IMG/VR virus record: IMGVR_UViG_3300048090_000069
Span: 25,652 to 89,651 of that record
DNA length: 64,000 nt
DNA from: a virus
Taxonomy: Duplodnaviria; Heunggongvirae; Uroviricota; Caudoviricetes
Direction: 5' to 3' (one strand)
Shown: positions 1-64,000 of the stretch, piece after piece
How the letters are laid out: each line of letters begins with the position of its first letter
How positions within the stretch are numbered: the first letter of the stretch is position 1
Translations under genes and position numbers: made by a program
The notes under the pieces: model-generated
Database searches by the model: none
Told to the model about the DNA's origin: nothing
What the model saw: the letters and a program-made list of their open reading frames with translations, nothing else

Positions 1-254
1 GTATGGGGCTAATCCCTATCTCTTGGCAAGAACAACGTGCATGGCGTTTAGAAAATAAATTGTCTCTTACTTTATGGGAAATTGAAACACTTAGAAAAAT
101 GTCTGAAGCTTATTGTTCTGAATATCATAAAGCAACAGACCCCTCACGGAAACGTCCATTCTCCCTGTATAACGAGGATGAAATTGACGAAGAAGCTGAG
201 AAACGAAAAGCACTAGCTTTAATGAATATGTTACGATCCTTTAGAAAGAAATAA
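1..254 (+). CDS. partial upstream tail gene (3' end), possibly tail assembly chaperone-type ORF preceding the tape measure gene
   Basis: ORF open to the window edge and ending 4 nt before the tape measure gene. The call rests on position only. Confidence 0.3.
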   Translation, partial: MGLIPISWQEQRAWRLENKLSLTLWEIETLRKMSEAYCSEYHKATDPSRKRPFSLYNEDEIDEEAEKRKALALMNMLRSFRKK

Positions 255-257
255 AGT

Positions 258-3200
258 ATGGATATTGCATCTCTTAACGTAAAAGTGAAGTCAGAAGGAA
301 TTCAACAGACAACAAATCAATTGAATTCTCTTGGCACTGCTGCTGCGAACACAGAAAAAAAAGTACAAAACCTTGTCGATGCTGTTGACAAGATGGTTAA
401 ACAATTCGCTGCGGGAGCATCTTCCACTAAAGCAATGACAGATGCCCTCTCCGTTGTGAATCGTTCTACACAAGCATCTGACGCAGCACTGAAATCCTTG
501 ACAACCTCTGTTACGAACCTTCAACGTGAAATCACTTCGCTGAATGGTAGATTACAACAAGGTTCGGGTGCTGTCAACCAGTCTACCGTAACTATTGTGC
601 ATAACACTGCTGCAATGAATGACGCACATGCTGCTGCCAGAGGCTTATCTGGCTCTCTAGGAGCTTTGTGGTTAACTTATGGTAATGTAATCCCCCTTGC
701 CGCTGGTGCGGCTATTGGCGCTTCTCTGAAGGCTATAGTGACGGTTGGTGTAGATGTACAAAGCACTTTGGAGAATATCCGTGTCCGTACTGAATCTACT
801 ATTGAAGAAGTAGCTCTGTTAGGAAAGACCATTTCTGATCTAGGTCAAGGTATTTATGGCCCTCAAGAAGTTGCTAAAGCACTAGAGACATTGACATTAG
901 CCGGTTTATCTGCTAAACAAGCTGTCACAGCTATTGGTGCAGCTTTGAATCTAGCAACATCTGGCGGTACTACTATTGAGAAATCTGCGGAAGCTCTCGT
1001 CACTATCGGGACTGCGGTAGGTGCTACATCAGCAGAATATGACTATCTTGCCGATGCTATTCAGAAGACAGCTAATATCTCTTTGGCATCTGTTGATAGT
1101 ATTGCGGAGACAGTTAAAAGAGCTTCCGTAGTTAATAAATTATATGGCGCTTCATTTGAAGACATCTTAACACAATCTGCTGCATTAGCACAGTTAGGTA
1201 TTAAAAACACGGCTGCTGGTACTGCTATTACTAACTTTTATGCTAATGCTCGTGCAGAAACAGAGAAAGCAAAGAAGGCAGTAGATGCTTTAGGTTTTTC
1301 CTTCCAAGATACAAACGGTAAAGTTAAGGAAATTGTTCCTGCGATTGAAGGTTATGCCAAGGCGTTGAATAAATTTGATTTAAACTCCCAGAAGGAGTTA
1401 ATCACGGCGCAGTTTGGTGAACGTTCTCTTAGAGATATCCAAGCATTAATCTCTTTGTACAATACGGCGGCAGAAAGCCAAGAACGTTTAGCTGATGGTA
1501 CATTGAAGTACAAGAATCGTCTTGAGGAAATTCAGGCACAAGTGCAAGATTCAGCCGGGGCTGCTGTTATTGCGGCATCTCAACAGGCACTATCCACAGA
1601 GAACTTATTCAAAGCAACTGCCAACTCTCTAAAAACTTCTTTAGGTGATGCTTTCAAAGTTATTGAGCCGGATGTACAACGTGTTTCTCGTATATTAAGG
1701 GATGGATTTGCATCTCAAGAATTTAAAACGGCTGTTGAAAATGTGGCACGAGGGTTTGTCTCTGTTGCAAAAGCGATTGCAGAAAACATTGGCCCGTTGA
1801 CAATGTTAGTTGAGTTGTTTTTAACTTACAAAGCCATTGTCGCTGGTGGTGCGTTATTCACAACCATGATTCCTGCAATTGAAGCGGTTGGTATGGCCGT
1901 ACTTACATTAGGTGGCGCTACTCAAACTGCTGCTGTTGGCATGAGTGCTATGGGGGTTGCAACAGCCACTACTACTACAAGTATGTTGGCTCTGACAAGA
2001 GTTATCCCCGGAATTGGGGCAGCATTAGCTGCTGCAACTGCTGTTTTCGCATTATACTCGTTGCACGCCAAAGACGCTACCGATAATACTACAAAATTAG
2101 CAGAATCGAAACGTCAAGCTGCTGTTGACTACAACACAGACTTTTTAAAATCTTTGTCTGAGGAAGCTACTCGTATTGAACTAGTGAATGAGCAAATCAG
2201 TAAAGGTATTACTTTAACAGATGCTCAAACTGAGGCTAACAAGAGACTTGCACTTGAAAAGCAAAAAGATATCAACAACTCTTCTGTTGATGCGGCCCAG
2301 AAAGCCTTAAATGATGCACAAAGAGATGTCTCAAGACTAAGCTCCAGTTCCGGTACAGGTAGGGAGGGAGAAGACCTGAAGAACGCGGTAGCACTTGAGA
2401 AAGCTCTTAAACAAGTCACAATAGCACAGAAGCTTTTAAACGCTGCTAAAACAGATGCGGCAGAAGCAGATAGAAAAGCTCTAGAAGACATGGAAAGAAT
2501 TCGGAAAGGTTCGGCCTTTCAGCAGTCCATGATTCGTGCTCAAACTCTTGGCGCGGAGTTGGAAGCAAGGGAGCGTGCTGGTAGTCAAACATTCAATCCT
2601 GAAGCTGATAAAGCAGCACAGAAGCAATTAACTTTCCTTGAAGAAGAACAACGACAGCTAAAACTGTTAGCCGCTGGTTATCAAGCTCGTGGGGATGCTT
2701 TAATTAAGTCTTATCTAGCTGGTGAGAAGATTGCTGCTGATACACAACAAGCTCGTATCAAAGTTAATCAGGAAGAAGGTAAGTATGCTTCTGATAAAAT
2801 TGCAGCACAAGAACTTATCCTTGCAAAGAATGCTGATGAGAAGAAGGATTATGAAGAACGTGCAAAAATCTTTACAGAGCTTGGTTTTAAAACACAAGGT
2901 ATCATTGCAGGAGAAAAAGCAGCACAAGAAGCTTTTGCAAAAGGTGATACAGACCGCAAGGGCAACTTAGAGCGTCAAGCAAACAAAGCTGCGGACTTTA
3001 TCAAGCTAACTGTAGAGCAACGTGATGCTTTCGTAGAACAAGCTGCGGCTGCTGAACTCATAAACAAAGCTATCGAATACAGAATTAAGCTTGAGTCTGA
3101 AACTAAGTCTGCGGGTGGCCGTGCTGATGCTCTGATGGCTCAAGCTGAAGCAATGTCTGAATATGGTAGTAAAGCAAAATTCACAGCACTTGATTTAGCC

Positions 3201-6200
3201 AAAGGAAAAGTTGCACAAGAAGAATTTACAGATGCAATTACTAAAGGTGCTCAAGCTGCATATATTGCTAGTGCTGCATACGAAACTGCTGCAAAGGCTT
3301 TGGTCAATATCACTAAGATTGGTCAACAGTCTGCGGAAGATGAAGAAAAAGCACAGGCAGATAGCTTGCTGATTTTCGCTGATACTGAGAAAAAGAAAGT
3401 AGAAATTAAAGCAAATTCTGCTAAGAGGATTATTGCCTCCAATTTAGCACAGGCTGAGTCTGCTGCTGGTACAGGGGACGAGAAGGCTATTGATGCTTAT
3501 GAGAAAGCAAAGATATCTTCTGTCAATGCTATTGCACAGATTGACAGGACAACCATTCTCAAAACTCACAACATCGAGTTAGAAGACTGGAAGAAAACAG
3601 CTAATCAAATTGTTGATGCAACTATCGAAGGTTTTGAACGTTCCCGCGATCAAGGATTAAGCATTTGGAAATCCTTAACTAACTCTATCAAAGACATGTT
3701 TAAAAAGACAATCTTTGATTATATTAAAAAAGAGTTTGCAAAACCTATCCTTCTTAATCTTGTTGCAAGTACAGCCGGTACGCTTGGTTTCTCAAGCTTG
3801 TCTGAAACGGCTGGTAAGATGGCTGGAAGTTCTTCTGGTTCAAGTGCAATTAGTTTGGCATCTGCTGCTAACAATATTTACAAAGCTATTAGCGGTGGTT
3901 TTGATGGGCTAGCCTCTTCAATTTCTAATGTAGCTCAGAGTGGACTAAACCTTCTTGGCCCTAACTCTGGCTTCTACACAGGAGAGGCAACTTCTGGTAT
4001 TGCAAATACTTCTCTTGCTAATGGTATTGGTACTGCTGGTAGTGCTGTAGCAGGGATTGCCGGTGGAATTTATGGTGGGCGTGCAATCTCTGGTGGTTAT
4101 TCTGCATTAGGTAGCTCTGGGAATAGTGCTGTAAACATTAGTACTATTGTTGGTGCTGTTGTTGGTGGGCCACTAGGGGCTTTAATTGGTGGATTGATTG
4201 GTGGTTCTGTTAATCGTTTGTTTGGACACAAAGCTAAAGAGATTCAGTCGCAAGGTATTCGCGGAACTTTAAGTGGTGATGCAGCAACTGGTGAAAACTA
4301 TGCTAATTGGATTCAAAAGGGTGGTTTGTTCAGGAGCGATAAAAAGGGAACAGAGACATCTGCTATTACTTCAGATATTCAAAATACATTAACCAGTAGC
4401 TTTAACCAACTGAAATCTACAGTAGGATATTTTGCTAAAGATGTTGGTGTTGGTACTTCTGCATTAGATGGCTTCACAAAACAATTTGATATTGCATTTG
4501 GAACTGATGCACAAAAGAATCAAGAAGCTGTAACAAAATTCTTCACAGATTTAGGTGATGAGTTTGTTACAAAGCTGATTCCTAACATATCTGACTTTGC
4601 AAGACAGGGTGAAACTGCTTCTCAAACTTTGGAAAGATTGTCCGCAACTTTCAAAATCACAAATCAAATTGTTGAGATTCTGGGTAAAACTGGAGAGCAA
4701 GCATTTGGTAGTGTAGGGCTGGCATCGGATAAAGCTCGTGAACGTCTGATTGATTTAGCTGGTGGTATTGATAAACTTGGCTCTAAAGTTACAGCTTATG
4801 CTTCTGATTTCTTAACGGATGCTGAGAAAATAGCTCCTGTGAAGAAAGCAGTTAATGAAGCATTGACATCTCTCGGATTAGCTGGTGTAACAACTAAAGA
4901 GCAATTCAAAAATATTGTCAACGGACTTGACCTTACTTCTGAAGCTGGTGCAAAACTGTTCAATGATTTACTAGACTTAGCTCCTGCATTTGCACAAGTG
5001 GCTGATGCTGCTGATTCTGCTGCACAGGCTGCTAAAGACGCTGCTGAAGCTGCTGAAGAGGCACAAAAAGCTGCTTTTGAAGCTGCCATGAAAGCTGTAG
5101 ATGCCTCTTTCAATAGACTGAAAAAATCTGTCGATGCACAGAAGTCTGTGGAGAATGACAGATACAATCAAGAAGTGGCATTTATTAAGGCGGTAGGAGA
5201 GGCACGTAAAAATGCTGCTCAAACTGAATTAGATACTGCTAAACAAACTGTCAGTACGTTGTCAGGTATTTTAAGTAGCTTGCAGAATGCTTTGGTTAGC
5301 ACAAAAGTTGAATCTGTGGCGCTAGATAAAGCTCGCCGTGTTTCTGCTCAAACTTATTTAGCATCTATTCGTGGAACAGACTTATCTAAAGCCTCTGGAT
5401 TAAATGATGCCCTTGGAAATGTTTCTGGGGACTCTAAACAGTTCTTCGCAACATTTGAAGAGTATGCTTTGGATCAAGCTAAGACAGCCAATTTAATTTC
5501 TGGCTTAGTTAATGAAACCACTATTAGCAAGAGTTTTGCAGAATTGACAGTTGAACGTTTGAATGATACAATTACAGCAATTCAAAATTCTACAGATGCT
5601 CAATTATCTGCTGCTGAAAGTCATCACAATGACGAAATAGCCAAGTTGGATAAGGTTATTGATGCGGCTCAATTACAAATTGATGCATTAAATGGAATTC
5701 AAACTGCTGTTCTTTCTGTTACATCTGCTATTGCTAATTTCAATGCTGCTGTTAATGCTGCGGTAGGTGCGGGAGGTAGTGTAGGTGGTAATCCTAGCCC
5801 TACTTATAGTGGAACAGGTAGTAGTGGTAGTATTCCTAGCAATGGCGGTGGTGGTCTTGGTAGTATGTACGTCAACCCTATTGGCTCTGGTACAGGTGGT
5901 TCTGAGTCTAATCCGTTCTTCTGGGAAAACACTGTCTGGGACTTCATGCGCAATGGAGCATACGTAGATGGTAGCCATGCATCCGGTTTAGGTTATGTTC
6001 CGTTCGACGGTTATATTGCAGAGCTTCACAAAGGCGAGCGAGTTATGACCGCTGCCGACAATGCAAACCTCTCTCGCCAAGCAGATAGTGCAAGTAGTGG
6101 TTCTTCTCAAGATATTAACTCTCTGAAAGCTTCCATTGAAGACTTGAAGCAAGCAATTGTTTCTGGAGATATTGCAGTAGTTGGATATCTGAGAGAGATG

Positions 6201-6257
6201 TTACAGATTGATCGTCGTTGGGATCAAGACGGATTACCTGCCACACGAGAAGTGTAA
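258..6257 (+). CDS. tail tape measure protein (1999 aa)
   Basis: Very long Ala/Gln/Lys-rich coiled-coil protein with central hydrophobic TM-like segments and a Gly-rich C-terminal region. These are typical TMP features. It is followed by a terminator hairpin. Confidence 0.8.
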   Translation: MDIASLNVKVKSEGIQQTTNQLNSLGTAAANTEKKVQNLVDAVDKMVKQFAAGASSTKAMTDALSVVNRSTQASDAALKSLTTSVTNLQREITSLNGRLQQGSGAVNQSTVTIVHNTAAMNDAHAAARGLSGSLGALWLTYGNVIPLAAGAAIGASLKAIVTVGVDVQSTLENIRVRTESTIEEVALLGKTISDLGQGIYGPQEVAKALETLTLAGLSAKQAVTAIGAALNLATSGGTTIEKSAEALVTIGTAVGATSAEYDYLADAIQKTANISLASVDSIAETVKRASVVNKLYGASFEDILTQSAALAQLGIKNTAAGTAITNFYANARAETEKAKKAVDALGFSFQDTNGKVKEIVPAIEGYAKALNKFDLNSQKELITAQFGERSLRDIQALISLYNTAAESQERLADGTLKYKNRLEEIQAQVQDSAGAAVIAASQQALSTENLFKATANSLKTSLGDAFKVIEPDVQRVSRILRDGFASQEFKTAVENVARGFVSVAKAIAENIGPLTMLVELFLTYKAIVAGGALFTTMIPAIEAVGMAVLTLGGATQTAAVGMSAMGVATATTTTSMLALTRVIPGIGAALAAATAVFALYSLHAKDATDNTTKLAESKRQAAVDYNTDFLKSLSEEATRIELVNEQISKGITLTDAQTEANKRLALEKQKDINNSSVDAAQKALNDAQRDVSRLSSSSGTGREGEDLKNAVALEKALKQVTIAQKLLNAAKTDAAEADRKALEDMERIRKGSAFQQSMIRAQTLGAELEARERAGSQTFNPEADKAAQKQLTFLEEEQRQLKLLAAGYQARGDALIKSYLAGEKIAADTQQARIKVNQEEGKYASDKIAAQELILAKNADEKKDYEERAKIFTELGFKTQGIIAGEKAAQEAFAKGDTDRKGNLERQANKAADFIKLTVEQRDAFVEQAAAAELINKAIEYRIKLESETKSAGGRADALMAQAEAMSEYGSKAKFTALDLAKGKVAQEEFTDAITKGAQAAYIASAAYETAAKALVNITKIGQQSAEDEEKAQADSLLIFADTEKKKVEIKANSAKRIIASNLAQAESAAGTGDEKAIDAYEKAKISSVNAIAQIDRTTILKTHNIELEDWKKTANQIVDATIEGFERSRDQGLSIWKSLTNSIKDMFKKTIFDYIKKEFAKPILLNLVASTAGTLGFSSLSETAGKMAGSSSGSSAISLASAANNIYKAISGGFDGLASSISNVAQSGLNLLGPNSGFYTGEATSGIANTSLANGIGTAGSAVAGIAGGIYGGRAISGGYSALGSSGNSAVNISTIVGAVVGGPLGALIGGLIGGSVNRLFGHKAKEIQSQGIRGTLSGDAATGENYANWIQKGGLFRSDKKGTETSAITSDIQNTLTSSFNQLKSTVGYFAKDVGVGTSALDGFTKQFDIAFGTDAQKNQEAVTKFFTDLGDEFVTKLIPNISDFARQGETASQTLERLSATFKITNQIVEILGKTGEQAFGSVGLASDKARERLIDLAGGIDKLGSKVTAYASDFLTDAEKIAPVKKAVNEALTSLGLAGVTTKEQFKNIVNGLDLTSEAGAKLFNDLLDLAPAFAQVADAADSAAQAAKDAAEAAEEAQKAAFEAAMKAVDASFNRLKKSVDAQKSVENDRYNQEVAFIKAVGEARKNAAQTELDTAKQTVSTLSGILSSLQNALVSTKVESVALDKARRVSAQTYLASIRGTDLSKASGLNDALGNVSGDSKQFFATFEEYALDQAKTANLISGLVNETTISKSFAELTVERLNDTITAIQNSTDAQLSAAESHHNDEIAKLDKVIDAAQLQIDALNGIQTAVLSVTSAIANFNAAVNAAVGAGGSVGGNPSPTYSGTGSSGSIPSNGGGGLGSMYVNPIGSGTGGSESNPFFWENTVWDFMRNGAYVDGSHASGLGYVPFDGYIAELHKGERVMTAADNANLSRQADSASSGSSQDINSLKASIEDLKQAIVSGDIAVVGYLREMLQIDRRWDQDGLPATREV

Positions 6258-6264
6258 TGGAATG

Positions 6265-6287
6265 GGGGCTTTTGCCCCCTTCTTTCA
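6265..6287 (+). terminator. intrinsic terminator/attenuator after tape measure gene
   Basis: GGGGGC-TTTT-GCCCCC hairpin followed by a TTCTTTC tract. Confidence 0.6.
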
Positions 6288-6326
6288 AGGAGATATAAAA
6301 TTAAAATAGTAAGTCCTCAAACTGTT

Positions 6327-7460
6327 GTGGACAGTGCATTAGTCTCAAGTAACGTGAGTGCTACCAGTGCAACAGCGTGGAGTGCTAGCACAGTATATGT
6401 TCTTGGGGATATTGTACAGTATGACGCAACAAATAGCCATCGTACATTCCAATCTAAACTTGGAGTGACAAGTACAGTAACCATAACTATTGCCTCCCCG
6501 GCTGTTGTAACAATGACAGGACATGGACAAGTGGCAAACACACCTTGGCAAGCATCCACTACGGGTGCTCTGCCTACAGGTATTGTAGCAGGAACAGTAT
6601 ACTACATTCTTGCTCCTACAGCAAATACTTTCAACCTTTCTGCAACTCCTGGTGGTGCAGCGATCAATACAACTGGCACTCAATCTGGCACGCATACAGC
6701 TAAAGCTTCTTTGAATTATAACAAAAATCCTTCTACAGATGACGGGACAAATTGGATTAATACAGGAAGTACAAATCGTTGGAAGATGTTCGATCAAAGC
6801 GTTCAAAGTCAGACAACAAACTCTAATACAATTGATGCTGTAGTTACTTTTTCGTCTATTGTAGATACTGTTGCATTTCTTAATTTAAGTGCTCAATCGG
6901 TTAGAGTAAAGGTAACACATCCTGTAGATGGGATATTGTATGACCAAACACAAACACTAACATCCAGTTCTGGTATTACTGATTGGTACACTTATTTCTT
7001 TACCCCAATCAGACGGAAGACAGATATTGTATTTTATGATTTACCTAAATATTCCAATGTCCAAATTGAAGTGATTGTAAGTAATACAGGAGGTACAGCA
7101 GGTTGCGGCGGTTGTATATTTGGGCAAACTACCGACATTTCTAGTGAAGGGTTGGGCGTAGAGCATGGCGCTAAACTAGGTATTCAAGATTATTCGATTA
7201 AGAGCACTGATGACTTTGGTAATTTTAACATTGTCCAGAGAGCTTTTAACAGAAGAACAGATTTTAATATTTTCATCAATAACACAGATTTAGACTATGT
7301 TTACAATTTGTTGTCTGAAAGAAGGGCTATACCAACATTATATATTGGAAGTTCTAGATTCGGTTCAACACTTGTTTACGGATTCTATAAAGATTTTAGT
7401 ATTGATATTTCTTATTACGATTGTTCTGTAGTTTCAATTACATTAGAAGGACTCACATAA
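6327..7460 (+). CDS. tail/baseplate structural protein (Thr/Ser-rich), GTG start
   Basis: 377-aa ORF immediately downstream of the TMP. It is T/S/N-rich like distal tail proteins. No specific motif was recognised. Confidence 0.4.
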   Translation: MDSALVSSNVSATSATAWSASTVYVLGDIVQYDATNSHRTFQSKLGVTSTVTITIASPAVVTMTGHGQVANTPWQASTTGALPTGIVAGTVYYILAPTANTFNLSATPGGAAINTTGTQSGTHTAKASLNYNKNPSTDDGTNWINTGSTNRWKMFDQSVQSQTTNSNTIDAVVTFSSIVDTVAFLNLSAQSVRVKVTHPVDGILYDQTQTLTSSSGITDWYTYFFTPIRRKTDIVFYDLPKYSNVQIEVIVSNTGGTAGCGGCIFGQTTDISSEGLGVEHGAKLGIQDYSIKSTDDFGNFNIVQRAFNRRTDFNIFINNTDLDYVYNLLSERRAIPTLYIGSSRFGSTLVYGFYKDFSIDISYYDCSVVSITLEGLT

Positions 7461-7461
7461 T

Positions 7462-7896
7462 ATGGTTGCACAAGTAACTCCGCTACCAACTCCTCCAAAT
7501 AGGAGTATGGATAGCTCAACATTCACTTCTACAGCGGACAGTTTTCTAGGCGCGCTTCCTACATTTGGTACAGAAATTAACACAGTAGCATCTGAAGTGA
7601 GTGCTAATGCCGTGTCTGCTGATGTAGATGCGAACACAGCTACGGCACAGGCATTAATCGCGGCCAATGCTGCTGAAGCTGCTTTGTCCAGTGCAGGAGT
7701 GACCCTTTGGGTAAGCGGGAACACCTACGCGCAGGGTGTGACAGTGATTAGTCCTGCCAACTCTCTTGCATTTAGAAAGAAAACACCATCAAGCAGTTCT
7801 ACTACAGACCCATCCAATGATCCTGTGAATTGGCTCCCCATCGGGGGATCACCAGTTGGCACTCTTTACGCAAATAATAATTTCGGAGGTTTTTAA
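7462..7896 (+). CDS. tail fiber-like protein (N-terminal fiber-type domain)
   Basis: The N-terminus (PLPTPPNRSMDSSTF...FLGALPTFGTEINTVA...) resembles conserved tail-fiber N-termini, and the protein is Ala-rich. It is translationally coupled to the upstream gene. Confidence 0.45.
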   Translation: MVAQVTPLPTPPNRSMDSSTFTSTADSFLGALPTFGTEINTVASEVSANAVSADVDANTATAQALIAANAAEAALSSAGVTLWVSGNTYAQGVTVISPANSLAFRKKTPSSSSTTDPSNDPVNWLPIGGSPVGTLYANNNFGGF

Positions 7897-7899
7897 ACT

Positions 7900-8301
7900 A
7901 TGGCAGCAAATATTCAACCAATCTTTCCCGCATCCCCTGTGATCGGTATTGCTACCCTTACTTCGGCTACAGCAATTACTTCTCGTGCCAATATTACAGG
8001 TACAACAGGTTTGGTGCAGCTTACTCCTACATCAACAAACGGTAAACGAGTAGACAGCATTACAGTTAAATCTAAAGCCACATCTGTAGCCAGTATTACC
8101 AGTATTTGGATTTATAACGGCACTACTTCTTTCCTCTATGACGAGATTGACGTAACAGCAGTGACAGCAAGCACCACAGTAGATTCATTCTCTGTGAGAA
8201 AAACTTACAGTGATTTAATACTCCCCCCTACTTATCAACTTTACATCTCTCAGACAGTTCAAACAGATGTAAATGTGTATGCTAATGGTGGAGATTACTA
8301 A
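7900..8301 (+). CDS. tail protein
   Basis: 133-aa Thr/Ser-rich ORF packed within the tail gene block. Confidence 0.35.
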   Translation: MAANIQPIFPASPVIGIATLTSATAITSRANITGTTGLVQLTPTSTNGKRVDSITVKSKATSVASITSIWIYNGTTSFLYDEIDVTAVTASTTVDSFSVRKTYSDLILPPTYQLYISQTVQTDVNVYANGGDY

Positions 8302-8303
8302 TC

Positions 8304-9158
8304 ATGACTTTTCCAAACAGTTTTGCACTTCCCCCTCAAGCTAAGTCTCAAATTTTTACAACATCTGGTAAATTTTATCCTAAGCCAGATGCAAGTTTCT
8401 ACGTCATTGATTTGGTTGGGGGTGGTGGTAGTGGGGGTAGTAGTGGAACGTCAAATGGAGGGGGAGGTGGTGCTAGAAATATTAGGATAATTCCAGCAAA
8501 CTTTGTGACTGGAGTTGTTAGTGTGACTGTCGCTGCGGGTGGTGCAGCAGTGACGGCGGGGGCCAATGGCAACGTTGGTGGAACAACGTCATTCGGGTCT
8601 TTGATGTCTGCTTATGGTGGTGGTGGGGGTGTTAACTCAGGAACTCCCGGTGGTGGTGGCGGGACGTTAGGGCCGGGAAGTAATTCTAGTGTTGGTGGTG
8701 CTCCTTCTAACACCAGTAGTTCCTCAACAAATGGTGGTGCGGCTGCGTCGTCTGCGTCGGGCGCAAGTGGCGGAACGGCGGAATACGGTGGTGGTGCTGG
8801 TGGGCAAGCCGGTTCCGGTGGTGCCGGTGGTGCTGGTGGTGGTTCTTTCTACGGGGCAGGGGGTGGAGGCGGCATGGGTTCCAGCAATGTTGGTGGTGCT
8901 GGTGGTGCTCACGGACTTTGGGGTACTGGCGGGGGTGGTACTGGAGGCCCGAATAGTGGTACTGGTAATGGCTCTCCGGGACAGTCAGTACCCGCTAATT
9001 CTAACCTCTGTGGCAGTGGTGGTGGTGGTGGTTCTAGTAGCGGTTCTATAGGTAATGGTGGTGATGGAGGATTTCCCGGTGGCGGTGGTGGTGCTGGTCT
9101 TACTGGTGCTCTCTCTGGTGCCGGTGGTAATGGCGTTGCCCGTATTTATTGGTGGTAA
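8304..9158 (+). CDS. glycine-rich tail fiber/collagen-like structural protein
   Basis: 284 aa dominated by GGxGG repeats. The ATGA overlap with the upstream gene indicates coupling. Confidence 0.5.
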   Translation: MTFPNSFALPPQAKSQIFTTSGKFYPKPDASFYVIDLVGGGGSGGSSGTSNGGGGGARNIRIIPANFVTGVVSVTVAAGGAAVTAGANGNVGGTTSFGSLMSAYGGGGGVNSGTPGGGGGTLGPGSNSSVGGAPSNTSSSSTNGGAAASSASGASGGTAEYGGGAGGQAGSGGAGGAGGGSFYGAGGGGGMGSSNVGGAGGAHGLWGTGGGGTGGPNSGTGNGSPGQSVPANSNLCGSGGGGGSSSGSIGNGGDGGFPGGGGGAGLTGALSGAGGNGVARIYWW

Positions 9159-9192
9159 ATATTCACTAAAATTTGGATAAAAGGAAAACAAT

Positions 9193-9585
9193 ATGCGTGC
9201 AGCACAACTAGAAAATAACGTAGTAATTAACTATGCACTTGTAGGAGGTTTTGACGGAGTTGAATTCGTAGACCCTCTAGATTCCGTTCTCGGATCAACG
9301 TGGGACGGAACAAGCTTCACACCTCCTGCCCCTGTTCCTCCTGTCGTTCCAGCCTTAGTGACAATGAGACAGGCACGTCTAGCACTATTTGCAAATGGGA
9401 AACTGGATGCTGTAGGGCCAGCAATTAACTCACTACCTAGTCCTACGAAAGAACAAGCACAAATAGAGTGGGATTATTCCTCCTCTGTAGAGCGTAATCG
9501 CCCTCTTGTGCAAGCCCTAGGGCCATTGTTAGGATTGACAGAGGAAGACCTTGACAACCTATTTATACAGGCTGCTACATTATGA
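9193..9585 (+). CDS. tail fiber assembly/chaperone-like protein
   Basis: Small protein after the fiber genes with a Pro-rich linker and a conserved-looking C-terminal segment. Resemblance to Tfa-type proteins is weak. Confidence 0.3.
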   Translation: MRAAQLENNVVINYALVGGFDGVEFVDPLDSVLGSTWDGTSFTPPAPVPPVVPALVTMRQARLALFANGKLDAVGPAINSLPSPTKEQAQIEWDYSSSVERNRPLVQALGPLLGLTEEDLDNLFIQAATL

Positions 9586-10085
9586 AATACGCAGAATACA
9601 GAAAGAATGTTAAAAGTGGTGACATAATTGCGCTCTCTCATTATGAATGGGCTTCTTGGAGAGACTTACAGATTCAAGCCGTAAGGCTTTTCACCGAGAG
9701 TGAGTACAGCCACGTTGGACTTATTTGGAAAGTTAGTGGTAGATTATTTGTAATAGAGGCTGTCACACCTTTCATTCGCATTGTACCTCTGTCTCAATAT
9801 GCTAAAGATGGGTTCTATCACGTCCCGATGAAGAAACCAATGTCTTCTCAGGAATTAGAATATGCATTGTCAGAAGTAGGTGTAGGAGGATATTCTAAAC
9901 TAGAAGCAATCAAAGGCTTTCTCAAAACACTAAGGATTGGTGCTAACCACGAATGGCAATGTAGTGAATTCGTCATAGCCTGTAGAAACATCTCTGGAGT
10001 ATTTTTAGGAGATACAGCTACACCTAGCGCTGTGATACAAGCTGCACTCTCTCAAGGAAACACTTTGAATTACGTGAAGGATTAA
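9582..10085 (+). CDS. NlpC/P60-superfamily (LRAT-like permuted) cysteine peptidase
   Basis: An SHVGLIW (His) motif upstream of QCSEFV (Cys) matches the LRAT/NlpC-P60 permuted His...Cys arrangement. Likely a virion- or lysis-associated peptidoglycan peptidase. Confidence 0.4.
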   Translation: MKYAEYRKNVKSGDIIALSHYEWASWRDLQIQAVRLFTESEYSHVGLIWKVSGRLFVIEAVTPFIRIVPLSQYAKDGFYHVPMKKPMSSQELEYALSEVGVGGYSKLEAIKGFLKTLRIGANHEWQCSEFVIACRNISGVFLGDTATPSAVIQAALSQGNTLNYVKD

Positions 10086-10086
10086 T

Positions 10087-10365
10087 ATGGAAGCTAGTGT
10101 TTTATTGTGGATTGCACAAGCTGTTTTAGGCGCGTTTGCAGCAGTGTTGTGGTTCCTCTTTCAAGATGTAAAATCAAAAGCAGAGAAGGCAACTAATGAC
10201 CTCGCAGAATTCAAAACAATAGTAGCTCAAGTGTACGTTAGCCACACAGCTTTAAAAGACACACTTGGGGATATTAAAGAAATGTTCCGAGATTACGAAA
10301 CAAAGATGGATCAACGTCTTAATCGTATTGAGGATAAGCTAGATGAAGTTAGAAGTAAACAGTAA
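10087..10365 (+). CDS. spanin-like (Rz-type) membrane protein
   Basis: N-terminal TM helix followed by a charged coiled coil. It sits directly upstream of the endolysin. Confidence 0.4.
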   Translation: MEASVLLWIAQAVLGAFAAVLWFLFQDVKSKAEKATNDLAEFKTIVAQVYVSHTALKDTLGDIKEMFRDYETKMDQRLNRIEDKLDEVRSKQ

Positions 10366-10376
10366 AGGAACAAATA

Positions 10377-10790
10377 ATGATTAACAGTAGAAACGTCAAC
10401 GACCTAACAGGTGACATGCAACATCGCTGCCAGAAGTTTATTGCCATGTGCAAGGATGCTGGAATTGATGTTATTGTGACATCCACATATCGTGACCTTG
10501 AATCACAAAATGCCTTGTACGCACAAGGTAGAACAACTCCGGGCAGGATTGTCACCAATGCAAAAGCTGGATATTCTGCGCACAACTTCCGTAGAGCGTT
10601 TGACATCTGCATCGTGGTAAATGGCAAGGCTGTGTGGGATGACCTTGACCTTTATAAGCAATGTGGAGAAATTGGAGAGAAGTGTGGATTAGATTGGGCC
10701 GGTTCTTGGAAATCCTTTAAAGAGTATGTACATTTCCAAGAAAAAGACCTTGACATGGGTGCTTTGCGGAAAGAATACGGAGTGAAATAA
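10377..10790 (+). CDS. endolysin, peptidase M15 (VanY/L-alanyl-D-glutamate peptidase type)
   Basis: Motifs STYRDLESQNALYAQGRT and DLDWAGSW...H are characteristic of M15 zinc peptidases used as phage endolysins. Confidence 0.8.
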   Translation: MINSRNVNDLTGDMQHRCQKFIAMCKDAGIDVIVTSTYRDLESQNALYAQGRTTPGRIVTNAKAGYSAHNFRRAFDICIVVNGKAVWDDLDLYKQCGEIGEKCGLDWAGSWKSFKEYVHFQEKDLDMGALRKEYGVK

Positions 10791-11278
10791 TGTTCGCCAA
10801 ACTTAAGTTGTTCTTTCAACTCTTTCAATTCGGGAAAGAAGTTGGAAACAAACTATTCTGGAAGCAAGCACAATCAACAGTCTTACCTGCTGTTGTGGGT
10901 GGTATTGTGGTTGTACTTAATCTTCTCAAATCCTTCGGTATCGAGGTTGGGCTTGATGAAACTACTATTTATTATATTGCTGGTAGCCTTTACATGCTCA
11001 TCAACTCTTGCCTCACCTTCATTACGTCGAAACATGCCGGTATTGGAGGAATGCAACCGGGAGCCGTGGGAGAAGCCCAACAGGCTATGCCAAGCAATCC
11101 TACGCCAGCAGGAGGCGTTGAAGCAAGTACGACAGTGCAATCTGAGCATCAAGCCACAAGTACCAGTCGATTTGACGACGAGACTGTTAGGCGAGCTAGA
11201 GAATGGGCTGAACGACAAGGGATCGATGGGAAACCTGTTCCAGAGGGGCAGAATAATCCTTTCAACACAATGGGCTGA
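10790..11278 (+). CDS. holin-like membrane protein
   Basis: Two predicted TM helices with a hydrophilic C-terminus. ATGA overlap with the endolysin. Last gene of the plus-strand module. Confidence 0.45.
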   Translation: MFAKLKLFFQLFQFGKEVGNKLFWKQAQSTVLPAVVGGIVVVLNLLKSFGIEVGLDETTIYYIAGSLYMLINSCLTFITSKHAGIGGMQPGAVGEAQQAMPSNPTPAGGVEASTTVQSEHQATSTSRFDDETVRRAREWAERQGIDGKPVPEGQNNPFNTMG

Positions 11279-11321
11279 AGAAGCCTTCCGTGACGGAAAG
11301 ATTATTTTAACATACTCTTGC

Positions 11322-11359
11322 AGAAATTAAAAGGAGGAAGCTCCCTTGCGGAAACCTCC
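11322..11359 (-). terminator. terminator at convergence of late (+) and replication (-) modules
   Basis: GGAGG...CCTCC hairpin. On the minus strand it is followed by TTTTAATTT. Confidence 0.45.
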
Positions 11360-11440
11360 CCCATGTGCTACTTTGATACTTCAAGTATAATGTGTGTTGT
11401 ACTTTTTAGGCTTACTACAGAAATGTGGTAAGCTTTCTTT

Positions 11441-11713
11441 TTATGCAGCTTGCTTCAAAGCCTTGACAAACTTGCCAGTGGAGTTTAGGAAAGATACTAC
11501 AGCGTCAACAGTGGCAGAGATGTTATTATACAAGGTATCGTAAGATACGGCAGGTTCAGAAGCGTTATAAATCGTTTTAATCAGGGACAAAGCCAGTTCC
11601 TTTTTATAGGAGCCGTTGCCGCCCTCTTTGTTCATTTCTTCAACAGAAACCAGAACATCGGTGATGACAGGCAGCAGAGTAATGAGAGTTTTTGCGACGG
11701 TGAAGATAGACAC
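11441..11713 (-). CDS. hypothetical protein
   Basis: ORF with plausible spacing. Last gene of the minus-strand module. Confidence 0.4.
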   Translation of the reverse strand: MSIFTVAKTLITLLPVITDVLVSVEEMNKEGGNGSYKKELALSLIKTIYNASEPAVSYDTLYNNISATVDAVVSFLNSTGKFVKALKQAA

Positions 11714-11735
11714 GATTTTATTCCTTCTTAGTTAG

Positions 11736-12119
11736 TTACGCATTTTGATCAATTAGTTTTTCAAACGCTTGGAAGCGTTCAGCCTTCTTGACAGTCTTCT
11801 CTACAGCTTCTTGCTTTGCACGAGCGAAGAAGTATTCTTTTAACTCTTGGGCTTTGAATCCAGAGGCTCTTGAAGCTGATTTGATAGCCTGCTTCAGTTC
11901 CACACTGACTTCTTTCATCTCACTTACAAGTTGGTTGTAATCATCGTTGTCAGCAAGAATTTCGTCAAGTTTTTTCTGCAAGCATTTGACGTTTTCCTGC
12001 AACGTTGTCACATTTTCATCGGAGTCTTTACAATCTTTGATAAGTTCTTTCTTCTTTTGCAGCGCACGCACCAGCGGCATCACTTCACGGCTATATTCAA
12101 TCAGATTAGTTTCGTTCAT
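11736..12119 (-). CDS. hypothetical coiled-coil protein
   Basis: 127-aa charged, coiled-coil-like ORF. Confidence 0.45.
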   Translation of the reverse strand: MNETNLIEYSREVMPLVRALQKKKELIKDCKDSDENVTTLQENVKCLQKKLDEILADNDDYNQLVSEMKEVSVELKQAIKSASRASGFKAQELKEYFFARAKQEAVEKTVKKAERFQAFEKLIDQNA

Positions 12120-12283
12120 TTGCTCTCCATATAATTTACCAGAATATCTACAACACGTACAGCATCTACCTCAGGAATCAGATTAGAGAAATCTTCTTCG
12201 TAATCCTGCGGATTGTCGAGAAATTCTTGATAGTATTTCGTCATTGCTTCTACTAGTTGTTCTTTGTTATACATAACTTCTCC

Positions 12284-12469
12284 TCAGTTAAAAATTACAC
12301 GAGACTCATATTTACCTTGTTCATTATTACCAGATGCCCAAACCTTGCCACGGCTGACATAGGCAACAAGGTCAAATTCTGCTGAAATGAAACGTGCTGC
12401 TTTTTCTTTATCGTGGCTCACACGAAAGATGTTGATAGCTCGTTGTGCTGCTTGTTCAAATTGATTCAT
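12284..12469 (-). CDS. hypothetical protein
   Basis: 61-aa ORF in an operon context. Confidence 0.35.
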   Translation of the reverse strand: MNQFEQAAQRAINIFRVSHDKEKAARFISAEFDLVAYVSRGKVWASGNNEQGKYESRVIFN

Positions 12470-12539
12470 ACATTCTCTCCTGTTTGTTTGTTGACAGACT
12501 CCATTGTAGAGATGTTCATGTTACCTGTCAAGCTTTTTC

Positions 12540-13127
12540 TCAATCTTCGATGAAACGATGTTTCAAAGTAGTTCGGTTCTTCTTTTTACGCCGTTCACGT
12601 TGATAAGGTTCTTGTTCATGATATTCATGTGCAAGTTTTCTTGTTCCGTTTCGTTTGTATTGGTTGCCGCGAATATTGTCTAGGACAACTTTCATCGCTG
12701 TTAGTTCGTCTTCAATACGTTCAATCTCTGACTGATCTTGAAACAATTCTCCCACCTCTTCATCTTCCAATGATTGTTCACTTCCATAACCGTTTTGAAT
12801 ATTCATCATCGCTGCAAGCTCCCTTGCTAGAGAGACATCTTTCTTGCCAGCAGCAATCATCCTGTCTTCTGCTGTACACCAAGGGGACAATCTAAATTGT
12901 CTGTCAGTCCTTACTTCCCCAATTATGACAAACCCTACTACAGACTTCTTTGTTAGTGTTCTGTGATAGGACACATCGTACTCTAACGGCCTGTCAATGT
13001 CAAGGCCCATTGTCCAAAGAAATTCATTTACAACAGCATCGTTGTCAGGGTTTATCAAGTCAAACAAAGAGAAGTGAGCAAGCTCGGGAATAAGTTTCAA
13101 ATCATGAGTGCTCACTACTTTCATCAA
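12540..13127 (-). CDS. hypothetical protein
   Basis: 195-aa ORF. Its start overlaps the upstream gene stop. Confidence 0.5.
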   Translation of the reverse strand: MMKVVSTHDLKLIPELAHFSLFDLINPDNDAVVNEFLWTMGLDIDRPLEYDVSYHRTLTKKSVVGFVIIGEVRTDRQFRLSPWCTAEDRMIAAGKKDVSLARELAAMMNIQNGYGSEQSLEDEEVGELFQDQSEIERIEDELTAMKVVLDNIRGNQYKRNGTRKLAHEYHEQEPYQRERRKKKNRTTLKHRFIED

Positions 13128-13339
13128 TTCTCCTGTCCGTATTTAGTAAAGTATGCAAAATAACTTATATACTCTTGTTCGTTTTTTACTTGCTTGTGTA
13201 ACTCAAAAATAGGTTCTCCATCTGGAGTTTTAAACACTGTGCGAATCTCTGTCATAAATCCTGTGAGATTGCCTTCATTCTCTTCTACAAGCTTTGCTGC
13301 TAGTTTCTCGTTGATTGGTACTTTAACTTTATTGTCCAT
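13124..13339 (-). CDS. hypothetical protein downstream of nrdB
   Basis: 71-aa ORF. It has no CxxC, so it is not an obvious glutaredoxin. Confidence 0.4.
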   Translation of the reverse strand: MDNKVKVPINEKLAAKLVEENEGNLTGFMTEIRTVFKTPDGEPIFELHKQVKNEQEYISYFAYFTKYGQEN

Positions 13340-13351
13340 ACTACTGTCTCC

Positions 13352-14308
13352 TTAGTAAACCCATTCACCTTGTAGAGAATCTTTACTGTAAGCTGTAATG
13401 GTAGTCTCAAAGAAGTTACCAAGAATACCATCCCCTGTTATTTCCTCAACAAACGGAAGAGGATTTTTCTGAATGCCGAATTGTGCCTTGAAGCCCATTT
13501 GTTGCATACGGTAATCACACACAAGACGAATATAGTCTTTTAAATCTTGTTTGTCAAGCAGTTTTGGTTGATGTACAGAGTAACACAAATCAATGAAATC
13601 ATCTTCCAACTTCACAACCTCCCGTGCTGTTTCATAAATGTTGCGCTTAAGTTCTTCTGTAACAACTGAAGGATTCTCTTCAACAAAAATTTTAAACAGT
13701 TCAGACAAACCTTCTACATGATAAGATTCTTCAATAATGCTCCATTGATTGACACTCACCATCCCCGGAAGTTTATTCACACGAGAGTAGTCAAGCAGCA
13801 TAGCGAAGGATGCAAACAGATTAACACCTTCCATCAGAATTTGTTTGGCTAGGTATTCAGCCTTCCCTTTATTAGAGCGAAGGTCTGTAGCTTCAACCAT
13901 AAAATCATGCTTATCCTTCATCTCTTTATACTGTAAGAATTCAGACATAAATTCTTCACTGTCATACCCGAGAGTGTCATTCAGACGTTTGTATCCAAGC
14001 ATGTGTGTTGTTTCACGACAGGCAAACGACAGCAGCATAATCCTAGCGTCAGCGTTCTTGAATACAGGGAGAAGTTTCTCAACATATCCTGCACAAACAT
14101 CTGTATCAGCTTGTGTGAATAGGCGGAGAATCATCTTTGTGTAAGCCTTCTCTCCTTCTGAAATTGTGCCATCCTTCCACTGCACAACGTCTACAGACAT
14201 ATCAGCTTCTTCAGGATACCAGTGCGCACGTTCATGCTTGGCGTAAATCTCTTGCAGTTTATGATAACGTGGTACGAAGATTTCGGTAGTTTCTGTAATT
14301 TTACTCAT
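13352..14308 (-). CDS. nrdB: ribonucleotide reductase class I beta subunit
   Basis: 318 aa with di-iron/tyrosyl-radical motifs (E...H, RETTHM-like) typical of NrdB/R2. Confidence 0.85.
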   Translation of the reverse strand: MSKITETTEIFVPRYHKLQEIYAKHERAHWYPEEADMSVDVVQWKDGTISEGEKAYTKMILRLFTQADTDVCAGYVEKLLPVFKNADARIMLLSFACRETTHMLGYKRLNDTLGYDSEEFMSEFLQYKEMKDKHDFMVEATDLRSNKGKAEYLAKQILMEGVNLFASFAMLLDYSRVNKLPGMVSVNQWSIIEESYHVEGLSELFKIFVEENPSVVTEELKRNIYETAREVVKLEDDFIDLCYSVHQPKLLDKQDLKDYIRLVCDYRMQQMGFKAQFGIQKNPLPFVEEITGDGILGNFFETTITAYSKDSLQGEWVY

Positions 14309-14311
14309 TGT

Positions 14312-16180
14312 TTATCCTTGACACGAAACACAAACATCTTCACCAGACCAATCAACTAATGCACGACGTTCAATAGCTTTGGCATTATCGGACACGCCCT
14401 CTCGCTCCCCTCTATAATAATACATTGTCGTCACGTTCTCACTCTTCAGGAATTTCAAGTGGACAGAATTAACATATTGCCTACTGCTACCAAATGGGAA
14501 ATACACATTCAAACTTTGACTTTGGAATCCTGCACCAAGAGCACTTGCACGAGCATCAGCTTGTTCGATTACCCAATGCATATCTAATTCCATTGCTGTA
14601 GCAAACACTTTACGTTCATGCTCAGACAGGAAAGTCAAATCAGCAACACTACCATCTTTAGAGAGAATGTAATCCCACGTTGCATCATCATCTTGTCCGT
14701 AGCTCTGTAGCACCCTTTGTAGATGACGATTCTTTACACGGAAGTTACCAGCACGAGTAGACTTCAGGAACACATTACGGAAGTATGGCTCAATGCAAGG
14801 AGAAGTGTCTAGCAGGTCAGCACTGTTTGCATTTGGTGCAATAGCTGTTACACGGCTATTACGAAGTCCTGTACCTTTCATATCTTCTGGCTCACCACGT
14901 TCAATTGCTAGTTCTCTGCTAGAGGCTTCAGCGCGCTTTGCAATCATACCATAAATCTGATGTGTATGTTGAATAGCACTGTTGAATCCACCACCCTCAA
15001 ACGGAATACCTTTACTCTGCAAATAACCATGCCAACCTAGAGTGCCAAGCCCAATAGCACGCTCTCGTTCAGCAGAATATTTAGCTTTCCTGAGATTATC
15101 TGGTGCTGTGTCAATAAAGCTCTGAAGAACATTGTCCAAGAAACGAATCAAATCTTCAACAATCCTCGTATCTTTCCACTCTTCATATTTCTCAATATTC
15201 AAACTAGACAGGCAGCAGACGAAGGTACGTTCTTCATTTGTGGGCAGAGTAATTTCAGAACACAGATTACTACCTTTAATCTCTAATCCTAAATCCTTTT
15301 GGGATTGTGGCATCAGACGATTAGCCAAGTCAATCTTCATCAAATATGGCTCACCTGTCAGAGCACGAGTTTCAAGAATCTCTTCCCACACTTTACGTGC
15401 TGCCAGTGTCTCCCTAATTTCGCCAGTGTGAGGGCATTTCAAATCATACCATGTATCTTTCAAAACAGCTTCAATAAACTTGTCTGTCAGATTTACAGCA
15501 TTGTGAAACTGTTGCCGATTATCACTCCTACGCTTACTGTCACCACCGGGCTTACGGAAACGAATATGCTCAATAATATCTGGATGATCTACACGTTGAT
15601 AAGCAGCGATTGCACCTTTTCGTGTCTTACCTTGACGATAATATCCAATTGCACTGTCCATCACTTTCATATAAGGAATCGGGCCGGGGGCTTTACCCCC
15701 TACAGCACGAATACTCATATGAGCACCTGTACCACCTCCAGCAAGAGACAAATCAGCAAGCTCTTGCATCACTTCCACTTGACCTTTAGTTGTGTCTGGA
15801 ACATCAAAGGCGAAGCAAGAGATAGGTTGACCGTTATATTTCTCTGTAGGGAAGAATGTGTGTAGTTTGTTCCATTCAATACCTTTTGACCAATTCTTCC
15901 ATTCACCTTTTTGCGCATTACTGAGAACAGGACTAGCATACATGAACCATCCATTGTGTACATAATCATAAATACGTTGTGCTAGTTCATAGTCTCCGTA
16001 GCAATAAGCAACAGCAGGTCGTGCCAGTGCTTCAGAGATTGTTTCATCATCACGCTTGTAGAATCCGTCTAACAGTGTTCGGGAAAACTCAGTGATATAA
16101 GCAGGGTCTTCTTTATTAATTTCAATTTCAAGATACTTTTCTTTTGTCATTTCCACCCTTTGTTCATTTGAAGAAAGCAT
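14312..16180 (-). CDS. nrdA: ribonucleotide reductase class I alpha subunit (short form, no ATP-cone)
   Basis: 622 aa with conserved RNR large-subunit segments (GLGTLGWHG, SNLCSEI, NRHL). It sits directly upstream of nrdB. Confidence 0.85.
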   Translation of the reverse strand: MLSSNEQRVEMTKEKYLEIEINKEDPAYITEFSRTLLDGFYKRDDETISEALARPAVAYCYGDYELAQRIYDYVHNGWFMYASPVLSNAQKGEWKNWSKGIEWNKLHTFFPTEKYNGQPISCFAFDVPDTTKGQVEVMQELADLSLAGGGTGAHMSIRAVGGKAPGPIPYMKVMDSAIGYYRQGKTRKGAIAAYQRVDHPDIIEHIRFRKPGGDSKRRSDNRQQFHNAVNLTDKFIEAVLKDTWYDLKCPHTGEIRETLAARKVWEEILETRALTGEPYLMKIDLANRLMPQSQKDLGLEIKGSNLCSEITLPTNEERTFVCCLSSLNIEKYEEWKDTRIVEDLIRFLDNVLQSFIDTAPDNLRKAKYSAERERAIGLGTLGWHGYLQSKGIPFEGGGFNSAIQHTHQIYGMIAKRAEASSRELAIERGEPEDMKGTGLRNSRVTAIAPNANSADLLDTSPCIEPYFRNVFLKSTRAGNFRVKNRHLQRVLQSYGQDDDATWDYILSKDGSVADLTFLSEHERKVFATAMELDMHWVIEQADARASALGAGFQSQSLNVYFPFGSSRQYVNSVHLKFLKSENVTTMYYYRGEREGVSDNAKAIERRALVDWSGEDVCVSCQG

Positions 16181-16335
16181 CCATTATACCATTTCACCCC
16201 TACGTCTGTCAATTTCATTGTAAACTTCTTCGCAAGTCTTTTCACAATCTCTTAACTTCTCTTCCAAAGAAGTAGCTTCCTGTTCCCAATGATTTAGAAT
16301 TACTAAAAGTTCTTCAGTTGTGTACTGCGAAAAGT

Positions 16336-16821
16336 TCATTTAAAGAACTCCCTAGGAGCACAATCATTAATTTCTACAGAAACAAATCCATGAGGCTTCC
16401 TAATCTTCCCGTTCTCATCTCGCCACACAAGAACTTCATGTTCCTTATTGTGTGTTAGTGTCCACTCACTATTCCATTCAACAGGAACGGGGATTGTTGG
16501 ATTGACAGCACTAGGGTATTTAGAAAGATTATTATCAGTGATACGTTTCATCGCTGTGGCTACATCATATCCAGAAGCATCTAGTTTCAGCAGCAATCCA
16601 CTGACAACAACAAACATATCGATTGCACCATCAAGAATACCTACAGGATTCTCTAGGTCATATTCATCTACAGTTTCGAGATATTCTTCCTGAATAAGAT
16701 CAAGCTGAAGTGCAATTGAGTCTTTTGTTACGTTTTCTAGTTGTCCTGCAATATCGTTAAATTTTCGAATTGCTGTGTAAGCTTTGCCTAATTGTTTTTG
16801 ATTCATTCTTTCCCTTTCCAT
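16336..16821 (-). CDS. MazG-like nucleoside triphosphate pyrophosphohydrolase
   Basis: All-alpha protein of the right size carrying an EEYLE acidic motif. Phage MazG-like proteins are common. Confidence 0.5.
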   Translation of the reverse strand: MERERMNQKQLGKAYTAIRKFNDIAGQLENVTKDSIALQLDLIQEEYLETVDEYDLENPVGILDGAIDMFVVVSGLLLKLDASGYDVATAMKRITDNNLSKYPSAVNPTIPVPVEWNSEWTLTHNKEHEVLVWRDENGKIRKPHGFVSVEINDCAPREFFK

Positions 16822-17249
16822 CGTTGTAGGATTCCTGCCAAGTTAGTGTTGACAAGAATTTTATCAGTAAGTTTGCAAGCTGAATTCAGTTCATTCATTT
16901 CAGAATAAATATCTGAATAACTGTGCGCAACCCAATGACTTAGTGGGATGTAGAACATATTACCTTTAGCACCCTCTTTGTCCATTATTTCTTCTGCAAC
17001 ATTGTCATCTACAAGCTCTGGCTTTTTCTTACTAAAGAAACTAGTACGTTCATTATATTTCTTTTTGAACTTTTCTAACGCAGCTTGCCTATCCTGAATA
17101 CGCCACTGTTTAATACGAGCAAGGTATTTATCAGTTTCTTCCTCAACCCATTTACTGTCAAGTTCTACGAAGCCATTGATTTTCATTAGTCTGTAATCTC
17201 CACTTGATCTATCACAGTTCCATTGCCTCCAACACAGGTTTACCATCAA
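16803..17249 (-). CDS. hypothetical protein
   Basis: 148-aa ORF. Confidence 0.45.
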   Translation of the reverse strand: MMVNLCWRQWNCDRSSGDYRLMKINGFVELDSKWVEEETDKYLARIKQWRIQDRQAALEKFKKKYNERTSFFSKKKPELVDDNVAEEIMDKEGAKGNMFYIPLSHWVAHSYSDIYSEMNELNSACKLTDKILVNTNLAGILQRWKGKE

Positions 17250-18084
17250 TAATCAACCCACATCCAATAATCGGACGATGGACTGTGAGTTTATTATACG
17301 CCATAGACAAACTCTTATCATCAATTAAGCACCCCACTTGCATACTCCAATGAAGTTCCAAAGGACTACTCCAATATTGCACATTGAAAGAATTATGGTA
17401 ATGCCCCTGTACACAGTTCATACCCATTGACTGCGACAGCTTCAAACCATTGGCAGATTTACCGTGACAGAAATAAACCTTCTGTCCATTAGGAAGATCA
17501 ACGGTGAGGTCGGAATGCCATCGCCAGCCGTCACCTACGCCCAACACTTCATTATAATCCCGAATGACATGCAGAGGAATACCATGATGCTTTGCTTTCC
17601 TGTAATACAAGTCTCCATGATTACTACTCATGATATCCATTTTTGGAAACACTTCTTCCAGTTCCTTCATGAACTTGCGTGCAGCCTTTAGTTCATCACC
17701 CGGAGAAAGCAGGTCAGGATCATGTGTATGAAAAGAACTGGCATGAAGGTCTTGCTCATCCCCAACAGATACAATACGTGTAGGTTTGTACTTGTCCTTC
17801 AGCATCTTCAAGAAAGGGATCGTGTCGGCATGATGATAAGGTGCGTGGATGTCACTGATGACAAGAATACGTGAGTTGTCGTGTTCTTCTTTATCTTCTT
17901 CCACAACTTCCTGCTTAAAATTATCATACGCTCTCAAGAAATCTAGACAAGTGCTCCGTGCTACACCTAGAGTTTCCGCAATAGCTCTACGAGACATTGT
18001 ACCAGTTTCCAGAAGTGCCACTGCTTGAGATTGCCATTCTTTAAGTTCAACCAATCTGTTTCTCCTTATATTGTTGCACAGCAA
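17212..18084 (-). CDS. calcineurin-like metallophosphoesterase with N-terminal HTH
   Basis: N-terminal HTH-like segment (RRAIAETLGVARSTCLDFLR). This is followed by metallophosphatase motifs SDIHAP, VGDEQD and SNHGD. Confidence 0.7.
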   Translation of the reverse strand: MLCNNIRRNRLVELKEWQSQAVALLETGTMSRRAIAETLGVARSTCLDFLRAYDNFKQEVVEEDKEEHDNSRILVISDIHAPYHHADTIPFLKMLKDKYKPTRIVSVGDEQDLHASSFHTHDPDLLSPGDELKAARKFMKELEEVFPKMDIMSSNHGDLYYRKAKHHGIPLHVIRDYNEVLGVGDGWRWHSDLTVDLPNGQKVYFCHGKSANGLKLSQSMGMNCVQGHYHNSFNVQYWSSPLELHWSMQVGCLIDDKSLSMAYNKLTVHRPIIGCGLIIDGKPVLEAMEL

Positions 18085-18188
18085 TCAGCATGAGCTTGAT
18101 ATGGTTTTCAAGAGCATCTACAGAAGGAAATGTGTTACACTCGCACCCTGCATCTGACATCACTGTGTAGCCGCATTCCTCAAGATAA

Positions 18189-18482
18189 TCAACCTTCATT
18201 CTTCAATTCCTCTTCGTATTTAGCAATCATCCGTTCGTTGTGCTCAATTACTTGTTTGTGATATTGGATGGCTTGCTCTAGTTGAATTTGTTTCTCACTC
18301 TTTGGTGCAATTGGATGTCGCACCACTGTATTAATCCAATTCCTAGGGTTGTTGTCAATTGACCAAGAGTATAGATTGGAATGTTTATATGGCTCCCCTT
18401 GTGGTACTAGTACGTAAGCTCCCCGATATTCATAAACATCCCACCATCCTACATCTTTAACTCTAAATACAGGTTGCATCAT
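18189..18482 (-). CDS. hypothetical protein
   Basis: 97-aa ORF. Confidence 0.4.
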   Translation of the reverse strand: MMQPVFRVKDVGWWDVYEYRGAYVLVPQGEPYKHSNLYSWSIDNNPRNWINTVVRHPIAPKSEKQIQLEQAIQYHKQVIEHNERMIAKYEEELKNEG

Positions 18483-19012
18483 TTCTCCTTTAGAAATATC
18501 TCTCTCAATGCTTGTTTACGTTTCTCATCATTGCTTGCATTATTATACCCGTTTTCTTGTAGTAAAGCAAGAGTTTTCTTCTTGTCTTTCATTGTGTCAT
18601 TCACTTTAATCTGCAAGATAGCTTCCTCTCTGGAAATGTTCTTGGAAGATTGTAGAGTGTGAATCCTATGATCCCACTCACAGAGAACACGTAAGTTGTC
18701 AACTTCACAATAAAGACGTTCAGCAAAAGGGCCGATGTCCTCTACAGAGAGAATACTTCCAGCTTCTTCAGGGTAATGGTCAACAACCACTTCTTTCAAA
18801 GTAAATTGCTGCTTACATATTGCACATTGATATTGCCATTTCTGACGCTTGTTGGGGCCGCTGTAAGGCGTTCGTGCAAGCTGTAGGGCAGTGTTACGAG
18901 GTTCCCAACGGAGGCTTTTAGAGCGCAAGACTGAACGAATCCATGCAAGGTATTGAGATTCTGTTAATGTGCCATTGCAACGTGTAAGAGGAGCTTTATC
19001 CTTCTTACTCAT
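18479..19012 (-). CDS. HNH endonuclease
   Basis: CxxC...H...N...CxxDH arrangement (CAICKQQF...DHYP...LCEWDHRIH) is typical of HNH nucleases. Confidence 0.65.
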   Translation of the reverse strand: MSKKDKAPLTRCNGTLTESQYLAWIRSVLRSKSLRWEPRNTALQLARTPYSGPNKRQKWQYQCAICKQQFTLKEVVVDHYPEEAGSILSVEDIGPFAERLYCEVDNLRVLCEWDHRIHTLQSSKNISREEAILQIKVNDTMKDKKKTLALLQENGYNNASNDEKRKQALREIFLKEK

Positions 19013-19239
19013 TAATTACCTTTGTTGTGTCGGTCAGCATACCCTTGACGATAAGACTCTTTCATAGCAATACAAACAGCAGCCACAGCCCAAGAGTGAG
19101 GAATGAAATCTTGAATAGTCTCCCCTTGTGGAATATAATCGTGCTGCTCATCATCCTCTTCAGCACAGGAGCGGAGCACTGCCACGGCTGTTTCAATCAT
19201 GTGTTCTGGGAAAGACTCTCTCAGTGTTTTGTAGCTCAT
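19012..19239 (-). CDS. hypothetical protein
   Basis: 75-aa ORF. Confidence 0.4.
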   Translation of the reverse strand: MSYKTLRESFPEHMIETAVAVLRSCAEEDDEQHDYIPQGETIQDFIPHSWAVAAVCIAMKESYRQGYADRHNKGN

Positions 19240-20243
19240 TGTTTCACTCCATATTTATCAAGTTCTTCATCTAGATTAAATTTATAATCCTCACTAGTCA
19301 TCATCCGAGACATCACACAATTCTCATTCAGGACATATCTCCAATCAATCTCAAACGTATCTCCACGCCAGCCTGTAAACATCTTCGGCTCTGGGTAGAG
19401 CTTCTTATATCCTTTGATAACGGCTTCCCAAGCTTCTTTCTCGTTCTTACAATCAGCTAGGAGTTTGTAGGCTGATTTTTCGCCCCATTTGTTTTCAGGG
19501 CAGGCTGAATTGGCCCAATACTCGTCACTGTCATCTCCGTACAACACTTGGAACAACCACCAAATATATCCGTTCCCTTTGACAGCGTTCTTGTCATTGA
19601 TATATAATTTACCAAAGCCACTGATGTGTTGTGGCTCATTCATCTCACCATGAATATAATAATTGATATTGCAGCCGAAGAAATCTTTCTCAACACCAAC
19701 TAAAACTTTGGAGGGGTCTTCTGTACAATCTATCACACAGCGGTCATCGCACTCAATACCGCGAATGATTTTGGCACCGTGATAAGTAATCAGATATTTT
19801 TCAACTTCTTCCAAGTGGATCGGTTTAAGGGATTTTGACCTGGAACTTTTGTATTGAACTATTGTAGAGGCGTCTACTCGAAAGCTGTCCCCTTTACCAA
19901 TGTAGACTTGGTAGTCTTTTGCATCTAAATGTTCTACAATATTGTTAATATGATTTTTTACTGAAGATAGGACAAATTCTACAGGCTCTGCTTCTTGTTT
20001 GTCTACAAACTCAAACTCAGAAACGTCAAAAGGGTGTTTACCGCTCTGCATTCTAGATAAATTAGTTTCTGCCAGCCAACCACCTTCTTTTTTCTTCCAA
20101 TGCCCGTAGAAAGCAGTTCGGTTATCAAAGTTTTTAATTTTACCTGTCGGCGTGTGTATAACATTTACAGATCGTTTTTCTCCAGCAGAAGATATCATAT
20201 ATTTAATGTAATCTCCATCAATTACTAAGCTAGCGTTCTCCAA
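19236..20243 (-). CDS. 5'-3' exonuclease, T7 gp6-like
   Basis: Segmental similarity to T7 gene 6 exonuclease. Matching stretches are LVIDGDYIKYM (T7 ILVMDGDWLVFQ), ECDDRCVID (T7 EGDDVMGV), EKDFFGC (T7 DKDFKTIP) and a similar C-terminal region. Confidence 0.65.
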   Translation of the reverse strand: MENASLVIDGDYIKYMISSAGEKRSVNVIHTPTGKIKNFDNRTAFYGHWKKKEGGWLAETNLSRMQSGKHPFDVSEFEFVDKQEAEPVEFVLSSVKNHINNIVEHLDAKDYQVYIGKGDSFRVDASTIVQYKSSRSKSLKPIHLEEVEKYLITYHGAKIIRGIECDDRCVIDCTEDPSKVLVGVEKDFFGCNINYYIHGEMNEPQHISGFGKLYINDKNAVKGNGYIWWLFQVLYGDDSDEYWANSACPENKWGEKSAYKLLADCKNEKEAWEAVIKGYKKLYPEPKMFTGWRGDTFEIDWRYVLNENCVMSRMMTSEDYKFNLDEELDKYGVKQ

Positions 20244-20323
20244 TTTTTATCTCCCTACTTAAAACTTCAAGCTTGCCAAATGTTTGACCTATTAATTCTG
20301 AATTGTTTGGTTTCTTCATAATC

Positions 20324-20354
20324 AAAAAACCCCTGCCCATTTCTGAACAGGGGC
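20324..20354 (-). terminator. intrinsic terminator after SSB gene
   Basis: On the minus strand, a CCCCTG...CAGGGG hairpin followed by a T6 tract. Confidence 0.6.
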
Positions 20355-20368
20355 TGTGTTAAATTACA

Positions 20369-29460: not shown

Positions 29461-30478
29461 AGTAATATTTCACCATCCTTTCCACTAACACAGGATTGAG
29501 CGTTACAATATCTTTCTTAAGACGTTCCTCAGTTTTCTCCTGCTTGACGTAAGACATAAATGCACCAAGCTCTTTACCTTGTAAGCCTGTCCAGCCTGCT
29601 ACAAGCTCACCATTATAACGCCTTTTGAACTCCTGATGATAAGCTAAGTCTGCTTGAGCCTGTTCGTATTGTTCTTTGAATGTTGGAATCTTTTCAAACA
29701 AATAAGGCAACCAACCAGATTTATCAGTACCACCGCGATATTTTTGTGCATTTTGTGTGTTTGTCTCTTCATAGTGTTCAATCCACTCCAAGAAACTTGT
29801 GTACGTCTTCCTCTTGGCATCCCTTGTTCTAGCAGCATGATTACGATTCTCCAGAGCATAAATACTTTTGTTGAAGAACGAACTTGAAACGACAAACTTG
29901 AAAATATCTTCCAGTGCATCGAAGCCTTGTTGATAGCGGCTAAAGTCGTAGCCAAGCACAGGAAGAATCTGCTCCCAATCTTTCAACAGAGTGATTTCAC
30001 GGAACACTTGTGTCTTGTCTGCATAGAATTTGTATGTCAGGCCGTCATGCCCTAACTTGAGTCCCATGGAGTGAGCTACACGACCAATGAGGTTGCCCAA
30101 GTCATTGTAGGCAAAATACTGCTGAGAACTCACATAATCCGCTGGCCTAGTTAAAATTAGATCAATTTGAAATTGTTTGTATTCAAAAGAAACAACGTTA
30201 CCGTTTTTGACAACTTCCTTTGTGTTGAACAATCGGATTAGTTTGTCCTCAATGTTGCAAGGGTCATATTTATCAGTGCAAGCCAGAACATCCATGTCAC
30301 CAAATGACTCTTTCAAGGTATATGCTTTGATAGTGGATACAGAATCAAAAGGAAAATTGTTTGAGATGATATCAAGCACTTCCTGCTCAAGCTGATGGTA
30401 TTCTTCTGCCTGATATCGTCGTGTTGTGCAATTCTTGAGTGCTGCGCCTCCCATTACTATCCCCCAATATCTCTGCAC
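29429..30478 (-). CDS. putative Pol-beta-superfamily nucleotidyltransferase-like protein
   Basis: Possible hG[GS]...DhDh element (ESFGDMDVL) with a downstream acidic strand (QIDLIL). No ligase KxDG motif. Function unassigned. Confidence 0.3.
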   Translation of the reverse strand: MQRYWGIVMGGAALKNCTTRRYQAEEYHQLEQEVLDIISNNFPFDSVSTIKAYTLKESFGDMDVLACTDKYDPCNIEDKLIRLFNTKEVVKNGNVVSFEYKQFQIDLILTRPADYVSSQQYFAYNDLGNLIGRVAHSMGLKLGHDGLTYKFYADKTQVFREITLLKDWEQILPVLGYDFSRYQQGFDALEDIFKFVVSSSFFNKSIYALENRNHAARTRDAKRKTYTSFLEWIEHYEETNTQNAQKYRGGTDKSGWLPYLFEKIPTFKEQYEQAQADLAYHQEFKRRYNGELVAGWTGLQGKELGAFMSYVKQEKTEERLKKDIVTLNPVLVERMVKYYFEKWKETTGI

Positions 30479-30628
30479 ATCTCTTGTTCAAACACAAAGC
30501 ACAATTCCCTGTACATCTGCTCACTCACAGGGTTAGCACTTAGACACATAGTTTCATGAATCCTCAAATAATCCTCATATCGGAAGTTCCTCGCCCAAGC
30601 TTCCGCTTCTGGAGTGCTCCAAATTGAT

Positions 30629-31030
30629 TTAATCATTAATTATAACCCTTCCACTCGACAGTGTAATTTCTTTCTCTTCGTTTGGCAAATACTCTTTCCA
30701 TGTCTTGCTCCATCTGCCACGGAAGCTTAACACCCATGTTTTCTCCGCTACACCAAACACTTTGTGCATACGCTCACGAGTGGTGTAGACAGGCTTCAAA
30801 GAAGGTTTAAAAGTTGTTACATCATAATTCATATCATCTTTGACTACTTCTACCAAACCACCACTCAACACCCATGACACAGCATTAAACGCATGATTGT
30901 GAAAAGCTTCTCTGCTCCCCTTATCAAATCGCAGCAACACAATAGAGAACAGAGATTTAGCCTCAAAGAGCCAATATCCTGTGACGTTAGACTCAGAGCC
31001 ACCGTCTTTACTCTTGAAGAATATTTTCAT
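30629..31030 (-). CDS. hypothetical protein (possible cupin-like)
   Basis: 133 aa with an HNHAF..G motif. Weak call. Confidence 0.4.
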   Translation of the reverse strand: MKIFFKSKDGGSESNVTGYWLFEAKSLFSIVLLRFDKGSREAFHNHAFNAVSWVLSGGLVEVVKDDMNYDVTTFKPSLKPVYTTRERMHKVFGVAEKTWVLSFRGRWSKTWKEYLPNEEKEITLSSGRVIIND

Positions 31031-31421
31031 CGTTCAACTCCCGAATATCTTCCTCAGTAATGGTGTATTCTTTGATATCTTTCACACTGTAGAATGTAGG
31101 TTTGCAATATTTTTCAAACCAACTCTTGAGAAAATCATCCAACTCATTACGTTCTTCTTTAGAAACATCTGGGAAATCTTCTGCCCATTCCCCCGCAAAG
31201 TCCCAAGCACGCTCACCGAGCATTTCAATGATGTCTCCTGAATCAACAAGCTTTGTTACGTCAAGAGCTACAGCAGTGCCATAATACAGCGTATCACCTA
31301 CTTGTGCAGGAATATATTCACCATTAATGTATGAAAATTGTGCTTCCAGAGCCTCATACATTGTATCGTGATTGTAAGATTCTCCGTCTGTTGACCAGAC
31401 AATATCACCATCTCTACTCAT
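31008..31421 (-). CDS. hypothetical acidic protein
   Basis: 137-aa ORF. Confidence 0.45.
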   Translation of the reverse strand: MSRDGDIVWSTDGESYNHDTMYEALEAQFSYINGEYIPAQVGDTLYYGTAVALDVTKLVDSGDIIEMLGERAWDFAGEWAEDFPDVSKEERNELDDFLKSWFEKYCKPTFYSVKDIKEYTITEEDIRELNDENILQE

Positions 31422-31678
31422 CAGAAACTCACATCGGAATTTTGCAATTCCTTCAGAATAATCTTCAGAGCTTTCTGATTACGCACGGCTGTCCGCAGAG
31501 CTTCCCGTTCTTTTTCTTTCAGATTGTGATAGATATACTCCGCTTCCAGAGCACCACATTCATCTGCTTCCTTTTTAATTCGTTTAAATTCTGCCACAAT
31601 TTCATGTCGAACACTGATGACCTGTCGGCCTTGGTCAATCATCGATTGTACAGCACTAATAATTTGTTGTTTGTTCAT
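31421..31678 (-). CDS. hypothetical protein
   Basis: 85-aa ORF, coupled to its neighbour. Confidence 0.4.
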   Translation of the reverse strand: MNKQQIISAVQSMIDQGRQVISVRHEIVAEFKRIKKEADECGALEAEYIYHNLKEKEREALRTAVRNQKALKIILKELQNSDVSF

Positions 31679-31879
31679 TTAATCTCCCATTTCCAAATAG
31701 TTTCTCTTCAACACCATAATAATTTCAATGTGAAATATCTCTTGCATTATTCCACCGTAAAACTTATCCAATTCCAAACACTCTTCCTCGCCTAAATACA
31801 CTTTGCTCGGCCATGTTCTGTAAGGCTTTTCTAAATATTGCACAAGAGATGTTTCAATTTTATCTCTAATTGTTACCAC
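31679..31879 (-). CDS. hypothetical protein
   Basis: 66-aa ORF. Confidence 0.35.
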   Translation of the reverse strand: MVTIRDKIETSLVQYLEKPYRTWPSKVYLGEEECLELDKFYGGIMQEIFHIEIIMVLKRNYLEMGD

Positions 31880-32071
31880 TTAAATATCCCTCACCTTGTC
31901 CTGCAACACAATTTGAATACACATCAAATCATCTTGTTTCTCTTTCGGCACATTGGGCTTAAACTCCTCTACAGCAGCCATACACTCTTTCTTTGTTGTG
32001 AATTGATCGAGGAAGGCTACAACAGGATAAGGGTTTGTTTGAAGAAATGCCACAAGAATATATGCATACAT
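31880..32071 (-). CDS. hypothetical protein
   Basis: 63-aa ORF. Confidence 0.35.
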   Translation of the reverse strand: MYAYILVAFLQTNPYPVVAFLDQFTTKKECMAAVEEFKPNVPKEKQDDLMCIQIVLQDKVRDI

Positions 32072-32080
32072 TTTACACTC

Positions 32081-32368
32081 CTAAGGAAAATAACCCAAGA
32101 TGACAGCAACACAAAGGGCAACAGTGGCGAGAATCCCCACAGAGTATTTTACAGCTTTCACATTGTCTCCTTCAGAACAGTCAAAGATGTCAGCAATAAA
32201 TGCCACTCCAGCCAATATGATGAACATACAACAAATAACACTAAAGCCTGTCATAGCAGCAAACTCCCTATAGAAAGTAAGATTATAACACAGAAGGTTG
32301 AAAAGTACAAGGTGGAAGGCTCTCGCCAACCCTCTAGACGGGACAGATGGTAGGTGCCAAGGCCACAT
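32081..32368 (-). CDS. small membrane protein (likely shorter, starting at internal Met); a 59-aa lipobox-containing ORF (approx 32264..32443, other frame) overlaps
   Basis: Hydrophobic C-terminal half. The alternative frame encodes MTLRETRMYALIFLLCLILVACG..., a lipoprotein-like signal. Confidence 0.3.
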   Translation of the reverse strand: MWPWHLPSVPSRGLARAFHLVLFNLLCYNLTFYREFAAMTGFSVICCMFIILAGVAFIADIFDCSEGDNVKAVKYSVGILATVALCVAVILGYFP

Positions 32369-32451
32369 GCCACTAGGATGAGACAGAGTAGGAAGATTAG
32401 TGCGTACATTCTTGTTTCTCTCAATGTCATAAGGGGCTTCGGCCCCTGTTG

Positions 32452-33255
32452 TTATTTCGTGTTGACAATGCCCCGGAAGTCGGATGGAATCACAATCGTA
32501 TTCACCTTACCATTACGAACACCTTCAGCAATCATCAGTTGTGCCTGAGCCTGCATATACGAAATAGATTGACCTGCATTGTTTGCCAGAGAAGCCATAC
32601 GTTCAGACTCTTTCTTAGCAGTTTGCACTTCCACTTCCTTTGCTGCCAGTTCGCTCTTAGCCTTAATCAGATTGTTAGCTGCATCAATGATAGCAGGATT
32701 TGCCTTAATACTACGAGCTTGCACTTGAGTTACGAGAACAGCGTTATCCAACTTTTCCTCTGCCAGAGTTTGTTTCACTTGTGCAAGAATCTCATGTTCA
32801 ATGTCTGCACGATGGTCATTCATTGTCAGAGCGTCATACTGACGTGCCACTTTGTAAACAGCATTCTTAACAGTGTTTTGCAGGTAAGTGTGCATAAGAT
32901 GGATTTCACCTTGATCATCAAGAGCGTGGAAGCTGCGATTCTTGTTAATGTACAAATCACTTACAGAGCTTGGGTTAATGCTGTAGACAACAGATACATC
33001 GAAGTCGCCCATTGTAGAATTATCCTTTGCCAGAGGCGTAAGGTCAGACACATCTACAGAGATTTCCTTGATAGGAACTTCCAGCACAGAACCTACGAGA
33101 GTTTGATTGAACGAACCAGCCACCAATTCTGTACTGTCAATGGTGTTGTTAAAATTCTTACGCAGACCAACCTTACCTTGATCAACAACTTTGAAACAAC
33201 CCGACAGAGAGCTTGCCATAATAATAGCAGCTACAACAGACATAAACTTTTTCAT
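32452..33255 (-). CDS. SPFH/band-7 (prohibitin/HflC-like) domain lipoprotein
   Basis: Signal peptide with lipobox (SLSGC). The body is an SPFH-like domain followed by a long Ala/Gln-rich coiled-coil tail. Confidence 0.6.
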   Translation of the reverse strand: MKKFMSVVAAIIMASSLSGCFKVVDQGKVGLRKNFNNTIDSTELVAGSFNQTLVGSVLEVPIKEISVDVSDLTPLAKDNSTMGDFDVSVVYSINPSSVSDLYINKNRSFHALDDQGEIHLMHTYLQNTVKNAVYKVARQYDALTMNDHRADIEHEILAQVKQTLAEEKLDNAVLVTQVQARSIKANPAIIDAANNLIKAKSELAAKEVEVQTAKKESERMASLANNAGQSISYMQAQAQLMIAEGVRNGKVNTIVIPSDFRGIVNTK

Positions 33256-33280
33256 AAATATTCCTCCTAGAATAAATTAA

Positions 33281-33499
33281 TTAACCAAAAATACTAATAG
33301 CAATGACCGTAATACCACAGCCAGTGATAAGACCTGTGACAGCACTAGTGAAAATATTATTAGGCTGCTTTACCAAAGGGCCAAAATATACGCCAATTCC
33401 AACCATCAAAACACCTAACAGGCACAGTAACATTTTTACTTCTCCTAGAAAACAATCACAAGGGCTGTGATGACCATAATAGATATGATACCACAACAA
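33281..33499 (-). CDS. small membrane protein (2 TM)
   Basis: 72 aa, hydrophobic. Confidence 0.45.
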   Translation of the reverse strand: MLWYHIYYGHHSPCDCFLGEVKMLLCLLGVLMVGIGVYFGPLVKQPNNIFTSAVTGLITGCGITVIAISIFG

Positions 33500-33627
33500 A
33501 CAATCTTAAGCAACAGAGAAATTGTACCTCCTGCTTCTTTGTACAAACGAACACCGGAAGGGATGCCCATGATGATAAGCAACAAGAGTAAGAATGTCAA
33601 GATGATTTTGATGATCATAAACGGCCT

Positions 33628-34281
33628 TTAGGACGTAACCTTAAACACACTGTTGATTTGTTCAGCAATCAGCGTAGCGAGGATAACGTGTTCCTTCTGA
33701 GTCACACCTTCTTCCATGCGTACTTCCAGATAATGAATCCAAGAGCGAATTGTACCATTCACGTATAGACGACTCATAGTAAGTCCTTCAGGAAGAATTA
33801 CACGAGCAACCTCTTTAGCAACACCTCGATTCAGAGCACGAGTGTACGTGTCTTTGACAATATGCAGAAGCATTGCTTGTTCACTCTTCCACCAATCAGC
33901 AAGCAATTCATCATCAGCTTCTAGGCTGTTCTGGCGGTTCTTGTTGTCCTGCATACGAAGCTCACGAAGACAGAAAGCTTGTTCAAGTTGTGTCACATCA
34001 GCATAACGCTGAGAGAACTCTTGGAATCTGAAGCTAGTGTGTCGCAGAAGTTGGCGAGCAATATCTCGTGGGGATTCCACTTCCACAACAACATTAGCCA
34101 TCTCAAACGGACTCCAATGTTTGTGCTTCATCAGATAGGCAGTAAGCTTTTCTGCTGTATCCATATTCATCTGATTAGAGGGATTACTCACACGCGCACA
34201 ATATGCAATCAGGTCGTGCATATCCTCTAGGCCCTCTACAACAGGCTTCGTCACAGCAATTAGTTTTGCACTAAACGTCAT
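33628..34281 (-). CDS. thyX: flavin-dependent thymidylate synthase
   Basis: The ThyX signature RHTSFRFQEFSQRY matches the RHR...SQRY motif. Confidence 0.75.
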   Translation of the reverse strand: MTFSAKLIAVTKPVVEGLEDMHDLIAYCARVSNPSNQMNMDTAEKLTAYLMKHKHWSPFEMANVVVEVESPRDIARQLLRHTSFRFQEFSQRYADVTQLEQAFCLRELRMQDNKNRQNSLEADDELLADWWKSEQAMLLHIVKDTYTRALNRGVAKEVARVILPEGLTMSRLYVNGTIRSWIHYLEVRMEEGVTQKEHVILATLIAEQINSVFKVTS

Positions 34282-34580
34282 TAATAATCCTCTCCAAATT
34301 TACTTTGTGTGGCTTCACAACCTTCTCCATATCCAGCTTCATAACCCTCTTCCCGGCCTTCACGGAATCCGTTGTAATGACCGTCATCAAAGCCATTGTC
34401 ATAACCCTCTTCACGAGCACTACTGATGTCTGCTGCAATATCACTCTGCCCATCATCATAACCTGCCTCATAGCCGATATTCCAAGCAGGATTGTTCTTG
34501 CCTTCTAACCACTCTTCAAAATCTCTCTCTGTCATCTCAGACAGCTTCTGTCGCAATGCTTGTGTCTCTGTTAGATTCAT
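34281..34580 (-). CDS. hypothetical acidic G/Y/E-repeat protein
   Basis: 99 aa with (E/D)GY(D/E) repeats. Confidence 0.4.
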   Translation of the reverse strand: MNLTETQALRQKLSEMTERDFEEWLEGKNNPAWNIGYEAGYDDGQSDIAADISSAREEGYDNGFDDGHYNGFREGREEGYEAGYGEGCEATQSKFGEDY

Positions 34581-34619
34581 TAATATACCTTTCGTAATTT
34601 ATGGAGAAAGGAGTGACCG

Positions 34620-34940
34620 CTAGGGCACTATCTCCGTTTCGATTTCTTCGTAAGTTTCTTTGTACAGCACTCGAAATTCTTTGTCAGGATAAAATTCTTT
34701 ATAGTATGATTGCATACCCTTGTCACAACAAGCACCAATACCCTCAATGAATTGTGTTTCACCATTCATTAGTTGATAAGCTGCCACCTTGAACAATCCA
34801 TCAATCTTCTCTTCCAGAGTGTCACCATCAAGCTCCCAGAAGCCGGATTCAAAGCTGTCTACGAATTCTTGGTTGAGAATGCTGTCATCAATTTCAATGT
34901 CATATTCTACAGTTTTTACTACTTCTACAGATCGTTTCAT
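34620..34940 (-). CDS. hypothetical protein
   Basis: 106-aa ORF. Confidence 0.45.
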   Translation of the reverse strand: MKRSVEVVKTVEYDIEIDDSILNQEFVDSFESGFWELDGDTLEEKIDGLFKVAAYQLMNGETQFIEGIGACCDKGMQSYYKEFYPDKEFRVLYKETYEEIETEIVP

Positions 34941-35241
34941 TCTTCCTCCTCACCATAAAAATCAAATCCCTCTGCCACTTCCTGTTCATAAGCAGCAACA
35001 AGGAATGGGAAAATGTTCTGTTTAGCTTCTTCAGGAGACTCTGCATAGACACATACAGTGACATCTACGTCATACATTTTCTCACTCATCCTCAAGCTCC
35101 TCTACATTCCAGTGATGAGGGTCTTCTGCCAAATAGTGATGTTTAAGAAAATCTACAATAACATCTGCTGCAACGTAGGCTTCGTCAAAGTTATCTACTT
35201 CTACTATTGTAGATATACTAATAGCATATTTCGTCATTGTA

Positions 35242-35610
35242 TCACCAATCGTATTCAAAAGAATAAAGATTACGTTTTAGAATATCCTCTTTGAATGCTG
35301 TTACATCCACTGCGGAGAAATCAAAGTCGTAATCTTCTTGATTTTCCAGAACACATAAAATATCCCCAACATCCACTGTTTGATGACGTTCAGCCCACAC
35401 AGGCCCACCATATCCAATAAAGTCATCATCTGGAAGCCCTGCAAAACGTTCAATCCAACGAGAGTGATTGCGAAGGTCTTTAGGTGCCTTCATAAACACT
35501 TCCCAACGTTCATCCAAGCTGATAGTAGTGTCAGCAATGTATTGTTCAAATTCTTTCTTGATTTCTTCGATTTGAACACGAAGAGTGTCTACACGTTCTT
35601 TGAAATTCAT
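35242..35610 (-). CDS. hypothetical protein
   Basis: 122-aa ORF. Confidence 0.45.
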   Translation of the reverse strand: MNFKERVDTLRVQIEEIKKEFEQYIADTTISLDERWEVFMKAPKDLRNHSRWIERFAGLPDDDFIGYGGPVWAERHQTVDVGDILCVLENQEDYDFDFSAVDVTAFKEDILKRNLYSFEYDW

Positions 35611-35785
35611 TGTTCCTCCTAGTTATATTCCTGCACCACTGCTGGCATTTCATCAACAAGAGCATCAAACAATTCTTTGTTGTCTGTTTGAATTGCTACA
35701 AGATTGCAGATATTTTCTTTTAACACCTCTGCATCAGCAGGGGATTCTGCTTCCACAATCCATCTTACATCAATTGAATATTGCA

Positions 35786-36088
35786 TTAGTTCCTCACACT
35801 CTGAATAGCACTCTCGGAAGCATCTTCAACAATCTCATCTCGCCATTGTTTTAGCAGAGCCAGTAATTGACTCTCCAGAGTAGGTGTAGGATTATTCTCA
35901 GGCTCTTTAACTTTCACCAGATGAAGCTTCTCAGCAACGTCTTTGTGCAGAAGTTTGTTCAGAACATTTGTCTGATAGTAACTACCCTTGCCACTTGGGC
36001 GAGAAGTGATAGAGATTTCAAAGTAATCTTCTTCATTCGTGCCAGATTTACCGCTCACATCACATACGTAGGTTTTAATTAGTGCCAT
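35786..36088 (-). CDS. hypothetical protein
   Basis: 100-aa ORF with ATGA-type coupling to its neighbour. Confidence 0.45.
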   Translation of the reverse strand: MALIKTYVCDVSGKSGTNEEDYFEISITSRPSGKGSYYQTNVLNKLLHKDVAEKLHLVKVKEPENNPTPTLESQLLALLKQWRDEIVEDASESAIQSVRN

Positions 36089-37002
36089 TATGCTGCTTCC
36101 TTTTGTTTAGTTTGTTGAACAATACCATTTTTGATTGCTTCATCTACTTTGTCCATATAACCTTTACCTTCTTTCTCATACAGTTCCATCACAGCATAAG
36201 CGTTCTCCCATGCAAACTCCCGGAAATATCCACCGCAGATTGATGAACTCACTTTTCCCAGAGCAAACTTAAAGCTCCAATCAGGATCAGGACGAGGATT
36301 GAAACATAGCTGCGAGCGTTCAGCGGCCAAAGTTAGGCATTCTTCTAGCACACCATACAACTGAACCTCACGAGAACACTGTTTGAATTTGGACATGTCT
36401 GACCAAACTTCACCTCCAGCATAAGACAGATAAGCAGGTTGATCCATAAACTTCACTGCTTGGTGAATATCGTCATGTTCCCACTCGTAATTAATACCAT
36501 CACCAGCAAAGAATTCACCCTTCTTCACATTCAGTTTTGGCGTTTTATGTATGTAGGTATCTTTCTCACGATCAGCAAGAAACTCTTTGTGCTCCTCACG
36601 AATCTTTGCACCAGCTTTACGCAAAGCAAAGATATCATCCATTGTTTTAAAATGGTGTGGCGAATCTTTTAGATATCTATGAGACATCTTCAGCAGCAAC
36701 AGGACATCCAAAGAAGGAACAATCATCCCCTGTCCCACCCTGCCATTGTCAGATTGACCCTCAACAAACTTAATCAGCTTTTCTGCACGAGAGCCTTCCC
36801 ACGCTATTTCGGCTTCATGGATAACACCCTCACTGTCACGCATGAAGATTGTCTTACCTTCATTGATTGGATAGAACACTTTGATATTATTCCTCTTACG
36901 ATAGGCTTCAATTTCATCGTAAGTGCCTACAAGGTCTACATCAAGTGGCTCTCGCCAATCAGGGAGCCAATATTGAATAGCACGAGAGCCAATGAGTAGC
37001 AT
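36088..37002 (-). CDS. minimal Pol-beta-type nucleotidyltransferase (MNT-like) domain protein
   Basis: N-terminus MLLIGSRAIQYWLPDWREPLDVDLVG fits hG[GS]-x(9-14)-DhDh. A 300-aa C-terminal region is unassigned. Confidence 0.45.
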   Translation of the reverse strand: MLLIGSRAIQYWLPDWREPLDVDLVGTYDEIEAYRKRNNIKVFYPINEGKTIFMRDSEGVIHEAEIAWEGSRAEKLIKFVEGQSDNGRVGQGMIVPSLDVLLLLKMSHRYLKDSPHHFKTMDDIFALRKAGAKIREEHKEFLADREKDTYIHKTPKLNVKKGEFFAGDGINYEWEHDDIHQAVKFMDQPAYLSYAGGEVWSDMSKFKQCSREVQLYGVLEECLTLAAERSQLCFNPRPDPDWSFKFALGKVSSSICGGYFREFAWENAYAVMELYEKEGKGYMDKVDEAIKNGIVQQTKQKEAA

Positions 37003-37015
37003 TATTTTCCTTTAA

Positions 37016-37279
37016 TTAACAATCGTAAGAAGAACTGTTCCAATCGGGATGCATAGAGTCAATTGAAGCAATTTCACTCTCAAACACACCGTAAGAGCCA
37101 CCAATCTTAACTTCAGCACCAGACAGTTTAACAACCTCTTTAATCTCTTTCAGAATCATTTTGATTGCTGCCACCTTTTCAGCTACAAGTTTAGTGCCAA
37201 CTTGTTTCGTCATAGGCACTTGACCAGAAGCTTTCAGCAGTTCTTCGTATTTTTCACGAGAAATAGTTACAGTAGTCAT
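37016..37279 (-). CDS. hypothetical protein
   Basis: 87-aa ORF. Confidence 0.4.
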   Translation of the reverse strand: MTTVTISREKYEELLKASGQVPMTKQVGTKLVAEKVAAIKMILKEIKEVVKLSGAEVKIGGSYGVFESEIASIDSMHPDWNSSSYDC

Positions 37280-37296
37280 TTGTTTATTCCTTTATT

Positions 37297-37479
37297 TTAG
37301 CAAGAAGAATAGTTCCAGTCAATCCAGTCACCCGTCACATCTTCATACAGGTTCTGCATCGCACTGTCAAAATCAAAGTAGACGTTGTTACTATCTGCCA
37401 GTTCTTTAGCAGAATTCAGCAGGTTCTTTGCATCTTCAATTTGTTGTGCAATTAGAGCCAGAATTTCTTGTTGAGTCAT
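37297..37479 (-). CDS. hypothetical protein
   Basis: 60-aa ORF. Confidence 0.3.
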   Translation of the reverse strand: MTQQEILALIAQQIEDAKNLLNSAKELADSNNVYFDFDSAMQNLYEDVTGDWIDWNYSSC

Positions 37480-37506
37480 TTTAGTTTCCTTTAAAATAGT
37501 TTTATA

Positions 37507-37983
37507 TCAGCAACGGCTAGAGTGCCAGTTACGCGATTCAGATTCCATACTATCAATGATACTAAATAGTGCATCTACAGCTTTATTGTCAGGCAGACCT
37601 TCGTAACGCTGTTCCAGTTGGCAATAATAACCATCATTACTCCACTCTTCAGAGAATGGTAGATAATAAGAGACACCAGAAATATCACTAATCAGTTTTG
37701 CTTGTGCCAGATTCTTCTCTGCTACAGCAGCCAGTGCTGTAACTTTTTCAGAAACATCTTCTACACCCTCTGCCTCTTCATCACGTTCATCATCTACTTC
37801 AACCAATTCAAGAATTTCTTTAACAGCACTCTCACCAGCTTCAATAAATTGTGCAATGTATTTATTTGCATCTTTACGAACTTCTTTTTGAATCTGCTTC
37901 AGTTCTTCTAGGGTGCGACCCGCAATGATAATATTTTCCATGTTATCTCCTTTAATTAACAGCTTTGGCTCGACGCAAACCAT
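37507..37983 (-). CDS. hypothetical acidic protein
   Basis: 158-aa ORF. Confidence 0.45.
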   Translation of the reverse strand: MVCVEPKLLIKGDNMENIIIAGRTLEELKQIQKEVRKDANKYIAQFIEAGESAVKEILELVEVDDERDEEAEGVEDVSEKVTALAAVAEKNLAQAKLISDISGVSYYLPFSEEWSNDGYYCQLEQRYEGLPDNKAVDALFSIIDSMESESRNWHSSRC

Positions 37984-38141
37984 TCGCCCTCTGTACCATC
38001 ATAAGTTCCGCCCATACCATACGTAGGTGTAATGTGGAAACTCAGATTGTGTTCCATTGCAAAACATTCTGCTTTGCTCAGTGCTGCTTCAAATTCACTT
38101 ACCAATACTGCCAGTTGTGCGTTCAGTTCTTTCTTGCTCAT
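37956..38141 (-). CDS. hypothetical protein
   Basis: 61-aa ORF. Confidence 0.3.
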   Translation of the reverse strand: MSKKELNAQLAVLVSEFEAALSKAECFAMEHNLSFHITPTYGMGGTYDGTEGEWFASSQSC

Positions 38142-38142
38142 T

Positions 38143-38508
38143 TTACAGTTCCTTATAATGTTTACGAATCACTTTTGCAATTTGTTTGAAAGTCCATTCT
38201 GCATCATCGTTCAAATCAATCAGACTGTCGGCAGTAGGAACTTCTTTAATCAAACCACGAGGGAATTTACCTGAGACAGAATCCATACCTACCCAATCTC
38301 TCACTTCAAATGGAAGTTTAGTTTCTTCTCCCAGATATTCATACATACTCGTTTGTTCAGCAGCGATTTCAGGATGCTCTTGTGCATGAATGTTGCACAG
38401 GACACCAAGGCAGCAGAAGCCAACAGTATTACGAAGTTCACCCCTTGTTTGTTGATATTCACCACTCTCTAAAGCTTTTGCCCATTTACGAGCAATAGAA
38501 CGTTTCAT
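38143..38508 (-). CDS. hypothetical protein
   Basis: 121-aa ORF. Confidence 0.45.
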   Translation of the reverse strand: MKRSIARKWAKALESGEYQQTRGELRNTVGFCCLGVLCNIHAQEHPEIAAEQTSMYEYLGEETKLPFEVRDWVGMDSVSGKFPRGLIKEVPTADSLIDLNDDAEWTFKQIAKVIRKHYKEL

Positions 38509-38924
38509 GTTTCCTCCATGTAAAATTTATGTAAACCAATTGTGCGACGATGTTTAAACTTCTTATTCCACTCAGGATGTTTGTCCAACCTATGAAAATG
38601 AGAACATCCTCTACAGACAGGAGACATTCTAAACAACTCTTCCCATCCTGTCAAGCTCTTTGTTTCAATAATCTTCTGCCATGTGAAGCCAGAGAATTGC
38701 TTAGGCTGTAGAGCCACAACAGGGCAACTCTTGTTTGTACGTTTCATCCTCTCTAGAACTACGTCCATCACTGCACGCTTCCCTGCTAAGGACTCCCCTG
38801 AAGCCTCATGCTCTACGACAGCTTTCAAACAAACAGTGTCAGAGACAGCGAAGCTCCTAGAGGGATTGTCTACGTTGATACAAACAAAGAGTAGAAGAAG
38901 GCTCCAGAGCCATTTCAAGGCCAC
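38505..38924 (-). CDS. secreted SleB-like cell-wall hydrolase (Hydrolase_2 family)
   Basis: N-terminal signal peptide. The body carries EASGESLAGKRAVMDVVLERM...PKQFSGF, matching the SleB/CwlJ-type hydrolase motif. Confidence 0.5.
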   Translation of the reverse strand: MALKWLWSLLLLFVCINVDNPSRSFAVSDTVCLKAVVEHEASGESLAGKRAVMDVVLERMKRTNKSCPVVALQPKQFSGFTWQKIIETKSLTGWEELFRMSPVCRGCSHFHRLDKHPEWNKKFKHRRTIGLHKFYMEET

Positions 38925-40540
38925 AGGCGCTTACGAATCTTTTCTAGAGAGTCTTCTACAACCAGCTTACCATCTTCAAACACTGTTCGCAGTAATCCTT
39001 GTTTCTCTTCTTCAGGAGTTTGCTCATCGTACAGGACAAACCTCCCATCTTCATATTCTACACGGAGCAAACCTTTAGCAGATTTCTTCATGCCATCACC
39101 CGTTTTAGGGTCTTTGAAAATGTTACGTGGCTCTCCATTGACAATGCCGTAAGTGGCTTTCATAGCAAAGCCGTAGCTGTCACGAGTGACATGCTGATAG
39201 GTGTAGGAGCCAATGCCAAATACAATGTTAGAAGAGGCAAAGCCTTTAGCTTCCAGACGCTTCAGAATTTGCTGAGCACGTTCCAGAGTGATGCTGTCTC
39301 CGTAAATCAGACCAACACGAGGATTCAACATTTTGTGTCCTGTCTCGGACAGAGTACCACCAAAGATGTCCCAAAGGCATTCTACAGAGCCTTTTACTTC
39401 GTGCTCTGACACTTCCCGGCCTAGTTCAATGTCCATCAGACAATTACAAGAATCCCCACAGAAACTGTAATCAAATTCGTAATACTTGCCGTCTTTGACC
39501 GCTACATCAGTGGAATAGATATTGTCCTCGCAAACATCGTCAATATCTGTCACACGAAGTCCAGCAACAATTTTTACAGGATCACCACTATCAGGACGGA
39601 ACACCACCTTAGCATTACCCAGAGCATCAGGCTTACGTGCAAGGATGATGTCTTTCAGTTGTGCAGCAGTGTTTGTAATGACATTCCAGTAGTCCCAAGT
39701 GTCCGAAACAATACTAACAATACCGGACGGATATAGGTCAGTGATGAGACGCTTAATTGTAGCGTATTCACCTTCATCTGCCCCGCCCATGCACATTACA
39801 GAATGCTCCGTAGCTGGAACAGACCCACCAACAAACGTTTCACTGCCCTTGTAGTACTTTTCCAGATATTCAATGGCAGAAATAGTGTCAGTGCCAAGGA
39901 AAGACAGTAAGTGACCCGGAGCACTTTGAGCACCATCGAAGCTCCCAGACAAACCACGAAGCGAGAAATCATGACCTTGCCACAGAATAAACTCCTTAGG
40001 CGCACCTGTCTTTTCTGCATAATCCGTCAGCAGCTTACGATATTGGTAAGCAGTGGTTGCAGTGGTCGTAGGCTTCCACAGGTTGTTGCTGTACGCATCT
40101 TCCAGATAACCAACCAGCCAGCCAAAGCCGATCACCGTATTAGTGACAGTGAGTACAGGTACTTTAATATCTACCAAACTACCTTCAGGCAAAGCTTTGA
40201 TGCGCAGCGGCAGATAGCCCAAATCATGCAGGGCCGCAATGTGCGAGACATCAACAGCATCAGGGCCAAGGCACTTATCCATCATGGCTTTGTATTCACC
40301 TACAGCTTGTTCCTTTGGAACATTGAAGAATTGTTCATTGAACAAATCAATCAGGAAGTATTTGATAAAGCCTTGCAGGCCAAAGAATACAATCTTCTCG
40401 TCAAACGTATCTTTCAGCTTTGGTGCAAGCCGAGAGGAACGGGCAGTGAAATTAGAATAGACGTATTCCGTACCTTCTGGATACATCTTAACGTGTCCCG
40501 TCTTGTACATATCAGCAGCAAACAGCGGATTCAGTTTCAT
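38915..40540 (-). CDS. nadV: nicotinamide phosphoribosyltransferase family protein (Nampt/NadV homolog; could be the Namat-type nicotinamide ADP-ribose transferase)
   Basis: 541 aa with clear Nampt-family similarity along its length (MKLNPLFAADMYKTGH..., GTDT, C-terminal region). It is adjacent to a Prs-like gene. Confidence 0.85.
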   Translation of the reverse strand: MKLNPLFAADMYKTGHVKMYPEGTEYVYSNFTARSSRLAPKLKDTFDEKIVFFGLQGFIKYFLIDLFNEQFFNVPKEQAVGEYKAMMDKCLGPDAVDVSHIAALHDLGYLPLRIKALPEGSLVDIKVPVLTVTNTVIGFGWLVGYLEDAYSNNLWKPTTTATTAYQYRKLLTDYAEKTGAPKEFILWQGHDFSLRGLSGSFDGAQSAPGHLLSFLGTDTISAIEYLEKYYKGSETFVGGSVPATEHSVMCMGGADEGEYATIKRLITDLYPSGIVSIVSDTWDYWNVITNTAAQLKDIILARKPDALGNAKVVFRPDSGDPVKIVAGLRVTDIDDVCEDNIYSTDVAVKDGKYYEFDYSFCGDSCNCLMDIELGREVSEHEVKGSVECLWDIFGGTLSETGHKMLNPRVGLIYGDSITLERAQQILKRLEAKGFASSNIVFGIGSYTYQHVTRDSYGFAMKATYGIVNGEPRNIFKDPKTGDGMKKSAKGLLRVEYEDGRFVLYDEQTPEEEKQGLLRTVFEDGKLVVEDSLEKIRKRLWP

Positions 40541-40543
40541 TGT

Positions 40544-41368
40544 TTAAATTTCCTTAATTTTATTGTGAGAGCCAAACATATTGTTTACAACATAGATATT
40601 GTCATACACATCAGCAACAATGTCAACACCTTTAGTAAAAATACCATGTGTCACCATGATGTTGATAGTGCCGTGATAGTGCATCTGAAGCTCGTCAGCC
40701 AGCGGAATGAACGTGCCGCCACCATCTAGAATATCATCTACGACAAGAACATTTTTGTCTTCAAATTGCCCAATATCATTGTACACAACAGTGCCAGTGA
40801 TTTTCCCCGTCTTGACATCTCGTGTCTTGTCAGCCCTCATCACTTCCACTTCGGGAATATACGTAGAGACAAACTGAGCATACTTCTGAATCTTCTTCAA
40901 TGCCCCAGCATCAGGACTTACAATCACAGTGGCCTTGCAATCTTGCATAGCTTTCAACACTTTTTGTTCCACAGAGCAAATATGAATGTTGTACAACAGA
41001 GCACCTAAAACATCACTGTGAGGGTCTGTGACAAACACCCTATCAAAATTCATGCTGTTAATGAAATTACAAATAACTTTCAAACTATGACTCTCTCCAG
41101 CATTACAAACCCTATCTTGGCGAGCATATGGGAAATAATCAATCGTCAGATTTACAGGAATCTTCGGATAGTTTCTCCGCACAGCATCATTCAGCAGAGC
41201 AAGTTCAATCAAATCCTCATTACCTTGCCACTTCAATGTAATATGTGCTTGAGGGTGTTGTGAATTATATCCCAAAGCCATATCAGTTAGCTTAATACCG
41301 GTTTCTCCTGCTGGAAAATTCCATCTATTAATTGTTACAGGATGGCGGTCTACATATAAACTAAGCAT
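40544..41368 (-). CDS. prs: ribose-phosphate pyrophosphokinase family protein (Prs homolog; could be Adps-type ADPR pyrophosphokinase)
   Basis: YARQDR motif and PRPP-binding loop VVDDILDGGGT are present. At 274 aa it is shorter than canonical Prs. Confidence 0.85.
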   Translation of the reverse strand: MLSLYVDRHPVTINRWNFPAGETGIKLTDMALGYNSQHPQAHITLKWQGNEDLIELALLNDAVRRNYPKIPVNLTIDYFPYARQDRVCNAGESHSLKVICNFINSMNFDRVFVTDPHSDVLGALLYNIHICSVEQKVLKAMQDCKATVIVSPDAGALKKIQKYAQFVSTYIPEVEVMRADKTRDVKTGKITGTVVYNDIGQFEDKNVLVVDDILDGGGTFIPLADELQMHYHGTINIMVTHGIFTKGVDIVADVYDNIYVVNNMFGSHNKIKEI

Positions 41369-41582
41369 TATTTTCTTCCTTTTTATCTACACATTTCCAA
41401 ATATTCACTTGTTCTCTCTCATGTTTTTTCTGAAGCTTCTCTCTTTCTTTCCTCCATTGTTCAATGGCGTATGAAATATCCTCTTCAGCTTCTTCTTTAG
41501 TGTAATGGCGATGTTCTTTCATGCTGTTACGTGCGTCAATAGATTCTTCGTCGTACATTTTTTGTTCTCCCACATTTCGCAC
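41361..41582 (-). CDS. hypothetical protein
   Basis: 73-aa charged ORF. Confidence 0.4.
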   Translation of the reverse strand: MRNVGEQKMYDEESIDARNSMKEHRHYTKEEAEEDISYAIEQWRKEREKLQKKHEREQVNIWKCVDKKEENNA

Positions 41583-41782
41583 ATGCCGTGCTCACGATCA
41601 CTTACCGTGATGCTATCCATATCAGGGATAAAACAACCCCAACCAATAATATTCATGATAGAACCTTTGAACAACTCGATTCTGTTCCAAGGATGTTGAT
41701 TCAGAGGTTTCTGCCATGTACAGTTACAACAGCAAGAGCCTTGCCAACTTCCGGGTTGTGTGCATTCATTTTCCATTTGCAC
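41519..41782 (-). CDS. hypothetical Cys/Trp-rich protein
   Basis: 87-aa ORF. The start is uncertain. Confidence 0.3.
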   Translation of the reverse strand: MQMENECTQPGSWQGSCCCNCTWQKPLNQHPWNRIELFKGSIMNIIGWGCFIPDMDSITVSDREHGMCEMWENKKCTTKNLLTHVTA

Positions 41783-41952
41783 TCTCCATCAATTTCAAAG
41801 CATCCTCAATAAGTCCAATCGTAAAAACAGCACTTGGGATTTCAGCATGAAGAAGTTTTGTAAGCCAAAGAATTTCCTTCTTAGCTGCGCGCAAGGAATA
41901 CAAAACAGTTTCTTCCTCTGTCATCCCTGAGCCGAATATAGCAACACATTGT

Positions 41953-42291
41953 TCATTGTCCATAGGGAAAATCTCCGTTCATCTGTTCTTCTGCTAACGT
42001 TTTAATAATGTCATCATTCTTCTCAAACAACATTAGAACTTTGTTTGTCGCCCAATTTCTTAGTGTTACAGGGAGGTGGCTCATCTTAAGCATCCATGGT
42101 TGTGCAAACCACCATTGATCATTCTTCCCTAATTTTACTACAAAATAGCCTTCATGCCCAAACGATCCACTCCAATGCAAACTCTTGACAATTACCACTT
42201 CACAATCACGCAGTTCATCGATAATTTTAACATCATTAATCACCCTGCAAACCGTCCCTTGCACAAACCCATTCTCTCCATATCGCGCCAT
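41953..42291 (-). CDS. hypothetical protein
   Basis: 112-aa ORF. Confidence 0.45.
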   Translation of the reverse strand: MARYGENGFVQGTVCRVINDVKIIDELRDCEVVIVKSLHWSGSFGHEGYFVVKLGKNDQWWFAQPWMLKMSHLPVTLRNWATNKVLMLFEKNDDIIKTLAEEQMNGDFPYGQ

Positions 42292-42397
42292 CTTCCCTCC
42301 TCTTTAGACTTCATACAAAGAACATTGTACAACACATTTCTACAAAGCACAAGCACAAAAAGAAAAAGGCTCCCGAAGGAGCCTAAAAGCATGCTTT

Positions 42398-43930
42398 TTA
42401 TGTTATTTGTAGAAGTGTTGTTGGCAAACCTACAATCAAACTGACAAGTTCTGCGTCTAACCCTGAGAGGGCAGCGCTCTTGTATACAGCATCATGCACT
42501 GTAGAAGTGTATTGCTTACTCCTAGAACCTAGTGTATGATTTTGGCTGTTCAGAGACAAGCCAGAGTAAACGTTAAACTGCTCCTTAGTCCATGCTACAG
42601 GGCCAGTGGTTGCATTTTTGACTTTGTACCCTGTACCAGAGAACATATTGTTCATACAGATAACGTTGTTCAAAAGTGCTGCTGTAGAGGTAGTTTGGAT
42701 AGCTGCATCTGTTATACCGATGAATACATTGTTGAAAACCTTGTTGTCACAAGCGCCTGCTGTATCTCCTAAGAAGAATCCTGTTTTCATTGTGACAAAC
42801 TGATTGCCGTATATGTAATTGTTTGTGCATTTGCCAAGAATCATGACACCACAACCACTATTGAATACACCAGCCTTACCTACAATATTGCTAATTTTGT
42901 TTCTACGTACAATTGTGTTCTTTGTTCCAATATCTAATAGAATTCCGTTAGCATCAATTGTACTTGTGTAAAATGTATCTCCTACATTGTCTTGAATGAT
43001 ATACCTACCGTAGAAGCTATCCACGAAACCTGTCGGCCCTTGTATATTGGAAGCATAATTATCGGAAATGATGTTGTCACCGAATGTTGTATAGCTGTAT
43101 GACAGAGCAAAACCCCAAACACCGATACAACCGCCAAAGATGTCTGTTGGTGATTCAAGTCCATTAAGGAACTTATTCCCTTTGATTTGGCACCCTTGCG
43201 CTTGGTAGGCTTGACCTGTTGTACCGGGGCAGGTAAGTTCGATAGCACATCCCCTATAGTTATTGAAGGTATTATAATTAATCTTAATATCTGCCATATA
43301 CGCGGCAGAATTACTATCAGTTTGTGTGCGGAACTCAATAACAGAACGATTAGCAGCATTCGTGAATGTATTCCCCTCAATGGTACACCGAAGCATGCTA
43401 GAGTTAGCAGCACTTTGAACCCACCATCTCAAAGCTGCATGATTTGTAGAGCCTCCTGCTGTCGTGTTGAAAGTGTTTCCACGAATCTCAATGTCAGAAT
43501 GTGTATCACCAGAAGCAGAGAAGCGGATAGCAGATGTACCACCGGGAGTATCAAAGATGTTGCCAATGTAACGAGAACCCCAAGCAGCACCGTTGTGTGT
43601 AACAGCGGCAAGGGATTGGAAAAACATAATATTTGTACCAGTTCTTCCATTTGTTAGAGTGTTAGTAAGTGTAGGTGAAAATACGATACTACCAACAGAC
43701 GGGGCGTAGTCACCACGAATTGTGCAAGGTGTTGTTACACTTCCTCCGTGTGCTCCTACAGAGATACCTGCTGCATAGGTGTGTACTCCGCAAACATAGA
43801 GGTCATCCCCACCTTTAACGCCAGAGGCTCCCCATACAATCTCACTCCATCCACCCCATGCATTAGCGTAAGAAGTTCCGTTCCTTGTGCCTGAATGACT
43901 TGTATCAGGTCTTACATACCACGTAGCCAT
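42398..43930 (-). CDS. right-handed beta-helix (pectate-lyase fold) protein, tailspike/depolymerase-like
   Basis: About 510 aa. The N-terminus (MATWYVRPDTSHSGTRNGTSYANAWGGW) is typical of pectate-lyase-fold enzymes. Many N-x-F/I-x-G-N repeat rungs follow. A GAGGA RBS lies 8 nt before the second ATG. Confidence 0.6.
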   Translation of the reverse strand: MATWYVRPDTSHSGTRNGTSYANAWGGWSEIVWGASGVKGGDDLYVCGVHTYAAGISVGAHGGSVTTPCTIRGDYAPSVGSIVFSPTLTNTLTNGRTGTNIMFFQSLAAVTHNGAAWGSRYIGNIFDTPGGTSAIRFSASGDTHSDIEIRGNTFNTTAGGSTNHAALRWWVQSAANSSMLRCTIEGNTFTNAANRSVIEFRTQTDSNSAAYMADIKINYNTFNNYRGCAIELTCPGTTGQAYQAQGCQIKGNKFLNGLESPTDIFGGCIGVWGFALSYSYTTFGDNIISDNYASNIQGPTGFVDSFYGRYIIQDNVGDTFYTSTIDANGILLDIGTKNTIVRRNKISNIVGKAGVFNSGCGVMILGKCTNNYIYGNQFVTMKTGFFLGDTAGACDNKVFNNVFIGITDAAIQTTSTAALLNNVICMNNMFSGTGYKVKNATTGPVAWTKEQFNVYSGLSLNSQNHTLGSRSKQYTSTVHDAVYKSAALSGLDAELVSLIVGLPTTLLQIT

Positions 43931-43974
43931 TGTAAAAATCCTCATAAACGTTTATAGAAAGTGCTTGACAAGTG

Positions 43975-44003
43975 ATCAGCTTATCTGTAGAATCATAGCA
44001 TTC
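43975..44003 (+). promoter_or_regulatory. sigma70-type early promoter (TTGACA-17-TAGAAT) in divergent region
   Basis: GTGCTTGACAAGTGATC...TAGAAT with a 17-nt spacer, 40 nt upstream of the first plus-strand early gene. Confidence 0.6.
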
Positions 44004-44042
44004 GCAATACAATCAGTCAAAATTTACAAACAGGAGGATATT

Positions 44043-44435
44043 ATGAAAGTAAAGTGTATTAACAATGGCGATTATGAGAAATACCTCACAGTAGACAAAG
44101 TGTATGATGTAACGCCACGAGACGGCTTTTATTCATTTGTTGGAGATAATGGCACAAAAGATTGCGAAGCTTTTCAATGGCGCTTTGAAACAGTAAAAGA
44201 GGAAGAAACAAAACCACAAAACAAATACAATCGTGAAATTCGTCCGAACGTCTGGTGTGATGTTTACGATGTAATCCGTGCATTTTCTGTAAACGATCCA
44301 TGCTTGCAGCATGCAATTAAGAAGCTACTGGCAGCAGGAGAACGGGGACACAAAGATCGTCTAGAGGATTTGCAAGATATTGTTGACAGTGTGCAACGCG
44401 CTATTGAGATGCACAAAGAGTGGAGTGAGCAATGA
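44043..44435 (+). CDS. hypothetical early protein
   Basis: AGGAGG RBS. First gene of the plus-strand early block. Confidence 0.5.
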   Translation: MKVKCINNGDYEKYLTVDKVYDVTPRDGFYSFVGDNGTKDCEAFQWRFETVKEEETKPQNKYNREIRPNVWCDVYDVIRAFSVNDPCLQHAIKKLLAAGERGHKDRLEDLQDIVDSVQRAIEMHKEWSEQ

Positions 44436-44701
44436 GTTATTTTCTAAATGAATATGGTGATATTCTACCCTTCCATCAGATTCTTAGGGTAGGAGGGATT
44501 GGAAAAGGTGTTAGAATTTACTTTGTAAATGGTTGTGCAGATTTGGACGAAAATGATGCAAGAGAATTTAAAAAGGCATATTTGAAATGGCTTGTAGATT
44601 CTGAATTTCAAAATAACAAAATGTACAAAACTTGTGCAGAAATTTATAAGATTCTTGTAGAGTGCCAATCTTTCGGAAACCCTACTGAACAGACGGAATA
44701 A
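44432..44701 (+). CDS. hypothetical protein
   Basis: 89-aa ORF with ATGA overlap. Confidence 0.45.
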   Translation: MSYFLNEYGDILPFHQILRVGGIGKGVRIYFVNGCADLDENDAREFKKAYLKWLVDSEFQNNKMYKTCAEIYKILVECQSFGNPTEQTE

Positions 44702-45018
44702 CCCCCTTGTCTGTAGGAAATAAAACAGACAAAGCTTGCGCTAGAGTATGTTATACACAGTTTGTTTCTTCAAATAACTATTGTTATTGTTGTTTGGAAA
44801 TATATCTTATGCACTTGCTTTTTGTTTGTTGTTTTGGGGAATGTTGTTCTTGTGAACTGTCGCGGAAATAACATTGATTTATGGAAACTTTTTGTAGACG
44901 CTTGCGCGGGGTGATGTTGCAGACACGTATATTGTGACACAACCTTGTGCTATACGCAAATTAAATATTGAGGATTGCATAACTGAAGTTACGCTGTATC
45001 TAATGAAAGTGAGAAGAA

Positions 45019-45291
45019 ATGACATGTGAAAAATGCGGAAGCTCAGGGCTTCACGCTTGCCCCTCTCAGGGAGACATGCCCTTAGATAGATATGTGAAAA
45101 GTTTACCTCTCCCAAGCTACGAAACACTCAACAGTGAAAGTGTCAATGTCCCACAAGGATTGTCTAAGGAAGAAACTAGAGAATTCATCCTAGCTGTTGC
45201 CAAAAAAGAGACAGACAAAGATAATTGTCCAAAGTGCCACAAGCCGTGGCTATATCATGAATTCGGGGTTCCTGCTCCCTTCTGTCCATAA
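45019..45291 (+). CDS. zinc-ribbon protein
   Basis: CxxC...CPKC arrangement. A terminator follows. Confidence 0.45.
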   Translation: MTCEKCGSSGLHACPSQGDMPLDRYVKSLPLPSYETLNSESVNVPQGLSKEETREFILAVAKKETDKDNCPKCHKPWLYHEFGVPAPFCP

Positions 45292-45304
45292 CGCTCTATA
45301 TAGA

Positions 45305-45330
45305 GGCTCCTTCGGGAGCCTTTTTCTTTT
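45305..45330 (+). terminator. intrinsic terminator
   Basis: GGCTCC-TTCG-GGAGCC hairpin followed by a T-tract. Confidence 0.7.
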
Positions 45331-45406
45331 GCCCTCACTTTGTTTCCTCCTGTCATTGTTTTGCACACATTCTTTCTTGAAAGTCAATACACTTTGCAAA
45401 ATTTTC

Positions 45407-45435
45407 TTGACACATCAATCGTGTGTACTTATAGT
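45407..45435 (+). promoter_or_regulatory. sigma70-type promoter (TTGACA-17-TATAGT)
   Basis: Consensus -35 element with 17-nt spacer, located upstream of the gene at 45511. Confidence 0.5.
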
Positions 45436-45510
45436 GAACACATGCACAACGTATTGATGTGCAAGCCTGTTAAAAAACTCAACTTTGTACAACTGCTAAG
45501 GAGAATTAAA

Positions 45511-46068
45511 ATGAACGCTCAAAACACCATCATGAAAGCTATCCCTTCTGTGATTGCTCGCTTCATTCCTGCCACTGGCAAGCCTAGCGTTTTCTTGGCT
45601 GATGAGATTCCGGGTAACACTGCCCGTATGTTCACGGACGGCGTACTGAAAGAAGTGCCGATTGAGTTTTACAAAGACACTCTGCCACTGAACGAATCGG
45701 ACACTCACATTGCTGTCGAAGAATACAAGAAGTTTGCTGGAGTGGAAATGGTAAATATCCGTCAGCGTATGCCTTACACAAAGCTTAAATCACTCGCCTC
45801 TCGCCTTTCCGTAACCCCTGAAGCCATGCACAAGATTGTTGAAGAGGTTCCGAAGGAACAGAAAGAAGTGCTGAATCACATGGCTGAAAAGGAGGCTTTG
45901 ATTACCCCTCGTCAACGGGCTGCTCGGGAACGCTACGCCCGAGAGAACGCTGTTAGTGTTATGAAGCATATCAAAGAATTGCCTGAGAATGCAAGTCAAG
46001 CTGACAAGGAAAAAGCTGTGGAGGATTTGGGTAAAGCCATGGCTCGGGTTATTGCGGGGTTGCTGTAA
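45511..46068 (+). CDS. hypothetical protein
   Basis: RBS AAGGAGAAT. 185 aa. Confidence 0.5.
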   Translation: MNAQNTIMKAIPSVIARFIPATGKPSVFLADEIPGNTARMFTDGVLKEVPIEFYKDTLPLNESDTHIAVEEYKKFAGVEMVNIRQRMPYTKLKSLASRLSVTPEAMHKIVEEVPKEQKEVLNHMAEKEALITPRQRAARERYARENAVSVMKHIKELPENASQADKEKAVEDLGKAMARVIAGLL

Positions 46069-46084
46069 GGACGTAGTTAGGAAA

Positions 46085-46110
46085 GGCTCTCTTCGGAGGG
46101 CCATTCTTTT
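46085..46110 (+). terminator. intrinsic terminator
   Basis: GGCTCTC-TTCG-GAGGGCC hairpin followed by a T-rich tract. Confidence 0.65.
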
Positions 46111-46111
46111 G

Positions 46112-46141
46112 TTGACACCTTGTTTGTTCATATTGTAGAAT
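46112..46141 (+). promoter_or_regulatory. sigma70-type promoter (TTGACA-18-TG-TAGAAT)
   Basis: Consensus -35 element and an extended -10 element. Confidence 0.5.
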
Positions 46142-46335
46142 GAAGATATTGAACAAACAAGAGGAGAATAGATGTACAGATTAGTGCAACAAATGGAGGA
46201 TGGTTTTGCAACACCTTTAAGCATCGACGGCCTACGAATCGTTTGCTCAGACATCAACCACCCTGATACAATAGAATGGTTACAACAAGTGCAAGAAAAG
46301 AACATTGGAATAACTATCTTTTGGGAGCTAATAAC

Positions 46336-46707
46336 ATGAAATCCATGAAAGCCATTATTGCAATTGCTGCTGTTACATCCCTTTCTGCTTGTGCTGTGCA
46401 AGCCCCCCGCCCCATAGTGGACATGCAAGGCGTGTCTCCAGAGGTATATGCAAGAGATTATCAGGATTGTCAGGCTTATGCAGCACAAGGGGGTGACGAG
46501 GGGCAATCCGCCCTCAACTCTGGCATTGCTGGTGGTATTGCTGGTGCAGCAACAGGGGCAATCTTTGGTAATCGTCACGATGCTGGCAAGTTGGGTTTGT
46601 TCACGATGCTTCTGTCTGCCGGGGAGGGTGCTGCCAAGGCTGCACAACATAAGCGTCAGATTCTCTTTCGTTGCCTTGAAGGGCGGGGATATAGGACTTT
46701 AGGATAA
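46336..46707 (+). CDS. glycine-zipper lipoprotein
   Basis: Signal peptide with lipobox (LSAC) and a GxxxGxxxG glycine-zipper segment (GIAGGIAGAATGAIFG). Confidence 0.5.
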   Translation: MKSMKAIIAIAAVTSLSACAVQAPRPIVDMQGVSPEVYARDYQDCQAYAAQGGDEGQSALNSGIAGGIAGAATGAIFGNRHDAGKLGLFTMLLSAGEGAAKAAQHKRQILFRCLEGRGYRTLG

Positions 46708-46716
46708 GGGTATTCA

Positions 46717-46935
46717 ATGACTTGTATCAGATTTAACGGAGGAATCCTTTGCGTGAGTCCATTTTATCGCCTTCGGCTTGAGGATGGTACGTGTGTGTTC
46801 ATGGATTGGCACCACTACTGCGGCCCTACGTTCTTCCGTGACAAGTGGGAACGTAGGGTGATTGACAATTGGTGGGAAAATGAGCTAATCTGTAAGGCAC
46901 TAAACTGGTTCCAAAACAGGGGAAATAAAGCATGA
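46717..46935 (+). CDS. hypothetical Cys-rich protein
   Basis: 72-aa ORF. Confidence 0.35.
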   Translation: MTCIRFNGGILCVSPFYRLRLEDGTCVFMDWHHYCGPTFFRDKWERRVIDNWWENELICKALNWFQNRGNKA

Positions 46936-47126
46936 GTGCAATTACAACAAGCTTGAAAAAGCAACTCCGTCACACGGAAGACCTCATTAAAAACTTTGAA
47001 CGCATGTGCGATCAATTCCCTAACAGTGCTGAATACAAGCGCACTTTGATGGAATTGCAAGGGGATAGGGTAGCTATTATTGATAAAATGCTTCTGCAAG
47101 CGAAGCAGAATAAGGGGGAAAAGTGA
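46932..47126 (+). CDS. hypothetical protein
   Basis: 64-aa ORF with ATGA overlap. Confidence 0.4.
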   Translation: MSAITTSLKKQLRHTEDLIKNFERMCDQFPNSAEYKRTLMELQGDRVAIIDKMLLQAKQNKGEK

Positions 47127-47350
47127 AATATTATAAAGGTGATTTAGTAGTAAATGAACAGCGTTTTGGTGACGTTTGGACATCACGCATCGATACAATC
47201 TCCGAACATGGTCATGTGTGGAATGGACGTATTCAGATTTATGGAGAGTCACAAGAGGAAGTGGAAAAGCTTCGTGATGAGTTTTTGAACCTTCGTCAAC
47301 AACTGGAAGCAGCTAACAAGCTCATTGCACACAAAGCAAAAACAGAGTAG
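47123..47350 (+). CDS. hypothetical protein
   Basis: 75-aa ORF with overlap to its neighbour. Confidence 0.4.
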   Translation: MKYYKGDLVVNEQRFGDVWTSRIDTISEHGHVWNGRIQIYGESQEEVEKLRDEFLNLRQQLEAANKLIAHKAKTE

Positions 47351-47411
47351 AATTCATCTCACTGTAACAATTTACGAAGTAAAACAATCCCTCTAAAACA
47401 GGAGCTATACA

Positions 47412-49415
47412 ATGTCTGACTTTAAGCCGTTTTCTCAAGCTGTACACAAGCAATTCTCTGAAATGTCTAAACACGAACTGTTCGTTGTGGACGTATCCGG
47501 GGACGACCTCTTTGCTGCCTATCTGGCTGCATTCCCTGAAGGCACCAACCCAATCTACCGTGAGCGCACTGAGCACGATTGCTCTTGCTGCAAAAATTTC
47601 ATTCGTAATATTGGCAATGTTGTTGCTGTTGTGAATGGTAAGATGCAAACCGTATGGGACACAGTGAACGTTGGCAGTGAGTATGATATTGTAGCGAAAG
47701 CACTGTCTATTATTGTAAGTGCTGCGCCTATTAAATCTCTCTTCCGTGCGTCTGAAAAGCAATACGGTGCAGAATCCACTGTAGAACTGAAAGACGGTGT
47801 TACGAAGCGCTGGAACCATTTCCACGGACAGATTGCGAACAAGCATTACACTAAAGAAGTTGGCTCTGTCGTAGGAGAATACAATACGTCTGTGAGCGTC
47901 TTTAAACGTGGTCTGGAAGAACTCACTCCAGAAGCATTTGCTACTGTCATCGACCTGACCAATCAGAACAATCTTTACAAAGGAAATGATTTCCTTGCTG
48001 CTGTCACGGCTTTCTCCAAAGCACAACAGGATTACAACAAACTGAGCGCACAAGAAAAGAATAATTATATTTGGCAGAATGCTGGCAACATGGCCCTGTC
48101 CCGCTTTCGCAACACCGCCATTGGCACCCTTCTGGTTGATCTGTCTGCTGGTGTGGACATTGAAGCCGCTGTAAAATCGTTTGAACAAAAAGTAGCTCCA
48201 ACTAACTACAAACGTCCTAATGCTCTCATCACTCAGAAAATGGTTGATGATGCAATGAAAACTATCGATTCTCTGGGTCTGGAGCCTGCTCTGGAACGGC
48301 GACATGCCACGCTGGAAGATGTTTCTGTCAATGACATCCTCTTCGTGGACAACAATGTTCGTGGTAAGCTGAAGGGCGGCGTGGCTAACGTTCTGGCTGA
48401 TGCTGTTGCACCTGTTGAAGTGAAAGAAAGCAAAGCTCAAGAAATTAATGTAGATGACTTCCTGAAGAACGTTGTTCCCGGTGCTAAGAGTATTGATGTT
48501 CATGTGAAAAATCAGCATCAAGCTAATTTTGTCAGCATCACGGCTCCTGTGCATGAGGAAGTGGAGCCTCTGTTCAAATGGGATAATAATTTTGCTTGGA
48601 GCTATGACGGCAATGTGACAGATAGTATCAAAGAACGTGTGAAGGCTCAGGGCGGTATTACGGATGCAAAATTCCGTGTGTCTCTGGCATGGTATAACAA
48701 AGACGATTTGGATTTGTATATCAAAGAACCTGATGGCTATCAAATCTACTTTGGTAACAAAGGCGTGCGTAGCAAGAACACTGGTATGCTGGATGTGGAC
48801 ATGAATGCTTATGGCCCGCATAGCGATACAGAGCCTGTGGAGAACGTTGTGTGGAGCCGTCCGATGGACGGGCAATACATTGTCACTGTAAACAATTACA
48901 ATCAACGTACTACTGTCAATCCCGGCTTTACGCTTGAAGTGGAGTCGGATGGTATTGTGCATCAGTATAGCACTCCCACCTCTCCGCGCAGTGGAAACAA
49001 CAAACATGCTTTGACTATCACTGTAAAGGGTGGTAAAGTGGTTGACATCAAACCAACTCAAGGTGTTGTTGGTGGTGCATTCAGCCAAGAGAAATGGAAC
49101 ATTGAAACTGAAAAGTTTGTACGTGTCAACACCATGATGCTGTCTCCGAATCACTGGAATGGTAAGGAAATTGGCAGCAAACACGTATTCTTTGCTCTGG
49201 AAGGTTGTAAAAATCCTGTTCCAACGCGGGGCATTTACAATGAATTCCTGAAGGGCGACTTGGAGAAGCATCGTAAAGTATTTGAATTGTTGGGGCAGAA
49301 AACTATGTGCCAGCCTTCTGAGAAACAGATTAGCGGATTGGGTTTTACGTCTGCTCGTGGTGATAGTGTTGTAGTGAAAGTGAATAATCAAAAGTTGTAT
49401 AACGTTAAATTTTAA
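47412..49415 (+). CDS. large early protein of unknown function (667 aa)
   Basis: Protein-like composition, AGGAG RBS. The minus-strand ORF overlapping it is low-complexity. No recognisable catalytic motif. Confidence 0.6.
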   Translation: MSDFKPFSQAVHKQFSEMSKHELFVVDVSGDDLFAAYLAAFPEGTNPIYRERTEHDCSCCKNFIRNIGNVVAVVNGKMQTVWDTVNVGSEYDIVAKALSIIVSAAPIKSLFRASEKQYGAESTVELKDGVTKRWNHFHGQIANKHYTKEVGSVVGEYNTSVSVFKRGLEELTPEAFATVIDLTNQNNLYKGNDFLAAVTAFSKAQQDYNKLSAQEKNNYIWQNAGNMALSRFRNTAIGTLLVDLSAGVDIEAAVKSFEQKVAPTNYKRPNALITQKMVDDAMKTIDSLGLEPALERRHATLEDVSVNDILFVDNNVRGKLKGGVANVLADAVAPVEVKESKAQEINVDDFLKNVVPGAKSIDVHVKNQHQANFVSITAPVHEEVEPLFKWDNNFAWSYDGNVTDSIKERVKAQGGITDAKFRVSLAWYNKDDLDLYIKEPDGYQIYFGNKGVRSKNTGMLDVDMNAYGPHSDTEPVENVVWSRPMDGQYIVTVNNYNQRTTVNPGFTLEVESDGIVHQYSTPTSPRSGNNKHALTITVKGGKVVDIKPTQGVVGGAFSQEKWNIETEKFVRVNTMMLSPNHWNGKEIGSKHVFFALEGCKNPVPTRGIYNEFLKGDLEKHRKVFELLGQKTMCQPSEKQISGLGFTSARGDSVVVKVNNQKLYNVKF

Positions 49416-49428
49416 TTAGGAGAAATAA

Positions 49429-49827
49429 ATGTCTATTTTTGAAACCGCTTCCCGTAAAGCTTTCCGCTTCCCTTCAGTAAAGGGTGAACTGACCACTGAA
49501 CAACTGTGGAATCTGAATCTGCTTGCTAATGGTGGATTTGATCTAAACAATGTTGCAATTGATCTGAACAAATCCCTGAAAGCCATCACTGAAGAGAGCT
49601 TTGTCAGTGTGAAACCAAATCGAGGTAAGACTGATCTGGAAAATAAGTTGGAAATCGTAAAGCATATTATTGCTGTGAAACAAGAAGAACAGGCAGCAGC
49701 ACGAGATAAGGCCGACAAAGCCGCTAAACGTGAAAAGCTGGTGCAAGCTCTGGCGAATAAGGAAGACGAAGCCTTGAACAATCTCACCCCAGATGAGATT
49801 CGTGCAAAACTGGCAGAACTTGATTAA
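49429..49827 (+). CDS. hypothetical protein partnered with the 667-aa gene
   Basis: RBS AGGAGAAATAA. A terminator follows. Confidence 0.5.
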   Translation: MSIFETASRKAFRFPSVKGELTTEQLWNLNLLANGGFDLNNVAIDLNKSLKAITEESFVSVKPNRGKTDLENKLEIVKHIIAVKQEEQAAARDKADKAAKREKLVQALANKEDEALNNLTPDEIRAKLAELD

Positions 49828-49845
49828 TTTCTAGTGTAACATTTA

Positions 49846-49871
49846 GCCCCTCTCACGAGGGGCATTTTTAT
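49846..49871 (+). terminator. intrinsic terminator
   Basis: GCCCCTC-TCAC-GAGGGGC hairpin followed by ATTTTTAT. Confidence 0.7.
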
Positions 49872-49882
49872 ATGGAAAATAA

Positions 49883-50173
49883 ATGTCTGAACTAAAATAC
49901 AAGCGAATCCCAACAACAGTAGAAGTGTGTTTTGCCATTGTGCGAGAGCACACCAAAGGAGAATATCCACAAGACTTATGTGTATATGAAACCTTCACAA
50001 ATATTGTTGAGAATGGCATAAGCACAATTTACACAGTATGGGGATTGCGTGAAGCTGAAGTTGCTTTAGTAGGTGCTCATACCACTTACGAATCAGAAGA
50101 CGACAAAGAGATTGAAAATACCCGTAAGAGTGAATATTGGCTGTGTGCGCCTTATTTAGAGGAAGACGAATGA
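49883..50173 (+). CDS. hypothetical protein
   Basis: 96-aa ORF. Confidence 0.45.
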   Translation: MSELKYKRIPTTVEVCFAIVREHTKGEYPQDLCVYETFTNIVENGISTIYTVWGLREAEVALVGAHTTYESEDDKEIENTRKSEYWLCAPYLEEDE

Positions 50174-50355
50174 TTACAAAAAACCAACGTGAAGAACTTG
50201 AACTGTTGATTGACGATGTAAAATTCAAATACTCTAATTTCAAATACGCTTTTCAATTCCTTACAGAACAATCTGTGAAAGATTCATGGACAGAATTGAA
50301 TGCTTCATATATGTTTCTGAATGAATTTTTGGATTGTATTACGGAGAATAAATGA
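50170..50355 (+). CDS. hypothetical protein
   Basis: 61 aa starting MITKNQREELELL, with ATGA overlap. Confidence 0.4.
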   Translation: MITKNQREELELLIDDVKFKYSNFKYAFQFLTEQSVKDSWTELNASYMFLNEFLDCITENK

Positions 50356-50473
50356 AATACTTTTTAATCATTTTTATAAGCCTCATCACAGGCTCCACTG
50401 TCGTCAACCTTGGCTTTGGAAAAAGAAAATCTACATATGTTGTTGCAGGTAATTTTGTACGGAGGATTCGTTA

Positions 50474-50634
50474 ATGATTTGTTCTAAATGTAATTCCGAA
50501 ATGTATCATTCGGACGGATGGGAAGAATGTTGGGATGGAGAAACAGAAGAGTGTTATTGGTGGGGGCGGTGGGATTGTCTTGAATGCGGGCATTTTATCT
50601 GTTCGTATGACGATGGATATGAGGGAGTGGAATG
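50474..50634 (+). CDS. Zn-ribbon mini-protein
   Basis: 53 aa starting MICSKCNSE...CLECGHFIC. It is below the ORF-track cutoff. Two CxxC pairs. Confidence 0.35.
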
Positions 50635-50889
50635 AAAGGCATATATAGACCAATTGCAGAACATCTTCGCACATTCTGCGCACAAGATCAATTTGTTATT
50701 TATCTAGATTCTTTTCGCTGGAAGCGTTATAAGGAAGACGATCCTTGGTTGAATGATGAAAATCATCAAGACGAAGTGTTAAGCAACCATTATGATAGTA
50801 TGTCTCTTGAACAACTAGCAGAAGATTTCGGATATGAGATTGATTGGAAATTTAATTTACATCATGTAGCCATTGTGAGGATGAAATGA
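50632..50889 (+). CDS. hypothetical protein
   Basis: 85-aa ORF. Confidence 0.4.
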   Translation: MKGIYRPIAEHLRTFCAQDQFVIYLDSFRWKRYKEDDPWLNDENHQDEVLSNHYDSMSLEQLAEDFGYEIDWKFNLHHVAIVRMK

Positions 50890-51032
50890 AATGCCCTGAA
50901 TGTAATTTTCCAATGACACGCTTCAATTCAGAGCATGATTATAATCCTCCCGGTGATTGGGAGTATTTTTATTATTGGCAATGCAACATGTGTTTTGAGA
51001 CAATTGAAGAAGATGATATGGAGGAAGAATGA
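50886..51032 (+). CDS. Zn-ribbon mini-protein
   Basis: 48 aa starting MKCPECNF...CNMCF. Confidence 0.35.
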   Translation: MKCPECNFPMTRFNSEHDYNPPGDWEYFYYWQCNMCFETIEEDDMEEE

Positions 51033-51140
51033 AACTAAAATCAGCAGTAACAACATATGAAATTTCTCTGATTTTAAAATCTGCTCAATATTTGTAAAAC
51101 TACATTTCCAAAATTTTCCCACATGCCCCAGAAAATCATG

Positions 51141-51165
51141 GCCCTCCTAGTGAGGGCTTTTTGCA
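51141..51165 (+). terminator. intrinsic terminator
   Basis: GCCCTC-CTAGT-GAGGGC hairpin followed by TTTTTGCATTT. Confidence 0.7.
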
Positions 51166-51381
51166 TTTCTCTTGCCTGTTTGTATGAAAGTGTGCTTTAA
51201 CAAGATTTGTTGTATTAAAGAAAGCTTACATTTGTGCAACACAAGCTCCCTCTCAAACAGCCTAGAACACTTTCCAACATTTGTCTAGAACTATTTTGAC
51301 AACAAAAAGCTTGTTTCTTTGTTTTGTGCGTGCTAACATGGGTTCATTGAAGAACAGCCGACAGGCTTACAGGAAAACGAA

Positions 51382-51576
51382 ATGAAAAAACATATCATGC
51401 TTATTCGTGAAGTTGTAGACGGATGGGAGTATCGTATTGTGGAAAGCACTGTGCGCCGCCTTGTTAGTGCGGAATGGAAGTACATGAACCACAGCGAAAA
51501 CATTTCTTTAGAAGATATTGCAGAGCATTTTAACAGTTCTACAATTATCAATGTGACGAATCATTTCAGGGAGTAG
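51382..51576 (+). CDS. hypothetical protein
   Basis: 64-aa ORF. Confidence 0.4.
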   Translation: MKKHIMLIREVVDGWEYRIVESTVRRLVSAEWKYMNHSENISLEDIAEHFNSSTIINVTNHFRE

Positions 51577-51658
51577 TCATCATGAGCCAATCAGAACACG
51601 AACAAGCCCGACGAGAGCTTGGATTTCCATTCAATACGAAACGTTAAGGGGAAATAAC

Positions 51659-51847
51659 ATGACCAAAGCATATTTAGCAGGATTTATTGCCGGGACACTT
51701 GGCAGGGGTTGGGAAGATTGCCCTTTTGCTAATCGTCTGACCCATGCTGCTGTAGAATGGCGCAGAGGCTGTGATGATGGTAATCAGACACAATGCGGTG
51801 ATTCTTGGACAGCAGAACAAATATTAAAAGGTACTAGCCATGGCTGA
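51659..51847 (+). CDS. rmf: ribosome modulation factor (RMF)-like protein
   Basis: The 62-aa protein MTKAYLAGFIAGTLGRGWEDCPFANRL...EWRRG aligns with E. coli RMF core RGYQAGIAGRSKEMCPYQ...WLGGW. The AG.hAG and CP(Y/F) motifs are shared. RBS AAGGGGAAATAAC. Confidence 0.45.
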   Translation: MTKAYLAGFIAGTLGRGWEDCPFANRLTHAAVEWRRGCDDGNQTQCGDSWTAEQILKGTSHG

Positions 51848-52094
51848 ACTCATTCAAGGCTACATTGTCAGTAGCTCAAACTCATCGTCCAAACAGCCTA
51901 GCTCCATCACTGTCAAAAACTCTAACGGCACCATCCTAGCTCGTGTTCGTAGCGACGAATGCAAGCTGCTATCGAAAGTGAGGCTGTGGGCAAATCATCC
52001 TCTACGGGCAGAATTGACAGCACAGCTAAAAAGCTGCAACGTGCAAGAGGAAATTATTCAGGAAATTTTGAAGCCTAAGCGGAAGGAAAACTAA
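51840..52094 (+). CDS. hypothetical protein
   Basis: 84-aa ORF. Confidence 0.4.
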   Translation: MAELIQGYIVSSSNSSSKQPSSITVKNSNGTILARVRSDECKLLSKVRLWANHPLRAELTAQLKSCNVQEEIIQEILKPKRKEN

Positions 52095-52264
52095 TATGTA
52101 TTTTGATCTAGAATTCTCTAACGGTGTGTGGATAGCTTATGACTACTATTATGAGGGTCACGAAGACGATTCTGTGATTTGCACTAAAGCAACGCGGCAA
52201 GAGTGTAACACTACAGCGGAAAAGATGGGATATCGTTGGGTTGGAGAATAATTTATAAAAGTGC

Positions 52265-52293
52265 TTGACAGTGATCTTGTAACGTCCTAAGAT
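52265..52293 (+). promoter_or_regulatory. sigma70-type promoter (GTGCTTGACAGTGATC...TAAGAT)
   Basis: It shares the GTGCTTGACA-GTGATC core with the promoter at 43975. The spacer is 17 nt. Confidence 0.55.
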
Positions 52294-52323
52294 GGATACA
52301 TAGACAAACAAACGGAGCTTTAC

Positions 52324-52575
52324 ATGATTCGCATTCGATATACTTTCAATTCTGCCAGTGATGGCGTAAGATGGGGTGACTTTCTTACATCATGCGTCAG
52401 TGTAGAGGGGGCTTTAAAATCTTTTGCTGGGAACAGCCCTAAGTTTATGCTTCAAAATCTGGTTGAAATGCATATTTTTGAAATAAATAACAAACAGCAT
52501 CAATCAAGAGAAACTTTGATTCAAGGTGTTGAGAAACAAATCACTGAATTCATTAAAGAAAATAAGGGGAAATAA
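52324..52575 (+). CDS. hypothetical protein
   Basis: 83-aa ORF. Confidence 0.4.
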   Translation: MIRIRYTFNSASDGVRWGDFLTSCVSVEGALKSFAGNSPKFMLQNLVEMHIFEINNKQHQSRETLIQGVEKQITEFIKENKGK

Positions 52576-52576
52576 A

Positions 52577-52786
52577 ATGAAACTGTATTTTGTCACACGT
52601 AACGCTGCCCGTTCCTCCCTGAAGGCCCACAAGCTTGTCGATGCTGGTGCGGAGGCTCCTAAAGGCCGTCGCTATGCTCGTGAACTGAAGCCTGTTGTTA
52701 AGGCAATTCATGCAAAAGACTTCGTACAAGCTACCACCGTCTGTGGGCAAGTTGATCTGTACGAAACGATGCTGGAGGCTGCATAA
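52577..52786 (+). CDS. hypothetical protein
   Basis: Start chosen at the ATG with RBS AAGGGGAAATAAA. 69 aa. Confidence 0.4.
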   Translation: MKLYFVTRNAARSSLKAHKLVDAGAEAPKGRRYARELKPVVKAIHAKDFVQATTVCGQVDLYETMLEAA

Positions 52787-52980
52787 TGAACAAACGTGAA
52801 GCAGCTATTGTTAGTGCCTACACTGGCTTCTTGCTCGGTAGTTTCTCCGAATTACACAAATATGTTGAAGAAATCATGGGCCGTCCTGTTTGGACTCATG
52901 AAATGGGAAACAAAGACACTTTCGACAAGATCAAAGAGCTTGCGAAGAACGATTTTATCAATATTGTTGTGGAGGATTGA
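52786..52980 (+). CDS. hypothetical protein
   Basis: 64-aa ORF. Confidence 0.4.
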   Translation: MNKREAAIVSAYTGFLLGSFSELHKYVEEIMGRPVWTHEMGNKDTFDKIKELAKNDFINIVVED

Positions 52981-53135
52981 TTATGCACATCATGTCCAAA
53001 CAAGCAATTATAGATGCTGCTAAACGTGCCTTCGCAAGCGAATTCGTTGTAGGTGATGCGGACAGTTTTCCTCAAGAATTCTCGCATTGGCTTGCTGTGC
53101 AGCAGAACAAGGGATTTTATTGGAGCGTGGAGCTA

Positions 53136-53767
53136 TGAGTAACATTCCAGAAAATATGCGTGCATTCTCCTTAGATGCTGCTAAAAGCGGGCATCCTCTG
53201 ACAACACGCGCTGGCCGGGAGGTGAAGTTTATTGCACATGTACCGGATTCTAAGGATGATGATGCAAAAGTGGTGGCAATGCCTAACGGAGAGCGCCCCT
53301 ATTTCTACTATGAAAATGGTAAAATGTGGAATAGTGGTAGAGGGGACGAAAACCTGTTCCTAGCCCCTCTCGGCTATGTGGAAGGTAAGTCAGTATTTGT
53401 TGGTGACAAGCTTCTAAACTCCTTTGGAAATGAATTTGAAGTGAGTTTGCATGTACATTTGAATGCTGTCTATGTATGGGGGGTTTGCTCGTGGCCCTCG
53501 CAGAAGCCTGTTGTTGAAACACAGCTTACAGACGGAGATATCAATTGTGCTTGGAAAACTACTGCATATGGCACAGGTGGCTTGCGAGAGTTCGCTAATA
53601 TTGCTATTGCTCGCGCCATTGCAGACGGAGACGTTATTCCGACAGAGGTTGTAGAAAAAATTGCTTCAGATGCTTTTACAGAGCAATTCTGTGCAGGTGA
53701 TAGTTTTAAAAATGTGTTTAAACGTATGATTCAAGAGTACAAAAACTCTCTGAAAGGAACTAAATAA
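53136..53767 (+). CDS. hypothetical protein
   Basis: 210 aa from the Met with RBS GGAGCGTGGAG. Confidence 0.5.
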
Positions 53768-53900
53768 TGTCTCTCGTGTTTATTGTATATTTGATTAGTA
53801 TTCTCCAAGCACAGGAAATTGGTGGAAAGGTTTTGCAAGTTATCCACCAAAAACTTGATAGCATTATTAATGAGGATGAGCCTCAAAAGGAAACTAAGAA

Positions 53901-54146
53901 ATGAACACACATAAAGCATTCAGCGTAGTTTTCACTATTGTGCAGATTATCATCGCTGTAGTGTTCGCTGCAATCATCGGCATCACTATCTATGACGTGT
54001 CTCAGGGCAATCCTAACAACCTCTCTGTGGGTTTCAATGGTATGATTGAGACACGCTGCGTAGGTGGTTATACGTTCGTTCTTGGGCAGGATGGCAATGT
54101 CAAGCAAGTGATGGACGAATACGGGAAGGGAAAGGCTTGCAAATGA
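53901..54146 (+). CDS. small membrane protein
   Basis: N-terminal TM helix. Confidence 0.4.
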   Translation: MNTHKAFSVVFTIVQIIIAVVFAAIIGITIYDVSQGNPNNLSVGFNGMIETRCVGGYTFVLGQDGNVKQVMDEYGKGKACK

Positions 54147-54328
54147 CACAAGAAGCACAATTCATTGACAAACAATCCTTGATTAAAGCTATTGAGGATG
54201 CTACAGTGGATATTGAATATTGCCATGACTCTAAATATGTACATTTCTCTGGCAACCATGAGAATGTATATAAAGTTATTTCTGTAGTCGATGCACATAA
54301 GCTGCTGGAGGTTTTGAAAAATGTCTAA
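54143..54328 (+). CDS. hypothetical protein
   Basis: 61-aa ORF. Confidence 0.35.
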   Translation: MTQEAQFIDKQSLIKAIEDATVDIEYCHDSKYVHFSGNHENVYKVISVVDAHKLLEVLKNV

Positions 54329-54647
54329 AGAAAAGACAATCAAAGAACACAAAATTGCAGCTTTGCAATGGGCTTACAAACAAATTAAAAATGATTGCAG
54401 TTACTATATTTGTTATGCTCTTAATGACTACTACTTCAAAGTAGATAATTCAAAAAAGTCTCAGAAAGCAGTGTACTATCTTACAAATTATATTTCCAAA
54501 GCTCTTAAGGGTTATACTTTCTTGGATAATTGGTTGGTTGATAAAGAAAATCTTAAATGGGCTAAAGTGTCTAATACAGACAAGATTCGTCGCACTCGCC
54601 TAGCTTGGATTGAGTGGATGCTCGCAGCTTATGGAGCGAAGCCATGA
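54321..54647 (+). CDS. hypothetical protein
   Basis: 108-aa ORF. Confidence 0.45.
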   Translation: MSKEKTIKEHKIAALQWAYKQIKNDCSYYICYALNDYYFKVDNSKKSQKAVYYLTNYISKALKGYTFLDNWLVDKENLKWAKVSNTDKIRRTRLAWIEWMLAAYGAKP

Positions 54648-55018
54648 AAATGTACATTGCTGTGCTGGATGAATTCCCCGATTATATGACCCCTACCCTT
54701 GTGGCTCATGCTGTGTTGGGTGCTCACGAGGAATTCTGTGTTAATATGTACTATCATGCTTGGCACAAAACTTCCTTCAAGAAATGTGTTGTCCGCGTCA
54801 ATCAAAAAGAATGGGACAAGATTATTTCTCTTGACAATGTCTATCTAGCACACGAGAATAACACTCTAGAAGGACGGAAAGCCTGTGCTGTAGTGTGTCC
54901 TAGGGAATATTCGGAAGAATATCCTATTCCTAATGTGCTGAAATTTGCTAAGTTGTGGAAGCCGAAGGATACAGAAACTTTCCTTAATATGAGTGGTGTT
55001 AATAATAGGGGAACGTGA
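54645..55018 (+). CDS. PTH2-like (peptidyl-tRNA hydrolase 2 fold) protein, tentative
   Basis: MKMYIAVLDEF...TPTLVAHAVLGAHEE...KKCVVRVN...LAHENNTLEGRKACAVVCP follows the PTH2 pattern (V.V.R.DL..GK.AAQ..HA.VGA...KKVVLKV...RDAG.TE...GT.TVLAIGP). Confidence 0.35.
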
Positions 55019-55184
55019 TGAAACCAACAATTAGAGTGATTGATAAAGATTTGATTGATATCGAACTCAAATTAGAGGATGATTGTATTTTCGGATTTAC
55101 TCTTGATAGAAAAGAGATTAATTCCCTCATCCTCGATTTGAACAATGCTTTGTGGGAAATGAAGTTGCTGGAGAAGAATAATAA

Positions 55185-55427
55185 ATGAAAATTCCAAAAA
55201 TCTACATCGTCCGTACCAAACTGAAAGACGGAGAAATGTATTATTTGAAATTTATCAATTCCTCTGGCACATTCGCAGAATATTCTAAAAATCTTGATGA
55301 TGCCCTAGAGCATACGAAAGAAGAAATGGAATATGTGAAAAATCATCATCTGCCGGGGTTGGGTAGGTGGATTCTGTTAGAGAGTGAGAAGAAGCGTTTA
55401 GAGGCTCTACAACGTGCCACTGCTTGA
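55185..55427 (+). CDS. hypothetical protein
   Basis: 80-aa ORF. Confidence 0.4.
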   Translation: MKIPKIYIVRTKLKDGEMYYLKFINSSGTFAEYSKNLDDALEHTKEEMEYVKNHHLPGLGRWILLESEKKRLEALQRATA

Positions 55428-55501
55428 AGTATGTAGGGTGATGAGGGTTAGGACTAGAAAAGGCTACAGAGGGCCATATAATCGATTTGGGAGGGTGTTT
55501 G

Positions 55502-55681
55502 ATGAAGGCGGAAGAACTGGCTAGGGTGTTGATGCAGAATCCAGACTACGATGTAAAGATAAATGTGTATGCTTGTAAGAACATTCTTGACTTCCGCAGC
55601 TTATCTATCTGTCCTGATGATGGAATCTACTCTGTAAGTGAGGAAAACGTAGTTTTTATTGATGTGGAATGCTACAAATAA
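55502..55681 (+). CDS. hypothetical protein
   Basis: ORF starting MKAEELARVLMQNPDY. Confidence 0.35.
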   Translation: MKAEELARVLMQNPDYDVKINVYACKNILDFRSLSICPDDGIYSVSEENVVFIDVECYK

Positions 55682-55799
55682 GAAATTTTCTACTACAAGA
55701 TGTACTTTCTGTAGATTATTCTACTACTGTTTCTATCTTCTGTAGCAGATTCTTGCTGTCTTTCTCACTATTTGTAGGATAAATTGCTGAAAATACTAC

Positions 55800-55828
55800 T
55801 TGACATAGTAGGGATGTTCGGGTACAAT
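55800..55828 (+). promoter_or_regulatory. consensus sigma70 promoter (TTGACA-17-TACAAT) heading a ~450-nt non-coding stretch
   Basis: TTGACATAGTAGGGATGTTCGGGTACAAT. No credible ORF until 56278. Confidence 0.6.
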
Positions 55829-56277
55829 GGCGACATCTAAGAAATTGGATGGGGGCGACAGAGTAGGAGAGTGGGTCATTTGGCTCCAGTTTGCATGTTT
55901 CGCAATACTGCTTCTTACTCAATAGCATCTCCTTGTTCCTCATGTTGAGCTTAGCTCTGTGGGGGGTTTGGGGGGCTATTGAGTAGGGAGTGAGTATTTT
56001 CACCAGATTGCATATTATATTATAAGTATTCTATAAGGATACAGACAATTTAAGAAGTTATACACTGAGCATACGAGGCTGATTACTACTAACGTAGAGT
56101 CGGCCTTTTTGCATTTATAAGGAAGAAAGACAAACTAATCCTGATGGAAGTCCTATGTGGTTTGAAGGAGTACGAGTGTACAACCAGAAAGAATACGATG
56201 AAGCAGGATGCCCGTTTTAGGGCTTGACATCCTCCCCCATCCCTCCTACAATACATACATCAACCAAGGAGAACAAT

Positions 56278-56523
56278 ATGAAAGCATACGAACAAAAGAA
56301 AGAAGGCTCCTTTGAGCGTGGCATGGTGTGGATGATTGTAGAAGGTGACAAAGAAGCTGTTAGGGCTATCTGTGGTGTGCTAGACGAATTCTACCAGAAT
56401 GATTCCTGCCCAACGGATGACACGATGTATGGAGGAAAGTATTCCGAAGGCTATATCATCTGGAGGGAAGAGAAGGAATATTTCATGGCTAAGTATAAAG
56501 AAGCTAAGAGGGGTGTAAAATGA
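56278..56523 (+). CDS. hypothetical protein
   Basis: RBS AAGGAGAACAAT. Confidence 0.45.
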   Translation: MKAYEQKKEGSFERGMVWMIVEGDKEAVRAICGVLDEFYQNDSCPTDDTMYGGKYSEGYIIWREEKEYFMAKYKEAKRGVK

Positions 56524-56717
56524 TGCCGACTAATCGAAAGCCACATATCCGTAAGCGTGGTGGCATGTGGTATTGCTCATTGGAATTCAATAGTAGGCTT
56601 GGCTGTGGGAGAACACCACTTGAAGCTTACAAGGATTATAAATATCAGAGTAAGCATGGGGTGGATGGAGTGAGATTGTATGGGGAGCCTCTGGCAAGAT
56701 ATTGGAGAGTTACATGA
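56520..56717 (+). CDS. hypothetical protein
   Basis: 65-aa ORF with ATGA overlap. Confidence 0.4.
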   Translation: MMPTNRKPHIRKRGGMWYCSLEFNSRLGCGRTPLEAYKDYKYQSKHGVDGVRLYGEPLARYWRVT

Positions 56718-57112
56718 AAATCGAAGTCATCTCTGGCACAGCAATGCTCACCCTGTGCCATAAAGAAAAAGAAATTGTAAACATTTCTAAAGAACATAAA
56801 TCCTTGCAATTCACCCACGTTGAGCACAATGGACAACATCTCTTTTTTGAAGGGGATATTGTTATTCCGAGTGCAGAAAACCATGTTGTGATTGTAACGA
56901 AGAATGCTGACTTCACAGAAGGACGCGGGCCTATGAATTTCCACAAAGTATTCTGGTACCTTTCTGATGCAATTGACTACATCATGACTCAGGCAGGTAT
57001 CTATGGCAGCACACAAGGTGCTAGCAATTATGCTGGTGTGTCGATACATGGCAAGCCTTACTGTGTGTCTGGTTTCAATGGCTATGATGTTAAAATTGTT
57101 GAGGTGGAGTGA
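56714..57112 (+). CDS. hypothetical protein
   Basis: ORF starting MKIEVISGT. Confidence 0.45.
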   Translation: MKIEVISGTAMLTLCHKEKEIVNISKEHKSLQFTHVEHNGQHLFFEGDIVIPSAENHVVIVTKNADFTEGRGPMNFHKVFWYLSDAIDYIMTQAGIYGSTQGASNYAGVSIHGKPYCVSGFNGYDVKIVEVE

Positions 57113-57436
57113 ATGAAATTAAAATGGAAAGTGGCAGAAGCCCCTACAGGCCGCTATCAAAGCTTTCAGAAGCGGGGATGGCCTAGTGCTCATTATGTTG
57201 ATAATGGAGACAATGTTGCTGTTGCCATTTATTGCGAGGATGATTATAGACCAGCAGATGTCAAGACGGGCAAGCATAAAGAATTAACAGTGTGTATTGC
57301 TGATTGGTCTGTAGAACATGCTTTCAAATGGCGTACATTGAAACAAAGATTTGCCACGCTGCAAGAGGCTAAAGAATCTGTTACAAAGTTTCTTGAAGCC
57401 AATCCTAAATATTGGCCTGAGAGCAACAATAAATGA
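57113..57436 (+). CDS. hypothetical protein
   Basis: 107-aa ORF. Confidence 0.45.
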   Translation: MKLKWKVAEAPTGRYQSFQKRGWPSAHYVDNGDNVAVAIYCEDDYRPADVKTGKHKELTVCIADWSVEHAFKWRTLKQRFATLQEAKESVTKFLEANPKYWPESNNK

Positions 57437-57609
57437 TTATTCAAAATTCCCTATGTATTGCTGCAAAAGACATTCTCTCTGTCTGTATGGATGGACTTAA
57501 AATGTACATCTATTCTCGTGTCCCTGATGTTTTCTGGTCAATCACTTTCACAGATGAGGAAGAGATGAAAAAGATGTTTAATGAAATTGCTAAGAGGCTG
57601 GAGGATTAA

Positions 57610-57993
57610 ATGAAAATTTCAGAAATTCTTATTGCTGCACGAGCTAAAATTGCAGATGAAGCTGCTTGGACTCAGGGTGAGTTTACGCGAGATGCTAAAG
57701 GCTATGCTGCTTGGAATTATCGTGAAGCTTGTTCCTTTTGTTCTCTCGGTGCTATTCAAGTGGTGGCCCCTCCAAGTGTCATTGCTTGGGATGTTAACAG
57801 CATCGGCCCTAGTGGCCCTATTCAATATTTGGTCGAGGCTATACCACAAGAATTCATAGAGGATATCAGGGTGCGTGACGAGACAGATTTTTTACATGGC
57901 TTCGTTGCACAATACAACGACAAACATACACATAAAGATGTTCTTGCCATGTATGATAGGGCTATTGAGGCGGCTCTGGAGGATGAACAATGA
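57610..57993 (+). CDS. conserved phage protein (ARM/WxG...EAC.FC..GA type family)
   Basis: MKISEILIAARAKIADEAAWTQGEFTRDAKG...EACSFCSLGA resembles a widespread unnamed phage/prophage family. Confidence 0.45.
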   Translation: MKISEILIAARAKIADEAAWTQGEFTRDAKGYAAWNYREACSFCSLGAIQVVAPPSVIAWDVNSIGPSGPIQYLVEAIPQEFIEDIRVRDETDFLHGFVAQYNDKHTHKDVLAMYDRAIEAALEDEQ

Positions 57994-58235
57994 AAACCTT
58001 TGAGGAACGTCTGTGCGAATATGCAGACGGCAATTATGATTGTGCTCTATATAAAGATATTAGAAATCTTGAAGGATATAATAAAATATTTCTTCCGATG
58101 AAGAAGATTGAGGAACAGCTTATTGAGCGTGATAAGAAGCTTGTGGAGGCTTTGAGAAGTATATACACATTGTGTGATGGATTGCCGTCTAAGTGGGCTA
58201 AAGAAGCTCTTGAAAGCATCGGGGAGGATGTATGA
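57990..58235 (+). CDS. hypothetical protein
   Basis: 81-aa ORF. Confidence 0.4.
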   Translation: MKTFEERLCEYADGNYDCALYKDIRNLEGYNKIFLPMKKIEEQLIERDKKLVEALRSIYTLCDGLPSKWAKEALESIGEDV

Positions 58236-58429
58236 GAATTACCATCAGCGATGAGGAATTCAAAGAGAAAGCTATTCAATTGCTTCAGGGGCTTAAAAGG
58301 GATTTGATGTATGCTCGGAGGTTTAGTCCTGATACGCTAGACACATATCGTCGTGCTTGCACATCGGCAGAGTGTGACATTGAAGAATTCTTGAAAGAAG
58401 CTACACGAATTCACTTCGGAGTGGTATAA
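58232..58429 (+). CDS. hypothetical protein
   Basis: 65-aa ORF. Confidence 0.4.
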   Translation: MRITISDEEFKEKAIQLLQGLKRDLMYARRFSPDTLDTYRRACTSAECDIEEFLKEATRIHFGVV

Positions 58430-58431
58430 CA

Positions 58432-58647
58432 ATGAAAACTCTCTTTGTTGTACTAGCAGCAGCATTCGCTCTGTGTGGCTGTAAGCCACATATGAGCTAT
58501 GAGAAAGTGATGGAGGCTGAAATGTATTGTGTGCATAATGGTCTTACACCGCTTCGTGCTACATATGGTAAGATGGTGACAGAAGTTTATTGTATGGATA
58601 AGAATGGGAATGCTTTCACTGTTCCTGTAGAGGAGATTAAAAAATGA
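58432..58647 (+). CDS. small lipoprotein
   Basis: Signal peptide with lipobox (ALCGC). Confidence 0.45.
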   Translation: MKTLFVVLAAAFALCGCKPHMSYEKVMEAEMYCVHNGLTPLRATYGKMVTEVYCMDKNGNAFTVPVEEIKK

Positions 58648-58982
58648 ATGTACGTCATAAGTGGGCTGATGTAATTATTGCTATGGCAGAGGGGAAGCCT
58701 GTGCAACGCCGAGAGGTGAAAACTACTACGTGGTATGATTATAATGCATTTGATCACTATTCCCCGTTGGAAGGTGATGAGACTATTGAATGGCAAATCA
58801 AGCCTAAAGAGCCTGTGAAGAAATACAAAGTGGCTTTTGCCTGCTTTGATGGAGGTCATTCTATAGAAACTATTTCCAACAGCCATTATGAAACTGTTGA
58901 AGAGTTTAAAGAACTTCACCATAGCTATAAAATACAATGGGCTGTCCTGCTGGAGCCTACGATGAAGGAGTTTGAAGAATGA
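58644..58982 (+). CDS. hypothetical protein
   Basis: 112-aa ORF. Confidence 0.45.
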   Translation: MNVRHKWADVIIAMAEGKPVQRREVKTTTWYDYNAFDHYSPLEGDETIEWQIKPKEPVKKYKVAFACFDGGHSIETISNSHYETVEEFKELHHSYKIQWAVLLEPTMKEFEE

Positions 58983-59387
58983 ACCAGACAAGAACTTTCT
59001 GGTTTGTAACAAATGTACTCTGCGCTGTGTGTATGTTGTGCTCTGGGGAATGGGTAGGTATTCTGAATGTATGCGCAGCTACATTGTTGTTTGCTGGTTG
59101 GCTTGATGGGGTGACTTGATGGCAATATACTACACTACCGAACAGAGAGCTTTACAGGACGTTATAGAATGCCCTATAGAGCGTGCTAGACAGGCCGCTA
59201 TTCAACGATTCATTGATTGTAATGGGAATGTACCCTACACTGTGACAAGCAGACGTAGGATGGGGCATGTTGTGTTTGTTGTGAGAGGTGAGTAATAACT
59301 ATGAGAGATGTGAAGCCAATCGCAAGGCGTACTGCTAAAGCTTTAAGGGAAGTATGGGAATTTCTTGATCCGACAGGTAACTAAACA

Positions 59388-59606
59388 ATGAAGACAATAA
59401 TCCACGTCAATCAACATATCATCAAGTCTAACAGGATTAATGGGGAGAATAATCCTACATTGACAGTGAAGACATACAAGAGTAACACGTATGCTCACGA
59501 AGTGGAGATTGATGGCCCATGTAAAATTATTTATAATTCTGAAAAACCATTAAGTTGTGGGGCAAGAGTTTGGATTGAGACAGAGGCAAACGTAATTTGT
59601 AAATGA
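59388..59606 (+). CDS. hypothetical protein
   Basis: 72-aa ORF. A 10-bp inverted repeat (GCAAACGTAA/TTACGTTTGC) follows. Confidence 0.4.
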   Translation: MKTIIHVNQHIIKSNRINGENNPTLTVKTYKSNTYAHEVEIDGPCKIIYNSEKPLSCGARVWIETEANVICK

Positions 59607-60107
59607 AAAACTATTTACGTTTGCAAATGAGAATTGGATTTTTGATTTCAAGAATTTTCCCCATTCCTGCCGAAAAATTCCCTTGCTTCTAAGGGAACCC
59701 CTCCACCCCTCTCCTGCCTAATAATGTGGCATTTCAGGAATGAACTAAAAGGTTTACTCCTGAAAGATTCATCTTTAAAAGATTCATCTTTATAAGATTC
59801 ATATGTGGACAGTTCCATTATGAATGATTCCATTTGAAGCTTTCCGATCCTGTCTCTCTAGCTGTCTATTTGTACAGCCTGTCTAGCTTGTCCTATTCTC
59901 CCCTTATTCCGAAGTGTTGCCTAGGTGTATTGTTAATACCCTGATAAGGTATGGACAATCCCCTTAGCATAGTTTTGTCTGTTTTCTTTATTTGTAAGCT
60001 TCTTTGTTTATTTATTTCTCTATGACATTCTTTGTCATACATAGCTGGCACGCTATTTGCGTTATCAAAATCTATGCCAAGGGGAGAAAGAGTTATCATT
60101 CTGTCAC

Positions 60108-60170
60108 TCATATACAAGAGTAGTCTTTGGTCTTATATAAGAGTAGTGGCAGGTCTTATACAAGACTTAA
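60108..60170. repeat. three direct repeats TATA(C/T)AAGAGTAGT / TCTTATACAAGACT (iteron-like)
   Basis: Visible tandem repeats within the 1.3-kb non-coding region. Confidence 0.5.
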
Positions 60171-60309
60171 CCCATTGATTCGTAATGATTTTATGCTTGC
60201 ATCGCTGTCGCTAATCCTGTGGATAACCATAAAATTTCATGTAAATTTACATGAGACATACAGAGGCATTTACATAAAACGTTCAAAAACACTCATTTTT
60301 CCTCTGAAG

Positions 60310-60368
60310 TTATCCACACAGGCATCCAATAGGAAGCGTTTTAAGGGGGATACAGGCGGTTATCCACA
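60310..60368 (+). promoter_or_regulatory. two perfect DnaA boxes (TTATCCACA) 50 bp apart, same orientation
   Basis: TTATCCACA at 60310-60318 and 60360-60368. This is the exact E. coli-type consensus 9-mer. Confidence 0.55.
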
Positions 60369-60747
60369 GCAGGGTATGGCACGGTATCAACCATACCTAA
60401 AAAATGGCTCTACGGCGTTTTACTGTATAAAAACACAGCGTTAATAAATCAGGCTGGCACGGATATTGCTACGCGTGCGGGCGCGCTGTCTTGTACAGGC
60501 AAGGCGCGAGGGACAAAGAGAGACACAATAAAAATAATTTGAAAATTTCTTGTGTAGGGTATTGCGCATAACAGTATTACAGGTTAATATTCGTCCTGTA
60601 GTAGATGTTTTGTAGTGCGGGGCAGAAGAAACCCCAAGGTTACGAGTAGAAGTAGAGTAGACATGGCGCTAATGTTGTTTGTTACCAGCCCTAAATCCTC
60701 CTTCTACCTAACTGAGCAAAAACCGCTTTGATCCTTTAGTAGCCCTG

Positions 60748-60873
60748 TCGGGATGACAGTACAAACAAGGGGAGCGCCAAACGTCTAAGATGCTAGACGG
60801 AAAAAACACTACTTGGGAAAACGTCTAATGTCGGGATGACATAAGCGCCCACTACACTAGCCATTCGGGATGA
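60748..60873. repeat. repeats TCGGGATGA (x3) and AACGTCTAA (x2)
   Basis: TCGGGATGA at 60748, 60831 and 60865. ACGTCTAA at 60781 and 60821. Confidence 0.45.
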
Positions 60874-60951
60874 ATCGCTAGCAGGGAATAAACCTAGGGA
60901 ACATTTGAACGTGAGTGTTCCCGAATTTATTAACCTGAAGGAGAAACAGAA

Positions 60952-61161
60952 ATGAAACTGTATGACAACAAAACCGGAAAAGAGTTTAAAGCTGGCGATA
61001 AGATTATTTGCTTCCGTGGCGAAGAGTATGTTATCACTTCCTTTCAACCTCCTAAACATTCTGGCTCTACAGGCCGGGTTTATGTAAAACCTGAAGGGGC
61101 AGACGGCGATAGATATTCGCAAGGATATTACCCTAGCGTATTTGACGCTGAATACAAATAA
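60952..61161 (+). CDS. hypothetical protein
   Basis: RBS GAAGGAGAAACAGAA. The upstream element CGAATTTATT...GGAGAAACA is repeated before the next small ORF (61220..61390). Confidence 0.4.
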   Translation: MKLYDNKTGKEFKAGDKIICFRGEEYVITSFQPPKHSGSTGRVYVKPEGADGDRYSQGYYPSVFDAEYK

Positions 61162-61386
61162 CATTTGAGAATTGGAACGTTAGTTCTCTCGAATTTATTT
61201 CACTGAAAGGAGAAACAAAATGAAACGTTTTGAAATTACACAAGGAACCGTCTTTATCGGCTCTTTGGTAGCTGAAAACGAACAAGCTGCAATTGTTCAG
61301 GCTAAAGACGATTTCGCTTACATCATTGAGGCATTGCACTTAGACGGCAATCCTCCTTTGGTTGCTACGGAAAAGGAGAAAACAAA

Positions 61387-61572
61387 ATGAAAACTTATCT
61401 TTTCATTGTAACTAGTAAAGCAACGGGATGCCGTTATGGTTTACCTGTATGGGCATCTTGCTTCGGGGAAGCTTGTAACGCACTCATTAGTGCTTACCCT
61501 AAGTCCCAATATAAATGGGAATTTGAACGCGAGAGTGACGATAGGTTTTTCACTGGCATTTCTTGCGATTAA
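61387..61572 (+). CDS. hypothetical protein
   Basis: RBS AAGGAGAAAACAAA. Confidence 0.35.
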   Translation: MKTYLFIVTSKATGCRYGLPVWASCFGEACNALISAYPKSQYKWEFERESDDRFFTGISCD

Positions 61573-61638
61573 CATTTCAGGCCATAGCGCATTTCAACGT
61601 GCGCTATTACATGCAATGTTTTTAAAGGAGAGTAACAA

Positions 61639-61803
61639 ATGAAAACAAAACTGAATTCACAAAAGAAAACTCAAATTGAGCAAGCGCGTATCATCAAGCG
61701 CACTCTTGGCATTAAATGCGCTGCCCGTTATCTGGCAATTCGCAATTGGTCGCTTGATGCAGCGCTGTATGTTTTGCTTGGCACTACCGAACGTTCTTTC
61801 TAA
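61639..61803 (+). CDS. small basic protein, possible DNA-binding
   Basis: 54 aa starting MKTKLNSQKK...AARYLAIRNW. RBS AAAGGAGAGTAACAA. The ORF-track frame covering 61676..61897 looks spurious. Confidence 0.35.
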   Translation: MKTKLNSQKKTQIEQARIIKRTLGIKCAARYLAIRNWSLDAALYVLLGTTERSF

Positions 61804-61833
61804 TTCATTTCAATCAATTCAAAGGGGAATAAC

Positions 61834-62814
61834 ATGGCTCATCAAATTACTATCCGCGAAAACAATTTTGCTGAAATGGCTTATGTCGGCGATGTAGCAT
61901 GGCATGGCTTAGGGCAACGTCTTGAAGAAAACGCCACTATCGAGCAATGGCAAGTGGCGGCAGGCATGGATTGGAAAATCAATCAATCCCCGGTTCAATT
62001 CACCACAGACGACATGATGCACATTGGCCTGATGGATGATAAGCGCGTGCTGTATCGTTCGGATACTAAGGCAGCTTTGGGCATTGTGTCGAATCGCTAT
62101 CAAGTGGTGCAACCACATGATGTGCTGGAGTTCTTCCGTGACCTTGTAGCGGGGAATGACTTCAAGCTGCATACGGCAGGTACACTCTTTGGCGGCGCTC
62201 GCATGTGGGCATTGGCAAGCATCGGGGAATCAGCTAACATTGTCGGCCGTGATGAAGTGGGAGGATATCTGCTGCTGTCTACATCGGCTGATGGCACTCT
62301 GGCAACAGAAGCACGTTTCACCACTGTGCGAGTGGTTTGCAATAACACTCTGTCAATGGCTCTGAAAGCCAAAGATAACAACATTGTTCGCCTGTCCCAT
62401 AAAACGAAATTCGACGGGCAAGGCATGAAAGATAAACTTGGCATTGCTACGGGGCAATTCGCTCAATTCATCGGTGCAGCAAAGGCATTGAGCAATGTAA
62501 CGATGCAAGATAATAAGGCTAAAGAATTCTTGCAATCGCTGCTGTTCAAACCTGAAATTATCGAAATTGAGGATCAATCAACACAAGTGAAAAACAAAAT
62601 CGCGGATATCCTGTCGCTTTATCAAGGCCGGGGAATGGGCAGCGATATGCCCGGTGTACGTGGTACGGCATGGGGACTTGTGAATGCTGTAACCGAATGG
62701 GAAGATCATCACAATAAGGCCCGTACAGCAGATGCAAAGCTTGATAGTGCATTCTTTGGTAAAGGTGATGAGATTAAGAGTGCGGCAATGTTTAAAGCGC
62801 TGGAATTGGTGTAA
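61834..62814 (+). CDS. DUF932-like phage/plasmid protein
   Basis: 326 aa with N-terminus MAHQITIRENNFAEMAYVGDVAWHGLG. This resembles the DUF932 family found in ICE/plasmid leading regions. Confidence 0.5.
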   Translation: MAHQITIRENNFAEMAYVGDVAWHGLGQRLEENATIEQWQVAAGMDWKINQSPVQFTTDDMMHIGLMDDKRVLYRSDTKAALGIVSNRYQVVQPHDVLEFFRDLVAGNDFKLHTAGTLFGGARMWALASIGESANIVGRDEVGGYLLLSTSADGTLATEARFTTVRVVCNNTLSMALKAKDNNIVRLSHKTKFDGQGMKDKLGIATGQFAQFIGAAKALSNVTMQDNKAKEFLQSLLFKPEIIEIEDQSTQVKNKIADILSLYQGRGMGSDMPGVRGTAWGLVNAVTEWEDHHNKARTADAKLDSAFFGKGDEIKSAAMFKALELV

Positions 62815-62825
62815 GGGGGGCAATC

Positions 62826-63011
62826 GTGATTACATTAACTCACTACGGCATGACATTGGAAGAAGCGGCGTATAAGATGGGCAAGCATGTTTCCTGCCTT
62901 GATAAGAAAGCTCCTCGTCCTTTGTGTGGTAATGGTTCATATCATGCAATGACTACTCGCAATATTAAAGAGGTTAATTGCCCTATCTGCCTTGAGAAAT
63001 TGCGAAAATAA
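62826..63011 (+). CDS. Zn-ribbon protein (GTG start)
   Basis: Carries CGNGSYH...CPIC. Confidence 0.4.
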   Translation: MITLTHYGMTLEEAAYKMGKHVSCLDKKAPRPLCGNGSYHAMTTRNIKEVNCPICLEKLRK

Positions 63012-63070
63012 AGCATTAGCCAATGCCTCTTTAAGTAGGGGCATTAACGAATGTTTTAAAAGGAGGCAAT

Positions 63071-63379
63071 ATGCAATTGATTAATAAGCATGGCTTGCCT
63101 GTAGGTATTAGTTTCCGCAGGCATAAGCAAAACCCGCATAGCTATGTTTTCCGTGTTGCCCTTGCCTGTGGCAAGACAACAGACATAGGAGCCGATGCAA
63201 ACCATTTTGAGGATTGCTATCGCAAGGCTGTAGACAGGCGCATAGATGCCCTTGACACTGATACACCAGACGGGGACAGAAAAGCGCTTTACGGGGCTGT
63301 AGACGCGTTTAAGCGGTATTACGAGATTGAGCTAGAGTGCGTCGAATGCTGGAAATTTAAGGAAAGGAATAAATCATGA
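63071..63379 (+). CDS. hypothetical protein
   Basis: 102-aa ORF. RBS AAGGAGG. Confidence 0.45.
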   Translation: MQLINKHGLPVGISFRRHKQNPHSYVFRVALACGKTTDIGADANHFEDCYRKAVDRRIDALDTDTPDGDRKALYGAVDAFKRYYEIELECVECWKFKERNKS

Positions 63380-63678
63380 ATATCACTGTAAGAACTAACA
63401 ATGTCCCTCGTGACATTATCGACGCATACCAATTGACGCCTAAAGAACGGGAAGAGTTTGACTACCTTAATTGGGATGCAATCGAACAGGGAAACGATAG
63501 TGCATCGTTCTTTCGGTATAAAGGGCAGATTTACCACTTAAGCGAATTTATGCGTTTAGACAGCAATACTGAGCTTAAAGGATGGGACGGTTATTTTAAC
63601 GATACATATTTTTCTGGCGTATTGGTCAAGTATGTAAACGAAGGCGAACAATTGGTTGTAGCTCAATACTTTAGTTAA
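63376..63678 (+). CDS. hypothetical protein
   Basis: 100-aa ORF with ATGA overlap. Confidence 0.45.
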   Translation: MNITVRTNNVPRDIIDAYQLTPKEREEFDYLNWDAIEQGNDSASFFRYKGQIYHLSEFMRLDSNTELKGWDGYFNDTYFSGVLVKYVNEGEQLVVAQYFS

Positions 63679-63687
63679 GGAATAATC

Positions 63688-63906
63688 ATGATGATGAAAA
63701 CAAGTGAAAAGAGAATCATTGCAAACCATTTAGACGCAATAGCCTTAGGACAGTATTTCCTCATGTCCGCCATCGTTGAAGCCGAAAGCATTAAATGGCT
63801 GTCTGTGGACGATAAGGCCGTGTTACGGCGCTATAGGAATGGGAATAATAGCGGAATGGATCATATTCAATTACAGGCTGTGGCAATTAAGATTAGGGGA
63901 AATTAA
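63688..63906 (+). CDS. hypothetical protein
   Basis: 72-aa ORF. Confidence 0.4.
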   Translation: MMMKTSEKRIIANHLDAIALGQYFLMSAIVEAESIKWLSVDDKAVLRRYRNGNNSGMDHIQLQAVAIKIRGN

Positions 63907-63908
63907 CC

Positions 63909-64000
63909 ATGAGCTATCAACGTGTTATTCCGCGTGACTTATTCAACGAAGCTAATTTGTTGAAATGTCTTGGCAAGGTTTATTTAAATCTTGAGAATTT
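63909..64000 (+). CDS. partial ORF running off window end
   Basis: Starts MSYQRVIPRDLF. Confidence 0.3.
   Translation, partial: MSYQRVIPRDLFNEANLLKCLGKVYLNLEN

Follow-up and report, generated by a model that had tools for sequence, protein, structure and literature searches.

Gene content of the locus

The sequence analysed here, referred to as the window, is a stretch of 64,000 nt covering positions 25,652 to 89,651 of the virus record IMGVR_UViG_3300048090_000069 (Caudoviricetes). On its minus strand, a gene for an SPFH/Band 7 lipoprotein lies within a block of replication and nucleotide-metabolism genes, with the thymidylate synthase gene thyX on one side and primase/helicase and PolA on the other (Table 1). 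Between ThyX and the SPFH gene lies a short ORF for a protein with two transmembrane (TM) helices, here termed p58, which starts 9 nt past the ThyX stop. The locus is read here as a two-gene envelope cassette, p58 followed by the SPFH lipoprotein, that is co-transcribed with the replication genes. Gene position, the only guide in this respect, suggests early expression of the cassette. The SPFH gene is single at this locus and at related loci, and no K/C paralogue pair occurs. An initial annotation of this DNA had placed the gene in a replication module and outside the lysis cassette; both assignments agree with the gene order, the endolysin gene (10377–10790) lying about 21 kb away in a block on the opposite strand.

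No cultured phage matched the locus by Megablast, and the relationship to PAK_P1-like and Aeromonas phages is only distant (43–47% identity in the primase/helicase). A search of the fetched loci for a further gene conserved alongside these two found none; neighbours other than p58 are not conserved.

Table 1. Features of the cassette and its surroundings (positions in the window)
Feature	Position	Strand	Basis or remark
ThyX, flavin-dependent thymidylate synthase	33628..34281	-	Pfam Thy1, E=8.5e-36; immediately upstream of p58
p58, 57-aa two-TM hairpin protein (MIIKIILTFLLLLLIIMGIPSGVRLYKEAGGTISLLLKIVCCGIISIMVITALVIVF)	33445..33618	-	p58-family HMM, E=8.6e-9
ORF B, 50-aa two-TM protein between p58 and SPFH gene	33281..33433	-	ATG 33433, AGGAG site
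SPFH/Band 7 lipoprotein, 267 aa	32452..33255	-	Pfam Band_7, phrog_200, AGGAGG site upstream
GC-rich hairpin GGGGC-CGAA-GCCCC	32433..32446	-	5 nt past SPFH stop
Promoter-like site TTGTAC-17 nt-TATAAT, extended -10 TG	32282..32310	-	Read by eye; upstream of ORF E
ORF D, 59-aa 'lipobox' ORF, rejected as gene	32251..32430	-	Intergenic and indel site
ORF E, 57-aa two-TM protein, next transcription unit	32081..32254	-	GGGAG site 9 nt before ATG

The SPFH lipoprotein

The product of the largest ORF of the cassette is an SPFH/Band 7 protein with the architecture of the cage-forming members. Pfam Band_7 (PF01145) matched residues 23–216 with E=3.2e-13 (50.6 bits against a cut-off of 23.6), and the HMM of phrog_200, annotated as 'lipoprotein', matched residues 1–239 (E=3.4e-33). 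A signal peptide (aa 1–19) is followed by Cys20, an SPFH domain of about aa 23–185 and then helices. In the AlphaFold2 monomer model (mean pLDDT 83.7), the SPFH domain is followed by helices at 187–225 and 227–247 and by short C-terminal strands. With this model as the query, the best Foldseek match was HflK/C (9cz2, E=8e-12), and further matches were found to PHB1/2 (9o9z), stomatin (9z7u), erlin (9vvj) and QmcA (8z5g). Alignments to cage subunits span 230–280 columns with E values of about 1e-8 to 1e-11, and the scores of prohibitin, stomatin and erlin nearly equal that of HflK/C. The protein probably assembles into a ring or cage. PADLOC gave no useful match.

The signal peptide ends in MKKFMSVVAAIIMASSLSG, directly before the cysteine, and the lipobox L-S-G-C fits the pattern [LVI][ASTVI][GAS]C. 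Cys20 (codon 33196–33198) is invariant across 62 homologues, and the gap between it and the SPFH domain is three residues. An N-terminal TM anchor is not present, the signal peptide and lipobox standing in its place. Lipidation and the membrane of residence are predictions from sequence. The HflC/prohibitin-like SPFH identity, the lipobox and the coiled-coil tail had all been part of the initial annotation, and each is borne out by these results.

The partner protein p58

p58 had initially been described as a TM peptide of about 37 aa, which proved too short, as the ORF encodes 57 aa with two TM helices. It was recognised with an HMM whose seed, 38 upstream ORFs at other phage loci, took in the close relatives L007 and L012. 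Within this family (n=38), the length is 58 aa in 34 members, the C-terminal residue is Phe in 37, and the loop between the helices is rich in K/R; p58 of the window has 57 aa and ends in VIVF. No family was found for it in Pfam, PHROG, NCBIfam or PADLOC, and canonical p58 sequences gave no match in PHROG and PADLOC. Protein-database searches with p58 or ORF B returned near-identical proteins only, a consequence of the very short queries.

An ORF of the p58 family lies upstream of the SPFH gene and on the same strand at 75 of the 94 fetched loci (5 bacterial), which corresponds to 33 of the 44 clusters obtained when redundancy was removed at 90% identity. The two genes are 1–21 nt apart at the 37 seed loci, and about 189 nt apart in the window and its closest relatives, where ORF B lies between them. 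Distances among p58 proteins follow those among the SPFH proteins (Mantel r=0.74), a value as high being reached in none of 2000 permutations. Judged by these comparisons, p58 is a conserved, co-inherited and previously undescribed partner of the SPFH lipoprotein in many phages, and the early suggestion of flanking small membrane proteins thus holds for p58. The two proteins may be in physical contact; adjacency and co-inheritance would be equally expected of envelope genes that are inherited jointly but function independently.

Ten phage clusters as well as Massilia and Bdellovibrio carry the SPFH lipoprotein without p58, and p58 is thus not required for anchoring. In an eleventh cluster without an HMM match (L085), a p58-like ORF is present and was overlooked by the HMM. 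Clusters that are devoid of p58 have a membrane ORF of 64–77 aa immediately downstream of the SPFH gene, and small membrane ORFs also adjoin distant SPFH homologues (83–90 aa in Acinetobacter phages and 69 aa in CBA120).

Other small ORFs and DNA elements

The ATG of ORF B is located 8 nt past an AGGAG site, which itself overlaps the stop codon of p58. A start at this codon is much more likely than the TTG start (33281–33499) that would yield the 72-aa two-TM protein proposed initially and overlap p58 by 55 nt. ORF B was seen only in the nearest relatives (L008–L010 and L014); L007, L011 and L012 are devoid of it, and p58 there adjoins the SPFH gene directly. Only one relative turned up in the database, at 96% identity, and no match was found in Pfam, PHROG or NCBIfam. 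ORF B is lineage-specific, and it is considered coding on the basis of its ribosome-binding site and hydrophobicity, not of conservation.

Overlapping small lipoprotein and TM ORFs had also been proposed to flank the SPFH gene; of these the TM protein (ORF E) was retained, with its length corrected from 95 to 57 aa, and the lipoprotein (ORF D) was discarded as spurious. ORF D has no ribosome-binding site, its ATG abuts the foot of the conserved hairpin, and gene callers passed over it, also in the identical locus L010. It contains the promoter-like sequence TTGTAC-17-TGTTATAAT and spans an indel breakpoint at which near-identical phages have a 397-aa PcfJ-like gene; bases 1–31 and 31–206 of the region match either side of this gene in L008. 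ORF E is a real gene behind a promoter-like site, and its link to the cassette is uncertain. At the matching position, gene calls of 56–58 aa are found in L007, L009, L010 and L012 (compared by position and length). No family match was obtained for ORF E in Pfam, PHROG or NCBIfam, and by HMM it is not a p58 homologue.

The GC-rich hairpin behind the SPFH stop recurs in L011 with an identical stem and another tetraloop (GGGGC-TTCG-GCCCC). It is not a canonical intrinsic terminator, because only TT follows on the minus strand, and it is likely to mark the 3' end of the cassette transcript or to stabilise it. The promoter-like site upstream of ORF E was missed by the promoter scan since its -35 hexamer matches at three of six positions. 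A sigma-70-like site inside p58 (33600–33572) was not regarded as meaningful, the region having fewer promoter-like sites than its shuffles.

Distribution in phages and bacteria

Reports of SPFH genes in phages go back to 2006 (PMC1524935), and in 2026 their purpose was still described as unclear (PMC13239085); the function of the phage SPFH family was likewise acknowledged as unknown in another report (PMC10892097). A literature search found no functional study of phage SPFH proteins, and the papers it turned up, the search being aimed at the SPFH gene, do not mention the 58-aa partner family.

The SPFH protein has 3,521 database relatives at E<=1e-5. Matches were also obtained in cultured phages (174 records) and in viral contigs (220), and the identical protein occurs on 14 contigs. 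The cassette is present in many unrelated lytic phage groups in mosaic and varied genomic contexts. The p58–SPFH pair is also found on some Burkholderiales chromosomes, in non-prophage contexts and with ordinary host G+C. In CBA120, a gene of phrog_1510 is located directly upstream of the pair; its name, 'superinfection exclusion', is an annotation-level label, and the gene is absent from the window.

Proposed role and alternative explanations

Family, fold, lipobox, partner conservation and gene context are the observed features from which an interpretation has to start. The preferred reading, to which a probability of about 0.45, slightly short of even odds, is given, is that p58 and the SPFH lipoprotein form a two-gene envelope cassette that builds a periplasm-facing membrane cage and thereby conditions or shields the envelope. 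The SPFH protein would be exported, lipid-modified at Cys20 and held on the periplasmic face of a membrane with almost no linker. Its SPFH1/2 domains, two helices and C-terminal strands could then form a ring or cage as in HflK/C, prohibitin, stomatin, erlin and QmcA, which would fence off a patch of membrane. p58 is predicted to reside in the inner membrane with both termini in the periplasm and the basic loop in the cytoplasm, and might be a dedicated partner, either as the transmembrane component of the fence or as a client inside it. The hairpin, acyl anchor and SPFH layout of stomatin and flotillin would thus be mirrored by two separate polypeptides. By conditioning or shielding the envelope of the infected cell, the pair might keep out competing phages or prevent premature membrane failure. 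Oligomerisation and the timing of expression are predicted parts of this reading, and so is the physiological role, whether in exclusion, envelope protection or FtsH control. FtsH modulation, scaffolding of membrane microdomains and superinfection exclusion had been offered as possible roles in the initial annotation.

A more specific form of this proposal is a 'split stomatin', a hitherto unrecognised two-component cage at the periplasmic face that would serve as a widespread lytic-phage module and as a shield against phage genome entry or membrane-targeting abortive-infection effectors. In this specific form the proposal is unlikely, with odds of roughly one in five.

It is improbable that the cassette is instead a mimic of HflK/C, with a periplasm-facing assembly that captures or displaces FtsH or competes with HflK/C and with p58 as an FtsH substrate, decoy or adaptor. 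Membrane proteins of phage or host, LpxC for example, or regulators would then be degraded differently. HflK/C complexed with FtsH (9cz2, 7wi3) is indeed the best match in structure, and a periplasmic SPFH domain corresponds to HflK/C topology. However, prohibitin, stomatin and erlin match the fold almost equally well, and an HflK/C match at the sequence level is missing: NCBIfam gave nothing above cut-off for the SPFH protein, hence no HflK or HflC family, and HflK/C was absent at E<=1 from a profile search of PDB sequences. The N-terminal TM helix is also lacking, and one gene is found instead of a K/C pair. In six closely related Roseateles genomes, an AAA+Peptidase_M41 gene lies divergent from the p58–SPFH operon, as might be expected of an FtsH-linked system; this FtsH-like neighbour, in which a membrane anchor is not obvious, is however limited to that narrow lineage, and no FtsH-related gene was found near the cassette at any phage locus.

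A similarly small chance is given to the SPFH protein acting alone as an outer-membrane lipoprotein, which would be Lol-sorted to the inner leaflet and there mask or immobilise receptors or channels, comparable to Llp and Cor, or stiffen the outer membrane, with p58 as an unrelated protein of the inner membrane that merely shares the transcript. In E. coli, a residue other than Asp at position +2 after the lipobox cysteine predicts outer-membrane targeting. Among the 44 clusters, this residue is T in 36, H in three, Y in two and F, S or M in one each, and Asp in none; the window protein has F, and Gly is found in the homologue of CBA120, a phage that infects E. coli and Salmonella. By the E. 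coli rule, outer-membrane targeting is therefore predicted, which would part the lipoprotein from p58 in the inner membrane. Sorting rules vary by host, however. The known receptor-masking lipoproteins, Llp and Cor among them, are of small size and encoded beside tail genes, unlike the SPFH protein. A Vi01-like homologue was detected with low counts in proteomics of virion preparations, which fits carry-over of outer-membrane vesicles (PMC10892097), and exclusion by lipoproteins is a known phage strategy (PMC4936722). Nevertheless, if no functional link existed, it would be hard to see why p58 is conserved in position and length and co-inherited with the SPFH gene.

More doubtful still is a lysis-timing module, in which p58 would be membrane-damaging or holin- or antiholin-like and the SPFH cage would restrain or organise it and so set the time of membrane failure. 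The size and two-TM architecture of p58 are holin-like, and SPFH proteins elsewhere regulate channels and membrane proteins, as stomatin does with ASIC (PMC3433786). Against this, the sole match of a p58 to a holin family is insignificant (phrog_126, E=0.5), the endolysin gene is far off in the opposite-strand block, and the chromosomal copies of the pair adjoin housekeeping genes.

A host-derived passenger or auxiliary gene that supplements bacterial envelope maintenance without a phage-specific mechanism would fit the chromosomal homologues of 50–60% identity in Oxalobacteraceae, Bdellovibrio and Roseateles and the mosaic contexts, but is equally doubtful, since the gene is kept across many unrelated lytic phage groups in a low-numbered PHROG family and the phage-like G+C of the phage copies (median 0.41 vs 0.63 in bacterial copies) marks them as long-resident.

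Significance

The SPFH family in phages was already annotated, without an assigned function, and the 58-aa partner family is defined here. With a dedicated, co-inherited partner, what had been no more than a domain annotation becomes a defined pair of genes open to cloning and testing. The cassette also provides a minimal, lipid-anchored model in which to study how membrane partners are engaged by SPFH cages. If a role in phage exclusion or envelope protection proved true, it would bear on phage–phage competition and on the design of phage cocktails. Should the 'split stomatin' be correct, few uncharacterised accessory modules of lytic phages would be as widespread.

Comparison with known systems

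A two-component spanin, in which a small outer-membrane lipoprotein and an inner-membrane protein with a periplasmic coiled coil are encoded among the lysis genes, does not describe the cassette, which combines a large SPFH-type lipoprotein with a membrane partner devoid of a periplasmic domain at a distance of about 21 kb from the endolysin gene. T4 Imm and Sp as well as Llp and Cor are small phage-encoded envelope factors of inner-membrane, periplasmic or lipoprotein type, made during infection, to which the cassette may be functionally analogous; no Pfam or PHROG match to these families was found among the cassette ORFs.

The SPFH copies of Ackermannviridae and Acinetobacter phages belong to the same family, with only 27–29% identity to the window protein, and the best copy in a cultured phage reaches 42%. 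In CBA120, too, the ORF directly before the SPFH gene is small and has two TM helices.

E. coli HflK/HflC (7wi3, 7vhq, 9cz2) resemble the SPFH protein in the SPFH1/2 domains, two helices and C-terminal strands, and their SPFH domain is periplasmic, as predicted for the phage protein. Structure-based identity is only 15–17%, without an HMM-level match, and HflK/HflC form a heteropair anchored by N-terminal TM helices, whereas the phage protein has a lipobox and is encoded by one gene.

In NfeD–SPFH operons (QmcA–YbbJ, 8z5g; YqiJ–YqiK; archaeal PH1510–PH1511), an SPFH gene adjoins a gene for a membrane protein, as is the case here, and QmcA is a strong fold match to the phage SPFH protein (E=1.9e-8). 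However, QmcA faces the cytoplasm, whereas the phage protein is predicted to face the periplasm. p58 consists of two TM helices only, without the OB-fold or protease domain of NfeD, and no NfeD match was found among the flanking ORFs of 50–57 aa in Pfam and NCBIfam.

Eukaryotic stomatin, flotillin and prohibitin are full-length fold matches to the phage SPFH protein. Stomatin and flotillin carry a hydrophobic hairpin and acyl anchors beside the SPFH domain. In the phage cassette, a protein of its own provides the hairpin, with two full-length TM helices and a charged loop, and the lipid would be an N-terminal bacterial lipoprotein modification; the likeness to stomatin and flotillin is one of layout.

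The SPFH lipoprotein

A 267-aa open reading frame (ORF) was matched to the Band_7 family of Pfam over the gathering score (E=3.2e-13) and to the PHROG family phrog_200 "lipoprotein" (E=3.4e-33). Its N-terminus, MKKFMSVVAAIIMASSLSG followed by C, is a lipobox, and the Cys is unchanged in 62 homologues (51–85% identity), so that the domain search and the lipobox both bear out the initial annotation of an SPFH lipoprotein. The protein is divergent in sequence; no NCBIfam family scored over its cut-off, and a sequence-profile search of the PDB gave no match. An AlphaFold2 model (mean pLDDT 83.7, pTM 0.68) predicts an SPFH domain followed by helices 187–225 and 227–247 and short C-terminal strands. 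Foldseek comparison of this model with the PDB gave alignments to cage subunits spanning 230–280 columns, with HflK/C (9cz2, E=8e-12), human PHB1/2 (9o9z, E=4e-11), erlin (9vvj, E=3e-10), stomatin (9z7u, E=8e-10) and QmcA-YbbJ (8z5g, E=2e-8) as matches. The gene is preceded by an AGGAGG site, and a GGGGC-CGAA-GCCCC hairpin lies 5 nt past its stop; the related locus L011 has the same stem with a TTCG loop.

A conserved two-helix partner

The ORF upstream of the SPFH gene was inspected at 80 fetched viral-contig loci with SPFH relatives, most of which carry a same-strand 58-aa ORF with two transmembrane (TM) helices that ends 1–21 nt ahead of the SPFH start. Thirty-eight such ORFs were used to seed an HMM of this family, p58; 34 of them are 58 aa long and 37 end in Phe. 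Members were found upstream of the SPFH gene at 75 of 94 loci (five of them bacterial) and in 33 of 44 clusters dereplicated at 90% SPFH identity, and the window's ORF A matched the model at E=8.6e-9. No family in PHROG, Pfam, NCBIfam or PADLOC matched p58. The inter-helix loop has a mean of 3.8 K/R versus 1.3 D/E; by the positive-inside rule, basic loops are cytoplasmic, which would put this loop inside the cell and the N- and C-termini on the periplasmic side. Pairwise divergences of p58 and SPFH proteins are correlated (Mantel r=0.74, 0/2000 permutations), and the two genes are therefore inherited as a unit; the correlation is evidence of joint inheritance rather than of contact. Beyond this two-gene cassette, no neighbouring gene recurs in over 9 of the 44 clusters, and the genomic contexts differ, in keeping with a mobile accessory cassette.

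In CBA120, a 69-aa two-TM ORF (phrog_11680) abuts the SPFH lipoprotein gene, in three Acinetobacter phages membrane ORFs of 83–90 aa overlap the SPFH start, and in four phage clusters lacking p58 (L015, L018, L023 and L024) a 64–77-aa ORF that encodes one or two TM helices begins 2–27 nt past the SPFH stop. Distant relatives keep the arrangement with small proteins that look unrelated. Directly upstream of the CBA120 pair, orf127 (3472–3792 of locus L002) carries a phrog_1510 'superinfection exclusion' annotation (E=1e-52).

Flanking reading frames

Every real gene of 32081–33623 is on the minus strand, within a long same-strand block. The small membrane ORFs initially described around the SPFH gene were essentially right, with their boundaries now corrected and one found spurious. 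What had been taken for a peptide of ~37 aa is the two-TM p58 gene, starting 9 nt past the ThyX stop. A supposed 72-aa two-TM ORF is read here as the shorter ORF B, also with two TM helices, whose ATG is preceded by an AGGAG that overlaps the p58 stop; the TTG-start version overlaps p58 by 55 nt. ORF B is a lineage-specific insertion separating p58 from the SPFH gene in the window; p58 directly abuts the SPFH gene in the related loci L007, L011 and L012, and the only database relative of ORF B has 96% identity.

ORF D, the small "lipobox" ORF, is not a gene. It lacks a ribosome-binding site, begins at the hairpin foot, has no gene call in the identical locus L010, contains the promoter-like TTGTAC-17-TGTTATAAT, and spans the site where near-identical phages (L007–L009, L011) have a 397-aa PcfJ-like gene. 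That gene (PF14284; 3833–5026 in those loci) directly follows the SPFH hairpin and is missing, with clean breakpoints, from the window (32431–32255) and L010; it is a presence/absence polymorphism and possibly a mobile gene. ORF E, with two TM helices and a GGGAG site upstream, has counterparts by position and length in gene calls of 56–58 aa (L007, L009, L010, L012), and probably belongs to a transcription unit apart from the cassette because it is downstream of that promoter-like site. A sigma-70-like site, TTGACA-17-TATCAT (11/12 of consensus), lies inside the p58 gene at its 5' end and may be due to chance, since shuffled versions of the region contain more such sites.

Genomic setting

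Features of the cassette and its surroundings in the window
Feature	Coordinates	Strand	Length
ORF at start of window	258-6257	plus	1999 aa
Region around endolysin	10087-11278		
Endolysin	10377-10790		
Ribonucleotide reductase	13352-16180	minus-strand block	
HNH endonuclease	24804-25520		
PolA	25575-27701	minus-strand block	
Primase/helicase	27715-29460	minus-strand block	
'DNA polymerase' ORF	29429-30478		349 aa
phrog_4786 match	30629-31030		133 aa
ORF E	32081-32254	minus	57 aa
ORF D (not a gene)	32251-32430	minus	59 aa
SPFH lipoprotein	32452-33255	minus	267 aa
ORF B	33281-33433	minus	50 aa
p58 (ORF A)	33445-33618	minus	57 aa
Sigma-70-like site	33600-33572	minus	
ThyX	33628-34281	minus-strand block	
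NAMPT	38915-40540	minus-strand block	541 aa
PRPP synthetase (ribose-phosphate pyrophosphokinase)	40544-41368	minus-strand block	274 aa

No near-identical cultured relative of the window was found; its primase/helicase has 43–47% identity to PAK_P1-like and Aeromonas phage counterparts, and the identical SPFH protein also occurs on 77–90 kb contigs from several metagenomes. The neighbouring NAMPT and ribose-phosphate pyrophosphokinase genes are an NAD-salvage pair, and NAMPT likewise lies a few kb upstream of the p58-SPFH pair in phage BUCT-ZZ01 (L001). The HNH endonuclease gene adjoins PolA, and a separate polymerase ORF across the primase/helicase from PolA suggests a split polymerase. A further ORF in the replication block matches phrog_4786 'cysteine dioxygenase' (cupin-like). 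The endolysin gene lies between two ORFs, one of 92 aa with a TM helix at its N-terminus and a coiled coil, the other of 162 aa with two TM helices; by eye, no canonical outer-membrane spanin lipoprotein was seen beside it.

Bacterial relatives

SPFH homologues at 50–60% identity were found in two groups of bacterial chromosomes. The first, without p58, comprises Oxalobacteraceae (Massilia, Duganella, Pseudoduganella, Telluria) and Bdellovibrio/Bacteriovorax. In the second, Roseateles and other Burkholderiales, a p58-like match lies upstream at 17 of 79 loci (E<=0.01), 12 of them at E<=1e-4. Four of these loci were read (L143–L145, L152); the p58-like ORF is 60 aa long in each and has a basic loop as well as two hydrophobic stretches, and the three that were read to the end terminate in LF. 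The checked loci are not prophages, as their flanks are housekeeping genes, e.g. AspRS, cardiolipin synthase and a GGDEF protein.

Proposed working and alternatives

Starting from the established family, fold, lipobox, p58 conservation and co-inheritance, and genomic position, we propose that Cys20 would be acylated, with the SPFH protein on the periplasmic membrane face, and that this protein would assemble into a ring or cage like the PDB entries matched full-length. p58 would be its membrane-embedded partner, either a piece of the fence or a client enclosed by it, and the cassette may be expressed early or in the middle phase. This acylated cage with its partner is rather probable, whereas an envelope-protective or exclusion role is doubtful; the combined statement is given a probability of about 0.45.

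The main uncertainty is the membrane. In E. coli, lipoproteins without Asp at +2 are sorted to the outer membrane, a host-specific rule. This Asp is absent from all homologues, so the protein would be outer by the E. coli rule, which may not be the host's. There it would be separated from p58, and could be an outer-membrane lipoprotein working alone, an alternative to be set beside the co-inheritance of the two genes.

Another alternative is an FtsH-directed mimic of HflK/C. An AAA+Peptidase_M41 (FtsH-like) gene, divergent from the 60-aa hairpin and SPFH operon in six related Roseateles genomes (698 aa, 104–2200 in L152; also L150, L155 and L158–L160, R. noduli and R. chitinivorans), makes a tempting link, yet is confined to that lineage, and the phage protein has its own differences from HflK and HflC (see below). 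The SPFH gene might also be a passenger from the host, given its chromosomal homologues. The last alternative is a lysis-timing module, against which stands the position of the cassette, which adjoins replication genes and, as initially noted, lies outside the lysis cassette, away from the endolysin.

Relation to known systems

SPFH ORFs of T4-like phages were already listed in 2006 (PMC1524935), and why a phage has an SPFH gene "remains unclear" according to a 2026 paper (PMC13239085). Among the many viral SPFH proteins in BFVD is a "Band 7 domain containing protein" of 48% identity from an uncultured phage; the lipoprotein is a member of a phage family already annotated. In literature searches aimed at the SPFH gene, no description of the 58-aa family or the two-gene cassette was found. 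Unlike HflK and HflC, the phage protein has no TM anchor, no K/C pairing and no family-level match, and on these grounds it is not HflK or HflC; nor is its gene part of an NfeD operon.

Follow-up and report, generated by a model that had tools for sequence, protein, structure and literature searches.

A virus-restricted gene for a predicted Pol-beta-superfamily nucleotidyltransferase is linked to genes for small acidic proteins with a common C-terminal tail

The window, i.e., the whole stretch of 64,000 nucleotides of viral DNA analyzed here, carries a gene for a putative nucleotidyltransferase (NTase) of 304 aa, directly preceded by four small genes for acidic proteins (37016-38141, minus strand) that share the C-terminal ending W-x(1-2)-S-S-x(0-2)-C and are called tail proteins hereafter. 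The NTase ORF lies on the minus strand of the interval given in an earlier note on this DNA (36088-37002). It runs from an ATG at 37002, with the Shine-Dalgarno sequence AAAGGAAA 8 nt upstream, to a TAA stop at 36088-36090, which overlaps the ATG of the next ORF (TAATG). The genes are tightly packed and the same RBS stands before each. The features are as follows:

36088..37002, minus strand: NTase gene, 304 aa, Pfam DUF7277 and DUF7275, PHROG 2141
36718..37002, minus strand: N-lobe of the NTase (aa 1-95), predicted alpha/beta catalytic core with G5-S6, D21-x-D23 and E63-x-E65, assigned from conserved columns, secondary structure and DUF7277
36598..36717, minus strand: basic connector of the NTase (aa 96-135), with K105, S107, H108, R109, K119, T120 and D123 as invariant columns
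36091..36597, minus strand: C-terminal helical domain of the NTase (aa 136-304), the bulk of DUF7275
37016..37279, minus strand: tail protein 1, 87 aa, ending in ...DWNSSSYDC, its stop 13 nt upstream of the NTase ATG
37297..37479, minus strand: tail protein 2, 60 aa, ending in ...DWNYSSC, with a weak PHROG 899 match
37507..37941, minus strand: tail protein 3, 144 aa, ending in ...RNWHSSRC, with its ATG at 37941 and an AAAGGAG RBS
37956..38141, minus strand: tail protein 4, 61 aa, of the canonical helix and YGMGGTY type, ending in ...EWFASSQSC, PHROG 899 at E 1e-11

Tail protein 3 is counted from the ATG at 37941, the mechanical ORF beginning at 37983. As stated earlier, the NTase gene lies a few genes downstream of an NAD-salvage pair, made up of a Prs-like gene (40544-41368) and a NAMPT-like gene (38915-40540), both on the minus strand. 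The translationally coupled ORF downstream of the NTase (35786-36088) was considered as a partner and set aside, the ORFs at the same position in other phages being non-homologous.

The NTase matches two Pfam families, DUF7277 (PF23942) at aa 1-77 (E 8e-18, 65.4 bits, cut-off 27) and DUF7275 (PF23940) at aa 101-278 (E 4e-51, 173.9 bits, cut-off 27), and is a full-length member of PHROG 2141 (E 1.4e-81 over aa 1-299). The entries for DUF7277, DUF7275, PHROG 2141 and PHROG 899 carry no function. The literature searched for these DUF and PHROG identifiers, for the tail motif strings and for a phage NTase with a C-terminal cysteine held nothing relevant, and megablast of the NTase region against GenBank phages gave zero matches.

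The N-terminus, MLLIGSRAIQYW...PLDVDLVG, had been read as an NTase catalytic signature, and this reading is borne out: the quoted residues are exact, and the motif columns are conserved rather than a chance resemblance. Across 67 homologues (43-69% identity), G5, A8, D21 and D23 are invariant, S6, E63 and E65 are conserved to 90% or more, and the same pattern is repeated in about 78 further IMG/VR homologues; no homologue, not even among the shortened actinophage forms, has lost both E63 and E65. In the structure model (secondary structure E2-4, H5-12, E21-26, E61-66), the hG[GS] turn typical of Pol-beta enzymes is present as strand 2-4 followed by helix 5-12, with the invariant G5; D21 and D23 of the D-x-[DE] element lie on strand 21-26, and a third carboxylate is supplied by E63/E65 on strand 61-66. 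The overall alpha/beta fold of the model, the check proposed for the Pol-beta assignment, resembles solved members of the superfamily. The best structural matches are the toxins MenT1 (8an4), MenT3/TglT (6j7n) and MenT4 (6y56), with viral poly(A) polymerases and CCA enzymes next. Judged by the modelled fold and the conserved catalytic residues, the ORF encodes a Pol-beta-superfamily enzyme with predicted NTase activity, and the model places it in the two-lobed structural group of MenT/AbiEii, ANT(2'') and LnuA.

The predicted NTase core, with K105 and D123 included, runs to about residue 130. K105 and D123 are the proposed equivalents of K137 and D152 (motifs III/IV), catalytic residues of MenT1 (PMC10435456), a correspondence drawn from spacing and secondary structure rather than residue-level superposition; the K105-D123 spacing is 18 residues, as against 15-22 in MenT1, MenT3 and MenT4. 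The connector has a pI of 10 and a net charge of +4, while both its flanks are acidic and the family as a whole is acidic on average (mean pI 6.2). What had been described as a C-terminal extension of about 250 aa with no recognizable domain is covered by DUF7275 at aa 101-278, and the extension proper is a conserved helical domain of about 170 aa whose invariant residues are R145, F164-F165, H176-D177-x-x-H180, P189, E220-E221, E228-R229, K250, S254, G258 and R261. The R109-x6-H116 segment, read as a HEPN Rx4-6H motif, was discarded, as the pattern is lost in distant homologues.

The NTase family is confined to viruses, with 686 GenBank phage records, giant-virus members and 1,636 representative clusters from metagenomes; among 185,579 genomes, only 7 MAG contigs carry it. 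In T4, NrdC.11 is annotated as 'nucleotidyltransferase', yet tblastn and the family HMM found no relative in the 44-72 kb region. The virus-only distribution contrasts with that of the MenT/AbiEii toxins, which belong to cellular toxin-antitoxin loci. Beyond the structural likeness, sequence membership in MenT/AbiEii (DUF1814) was not found in Pfam (E<=10), PDB, PADLOC or NCBIfam, and the C-terminal domain of the viral enzyme is different and family-specific. The Ser/Thr auto-phosphorylation site that MenT/AbiEii proteins have at -2 from the first Asp corresponds to position 19, which is Pro in most viral members, and the place of AbiEi/MenA3-type partners is taken by arrays of acidic tail proteins.

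These arrays hold one to five small, very acidic proteins whose bodies vary, while the tail, G-W-x(1-2)-S-S-x(0-2)-C, is shared and sits at or beside the C-terminus after an acidic linker that is probably flexible; a second, internal copy of the motif was found in 8 of 180 proteins. In PHROG 899, it is the C-terminal part that the tail proteins match. Among proteins of the tail protein 4 type (alignment A2), F35, G42, G44, G45, W54, S57, S58 and C61 are invariant, and tail protein 3 is homologous to proteins directly upstream of the NTase in other loci (L004, L006 and L013). All six Ser codons occur at both Ser positions of the tail, which shows that selection acts on the protein sequence and excludes a DNA-level explanation of the motif.

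Genomic linkage between the NTase and the tail proteins holds in both directions. In 64 of 77 IMG/VR NTase loci, the 3 kb upstream contain at least one tail ORF on the same strand, and motif ORFs are found in 169/9,334 same-strand as opposed to 5/12,037 opposite-strand ORFs (Fisher p 5e-54). No neighbor other than the tail family is widely shared: the tail family is present in 78 of 95 loci, the next family in 18. In the reverse direction, the NTase lies downstream of every genuine tail gene checked, 7/7 and 4/4 in two sets (11/11 in all). A DNA-pattern scan of IMG/VR returned mostly chance ORFs, together with 7 genuine matches and 4 of unsettled status. The pairing is kept in T4-like phages, Phapecoctavirus, Otagovirus, a Ralstonia jumbo phage, Myxococcus Mx1 and a giant contig of 2.2 Mb. 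A nearby tail gene is absent in about 10-15% of loci, and tail genes are wholly absent alongside the actinophage NTase homologues. An apparent natural fusion of the two proteins (P0126) proved to be a gene-caller read-through of a TAG stop. Together, the enzyme and the tail proteins form a conserved two-part module that is apparently undescribed.

An enzyme gene adjoining the gene of its small protein substrate (acidic in CitD and MdcC) is also the arrangement of MntA-HepT, CitX-CitD and MdcG-MdcC. In CitX-CitD and MdcG-MdcC, a Pol-beta-type enzyme modifies a hydroxyl on a dedicated small partner protein, and so does MntA on its partner HepT (PMC7641770). In these systems a nucleotide-derived group is placed on a Tyr or Ser hydroxyl, while the modification considered here is hypothetical; the likeness serves as a working analogy, and Pfam detected no homology of the NTase to these families. 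A difference from MntA-HepT and CitX-CitD is that a short terminal tag, common to several paralogues, would act as the acceptor.

The reading we prefer, with somewhat less than even confidence, is that the enzyme nucleotidylylates a serine of the tails, as the enzyme half of the two-part module. The N-lobe (G5-S6, D21, D23, E63/E65) would bind Mg2+ and NTP in a site completed by K105 and D123, in the manner of K137 and D152 in MenT1, while the tail would be held by the virus-specific C-terminal domain and the basic connector. An NMP, a short nucleotide chain or a nucleotide-derived group would then pass to the hydroxyl of a tail serine, and the modification may serve to mark early phage proteins, or to arm them, as a set. 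We infer the tail as covalent acceptor, the residue modified, the nucleotide used and the biological purpose alike.

The main competing reading, which we find doubtful, makes the tail proteins non-covalent partners whose tail docks or plugs the enzyme, their bodies serving as adaptors to targets or as antitoxin-like regulators of a potentially toxic MenT-like enzyme. The linkage data are identical under both readings, a constant tail on varied bodies suits an adaptor, and a small gene directly upstream of a MenT-like NTase resembles menA1-menT1, in which a short antitoxin blocks the MenT1 active site (PMC10435456). However, one to five diverged paralogues per genome would be unusual for an antitoxin, and tail chemistry rather than docking alone is suggested because the invariant tail residues (Ser, Ser, Cys) are nucleophiles. 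A test by AF2, in which a tail protein and the enzyme were joined artificially by read-through, left the tail disordered, with pLDDT <50, and gave no sign of docking; the short linker and the thin tail alignment made this test weak. Counting against modification of the tails are the MenT toxins, which come closest among solved structures and whose substrates are tRNA 3' ends rather than proteins, as well as the loci, including those of actinophages, that lack a tail gene. The same three tRNA-modifying top matches, and the viral polymerases and CCA enzymes behind them, would instead support an RNA 3'-end NTase akin to MenT or to CCA/poly(A) enzymes, a reading we judge unlikely. Such an enzyme would add nucleotides to the ends of tRNA or other RNA, for repair or maturation or to disable host RNAs, and the tail proteins would be only loosely related to this function. 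A universal substrate of this kind would suit a family common to phages and giant viruses, and some neighborhoods fit: tRNA clusters lie within 2-3 kb at 3 of 16 loci (weak support), an RNA ligase gene adjoins the NTase in Ralstonia RSP15 and lies nearby in Streptomyces Limpid, and the neighbors in the giant contig are PTH2 and an aminoacyl-tRNA synthetase. The tRNA gene and RNA ligase associations are, however, sporadic and near the chance level for large phages, T4 has eight tRNAs yet lacks a homologue in the 28 kb examined, the acidic mean pI of the family speaks against an RNA substrate, and the near-obligate tail-protein neighbors would be left unexplained.

Those neighbors would also be without a role if the enzyme were a small-molecule O-nucleotidylyltransferase of the ANT(2'')/LnuA type, inactivating a metabolite with antiphage action or a nucleotide signal of immunity, or acting as a non-orthologous NMN adenylyltransferase for the NAD genes; such a function appears improbable. 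ANT(2'')-Ia (4xje) and LnuA (4wh5), though of the same structural group, are bacterial resistance proteins of about 160-180 aa with small-molecule substrates and without the DUF7275 helical domain. A role as NMNAT for the adjacent NAD genes was rejected, since a NAMPT gene is seldom adjacent (the neighbor families common to at least 6 of 95 loci do not include it), the Prs and Nampt pair has the architecture of NARP1, which needs no NMNAT (10.1101/2024.02.11.579819), and NARP3 is unrelated. The interpretation of the earlier note, a minimal MNT-type NTase whose extension is unstructured or unknown and which works alone as a Gad2-like anti-defense factor, holds as to NTase identity and fails as to an enzyme that is minimal, MNT-like and acting alone, and is very improbable as a whole. 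The NTase signature is real and the gene stands in an early, anti-defense-like neighborhood; on the other hand, the protein has 304 aa in two conserved lobes and matches no Pfam NTase model (including NTP_transf) even at E<=10, no MNT structure is among its top structural matches, its neighbors have no HEPN domain that could act as a partner, and a conserved partner family means that the enzyme is not alone. Gad2 is reportedly a phage-encoded anti-Gabija protein with a predicted NTase domain; its likeness to the present enzyme, taken from its description alone, is at the level of the superfamily, of being phage-encoded and of an anti-defense setting.

Returning to modification of the tails, an anti-defense purpose is plausible, as suggested solely by the early-gene position beside the NARP1-like pair. 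More broadly, and with still greater reserve, phages and some giant viruses may encode a hitherto unrecognized form of post-translational tagging, in which a MenT-like NTase recognizes and chemically modifies a portable W-x-x-S-S-x-x-C tail on diversifying small acidic early proteins. In its simplest version this would be Ser-O-nucleotidylylation or protein-primed oligonucleotide synthesis; in the most exotic, elimination after nucleotidylylation and then an attack by the Cys would give a lanthionine-like ring, with the invariant H176/D177/H180/E220/E221 cluster of the C-terminal domain as a second, metal-dependent site. The modified tail proteins would then be the real effectors, for instance nucleic-acid mimics or traps directed against host defenses.

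Modification of the tails, if it occurs, would add a new kind of protein modification encoded by viruses, one guided by a short and portable recognition tag; it would be of interest for the biology of phage-host conflict and might serve as a tagging tool. Should tRNA instead prove to be the substrate, the MenT toxins would have their first viral counterpart. The MenT-like fold, the restriction to viruses and the near-obligate link with the tail proteins together gather several early genes of each phage genome, so far 'hypothetical', into one testable system around an NTase family still annotated as just two DUFs. Carriers of the NTase include T4-like, phAPEC8-like and Acinetobacter phages used in therapy research, and the gene is common in large virulent phages.

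The predicted nucleotidyltransferase gene is a genuine open reading frame of 304 codons on the minus strand (36088-37002), and its N-terminus reads exactly as quoted in the earlier note. The ATG at 37002 is preceded by the ribosome-binding site AAAGGAAA, and the TAA stop shares the overlap TAATG with the ATG of the next gene. Across 67 aligned homologues (43-69% identity) G5, A8, D21 and D23 never vary and S6, E63 and E65 are kept in at least 90%, and the same signature residues are retained in about 78 more IMG/VR homologues; the G-S...D-x-D pattern is therefore no chance match. The fold prediction was right, as the conserved motifs sit where a nucleotidyltransferase fold requires them—strand 2-4, G-S starting helix 5-12, D-x-D on strand 21-26, E-x-E on strand 61-66—and the protein is evidently a conserved Pol-beta enzyme, predicted from its residues to be active.

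Pfam places DUF7277 at residues 1-77 (E 8e-18) and DUF7275 at residues 101-278 (E 4e-51), PHROGs assigns the protein to family 2141 (function unknown), and sequence or profile searches of NCBIfam, PADLOC and the PDB gave no match. K105 and D123, 18 residues apart, are also invariant and, judging from this spacing, probably occupy the part of the second lobe corresponding to K137 and D152 of MenT1, whose catalytic residues are D41, D43, K137 and D152 (PMC10435456). In contrast, the position two before the first Asp is a Pro here and an auto-phosphorylated Ser/Thr in the MenT toxins. The C-terminal extension, previously described as lacking any recognisable domain, has indeed no convincing PDB match but is not featureless: DUF7275 covers 101-278, and residues 136-304 make up a helical domain in which R145, H176-D177-x-x-H180, E220-E221, E228-R229, K250, S254 and R261 are invariant. 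The label 'minimal' or 'MNT-like' has to be abandoned, given two lobes, a second domain peculiar to this family and the lack of a HEPN partner, and membership tests did not place the enzyme in the MNT family. It belongs to the two-lobed MenT/AbiEii, ANT(2'') and LnuA group and, by fold, forms a new branch, confined to viruses, of a known superfamily, with the MenT/AbiEii toxins closest; it falls outside the MenT/AbiEii family itself, having no profile match, cellular toxin-antitoxin context or phospho-site. In some phages, DUF7275-only and DUF7277-only proteins are annotated separately (BFVD J7I4W1, Stenotrophomonas phage IME13, 168 aa; A0A142IE91, Pseudomonas phage KIL2, 117 aa), which may be split genes or frameshifts.

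One to five small acidic proteins are encoded next to the enzyme, on the same strand and tightly packed, in an association that is near-obligate and holds in both directions. These proteins were first noticed by comparing small ORFs beside homologues of the enzyme in unrelated viruses: the ORFs immediately upstream have an unusual C-terminus in common, W-x(1-2)-S-S-x(0-2)-C, hence 'tail' proteins. The four tail genes of the window are consecutive, with identical ribosome-binding sites and spacers of 1-27 nt:

37956-38141, minus strand, tail protein of 61 aa, C-terminus ...EWFASSQSC
37507-37941, minus strand, tail protein of 144 aa, C-terminus ...RNWHSSRC
37297-37479, minus strand, tail protein of 60 aa, C-terminus ...DWNYSSC
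37016-37279, minus strand, tail protein of 87 aa, C-terminus ...DWNSSSYDC

A simple regular expression for the motif, run over all stop-to-stop ORFs of at least 30 aa, gave one spurious match among 1,109 ORFs in the remainder of the 64-kb window and none among 415 ORFs in 28 kb of T4, a region without the enzyme. Among 80 IMG/VR loci centred on homologues, 77 had sufficient upstream DNA, and 64 of these have one or more same-strand tail ORFs in the 3 kb upstream. The motif occurs in 169 of 9,334 same-strand and 5 of 12,037 opposite-strand ORFs (odds ratio 44, Fisher p 5e-54), and several 'negative' loci hold variants with one to four residues past the Cys. All-against-all neighbour clustering of 95 loci joined the tail ORFs by BLAST into a single family of 200 ORFs from 78 loci (185 upstream), the sole widely shared neighbour, the next family occurring in 18 loci. 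In the reverse direction, the enzyme lies downstream of all seven genuine tail genes that a DNA-pattern scan found with enough downstream sequence. A tail protein used as tblastn query matches 158 GenBank phages, in the same genera as the enzyme, which was located at most 800 bp downstream (HMM E 1e-91 to 1e-124) in 4/4 phages inspected (Myxococcus Mx1, Ralstonia RSP15, Acinetobacter Acj9 and AB1I1T).

For the 180 distinct tail proteins the medians are 87 aa (length) and 4.4 (pI), and right-aligned the proteins end in G-W-x-x-S-S-x-x-C (126) or W-x-S-S-x-C (48), preceded by an acidic Gly/Ser/Tyr-rich stretch. Their bodies are varied (a helix followed by YGMGGxY, a type of about 140 aa, one with a WYL_2 Sm-like domain); Pfam has no model for them, and PHROG 899 (function unknown) matches their C-terminal part. 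Both Ser positions employ all six serine codons, so it is the peptide that is under selection rather than a DNA element, and eight proteins bear a second, internal motif copy, so that a free C-terminal carboxylate cannot be essential. One 377-aa database protein (P0126; locus L224, 107-1240) appears to fuse a tail protein to the enzyme but is no natural fusion: the gene caller read through the TAG that comes after ...WNSSGGPACW, the end of the tail gene. The contig may belong to a TAG-recoding phage, or the wrong genetic code may just have been applied to it.

By tblastn, homologues of the enzyme are present in 686 of 50,697 GenBank phage records, every one below 60% identity, including Straboviridae (Mosigvirus, Aeromonas phage 31, Acinetobacter T4-likes), Phapecoctavirus, Otagovirus, the Ralstonia jumbo phage RsoM2USA, and Gordonia and Streptomyces phages. 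Among 1.84 billion representatives, a profile search recognised 1,636 clusters; nearly all are about 300 aa long, and none of the best 150 is a fusion. The 2.23-Mb JGI contig Ga0495683_0000001 (loci L004/L005, 7578-16043), which looks like a giant virus, encodes the enzyme together with a tail protein of 135 aa ending ...RDWHASTC; their neighbours are PTH2, a NUMOD3 endonuclease, a class II aminoacyl-tRNA synthetase and an ankyrin-repeat protein. BFVD lists proteins with DUF7275 from Sylvanvirus and Satyrvirus, 508 and 571 aa long. As 185,579 bacterial and archaeal species genomes yielded only seven loci, all on phage-like MAG contigs, the family is essentially viral, which separates it from the cellular MenT/AbiEii toxin-antitoxin systems.

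Two actinophage homologues (Gordonia phage Smoothie, L014 3492-5500; Streptomyces phage Limpid, L015 3495-5000) are shortened, the N-lobe missing residues ~28-58. W-S-S-C tail genes are absent at both loci, and downstream of the enzyme come two or three small proteins, paralogues of one another, that end in ...[YW]DG...EEVxPxxKTIT[VD][FYW], which may be a parallel partner family. These two enzymes differ from all others at R109, K112, H116, T120, R145, R261 and W265, candidate tail-binding residues on the basis of two actinophage sequences only.

The surroundings encode ThyX, ribonucleotide reductase, family-A DNA polymerase, primase-helicase and tape-measure protein, and the window therefore derives from a large virulent phage; no close GenBank relative of the region was found, and a 98% identical enzyme occurs on metagenomic contigs of 88-90 kb. 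As the earlier note had it, the gene lies downstream of an NAD pair, 1.9 kb away:

40544-41368, minus strand, first gene, Prs-family protein of 274 aa (Pribosyltran, Pribosyltran_N, weak Pribosyl_synth)
38915-40540, minus strand, second gene, Nampt-family protein of 541 aa (NAMPT_N and NAPRTase)

This two-gene Pfam architecture is identical to that of the anti-defence operon NARP1 (Adps and Namat) of phage Bas63, which produces NAD+ without NMNAT (10.1101/2024.02.11.579819), and by this analogy the pair more likely rebuilds NAD+ from ADP-ribose and nicotinamide than serves classical salvage. In the Acinetobacter T4-like phages Acj9 (L227 3677-8159) and AB1I1T (L228 3683-8177), tail genes and enzyme are followed, two genes on, by Prs and NAMPT, so that pair and module adjoin in two unrelated phage lineages with differing gene order.

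Pol-beta enzymes move an NMP onto a hydroxyl group, and since the invariant tail residues are nucleophilic (Ser-Ser, Cys), the enzyme would bind the tail and most probably use it as acceptor, the neighbouring Trp possibly serving as anchor. Binding would be favoured because the tail ends a flexible acidic linker and the connector around K105-K119 is the enzyme's one basic patch (pI 10); several diverged bodies carrying one constant tag are, moreover, as expected of one modifying enzyme with multiple substrates. Modification of protein partners has Pol-beta-type precedent in CitX and MdcG, which load small acidic acyl-carrier proteins, at a serine, with a nucleotide-derived prosthetic group, and in MntA, described in one account as poly-AMPylating its partner HepT (PMC7641770). 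When AF2 was run on the P0126 read-through product, the tail stayed disordered, a result that speaks neither for nor against the model. We hold this covalent-substrate model tentatively, as a substantial possibility. That the tails are non-covalent docking or plugging peptides, acting as adaptors or antitoxin-like regulators, is more doubtful: the small gene ahead of the gene for a MenT-like enzyme is reminiscent of menA1-menT1, but neither the multiple paralogues nor the nucleophilic invariant residues fit.

A MenT-like RNA or tRNA 3'-end transferase would agree with the structural ranking, with a host range that demands a universal substrate, and with sporadic neighbours such as tRNA clusters in 3 of 16 loci, RNA ligases in RSP15 and Limpid, and PTH2 and an aminoacyl-tRNA synthetase in the giant contig; it leaves the tail proteins unaccounted for, and we consider it unlikely. 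It is improbable that the enzyme transfers to small molecules, either ANT/Lnu-like or standing in for an NMNAT that would serve the NAD pair nearby, for although that pair recurs beside the module in Acinetobacter phages, it is rare there across the 95 loci and has the architecture of NARP1, which needs no NMNAT. Least supported is the earlier proposal of a stand-alone MNT-like anti-defence factor. An anti-defence purpose as such is plausible from the early-gene position beside a NARP1-like operon. The literature searched yielded no description of the module and no paper mentioning the enzyme family, the tail family or the motif; in kind it is a nucleotidyltransferase with dedicated protein partners, a class it could exceed if the tail chemistry proves unusual, and this conserved partnership gives the finding more interest than first assigned to it.

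Other genes of the region are as follows:

within 38143-38924, minus strand, adjoining the tail genes upstream, Cys-containing protein of 121 aa, PHROG 18067 (unknown function)
within 38143-38924, minus strand, upstream of the tail genes, SleB-type cell-wall hydrolase (Hydrolase_2) of 139 aa
35786-36088, minus strand, ORF of 100 aa translationally coupled to the enzyme gene (TAATG overlap)
35242-35610, downstream of the enzyme gene in the same direction, DUF7020 protein
33628-34281, downstream in the same direction, ThyX thymidylate synthase
32452-33255, downstream in the same direction, SPFH/Band-7 protein
21620-21696, minus strand, tRNA-Met(CAT), the single tRNA gene

Eight loci have the PHROG 18067 protein near the module and 18/95 have relatives of the hydrolase there, and a strong sigma-70-like promoter match (TTGACA-17-TAGAAT, 38654-38626) lies within the hydrolase gene. 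The 100-aa ORF, without Pfam or PHROG match, is conserved in the closest relatives only, ORFs at this position in other phages being unrelated. Elsewhere, an RnlB RNA ligase 2 directly follows the enzyme in Ralstonia RSP15 (L226 5803-6825), and an 'RNA ligase' lies two genes ahead of it in Limpid (L015 1681-2340). Clusters of tRNA genes lie at most 2-3 kb from the enzyme in Smoothie (L014 5533-7705), RsoM2USA (L016 350-1682) and one MAG phage contig (L020 8820-12484), which also carries a tmRNA-like gene.

What the first reader, a model, noticed from the sequence alone, without database searches (positions are those of the whole stretch)
38915..41368. Adjacent Prs-like and Nampt-like genes: candidate phage NAD+ reconstitution pathway (NARP1-type Adps/Namat or NadV/Prs salvage)
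A PRPP-synthetase-family protein (YARQDR motif, VVDDILDGGGT loop; only 274 aa) sits directly upstream of a 541-aa Nampt-family protein in the same operon. Phage Prs-like/Nampt-like pairs have been reported to act as ADPR-pyrophosphokinase (Adps) plus nicotinamide-ADPR transferase (Namat). Together these would rebuild NAD+ from ADPR and nicotinamide after depletion by Thoeris/DSR/SIR2-type defences. Alternatively the pair forms a classical nicotinamide-to-NMN salvage route. No Nmnat gene is obvious nearby, which favours the two-enzyme Adps/Namat interpretation.
Basis: partly seen in the sequence, partly recalled or inferred. Interest (0 to 1): 0.7.

Follow-up and report, generated by a model that had tools for sequence, protein, structure and literature searches.

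The report
Phage two-gene NAD+ rebuilding operon (NARP1)
An uncultivated ~90-kb phage carries an adjacent pair of enzyme genes that most likely rebuild NAD+ from the fragments left by bacterial NAD+-destroying defences; the pathway (NARP1) is already well described, so this is a new member of it, not a new system.

Summary
On the minus strand, a 274-aa PRPP-synthetase-like ORF (40544..41368) is followed after 3 nt by a 541-aa Nampt-like ORF (38915..40540).

Both proteins fall with the characterised NARP1 enzymes, not with housekeeping Prs or the NARP2-type Nampt.
- The small protein scores like the reference (shown or assumed active) Adps proteins on a general PRPS model: 114 bits against 96-106 for Adps and 423 for E. 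coli Prs.
- On an HMM built from three reference Adps it scores 153 bits; E. coli Prs scores 75.
- It keeps the catalytic Lys on the K-x-R-D-x-x-T-G hairpin. It lacks the N-terminal helix and C-terminal helices of PRPS.
- The large protein is 47-49% identical to SPbetaL1, FADO and ICP1 Namat, and 28% to a KVP40-like Nampt.
- Its best structural match is the SPbetaL1 Namat crystal structure.
- It carries the published Namat clamp: GSYTYQHVTRD plus Arg37. Position 7 is His instead of Tyr.

No NMN adenylyltransferase, Macro, RyR, PnuC or NadR hit was found in the window, or on record for the called genes of the ~12.5 kb read beyond it (~76 of ~89.6 kb in all).

Verdict: a plain two-gene NARP1 (Adps + Namat), a new member of a known kind. 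Activity is inferred, not shown. Interest is low to moderate.

The parts
40544..41368 (-). adps-like gene, 274 aa: PRPS-fold ADP-ribose pyrophosphokinase candidate
   Evidence: ORF. phrog_619 at E 7e-80. TIGR01251 scores 114 bits, against 96-106 for ICP1, SPbetaL1 and FADO Adps and 423 for E. coli Prs. On an Adps-only HMM it scores 153 bits and E. coli Prs 75. The AF2 model has pLDDT 93.3 and a PRPS fold.
40805..40828 (-). Adps catalytic beta-hairpin motif K181-T-R-D-V-K-T-G188, equivalent to ICP1 K185-I-R-D-V-K-T-G192
   Evidence: Alignments. The Lys is invariant in 120/120 homologues. E. coli Prs reads K-R-R-P-R-A-N here.
40709..40738 (-). Adps PP loop D211-D-I-L-D-G-G-G-T-F220, equivalent to ICP1 D212-D-I-C-D-G-A-A-S-F221
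   Evidence: The DD, D215, T219 and F220 are conserved. It matches the Adps-specific pattern DD[IL][CLS][DS][GFY]G[GR]TF that retrieved 588 relatives. E. coli Prs reads DDMIDTGGTL.
40541..40555 (-). Gene junction: AAGGA ribosome-binding site inside the adps 3' end, TAA stop and a 3-nt spacer before the namat ATG
   Evidence: Sequence read directly.
38915..40540 (-). namat-like gene, 541 aa: nicotinamide ADP-ribose transferase candidate
   Evidence: ORF. phrog_448 at E 2e-192 and NF006629 at E 1e-165. 47-49% identity to SPbetaL1, FADO and ICP1 Namat. The best PDB sequence and fold match is 9w5x, the SPbetaL1 Namat.
39179..39211 (-). Namat selectivity-clamp helix motif (SCH) G444-S-Y-T-Y-Q-H-V-T-R-D454
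   Evidence: with the motif definition from PMC12774641. The KVP40-like nt-1 Nampt reads GGGLLQQLDRD.
40430..40432 (-). Namat selectivity-clamp loop (SCL) stacking residue Arg37, equivalent to SPbetaL1 Arg40
   Evidence: Alignments.
39398..39559 (-). Insertion of about 45-54 aa in Namat (aa 328-381) relative to SPbetaL1 and ICP1 Namat; beta-rich, with four Cys
   Evidence: The site is a length hot spot, 15-97 aa across 120 homologues. The model predicts strands 330-332, 346-349, 352-360 and 369-377, with pLDDT 93-96 except 75 at 361-370.

Best explanation
The two genes form a plain two-gene NAD+ reconstitution pathway 1 (NARP1) operon in an uncultivated ~89.6-kb phage.

Proposed mechanism; every step is inferred by homology and none was assayed for these proteins:
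1. Host TIR, SIR2 or SEFIR-type defence effectors cleave NAD+ into ADP-ribose (ADPR) and nicotinamide.
2. The 274-aa Adps binds ADPR in the PRPS-like interdomain groove, using R83, H117, D153, D211/D212 and F18 from the neighbouring subunit. It binds ATP on the D215-G-G-G-T-F220 loop. With K181 on the beta-hairpin, it transfers the beta,gamma-pyrophosphate of ATP onto the distal ribose. The products are ADPR-PP and AMP.
3. The dimeric 541-aa Namat sandwiches nicotinamide between F192 and Y12'. It uses the Nampt-type core: D218, H246, R315 and D317. It grips the adenine of ADPR-PP with the clamp formed by R37', Y446, H450, T452' and D454'. It joins nicotinamide to the ribose, releasing PPi and NAD+.

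Net reaction: ADPR + nicotinamide + ATP -> NAD+ + AMP + PPi. This would let the phage replicate in cells whose defences deplete NAD+.
For: Adps side:
- The general PRPS model TIGR01251 gives 114 bits for the window protein. It gives 98, 106 and 96.5 for ICP1, SPbetaL1 and FADO Adps, and 423 for E. coli Prs. All PRPS equivalog cut-offs are missed by 190-480 bits.
- An HMM of the three reference Adps (activity shown for ICP1 and SPbetaL1; FADO by operon deletion) gives 153 bits for the window protein and 75 for E. coli Prs. A five-member HMM gives 211 and 97.
- BLASTP gives 119 bits to ICP1 Adps and 69 to E. coli Prs.
- K185, R87, H121, D161, D212, D213, D216, F18 and F221 (ICP1 numbering) are all conserved.
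- The AF2 model (pLDDT 93.3) has the PRPS fold but no N-terminal helix and no C-terminal helices. PMC13586617 calls the C-terminal loss a defining signature of the family.

Namat side:
- It is 47-49% identical to three reference Namats and 28% to the KVP40-like nt-1 Nampt.
- The tblastn ranking is bimodal: 37-58% identity, then 29% or less.
- The best PDB sequence hit is 9w5x at 512 bits, against 211 for human NAMPT. 9w5x is SPbetaL1 Namat.
- Foldseek's best hit is 9w5x: E 1e-59, TMt 0.94.
- The listed NAD+-contact residues are identical to SPbetaL1 except two. A362 is Ser here, as in ICP1, FADO and 120/120 homologues. Y396 is His.
- The SCH motif reads GSYTYQHVTRD and the SCL Arg37 is present.

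Context:
- The two genes are 3 nt apart with a ribosome-binding site.
- The pair is conserved on relatives' contigs.
- No NMNAT, Macro, RyR, PnuC or NadR hit was found. The flanking ORFs were scanned here; the other called genes were checked only against precomputed Pfam records.
- In 80 bacterial loci with homologues, the pair sits with ADPR-linked genes: NrtR-like in 71/80, plus Macro, ARH, PARG, NADAR and Tpt1 in the Bacteroidota loci inspected. No NMNAT was seen among the genes examined.

Literature: 97% of Adps-clade genes lie next to a Namat gene (10.1101/2024.02.11.579819).
Against: - No biochemical or genetic data exist for these proteins.
- Among Adps-like proteins this one is slightly more PRPS-like. 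It has YARQDR and DGGGT, passes the TIGR01251 cut-off by 1 bit, and scores 69 bits to E. coli Prs where other Adps score 50-61. Residual PRPP synthetase activity therefore cannot be excluded.
- ICP1 Phe92, an adenine contact, is Cys88 here. It is also not conserved in SPbetaL1 (Ser), and it is Cys in 105/120 relatives.
- Position 7 of the Namat clamp is His rather than Tyr or Phe, as in 16/120 homologues.
- Sequence similarity alone does not fix donor preference. H. ducreyi NadV is deposited as a NadV with NMN and nicotinamide complexes, and is 42% identical. An Acinetobacter chromosomal NadV is 58% identical, and related Acinetobacter NadV enzymes were characterised as NMN-forming (my own knowledge). 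Namat itself makes NMN from PRPP in vitro (PMC12774641).
- About 13 kb of the genome, probably the head-gene module, was not readable. An Nmnat there is not excluded.
- No tree with a broad panel of canonical Prs was built.
Confidence: 0.85

Rival explanations
1. Classical nicotinamide salvage: the small protein is a true PRPP synthetase and the large one a true Nampt/NadV. Together they make NMN, which a host enzyme or an unseen phage NMN adenylyltransferase converts to NAD+. This would be a NARP2-like logic without a linked Nmnat.
For: - Pfam and NCBIfam name the proteins Prs and Nampt, and TIGR01251 is just passed.
- YARQDR and DGGGT resemble the PRPS motifs.
- The best annotated match of the large protein (58%) is a bacterial NadV. 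H. ducreyi NadV is 42% identical.
- Namat enzymes retain NMN-forming activity in vitro (PMC12774641).
- About 13 kb of the genome was not read.
Against: - The small protein scores 300 bits below a real Prs and like the reference (shown or assumed active) Adps proteins.
- It lacks the N- and C-terminal PRPS elements.
- The large protein has the Namat adenine clamp that the PRPP-preferring nt-1/KVP40-type enzyme lacks. It is only 28% identical to that type.
- The 'NMNAT' next to the Acinetobacter NadV is really an NrtR regulator.
- No NMNAT hit was found in ~76 kb read.
- In phage Bas63 the homologous pair works without host nadR/pncC (10.1101/2024.02.11.579819).
Confidence: 0.06
2. Dual-use pair: this sub-clade (Cys88, DGGGT loop, His450) works on both ribose-5-phosphate/PRPP and ADPR/ADPR-PP. 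The phage would then both top up NMN and recycle ADPR.
For: - The window Adps is marginally closer to PRPS than the other Adps are.
- SPbetaL1 Namat uses both donors in vitro (PMC12774641).
- Clamp position 7 is His.
Against: - The differences from the reference (shown or assumed active) Adps proteins are small: 114 bits against 96-106.
- Cys88 and GG[GR]T are simply the majority states of the clade.
- In the published work a single clamp substitution changes activity only 1.3-1.7-fold.
- No evidence shows that any Adps makes PRPP.
Confidence: 0.07
3. Auxiliary metabolic genes for nucleotide supply: the Prs-like enzyme boosts PRPP for nucleotide synthesis alongside the neighbouring ThyX, ribonucleotide reductase and DNA replication genes. 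The Nampt gene would be only incidentally adjacent.
For: The pair lies in a minus-strand block that also encodes ThyX, RNR, primase and DNA polymerase.
Against: - The adjacency is tight (3 nt) and conserved across distant relatives and bacteria.
- The protein is not a canonical Prs by any model cut-off except one marginal pass.
Confidence: 0.02

Closest known systems
NARP1 of Bacillus phage SPbetaL1 (Adps + Namat; Osterman et al., bioRxiv 10.1101/2024.02.11.579819; Namat structures 9w5w/9w5x, PMC12774641)
   Same: - Same two-gene order and tight linkage.
- Namat is 48% identical, with an identical catalytic core, the same 11-residue GS...TRD clamp frame and the same SCL Arg.
- It is the best fold match (TMt 0.94).
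- The Adps has a similar length (272 against 274 aa), the same hairpin Lys and the same truncations.
   Different: - Adps is only about 30% identical, and its PP loop reads DDILDGGGTF against DDLSSFGGTF.
- Clamp position 3 is Tyr against Phe, and position 7 is His against Tyr.
- The window Namat has a beta-rich insertion of about 45-54 aa after RPDSGDPVKI.
Vibrio phage ICP1 Adps/Namat (NrsA/NrsB, ORF228/229; Adps structures and assays in PMC13586617; anti-Nezha role in 10.1101/2024.06.17.599363)
   Same: - It is the closest reference Adps with shown activity: 34% identity and 119 bits.
- DPHSDV, K-x-RDVKTG-x-I, DDI-x-DG and THGIF-x-KG are shared.
- The Namat is 49% identical, and its clamp GSYTYQYVTRD differs from the window's at one residue.
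   Different: - ICP1 F92 is Cys88 in the window, and F223 is Pro.
- The PP loop reads GAAS in ICP1 and GGGT in the window.
- ICP1 has QARADR where the window has the PRPS-like YARQDR.
- ICP1 Namat has no insertion.
NARP1-AP (Adps + Macro-domain phosphatase Adpp + Namat; 10.64898/2026.01.28.702374), for example Rheinheimera phage Barba19A (macro domain protein, Prs-like, Nampt-like)
   Same: Core Adps and Namat homologues. The Barba19A Namat is 49% identical.
   Different: No Macro-domain gene lies within two genes of the window pair. The window operon should therefore not handle ADPR-1''-phosphate made by aRES defence.
NARP2 of Vibrio phage KVP40 (Nampt/NadV + Nmnat/NatV)
   Same: Same Nampt fold and catalytic core, and the same end product, NAD+.
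   Different: - The KVP40-like nt-1 Nampt is 28% identical and has GGGLLQQLDRD in place of the clamp.
- The window has no Nmnat partner.
- The window protein has an Adps partner, which NARP2 phages lack.
Bacterial chromosomal nrtR-prs-nadV operons (for example the Acinetobacter contig filed as 'phage MD-2021a'; Flavobacterium, Duganella, Achromobacter loci)
   Same: - The Prs-like partner is 35-43% identical and the NadV-like partner 41-58% identical.
- The hairpin, PP-loop and GS[FY]T/S..RD motifs are the same.
   Different: - These are chromosomal and have a gene for an NrtR-like regulator nearby. NrtR is ADPR-responsive (my own knowledge).
- They are often interleaved with Macro, ARH, PARG, NADAR and Tpt1 genes.
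- They presumably serve housekeeping or regulatory ADPR recycling rather than counter-defence.
Canonical class I PRPP synthetase (E. coli Prs, human PRPS1)
   Same: - Same two-domain fold (TMq 0.72-0.78).
- Shared catalytic residues: F35, R96, H131, D170, K194, D220, D221 and D224 in E. coli numbering.
   Different: - 24-28% identity.
- The window protein lacks the first helix and the C-terminal alpha11-alpha12 filament and allosteric module.
- The hairpin and the residue after the loop differ.

Membership tests
Adps (NARP1 step 1) | PRPS-like two-domain fold | tested here: met
   AF2 model with pLDDT 93.3 and pTM 0.88. Foldseek to E. coli and human PRPS gives E 1e-15 to 1e-16 and TMq 0.72-0.78.
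Adps (NARP1 step 1) | Falls with the Adps clade, apart from housekeeping Prs | tested here: met
   - TIGR01251 gives 114 bits, against 96-106 for reference (shown or assumed active) Adps proteins and 423 for E. coli Prs.
- The Adps-only HMM gives 153 bits, against 75 for E. coli Prs.
- BLASTP gives 119 bits to ICP1 Adps and 69 to E. coli Prs.
- Only one canonical Prs was available, so no full tree was built.
Adps (NARP1 step 1) | Loss of the C-terminal alpha11-alpha12 module of PRPS, called a defining signature in PMC13586617 | tested here: met
   27 residues follow the THGIFTKG motif, against about 58 in E. coli Prs. After strand 257-263 the model has only a short strand at 271-273 and no helices.
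Adps (NARP1 step 1) | Catalytic Lys185 on the beta-hairpin, plus acceptor residues R87, H121, D161, D212, D213 and D216 | tested here: met
   The equivalents K181, R83, H117, D153, D211, D212 and D215 are all present, and each is invariant in 120/120 homologues. Most are shared with PRPS, so they show an intact active site rather than specificity.
Adps (NARP1 step 1) | Aromatic contacts to the ADPR adenine (ICP1 F18' and F92) | tested here: inconclusive
   F18 is present, but it is also present in E. coli Prs. F92 is Cys88 in the window. It is Ser in SPbetaL1 and FADO and Cys in 105/120 relatives, so F92 is not a family-wide feature.
Adps (NARP1 step 1) | Remodelled PP loop and donor site (ICP1 C215-D-G-A-A-S220, F221, F223) | tested here: inconclusive
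   The window reads L-D-G-G-G-T, then F220 and P222. F221 is conserved in 120/120 homologues, where Prs has Leu. The loop itself varies among reference Adps (SPbetaL1 reads SSFGGT) and is closer to the PRPS DTGGT.
Adps (NARP1 step 1) | Namat homologue in the immediate vicinity (97% of the clade) | tested here: met
   The next gene follows after a 3-nt spacer.
Adps (NARP1 step 1) | Converts ADPR + ATP to ADPR-PP + AMP | not testable with these tools
   Needs an enzyme assay with LC-MS.
Namat (NARP1 step 2) | Nampt-like fold with an intact catalytic core (SPbetaL1 D13', Y15', F189, R192, D215, catalytic His, R306, D308) | tested here: met
   The equivalents D10, Y12, F192, R195, D218, H246, R315 and D317 are present, and all invariant in the homologues. 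The model has pLDDT 93.5.
Namat (NARP1 step 2) | SCH clamp motif GS-X-Phi1-X-Phi2-X-Phi3-TRD in an 11-residue frame | tested here: met
   The window reads G444-S-Y-T-Y-Q-H-V-T-R-D454, with Phi1 = Thr, Phi2 = Gln and Phi3 = Val as in the consensus. The NARP2-type nt-1 enzyme reads GGGLLQQLDRD.
Namat (NARP1 step 2) | Aromatic Tyr or Phe at SCH positions 3 and 7, stacking on adenine | tested here: inconclusive
   Position 3 is Tyr446. Position 7 is His450, not Tyr or Phe. His occurs there in 16/120 close homologues and in 2 bacterial ones. His could still stack, but this is untested.
Namat (NARP1 step 2) | SCL loop supplies a stacking Arg, Lys or Tyr (SPbetaL1 Arg40) | tested here: met
   Arg37 aligns with Arg40. 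The loop is about 6 residues longer, and the published loop is variable in length.
Namat (NARP1 step 2) | Belongs to the Adps-associated clade, distinct from the KVP40-type Nampt clade | tested here: met
   The identity distribution is bimodal: 37-58%, then 29% or less. Identity is 47-49% to three reference Namats. The best fold and sequence match is 9w5x.
Namat (NARP1 step 2) | Prefers ADPR-PP over PRPP and forms NAD+ directly | not testable with these tools
   Needs a competition assay.
NARP2 (Nampt + Nmnat) | Nmnat encoded in the same phage (94% of KVP40-type Nampt phages) | tested here: not met
   No PF01467-type hit, or any NAD-related hit, is on record or found for the genes of the 64-kb window plus about 12.5 kb beyond it. 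About 13 kb of the genome is unread.
NARP1-AP | Macro-domain phosphatase (Adpp) within two genes of the pair | tested here: not met
   The flanking ORFs are 65-139 aa. Their only hit is a SleB-type cell-wall hydrolase, and no Macro hit appears even at E <= 1. The published screen used HHpred, which is more sensitive than hmmscan.
NARP3 (PnuC + NadR) | PnuC-like transporter and NadR-like enzyme | tested here: not met
   Neither family appears among the Pfam hits along the contigs.
Canonical PRPP synthetase (Prs) | Reaches the curated NCBIfam equivalog or subfamily scores for ribose-phosphate diphosphokinase | tested here: not met
   The window protein scores 57-104 bits against cut-offs of 296-536. 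Only the broad TIGR01251 model is passed, by 1 bit (114.1 against 113). E. coli Prs scores 423-533.

The most novel reading that the evidence does not exclude
This sub-clade may be an evolutionary intermediate or a specificity variant. Its Adps keeps more PRPS character (YARQDR, DGGGT, Cys88). Its Namat has His at clamp position 7 and a confidently predicted beta-rich, four-Cys insertion next to the RPDSGDP strand. The pair might accept additional substrates, such as ribose-5-phosphate/PRPP or other ADPR derivatives. Alternatively, the insertion might add regulation or a partner contact absent from the characterised enzymes.
Probability: 0.1. Interest if true: 0.45.

Novelty: new member of a known kind. 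Interest (0 to 1): 0.25.

Why it matters
It adds a divergent NARP1 operon from an uncultivated phage lineage. The Adps is at most 43% and the Namat at most 55% identical to any true phage record; the 58% top hit is a mis-filed bacterial contig. The closest isolate is Pseudomonas phage vB_PsaM_M1, at 43% identity in DNA polymerase.

It also shows which published 'defining' residues actually hold across the family:
- The hairpin Lys, the Phe after the PP loop, the truncations and the GS...TRD frame hold.
- ICP1 Phe92 and the exact PP-loop sequence do not.
- His is a recurrent alternative at clamp position 7.

Practically, it predicts that this phage resists Thoeris, DSR and SIR2-HerA-type NAD+ depletion. 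It should remain sensitive to aRES, because the operon lacks the Macro phosphatase. It does not open a new question.

Tried and rejected
- Megablast of the 2.45-kb region against phage genomes found no match.
- The PDB sequence search with the small protein returned only PRPS entries. The ICP1 Adps structures are not in the copy, so no direct Adps structural comparison was possible.
- I guessed accession MZ501111 for Bas63. It is Bas51, so Bas63 was not used as a reference.
- A literature search for PDB codes 9KE8/9KEO found nothing relevant. Foldseek later identified 9ke8 as H. ducreyi NadV.
- The best 'phage' hit, 'Acinetobacter phage MD-2021a', first looked like a prs-nadV-NMNAT salvage operon and so a threat to the NARP1 reading. 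It is a bacterial chromosome fragment, and its third gene is an NrtR regulator.
- I considered the Namat insertion as something special. It was rejected as unusual because the site is a length hot spot in 120 homologues.
- I looked for Macro, RyR, NMNAT, PnuC and NadR among the neighbours and along the contigs. None was found.
- The promoter scan gave no more hits than shuffled sequence.
- I could not walk into the remaining ~13 kb of the genome, because only window-encoded proteins can be looked up.
- The genome scan used Adps-specific patterns and returned no canonical Prs, so no Prs/Adps tree was built.

Full report
**1. Observation**

The minus strand carries a 274-aa ORF (40544..41368) and a 541-aa ORF (38915..40540), exactly as reported.
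- They are separated by 3 nt: TAA at 40546..40544, 'aca', then ATG at 40540..40538. An AAGGA ribosome-binding site lies inside the end of the first gene.
- The preceding 73-aa ORF overlaps the first gene by 8 nt, and an AAGGAAG site precedes its ATG.
- The quoted motifs YARQDR and VVDDILDGGGT are present.
- The 541-aa protein matches Pfam NAPRTase plus NAMPT_N, phrog_448 (E 2e-192) and NF006629 (E 1e-165).
- The 274-aa protein matches Pribosyltran_N plus Pribosyltran and phrog_619 (E 7e-80).

**2. Source**

- The region has no megablast match among 50,697 phage records.
- Identical proteins occur on metagenome contigs (JGI 3300046684, Logan SRR26076604 and others), again adjacent.
- Piecing contigs together shows a circularly permuted genome of about 89.6 kb. 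The window covers 64 kb of it.
- The pair sits in a long minus-strand block with ThyX, Band_7, primase, family-A DNA polymerase and ribonucleotide reductase.
- The closest isolate by DNA polymerase is Pseudomonas phage vB_PsaM_M1 (89.4 kb), at 43% identity.

**3. What defines the known system**

NARP1 (Osterman et al., 10.1101/2024.02.11.579819) has two enzymes. Adps is a Prs-like enzyme that makes ADPR-PP from ADPR and ATP. Namat is a Nampt-like enzyme that joins nicotinamide to ADPR-PP to give NAD+.
- Adps forms a phage-dominated clade apart from Prs, and 97% of its members have a Namat neighbour.
- Namat forms a clade apart from the KVP40-type Nampt of NARP2, which is accompanied by an Nmnat.
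- The ICP1 Adps structures (PMC13586617) give the key residues: F18', R87, F92, H121, D161, K185, D212/D213, and the PP loop C215-S220 with F221 and F223. They name loss of the C-terminal alpha11-alpha12 module as a family signature.
- The SPbetaL1 Namat structures (PMC12774641) define a 'selectivity clamp'. [quoted passage not shown]

I fetched the reference pairs from ICP1, SPbetaL1 and FADO (enzyme activity is shown for ICP1 Adps and the SPbetaL1 pair; FADO rests on an operon deletion). I also fetched E. coli Prs and the KVP40-like nt-1 Nampt.

**4. The small protein**

*Similarity scores*
- On the general PRPS model TIGR01251, E. coli Prs scores 423 bits. The three reference Adps score 96.5-106 and the window protein 114.
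- Every PRPS equivalog cut-off is missed by hundreds of bits.
- On an HMM built only from ICP1, SPbetaL1 and FADO Adps, the window protein scores 153 bits and E. coli Prs 75. With five references the scores are 211 and 97.
- BLASTP gives 119 bits to ICP1 Adps. That is more than ICP1 gives to SPbetaL1 (89-96). E. coli Prs gives 69.

*Residues*
- Conserved: K181 (=K185) in K-T-R-D-V-K-T-G, R83, H117, D153, D211/D212, D215, F18 and F220.
- Not conserved: ICP1 F92 is Cys88. That position is Ser in SPbetaL1 and FADO and Cys in 105/120 relatives, so it is not a family feature.
- The PP loop reads LDGGGT, against CDGAAS in ICP1 and SSFGGT in SPbetaL1. It varies within the family.

*Structure*
- The protein lacks the first helix of PRPS and about 31 C-terminal residues.
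- The AF2 model (pLDDT 93.3) has seven strands and three main helices in the N-domain, the hairpin at 175-196 and no C-terminal helices. This matches the published description of ICP1 Adps.
- Foldseek finds only PRPS structures (TMq 0.72-0.78), because no Adps entry is in the library.

**5. The large protein**

*Similarity*
- It is 47-49% identical to SPbetaL1, FADO and ICP1 Namat. These three are equally distant from one another.
- A spread listing of 2,049 phage matches is bimodal. Identity runs from 37 to 58% (290-607 bits), then drops to 29% or less (106-190 bits) for nt-1 and the Klebsiella T4-like phages.
- The best PDB sequence match is 9w5x/9w5w at 512 bits, against 211 for human NAMPT. 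9w5x is SPbetaL1 Namat at 100% identity.
- The AF2 model (pLDDT 93.5) best matches 9w5x: E 1e-59, TMt 0.94. Next come H. ducreyi NadV (42% identity) and human NAMPT (28%).

*Residues*
- The listed NAD+-contact residues are identical to SPbetaL1 apart from Ser416 for Ala362 and His450 for Tyr396. Ser416 matches ICP1, FADO and all 120 homologues.
- The SCH motif reads G444-S-Y-T-Y-Q-H-V-T-R-D454. ICP1 reads GSYTYQYVTRD, SPbetaL1 GSFTYQYNTRD and nt-1 GGGLLQQLDRD.
- Arg37 aligns with the clamp Arg40.
- The one departure is His at position 7. His occurs there in 16/120 close homologues, and the exact window motif in 8.

*Insertion*
- Residues 328-381 are an insertion relative to the reference Namats, predicted as a small beta-rich module.
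- The site varies from 15 to 97 residues in homologues, with three length classes. The insertion is therefore ordinary for the family.

**6. The main rival**

The highest-scoring annotated match (58%) is filed as 'Acinetobacter phage MD-2021a'. It appeared to lie in a prs-nadV-'NMNAT/ADPR pyrophosphatase' operon.
- That contig is bacterial chromosome.
- Its third gene is an NrtR regulator (NUDIX + NrtR_WHD) rather than an NMNAT.
- Its NadV carries the Namat clamp (GSFTYNYLTRD), and its Prs paralogue carries the Adps features.

A scan of one genome per species with Adps-specific patterns found at least 588 bacterial relatives. Among the best 80 loci:
- 71 have an NrtR-like gene within 4 kb;
- 60 have a Namat-like gene within 4 kb;
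- in Bacteroidota, the gap between the two genes holds NADAR, Macro-ARH, Tpt1/KptA, microbial PARG, Macro and metallophosphatase genes;
- among the genes inspected between the pair, no NMNAT was seen.

The guilt-by-association signal for this clade is therefore ADP-ribose metabolism, not NMN adenylylation.

For the phage itself, no NMNAT, Macro, RyR, PnuC or NadR hit was found. The ORFs flanking the pair, and a few others, were scanned here; the other called genes rest on precomputed Pfam records. Together this covers the 64-kb window plus about 12.5 kb beyond it. About 13 kb, probably head genes, could not be read.

**7. Mechanism**

All steps are inferred.
1. Host NADases yield ADPR and nicotinamide.
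2. [quoted passage not shown]
3. Namat clamps the adenine of ADPR-PP with R37', Y446 and H450. It joins nicotinamide using the Nampt-type core (F192/Y12', D218, H246, R315, D317).

The net reaction is ADPR + nicotinamide + ATP -> NAD+ + AMP + PPi. The operon has no Macro phosphatase or RyR glycosidase. It is therefore the basic form, and should not cope with ADPR-1''-phosphate from aRES (10.64898/2026.01.28.702374).

**8. Caveats**

- There is no assay.
- This Adps is slightly more PRPS-like than the reference ones.
- The effect of His450 is untested.
- Relatives at 42-58% identity are known or annotated as NMN-forming NadV, and Namat itself can make NMN in vitro. Donor preference therefore cannot be read from similarity alone.
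- Only one canonical Prs was available for comparison.

**9. Verdict**

This is a new, divergent member of a known kind. NARP1 is found in about 4% of sequenced phages and has been characterised biochemically and structurally. Interest is low to moderate.

Noticed in passing
L011 (CAKLQF020000015.1, 46529-58004), genes at 4099-4983, 4995-6488 and 6549-7316: The INPHARED record 'Acinetobacter phage MD-2021a' is a bacterial chromosome fragment: ABC transporter, fepC, AraC and efflux genes. Its gene annotated 'bifunctional NMN adenylyltransferase/ADP-ribose pyrophosphatase' is a 255-aa NrtR-type regulator (NUDIX + NrtR_WHD). It sits after an Adps-like prsA_2 and a NadV with the Namat clamp motif.
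   Followed up: yes
Loci L020-L099 (bacterial genomes), for example L071:3962-8258, L079:3953-7526 and L089:3926-8559: Adps-like/Namat-like pairs are widespread in bacterial chromosomes, with at least 588 pattern hits. 71 of the best 80 loci have an NrtR-like gene within 4 kb. In Bacteroidota the two genes are separated by NADAR, Macro-ARH, Tpt1/KptA, microbial PARG, Macro, metallophosphatase, DUF4291 and deoxyribosyltransferase-like genes. This suggests large ADPR-recycling operons, possibly NrtR-controlled.
   Followed up: partly
window 37016-38141, minus strand: Four tandem small acidic ORFs (87, 60, 158 and 61 aa) just downstream of the pair are paralogues. They share an N-terminal helix and end in (D/E)-W-x(2-5)-S-S-x(0-2)-C as the very last residues. 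The 158-aa one carries the W...C module twice. No Pfam or PHROG family matches them.
   Followed up: partly
window 39398-39559 (Namat aa 328-381): The loop after RPDSGDPVKI in Namat homologues is an insertion hot spot with three length classes: about 17-25, 55-75 and 89-97 residues. The window version is a confidently predicted beta-rich module with four Cys (C338, C361, C365, C367).
   Followed up: partly
window 38505-38924, minus strand: A SleB-type cell-wall hydrolase (Pfam Hydrolase_2, full-length match to residues 43-135 of the 139-aa ORF) overlaps the Namat stop by 10 nt. The public gene call of 88 aa would truncate the domain, so the longer ORF is more likely.
   Followed up: partly
window 42398-43945 (minus strand), with terminator-like hairpin at 42367-42384: A 515-aa Gly/Asn/Thr-rich ORF with no Pfam or PHROG hit is followed by the strongest terminator-like site in the region. 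It is preceded by divergent promoter-like sites at about 43965-44020, where the coding strand switches.
   Followed up: no
L015:10059-15861 (same phage, about 3-9 kb beyond the window's right end): A resolvase, a large HNH protein, an AAA_33/zeta-toxin-like kinase (147 aa) and an RNA-ligase-like protein (429 aa) lie together. The kinase plus ligase pair resembles a tRNA-repair module against anticodon nucleases.
   Followed up: no
window 36088-37002, minus strand: A 304-aa protein with DUF7277 + DUF7275 (phrog_2141, E 1e-81) is a conserved phage protein of unknown function, five genes downstream of the pair.
   Followed up: no
L012 compared with window ~24800-33300: A closely related 87.9-kb contig (JGI 3300047447), which encodes the identical DNA polymerase protein, differs by inserted genes (PcfJ-like, HNH_3/AP2). 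This indicates homing-endonuclease-type mosaicism between strains.
   Followed up: no

Follow-up and report, generated by a model that had tools for sequence, protein, structure and literature searches.

Tailed phages can carry polysaccharide depolymerases of the beta-helix type as part of their particles, and the genes for such tailspikes are then expected among the tail genes. In the DNA analyzed here, a stretch of 64,000 nucleotides (64 kb, referred to in its full length as the window) from an uncultured tailed phage, a gene for a beta-helix protein is found instead at the point where two arms of opposite transcription diverge. This locus raises the question of whether the protein is a tailspike which happens to be encoded apart from the tail genes, or an enzyme which acts apart from the particle. 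The first-pass annotation, made from the sequence alone, had considered both a soluble depolymerase made early and a separately encoded tailspike. We address the question by considering the gene and its start, the predicted fold, the termini of the protein, the transcription signals, and the position of the gene in related genomes.

The phage and its genome layout

The source phage has a genome of about 88–90 kb, and related siphophages were found. Public contigs which carry the identical beta-helix gene have differently permuted ends. A megablast search against 50,697 GenBank phages revealed no relatives at the DNA level among cultured phages. A scan of genome contigs for hosts returned nothing for the query clade and, for distant members of the family, Nitrosospira-type prophages only.

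The coordinates of the features discussed here are compiled in Table 1. The left part of the window is a plus-strand arm which carries the gene for the tape-measure protein (TMP), tail-tip and fibre genes, a fibre chaperone gene, and lysis genes. The fibre set which, together with the chaperone, follows TMP comprises w_144, w_133, the Gly-rich w_284, and w_130. The minus-strand arm, between about 43.9 kb and 11.7 kb, is devoted to nucleotide metabolism and replication (RNR, DNA polymerase, primase-helicase, a Prs-like/NAMPT-like pair and, according to gene calls, ThyX). From position 43965 on, many small genes fill the plus strand. The sign of the GC skew flips near 12 kb and again near 44 kb, which fits the expectation for two arms with their divergence point at 44 kb and their convergence point at 11.5 kb. 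With RNR, polymerase, and primase-helicase present and no integrase noticed, the phage looks virulent.

Table 1. Positions of genes, transcription signals, and other features in the window
Feature	Position	Strand	Remarks
Tail module, TMP through lysis genes	258–11278	+	31 kb from the beta-helix gene
TMP gene, 1999 aa	258–6257	+	
w_284 gene, 284 aa	8304–9158	+	fibre position after TMP
Examples of sigma70 matches	12531, 16212, 21831, 24382, 25573, 33600, 38654	-	near-perfect
tRNA-Met (CAT)	21620–21696	-	downstream of a 12/12 sigma70 match (21831–21803)
PRPP-synthetase-like (274 aa) and NAMPT-like (541 aa) genes	38915–41368	-	adjoining pair
Intrinsic terminator	42356–42384 (hairpin 42367–42384)	-	AGGCUCC stem, UUCG loop, GGAGCCU stem, then UUUUCUUUUU
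Beta-helix protein gene, 510 aa	42398–43930	-	stop codon TAA at 42398–42400
Clade-specific helical C-terminal tail, about 35 aa	42401–42505	-	residues ~475–510; ...SGLDxxxxxxxxxLPxxLLQIT
Ribosome-binding site GAGGA	43939–43943	-	8 nt upstream of ATG 43930
Rightward sigma70-like promoter	43965–43993	+	TTGACA-17-TAGAAT, 11/12
Leftward sigma70-like promoter	43992–44020	-	TTGACT (44020–44015)-17 nt-TGn-TATGAT (43997–43992), 10/12 plus extended -10
Examples of sigma70 matches	43965, 45407, 46112, 55800, 56224	+	near-perfect
Twin terminator	45302–45323	+	same 27-nt core AGGCTCCTTCGGGAGCCTTTTTCTTT, after the third or fourth small gene
Lipoprotein-like ORF, 143 aa	46276–46707	+	small-gene arm
DUF8224 protein gene, 667 aa	47412–49415	+	PF26675, phrog_1735

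Several other genes of the window deserve mention in their own right. The fibre-position protein w_284 is extremely glycine-rich. Its gene has a GC content of 0.55 (0.41 for the window), and its first 84 residues alone are conserved (65%) with the related siphophage contig L046. This pattern of divergence fits the expectation for a fast-evolving receptor-binding tip. The adjoining PRPP-synthetase-like and NAMPT-like genes are missing at the same spot in the otherwise near-identical contigs L001–L004, where genes for proteins of 61 aa and 84 aa are found. The pair is thus an accessory cassette with presence/absence polymorphism, and we assume that it could be the NARP1 (Adps + Namat) pathway, by which phages reconstitute NAD+ as an anti-defence measure. 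The replication arm also contains the single tRNA gene listed in Table 1. The DUF8224 protein, to which no function is assigned, occurs at 45–52% identity in 560 diverse cultured phages (phages of Salmonella, Klebsiella, Pseudomonas, and Bacillus, and roseophages). Finally, the N-terminus of the 143-aa ORF in the small-gene arm resembles, by eye, a lipoprotein signal (MKSMKAIIAIAAVTSLSAC...). In gene calls of related contigs this ORF has 123–143 aa, and it possibly encodes a receptor-masking or superinfection-exclusion lipoprotein.

The beta-helix gene and its start codon

The ORF of about 510 codons which had been proposed for this locus proved to be real and its coordinates to be exact. The open frame extends from 42398 to 43945 on the minus strand (515 aa), and thus includes a further in-frame ATG (43943–43945) upstream. 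This ATG overlaps with the GAGGA motif and is unlikely to be the real start. We assigned the start to the second ATG (43930) based on its spacing from GAGGA, on the N-termini of homologues (MATWYVRP), and on public gene calls of 510 aa, the identical protein (P0001) being called on six public contigs. Full-length sequence identity is 57–71% in the five nearest homologues, and the protein is found with 100% identity across several metagenomes. No paralogues of the gene exist within the 64-kb window. A recent foreign origin was ruled out as far as composition is concerned, given that the GC content of the gene (0.426) is within the range of the window (0.414 ± 0.022).

The gene lies well away from the structural block, with the tail module being encoded on the opposite strand, and it is promoter-proximal on the minus arm, being the first gene left of the divergence point. 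Both statements had already been made in the first-pass annotation.

Fold, family, and active site

An AlphaFold2 model of the monomer, computed from a 46-sequence alignment, has a pLDDT of 88.3 and a pTM of 0.89. In this model, the protein forms one domain in which short strands are arranged in rungs from residue 3 to about residue 470. The predicted architecture is a right-handed parallel beta-helix with three-stranded rungs, as in the pectate-lyase-like superfamily. The initial proposal of a pectate-lyase-type beta-helix with a canonical N-terminal cap is thus borne out by the model and by the homologues.

Searches with the query against the Pfam, PHROGs, and NCBIfam models gave zero matches, and the query itself does not match any of the PbH1-type models (PF13229, PF05048, TIGR03804); of the 46 aligned homologues, 12–13 match PF13229 or PF05048. 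A tblastn search found no homologue in the 50,697 cultured phages from GenBank (INPHARED). The family is nevertheless sizeable when compared against 1.84 billion representatives, with 168 clusters (counted at 50% identity) at E ≤ 1e-30 and 1050 at E ≤ 1e-10. Its members are from uncultured phages and Nitrosospira prophages, and include secreted bacterial proteins.

Among PDB sequences, the best match of the family profile is RbmB (PDB 9ozd, E 8.5e-7). RbmB is a secreted polysaccharide lyase from Vibrio cholerae which acts on VPS and for which K227, activated by E253, has been proposed as the base (PMC12993940). In the HMM alignment, K199 of the RbmB chain (corresponding to K227) is located in an insertion relative to the family profile and E225 (corresponding to E253) on a non-conserved column, with the offset in residue numbering being inferred. 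Membership in the RbmB-type lyases was ruled out on this basis. The likeness between RbmB and the phage family is in the fold and the repeat, not in the active site, so that no reaction mechanism can be transferred to the phage protein. Outside the Asn ladder, the polar residues R7, H12, Y21, D42, D326, D333, and E450 are near-invariant.

The fold and the secreted bacterial members of the family point to a polysaccharide-active enzyme. One might instead consider a non-catalytic beta-helix (an adhesin, a binding module, or a decayed enzyme), encoded by a passenger gene. This would agree with the finding that catalytic residues could not be assigned, the Lys and Glu of RbmB having no conserved equivalents, and with the presence of the beta-helix adhesins PfbA and Vag8 among the fold matches. 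However, most structural neighbours are enzymes, three of the near-invariant positions are acidic (D326, D333, E450), and the conservation among the five nearest homologues and across metagenomes extends over the full length of the protein. We therefore consider a non-catalytic role improbable.

The N-terminus is a helix cap

In the model, the helix cap begins with WYVRP at residue 4, and the first strand covers residues 3–7. The sequence of the cap, WYVRP...NGTSY..AWGGW...GD.LYVCG, is of the DUF1565-like type which is canonical for such helices. From 236 family proteins that were collected, 144 carry the motif, and in 124 of these it starts within the first 10 residues. At least 10 bacterial homologues have WYVRP directly behind a signal peptide (e.g., ...SPAWAA/DWYVRP), and some of the homologues with a signal peptide also have C-terminal PG_binding_1, dockerin, or fn3 domains. 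Both features indicate that the bacterial homologues are secreted soluble enzymes. The phage protein, which is devoid of a signal peptide, would thus correspond to the mature form of a secreted bacterial enzyme.

An N-terminal particle-binding domain, which the first-pass annotation had named as a point to be checked, is absent. Neither such a domain nor a docking peptide precedes the cap, which starts at residue 3–4 according to both the model and the homologues. This favours the reading as a soluble enzyme.

The principal alternative is that the protein is a virion-associated tailspike, or a second receptor-binding protein, which is encoded apart from the tail genes and docks to the particle via its C-terminal helical tail or via a partner protein. 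Some features of the N-terminus could be taken to argue for this. Mean pairwise identity is 0.72 over the first 30 residues and 0.25–0.42 elsewhere, with a variable centre, and some relatives have only their first 85 residues in common (56–76% identity). A conserved N-terminus combined with a variable centre is a pattern also known from receptor-binding proteins. However, the cap is equally conserved in phages of differing tail types and in secreted bacterial proteins, and its conservation is thus considered an intrinsic property of the cap rather than that of a docking element. The conserved N-terminus as a virion docking module can be largely ruled out, because it is the helix cap and also occurs in bacterial proteins with a signal peptide. 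N-terminal extensions of 80–380 aa which resemble fibres or anchors are present in a minority of the family (P0144, and P0111 with its fibre-like repeats). Such fused forms, which are in line with a tailspike, indicate that the beta-helix module can also be built into true fibres, but the protein encoded in the window has no anchor domain of this kind.

The C-terminal tail

At the C-terminus, the model has three short helices of low confidence (residues 478–509, pLDDT below 50–70). The corresponding sequence, ...SGLDxxxxxxxxxLPxxLLQ(L/I)x, is common to the five closest homologues (the target protein and P0002–P0005) and is restricted to the siphophage clade. It stands in place of the C-terminus found in the rest of the family (DPxL..YRP...G..D..G....IGA). 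The tail could be a docking or oligomerisation element, and its retention in the siphophage clade alone is among the points which speak for a tailspike.

Transcription signals around the gene

The start codon of the beta-helix gene and that of the first gene of the plus arm (ATG 44043, 130 aa, phrog_2452) are separated by a 112-bp intergenic region. Two sigma70-like promoters are predicted there on opposite strands, with -10 hexamers which overlap by 2 bp, and the region thus has the layout of a compact bidirectional promoter. For the leftward promoter, the predicted 5'UTR has a length of about 55 nt. On the other side of the gene, an intrinsic terminator sets in 13 nt past the stop codon. It has a 7-bp GC-rich stem and a minimum free energy (MFE) of -13.8 kcal/mol (z -2.3 compared to shuffled sequences).

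The gene had been described as the head of the replication operon. It is indeed the first gene left of the divergence, but the terminator straight after its stop codon indicates that it forms its own monocistronic transcription unit and does not head that operon. Judged from these signals, the locus is a candidate promoter-gene-terminator cassette.

The window contains one further copy of the 27-nt terminator core, that of the twin terminator on the plus strand (2 exact 16-mers, compared to 0.16 expected). The twin terminators bound a unit of about 3 kb (42.36–45.32 kb), which extends for about 1.3–1.6 kb to each side of the bidirectional promoter (43965–44020). This layout resembles an immediate-early region, and the right-hand terminator is followed by a strong promoter (45407).

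Promoters of the host type are also predicted elsewhere in the window. There are 15 sigma70 matches of at least 11/12 with an exact TTGACA, compared to 1.6 ± 1.2 in first-order Markov simulations. Thirteen of them are co-oriented with the genes (8 on the minus arm, 5 on the small-gene plus arm); a 12/12 match at 19579 on the plus strand is antisense to the minus arm. In the intergenic spaces of the tail module, no sigma70 match of at least 11/12 was detected. The promoter of the beta-helix gene itself (10/12 with TG) is weaker than this 11–12/12 class and is putative, being a match to the consensus only. Its type is, as far as can be judged from the sequence, that of the replication and small-gene arms and not that of the tail block. 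The shared promoter type supports early or middle expression by the host RNA polymerase.

These signals bear on two further readings. The protein might be an early intracellular effector which acts on lipid-linked or nucleotide-linked polysaccharide precursors, or on another cytoplasmic polymer, and which would shut down capsule/EPS synthesis, free undecaprenyl phosphate, or block superinfection. The promoter-proximal position in a twin-terminator unit with an immediate-early-like layout is compatible with such a role, as are the missing signal peptide and the lipoprotein-like ORF on the adjoining early arm, which maybe has a surface-modifying or exclusion role. Against this stand the occurrence of the same gene in late operons of relatives (see below) and the secretion of the bacterial homologues; also, no case is known to us in which the beta-helix fold acts in the cytoplasm during phage infection. 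We assign a low probability to this reading. Equally doubtful is that the protein, whose gene alone separates the leftward early promoter from the first terminator, is an immediate-early product which works before lysis, either intracellularly against capsule/EPS intermediates or stockpiled for superinfection control. If this were true, the "WYVRP-cap" family would be a new functional class, and the hyper-conserved, Trp-rich first 50 residues would be a functional site and not a mere cap.

Gene position in related genomes

In three related siphophages, the gene is found at three positions: that of the window, that of L046 (71% protein sequence identity), and that of L005 (64%), while the tail genes stay syntenic. 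In L046 and L047, the tail proteins are 40–88% identical to those of the window and syntenic, and the NAMPT-like protein shows 57% identity. The late arm of these contigs ends with the beta-helix gene, which is placed 9 nt past a gene for a 184-aa protein which follows the GH108 lysin. The beta-helix gene is located at the convergence point, beside a homologue of the window gene at 11736–12119. In L005 and L011, where the tail proteins are 29–47% identical, the gene is positioned between a tail-associated phrog_1128 gene (the counterpart of window positions 9582–10085) and the holin gene, with terminator-like hairpins on both sides. The window does not have an insertion at the junctions which are equivalent to the gene sites of L046 and L005. 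When the neighbouring genes were compared to the window by BLAST, only tail genes were matched, and no homology exists between the 112-aa gene downstream in the window and the holin gene which takes this place in L005.

In both L046 and L005, late tail and lysis genes have the same orientation as the gene or are transcribed together with it. In an SU10-like podovirus and in prophages of Nitrosospira, more distant members are encoded between portal and scaffold/capsid genes. The structural block also contains the gene in most other phages and prophages, with translational coupling to the gene upstream. In the temperate phage L008, it follows the lysis cassette and is adjacent to a homing endonuclease and an integrase, and elsewhere beta-helix genes form tandem arrays with paralogues. 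The remoteness from the tail module noted in the first-pass annotation is thus a peculiarity of the window phage, with tail or lysis genes being adjacent in L046 and L005 and most other copies being located in the structural block. Judged from these arrangements, the gene therefore appears to be a mobile, moron-like accessory gene.

The comparison also provides points for a virion-associated tailspike. The family resides in structural modules, including the portal–scaffold/capsid site of the Nitrosospira-type and SU10-like prophages and, in L005, a site which follows the fibre chaperone gene. A co-oriented upstream gene directly adjoins the start of the gene in all cases but the window phage and L005. 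In 21 loci, this upstream gene codes for a protein of the 191-aa family p191, and the two remain tightly coupled even where conservation of the beta-helix protein is limited to its first 85 aa. Location in the tail/late module and predicted co-expression with it are found for L005, L046, and the prophages, but not for the window. There, an HMM search did not reveal a p191 relative which could serve as partner (best E 0.5), and the sigma70-type promoter and the terminator which belong to this gene are outside the late block. In addition, the position of the gene across relatives is not linked to the tail genes. Considering these points, and those raised by the termini, we regard a tailspike as rather unlikely, but as an alternative to be taken seriously.

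Prophages of the Nitrosospira type show a further peculiarity. In L006 (9425–13695), L009, L018, and about 20 other loci, paired cassettes are located between portal and scaffold/capsid genes. They consist of the 191-aa protein and the beta-helix enzyme, followed by one or two copies of a 290-aa protein and a PF14099 polysaccharide lyase. Over their first ~45 residues, the 191-aa and the 290-aa protein are alike, which suggests that a common adaptor or anchor system may serve several glycan-degrading enzymes in these prophages.

The preferred reading

The reading which we favour, with a confidence that stays somewhat below an even balance, is that of an anchor-less polysaccharide depolymerase which is released at lysis as a free enzyme. 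We infer its enzymatic activity, substrate, timing, and non-virion status. This reading is preferred because an anchor is lacking, the cassette is autonomous, the promoter is of the host type, the position is unlinked to the tail genes, and a complete fibre set is encoded elsewhere. The protein would be a single-domain right-handed beta-helix enzyme, a hydrolase or lyase, acting on a surface polysaccharide of the host (capsule, EPS, or O-antigen). A host-type sigma70 promoter, one half of the bidirectional promoter at the divergence of the arms, would drive a monocistronic mRNA which ends at the intrinsic terminator. Lacking a signal peptide, the protein would build up in the cytoplasm from the early or middle stage of infection on, and lysis would set free a diffusible enzyme. 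This could then strip polysaccharide off neighbouring cells and debris, so that the progeny may spread and adsorb better.

Some observations argue against a free enzyme, namely the leftward promoter being weaker than the 11–12/12 class, the late co-orientation in L046 and L005, the location in the structural block in most other phages, the N-terminal extensions of some members, the receptor-binding-like pattern of conservation, and the clade-specific C-terminal tail.

Comparison with known systems

Solubility has been hypothesised for anchor-less "additional" depolymerases of KP36-like Klebsiella siphophages (Latka et al. 2019, PMC6872550). As in the window, these are depolymerase-type beta-helix proteins of siphophages which lack a docking peptide or anchor and are encoded in addition to the ordinary set of tail fibres, and a release at lysis with stripping of neighbouring cells has been proposed. 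However, they show no detectable sequence similarity to the window protein, and their genes are beside the tail genes, whereas the gene in the window is found at the divergence of the arms, between a sigma70-type promoter and a terminator of its own. A precedent for a separately encoded tailspike is gp57 of KP34, a second receptor-binding protein (RBP) encoded after the endolysin and separate from the first one. A conserved N-terminal heptapeptide of gp57 serves for docking on a T4gp10-like anchor, and the protein has been described as a trimer in the virion (PMC6872550, PMC10653864); a second spike with a docking peptide, encoded after the endolysin, is a property of KP34-type phages (PMC6872550). 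For the window protein, in contrast, neither a docking peptide nor an anchor partner was found.

The window gene shares with the morons a sigma70-type promoter upstream, a factor-independent terminator downstream, and the location at a boundary of transcription units. Phage morons are known from lambdoid phages as promoter-gene-terminator units at operon boundaries; the definition of the classic moron refers to temperate phages, with expression from the prophage. The gene family resembles morons in that its position varies among related genomes and that it adjoins the integrase in the temperate L008. The window phage differs in that it looks virulent and in that the promoter region of the gene is shared with the main early promoter. 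By sequence, own promoter, own terminator, boundary site, and variable position, as expected for a moron-type cassette, are all found here. Both anchor-less beta-helix depolymerase candidates and moron-like cassettes are already known; it is the transcriptional setting which is unusual.

Significance

The gene, itself an unannotated member, anchors a sizeable and uncharacterised family. Free phage depolymerases have so far been mostly hypothesised. Should an early host-type promoter indeed drive the synthesis of a free depolymerase here, this would be a clean natural case in which polysaccharide degradation is separated from the virion. A compact, anchor-less enzyme of 510 aa, if active, may also be suited for anti-biofilm applications.

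Follow-up and report, generated by a model that had tools for sequence, protein, structure and literature searches.

The window, the whole 64,000-nucleotide stretch of DNA analysed here, comes from a tailed phage. A 1999-aa tape-measure-like protein is encoded at its left end on the + strand. Between about 12 and 44 kb lies a - strand block with the genes for ribonucleotide reductase (13352..16180, -), ThyX (33628..34281, -), DNA polymerase A, a primase-helicase, NAMPT (38915..40540, -) and a PRPP-synthetase-like protein (40544..41368, -). NAMPT, the PRPP-synthetase-like protein and ThyX place genes of NAD and nucleotide salvage on the phage (33628..41368, -). A single tRNA-Met (CAT; 21620..21696, -) lies inside this replication and metabolism block. 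From about 44 kb to the window end runs a + strand block of dozens of small ORFs without known families, which houses a gene resembling ribosome modulation factor (RMF). A 667-aa DUF8224 / phrog_1735 protein is encoded at 47412..49415 (+; E 1.9e-247). Opposite its gene is a stop-free 689-aa antisense ORF (47322..49391), and the + strand gene is clearly the real one. Two zinc-ribbon-like mini-ORFs of 53 and 48 aa (50474..50635 and 50886..51032, +), with paired CxxC motifs and acidic tails, are located just upstream of the RMF-like gene.

The RMF-like gene occupies 51659..51847 (+), exactly where the sequence-only reading had placed it. It starts with ATG and encodes an acidic mini-protein of 62 aa with an RMF/CrpP fold (MTKAYLAGFIAGTLGRGWEDCPFANRLTHAAVEWRRGCDDGNQTQCGDSWTAEQILKGTSHG). 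A Shine-Dalgarno-like AAGGGG (51646..51651, +), read off the sequence, precedes the ATG by 7 nt. The first called gene of its co-directional unit encodes 64 aa (51382..51576, +) and belongs to no known family; it is called in all related contigs and had no match in the PHROG search. The gap between this gene and the RMF-like gene holds a possible 21-aa ORF (MSQSEHEQARRELGFPFNTKR, 51582..51647, +), read from the sequence and called by no source, whose TAA stop falls within the Shine-Dalgarno region of the RMF-like gene. Downstream, the start of an 84-aa gene (51840..52094, +) overlaps the RMF-like stop by 8 nt (ATGGCTGA, 51840), which suggests translational coupling of the two. The 84-aa gene had no match in the PHROG search, and is considered real because related phage contigs encode homologues of its product (L017, 41% over 73 aa, E 1e-14; L013). 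On record, 16 contigs encode exactly the same 62-aa protein, the longest being a JGI scaffold of 90,390 bp (IMGVR_UViG_3300046513_000108). The 62-aa ORF is a genuine phage accessory gene.

An intrinsic-terminator-like hairpin with a T-run (51140..51158, +) closes the preceding unit, so the transcript of the RMF-like gene must begin downstream of it. The gene had been assigned an early sigma70 promoter, which was not confirmed. No sigma70-like site with at least 9/12 matches was found between the terminator and the operon start at 51382. The sole candidate in this gap is weak (TTGTTT-17-TGcTAACAT, 51311..51339, +); it has 7/12 matches plus an extended -10 TG, and is below the scan threshold. 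Strong TTGACA-17-TAxxxT sites occur elsewhere in the + block, at 45407, 46112 and 52265, just after terminators or in intergenic gaps. Overall, promoter-like sites are not in excess of those in shuffled sequence (28 vs 25.9). Judged from the layout, early, sigma70-driven expression of the RMF-like gene is plausible.

In every retrieved locus, the RMF-like gene lies in an array of small ORFs that share its direction and have no known domains. All-against-all BLAST of the neighbors in seven loci revealed no fixed neighbor. A protein of about 210 aa (158-226 aa) recurs downstream of the RMF-like gene in four loci (window 53135..53767, +; L011 424-900; L014 3734-4345; P0019 contig 2629-3249), directly adjacent to it in two. 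Pfam gave no match for this protein or its two tested homologues. It may be a loose functional partner of the RMF-like protein. A megablast of the region against 50,697 deposited phage genomes found no match at E <= 0.01.

Database searches identified about 20 homologues of the 62-aa protein. All are metagenomic, are 57-62 aa long and share 33-64% identity, and their conservation pattern is protein-like. They define a subfamily whose start, MTKAYLAGFIAGT, corresponds to helix 1 and is nearly invariant. This most conserved segment is a helix of hydrophobic and small residues, not an acidic surface. The carriers are tailed phages of about 86-90 kb; in IMG/VR, two genomes, of 90 kb and 86 kb (IMGVR_UViG_3300046513_000108 and IMGVR_UViG_3300034175_000060), carry the subfamily gene. 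Among the 50,697 deposited phage genomes, tblastn with the 62-aa protein found no match at E <= 0.01, and at E <= 10 only four partial, non-significant matches (E ~2). A metal site formed by its three Cys and one His was considered and rejected, as these residues are not conserved in the subfamily. The related phage contig L014 contains a second, diverged RMF-like copy (4911-5072), some 1.5 kb downstream of its first one; 53 aa long and with 41% identity over 41 aa, it does not reach Pfam RMF.

Profile searches relate the 62-aa protein to RMF. The Pfam RMF profile (PF04957), which covers a broad family that also takes in phage proteins, matches residues 2-41 with E 2e-5 and 25.0 bits, short of its gathering threshold of 27.9 bits. 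The NCBIfam RMF equivalog NF011162 gives E 5e-6 and 26.3 bits against a cutoff of 40, and the NCBIfam Rmf/CrpP family NF041886 gives 14.4 bits against a cutoff of 28. Alignment to RMF profiles, the check proposed in the sequence-only reading, therefore returns significant E-values for Pfam RMF and NCBIfam RMF and misses the curated cutoffs. RMF was the top Pfam family for all seven subfamily members scanned singly (best E 3.3e-6), and the member P0009 bears a precomputed PF04957 hit. An hhalign comparison of two profiles, one of 19 subfamily members and one of 16 bona fide RMFs, gave a probability of 87.7% and E 3.4e-6. When RMF-type profiles were run against all six-frame ORFs of the window, the 62-aa ORF was the sole match (next best E ~1), and no second RMF-like copy was found.

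Structure prediction gave a consistent picture. AlphaFold2, given the family alignment, produced a confident model of the 62-aa protein (mean pLDDT 85), with helices at residues 3-13, 29-45 and 49-57. RMF is the best structural match of this model, with structural E-values that are weak because the domain is tiny. A PDB sequence search with the 62-aa protein returned nothing at E <= 10. RMF was ranked first by four independent methods, and the likeness is above chance.

The conserved cores of the two proteins align in register. Phage G8, F9, A11, G12 and G15 correspond to RMF G16, Y17, A19, G20 and G23, phage C21-P22-F23 to RMF C29-P30-Y31, and phage W34..G37 to RMF W40..G43. The CP(Y/F) and Trp/Gly motifs named in the sequence-only reading are thus present and aligned. 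Its wording of the third motif, AG-h-AG, needs correction; the phage protein has AG-FI-AG where RMF has AG-I-AG, and the shared register is G..AG..G. The 62-aa protein has the two-helix RMF fold with the C-P-Y turn, and profile-profile similarity, structural similarity and the in-register core place it in the RMF fold superfamily. We conclude that it is very probably homologous to RMF and shares its fold. The proposal of a phage-borne RMF homologue is therefore supported by Pfam RMF, hhalign and structure, at the level of fold and superfamily.

Function is a different matter. Canonical RMF binds the 30S subunit and acts with HPF in forming 100S dimers. In the structure of the E. coli 100S particle, helix 1 of RMF inserts between h28 and h37/h40 of the 16S rRNA (bioRxiv 10.1101/382572). 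The conserved RMF residues Arg3, Lys5, Arg8, Arg11 and Arg15 form hydrogen bonds with 16S backbone phosphates, and the N-terminal extension and S7 are intertwined (Beckert et al. 2018, bioRxiv 10.1101/382572). Helix 2 and the linker touch the C-terminal extension of S7 and domain 4 of S1, the latter contacted by R37 (bioRxiv 10.1101/382572). The first residue of the phage protein aligns with RMF residue 9, and consequently the basic N-terminal extension is missing and R3, K5 and R8 are unmatched. None of the 19 subfamily members has an equivalent of R3 or K5, and 18 of them have none of R8, the remaining one having Met. R15 is replaced by Ala in 18 of the 19. Four of the five reported rRNA-bonding residues (R3, K5, R8 and R15) are thus absent or replaced, and only R11 is retained, as Lys, in all 19 (K3 of the 62-aa protein). 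Other positions differ as well. The position of R37 is mostly Ala, that of R45 is D/V/T and that of E10 is T/N, and Cys29 of the CP(Y/F) motif is kept in only nine of the 19.

The charge of the protein also differs from that of RMF. The 16 canonical RMFs are strongly basic, with a median pI of 10.4 and a net charge of +6. The 62-aa protein has a pI of 6.0 and a net charge of -1, and the subfamily medians are 4.7 and -4; the charge argument is weaker for the 62-aa protein than for the subfamily median, because its net charge is only -1. In addition, the subfamily model has a third, C-terminal helix that RMF does not have. Canonical RMF is encoded by a chromosomal gammaproteobacterial gene, and the RMF-like gene resides on a 90,390-bp viral contig. 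Among the defining features of RMF, the 62-aa protein has only the fold, and it is likely not a canonical RMF. A cleft lined with rRNA is unlikely to accommodate an acidic protein that has no phosphate-binding residues, and for this reason we do not class the 62-aa protein as a ribosome modulation factor. Some contact with the ribosome may still occur, given the invariant K3 and the retained core that positions helix 1.

The 62-aa protein has many counterparts in other phages. A Foldseek search of its model against the viral predicted structures in BFVD gave 133 matches. Dozens of them have a probability of at least 0.9 and are phage proteins of 44-60 aa. The hosts of these phages are Burkholderia, Caulobacter, Achromobacter, Serratia, Xanthomonas, Escherichia, Pseudomonas, Erwinia and Delftia, and several matches carry the UniProt name 'Ribosome modulation factor'. 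Annotated RMF-domain proteins include gp60 and gp76 of Agrobacterium phage Milano, and others in OLIVR4, in the Caulobacter phages CcrSC/CcrBL9 and in Delftia phage IME-DE1, together with Rhodobacter phage RcPeripeteia gp58 and Burkholderia phage BcepSaruman gp330. Both Milano proteins and five further extracted phage proteins all match Pfam RMF, at 23-36 bits, and three of the seven pass the gathering score. None of the five has a basic N-terminal extension, and all five are neutral or acidic, with net charges such as 0 for CcrSC gp271c, -14 for BcepSaruman gp330 and -15 for RcPeripeteia gp58.

A profile built from seven phage RMF-like proteins matches the 62-aa protein, alone among the ORFs of the window, at 23.9 bits (E 1.4e-6), and a canonical RMF profile gives it 16.1 bits. 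It is thus closer to the phage RMF-like proteins than to bacterial RMF. Like them, it is short, non-basic, free of the extension and encoded in an array of small genes. It belongs to no existing PHROG family; the PHROG search with the 62-aa protein gave no RMF-related or meaningful match, and phrog_10492 was touched only by its relative P0009 (E 0.0098). E. coli RMF weakly matches phrog_10492 and phrog_13106, both families without assigned function, and by tblastn it has no match in the deposited phage genomes. Aeromonas phage phiA034 gene0062 (gp62; L026 870-1493) encodes 207 aa, in which an N-terminal RMF-like domain (Pfam RMF, 22.7 bits) is followed by some 160 aa of uncharacterised C-terminal sequence. 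Such a fusion indicates that the RMF fold serves also as a module of larger proteins. The C-terminal part was compared with the recurrent protein of about 210 aa as a possible Rosetta-stone link, which was rejected (BLASTP E 0.11).

These distributions bear on two further claims of the sequence-only reading. It had deduced a gammaproteobacterial host from the RMF likeness. The same fold is found in phages of Agrobacterium, Caulobacter, Rhodobacter, Burkholderia and Delftia, and the deduction falls; the fold says little about the host, because such proteins occur in phages of Alpha-, Beta- and Gammaproteobacteria. One pointer to the host is the DNA polymerase, whose nearest deposited relative is that of Pseudomonas phage vB_PsaM_M1, an only distantly related phage (43% identity). 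The other pointer, the DUF8224 protein, is widely distributed. A proteobacterial host is plausible from the relatives of the DNA polymerase and replication genes. The use of an RMF by a phage had also been described as apparently not established. RMF-domain annotations have existed in phage records since at least 2019, and in this respect the statement was too broad; it stands for function, as our literature searches turned up no work on the function of a phage RMF-fold protein. What is new here is a divergent subfamily found only in metagenomes; the annotated, uncharacterised family of phage RMF-fold proteins to which it relates is already known.

We favor a reading, moderately likely in our judgment, in which the 62-aa protein is an accessory protein with the RMF/CrpP fold that has been stripped of its grip on rRNA and binds a protein instead. 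The three-helix protein keeps the RMF/CrpP core, with G..AG..G in helix 1, the (C/N)-P-(Y/F) turn and W..G in helix 2. It has lost the basic N-terminal extension, most of the residues that grip the 16S phosphates and the positive charge. It would be produced together with other small genes of the + block at 44-64 kb. Its partner would be a host protein, or possibly a phage protein, and the near-invariant N-terminal helix would be the likely binding interface. This helix is conserved more strictly than the fold demands and varies across other RMF-fold proteins, which points to it as the interface. On this reading, the protein would neither enter the h28/h37/h40 cleft of the 30S subunit nor induce 100S dimers. 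Protein binding is probably the right reading, argued mainly by exclusion (the protein is not basic and has no catalytic motifs) and by one precedent. The precedent is BatR (PA3049), an RMF homologue of P. aeruginosa with the RMF fold and an extra C-terminal helix, which is located on a 15-residue C-terminal extension absent from RMF (PMC13411936). BatR is reported to have no role in hibernation and to bind the kinase SrkA (PMC13411936). By analogy, the BatR-SrkA pair suggests that an RMF-fold protein can act by binding a protein.

A different possibility keeps the 62-aa protein at the ribosome, as an antagonist or modulator that mimics RMF. It would dock on S1 domain 4, the S7 tail, S21, S2 or another partner of RMF, and would prevent or reverse hibernation, or bias initiation, without gripping rRNA. 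The conserved fold combined with the lost RNA contacts fits this idea, as do the contacts of RMF helix 2 and linker with the S7 C-terminal extension and S1 domain 4. The ribosomal proteins surrounding the RMF pocket are basic, and an acidic ligand is conceivable for this reason. However, the subfamily does not conserve the residues by which RMF contacts S1 (mostly Ala for R37, T/N for E10), and the rRNA phosphates lining the pocket should repel an acidic protein. Relatives also occur in phages whose hosts lack RMF. We consider this explanation unlikely. A long shot is the version in which a viral mimic without rRNA contacts engages the proteins of the RMF pocket (S1 domain 4, S7, S21) or another hibernation component and blocks or reverses hibernation or retunes initiation. 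If true, such a mimic would help infection of starved cells, would be the first anti-hibernation factor encoded by a phage, and would point to a role for the many phage RMF-fold mini-proteins.

The functional equivalence proposed in the sequence-only reading would make the 62-aa protein a working viral RMF. Seated in the RMF site of the host 30S subunit, it would block the anti-Shine-Dalgarno region and turn 70S particles into hibernating 100S dimers, letting the phage manipulate the ribosome pool. Significant RMF similarity, the RMF-like fold, the invariant K3 in place of R11 and the conserved positions G16, Y17, A19, G20, G23, P30, Y31, W40 and G43 agree with it. The missing extension, the loss of four of the five rRNA contacts, the net charge of -1 (subfamily median -4) against +6, and the 26.3 bits against an equivalog cutoff of 40 speak against it. 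RMF-dependent 100S formation is described in Gammaproteobacteria (bioRxiv 10.1101/382572), and homologues of the 62-aa protein are found in phages of hosts outside this class. The cellular homologue BatR is also reported to lack a hibernation role (PMC13411936). Together, these differences make 30S binding and 100S formation in the manner of RMF improbable.

A similarly improbable explanation is that the 62-aa protein is an acidic nucleic-acid mimic or anti-defence decoy, comparable to the small acidic proteins with which phages imitate DNA or RNA. Extreme acidity is seen in several phage RMF-fold proteins, with net charges of -14 or -15 in 54-59 aa, and arrays of accessory genes are a typical setting of anti-defence genes. 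The 62-aa protein itself is nearly neutral at -1, though, and the most conserved segment is the hydrophobic and small-residue helix described above. No match to a known anti-defence family was found, and the PHROG matches of its relatives are to families of unknown function. Finally, that the ORF or its resemblance to RMF arose by chance, as might be imagined for a very short protein with scores below every curated cutoff and weak structural E-values, is scarcely credible given that four independent methods put RMF first, all seven homologues tested match RMF, about 20 conserved homologues exist in phage contigs, the gene has a Shine-Dalgarno sequence and translational coupling, and no other ORF of the window matches the profiles.

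A virus that switches host ribosomes into hibernation would be notable, and the evidence leads in another direction. Among phage accessory genes, the RMF fold recurs as a small scaffold without the RNA-binding features of RMF. This calls for caution in naming such phage proteins 'ribosome modulation factor' or deducing a host from them. The role of this widespread family is a cheaply testable question, and the subfamily together with Milano gp60, CcrSC gp271c and RcPeripeteia gp58 provides a defined set for a first functional test.

The 62-aa protein can be placed among known systems. E. coli RMF (P0AFW2; PDB 6H4N, 4V8G, 9IOT, 2JRM; NF011162) shares with the 62-aa protein the two-helix core in the same register and R11, present as K3. 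It differs in having the N-terminal extension MKRQKRDRLER, which the phage protein does not have. CrpP and the Rmf/CrpP family (NF041886), found on ICEs and plasmids of Pseudomonas, resemble the 62-aa protein in being small RMF-related proteins on mobile elements, and the family model gives it 14.4 bits against a cutoff of 28. The function of CrpP is disputed. BatR and the 62-aa protein, compared by description only, both have the RMF fold and an extra C-terminal helix. BatR is encoded by a chromosomal gammaproteobacterial gene and the 62-aa protein is phage-borne; BatR also retains a basic N-terminus. The phage RMF-domain mini-proteins (44-78 aa; PHROG 10492, 13106) have the core (Y/F)xxGxxAxxxG...(C/N)P(Y/F)...WxxG in common with the 62-aa protein. 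Like it, they are non-basic, have no N-terminal extension and are encoded in arrays of small accessory genes. Its subfamily is distinguished from these other phage proteins by the MTKAYLAGFIAGT start and the third helix.
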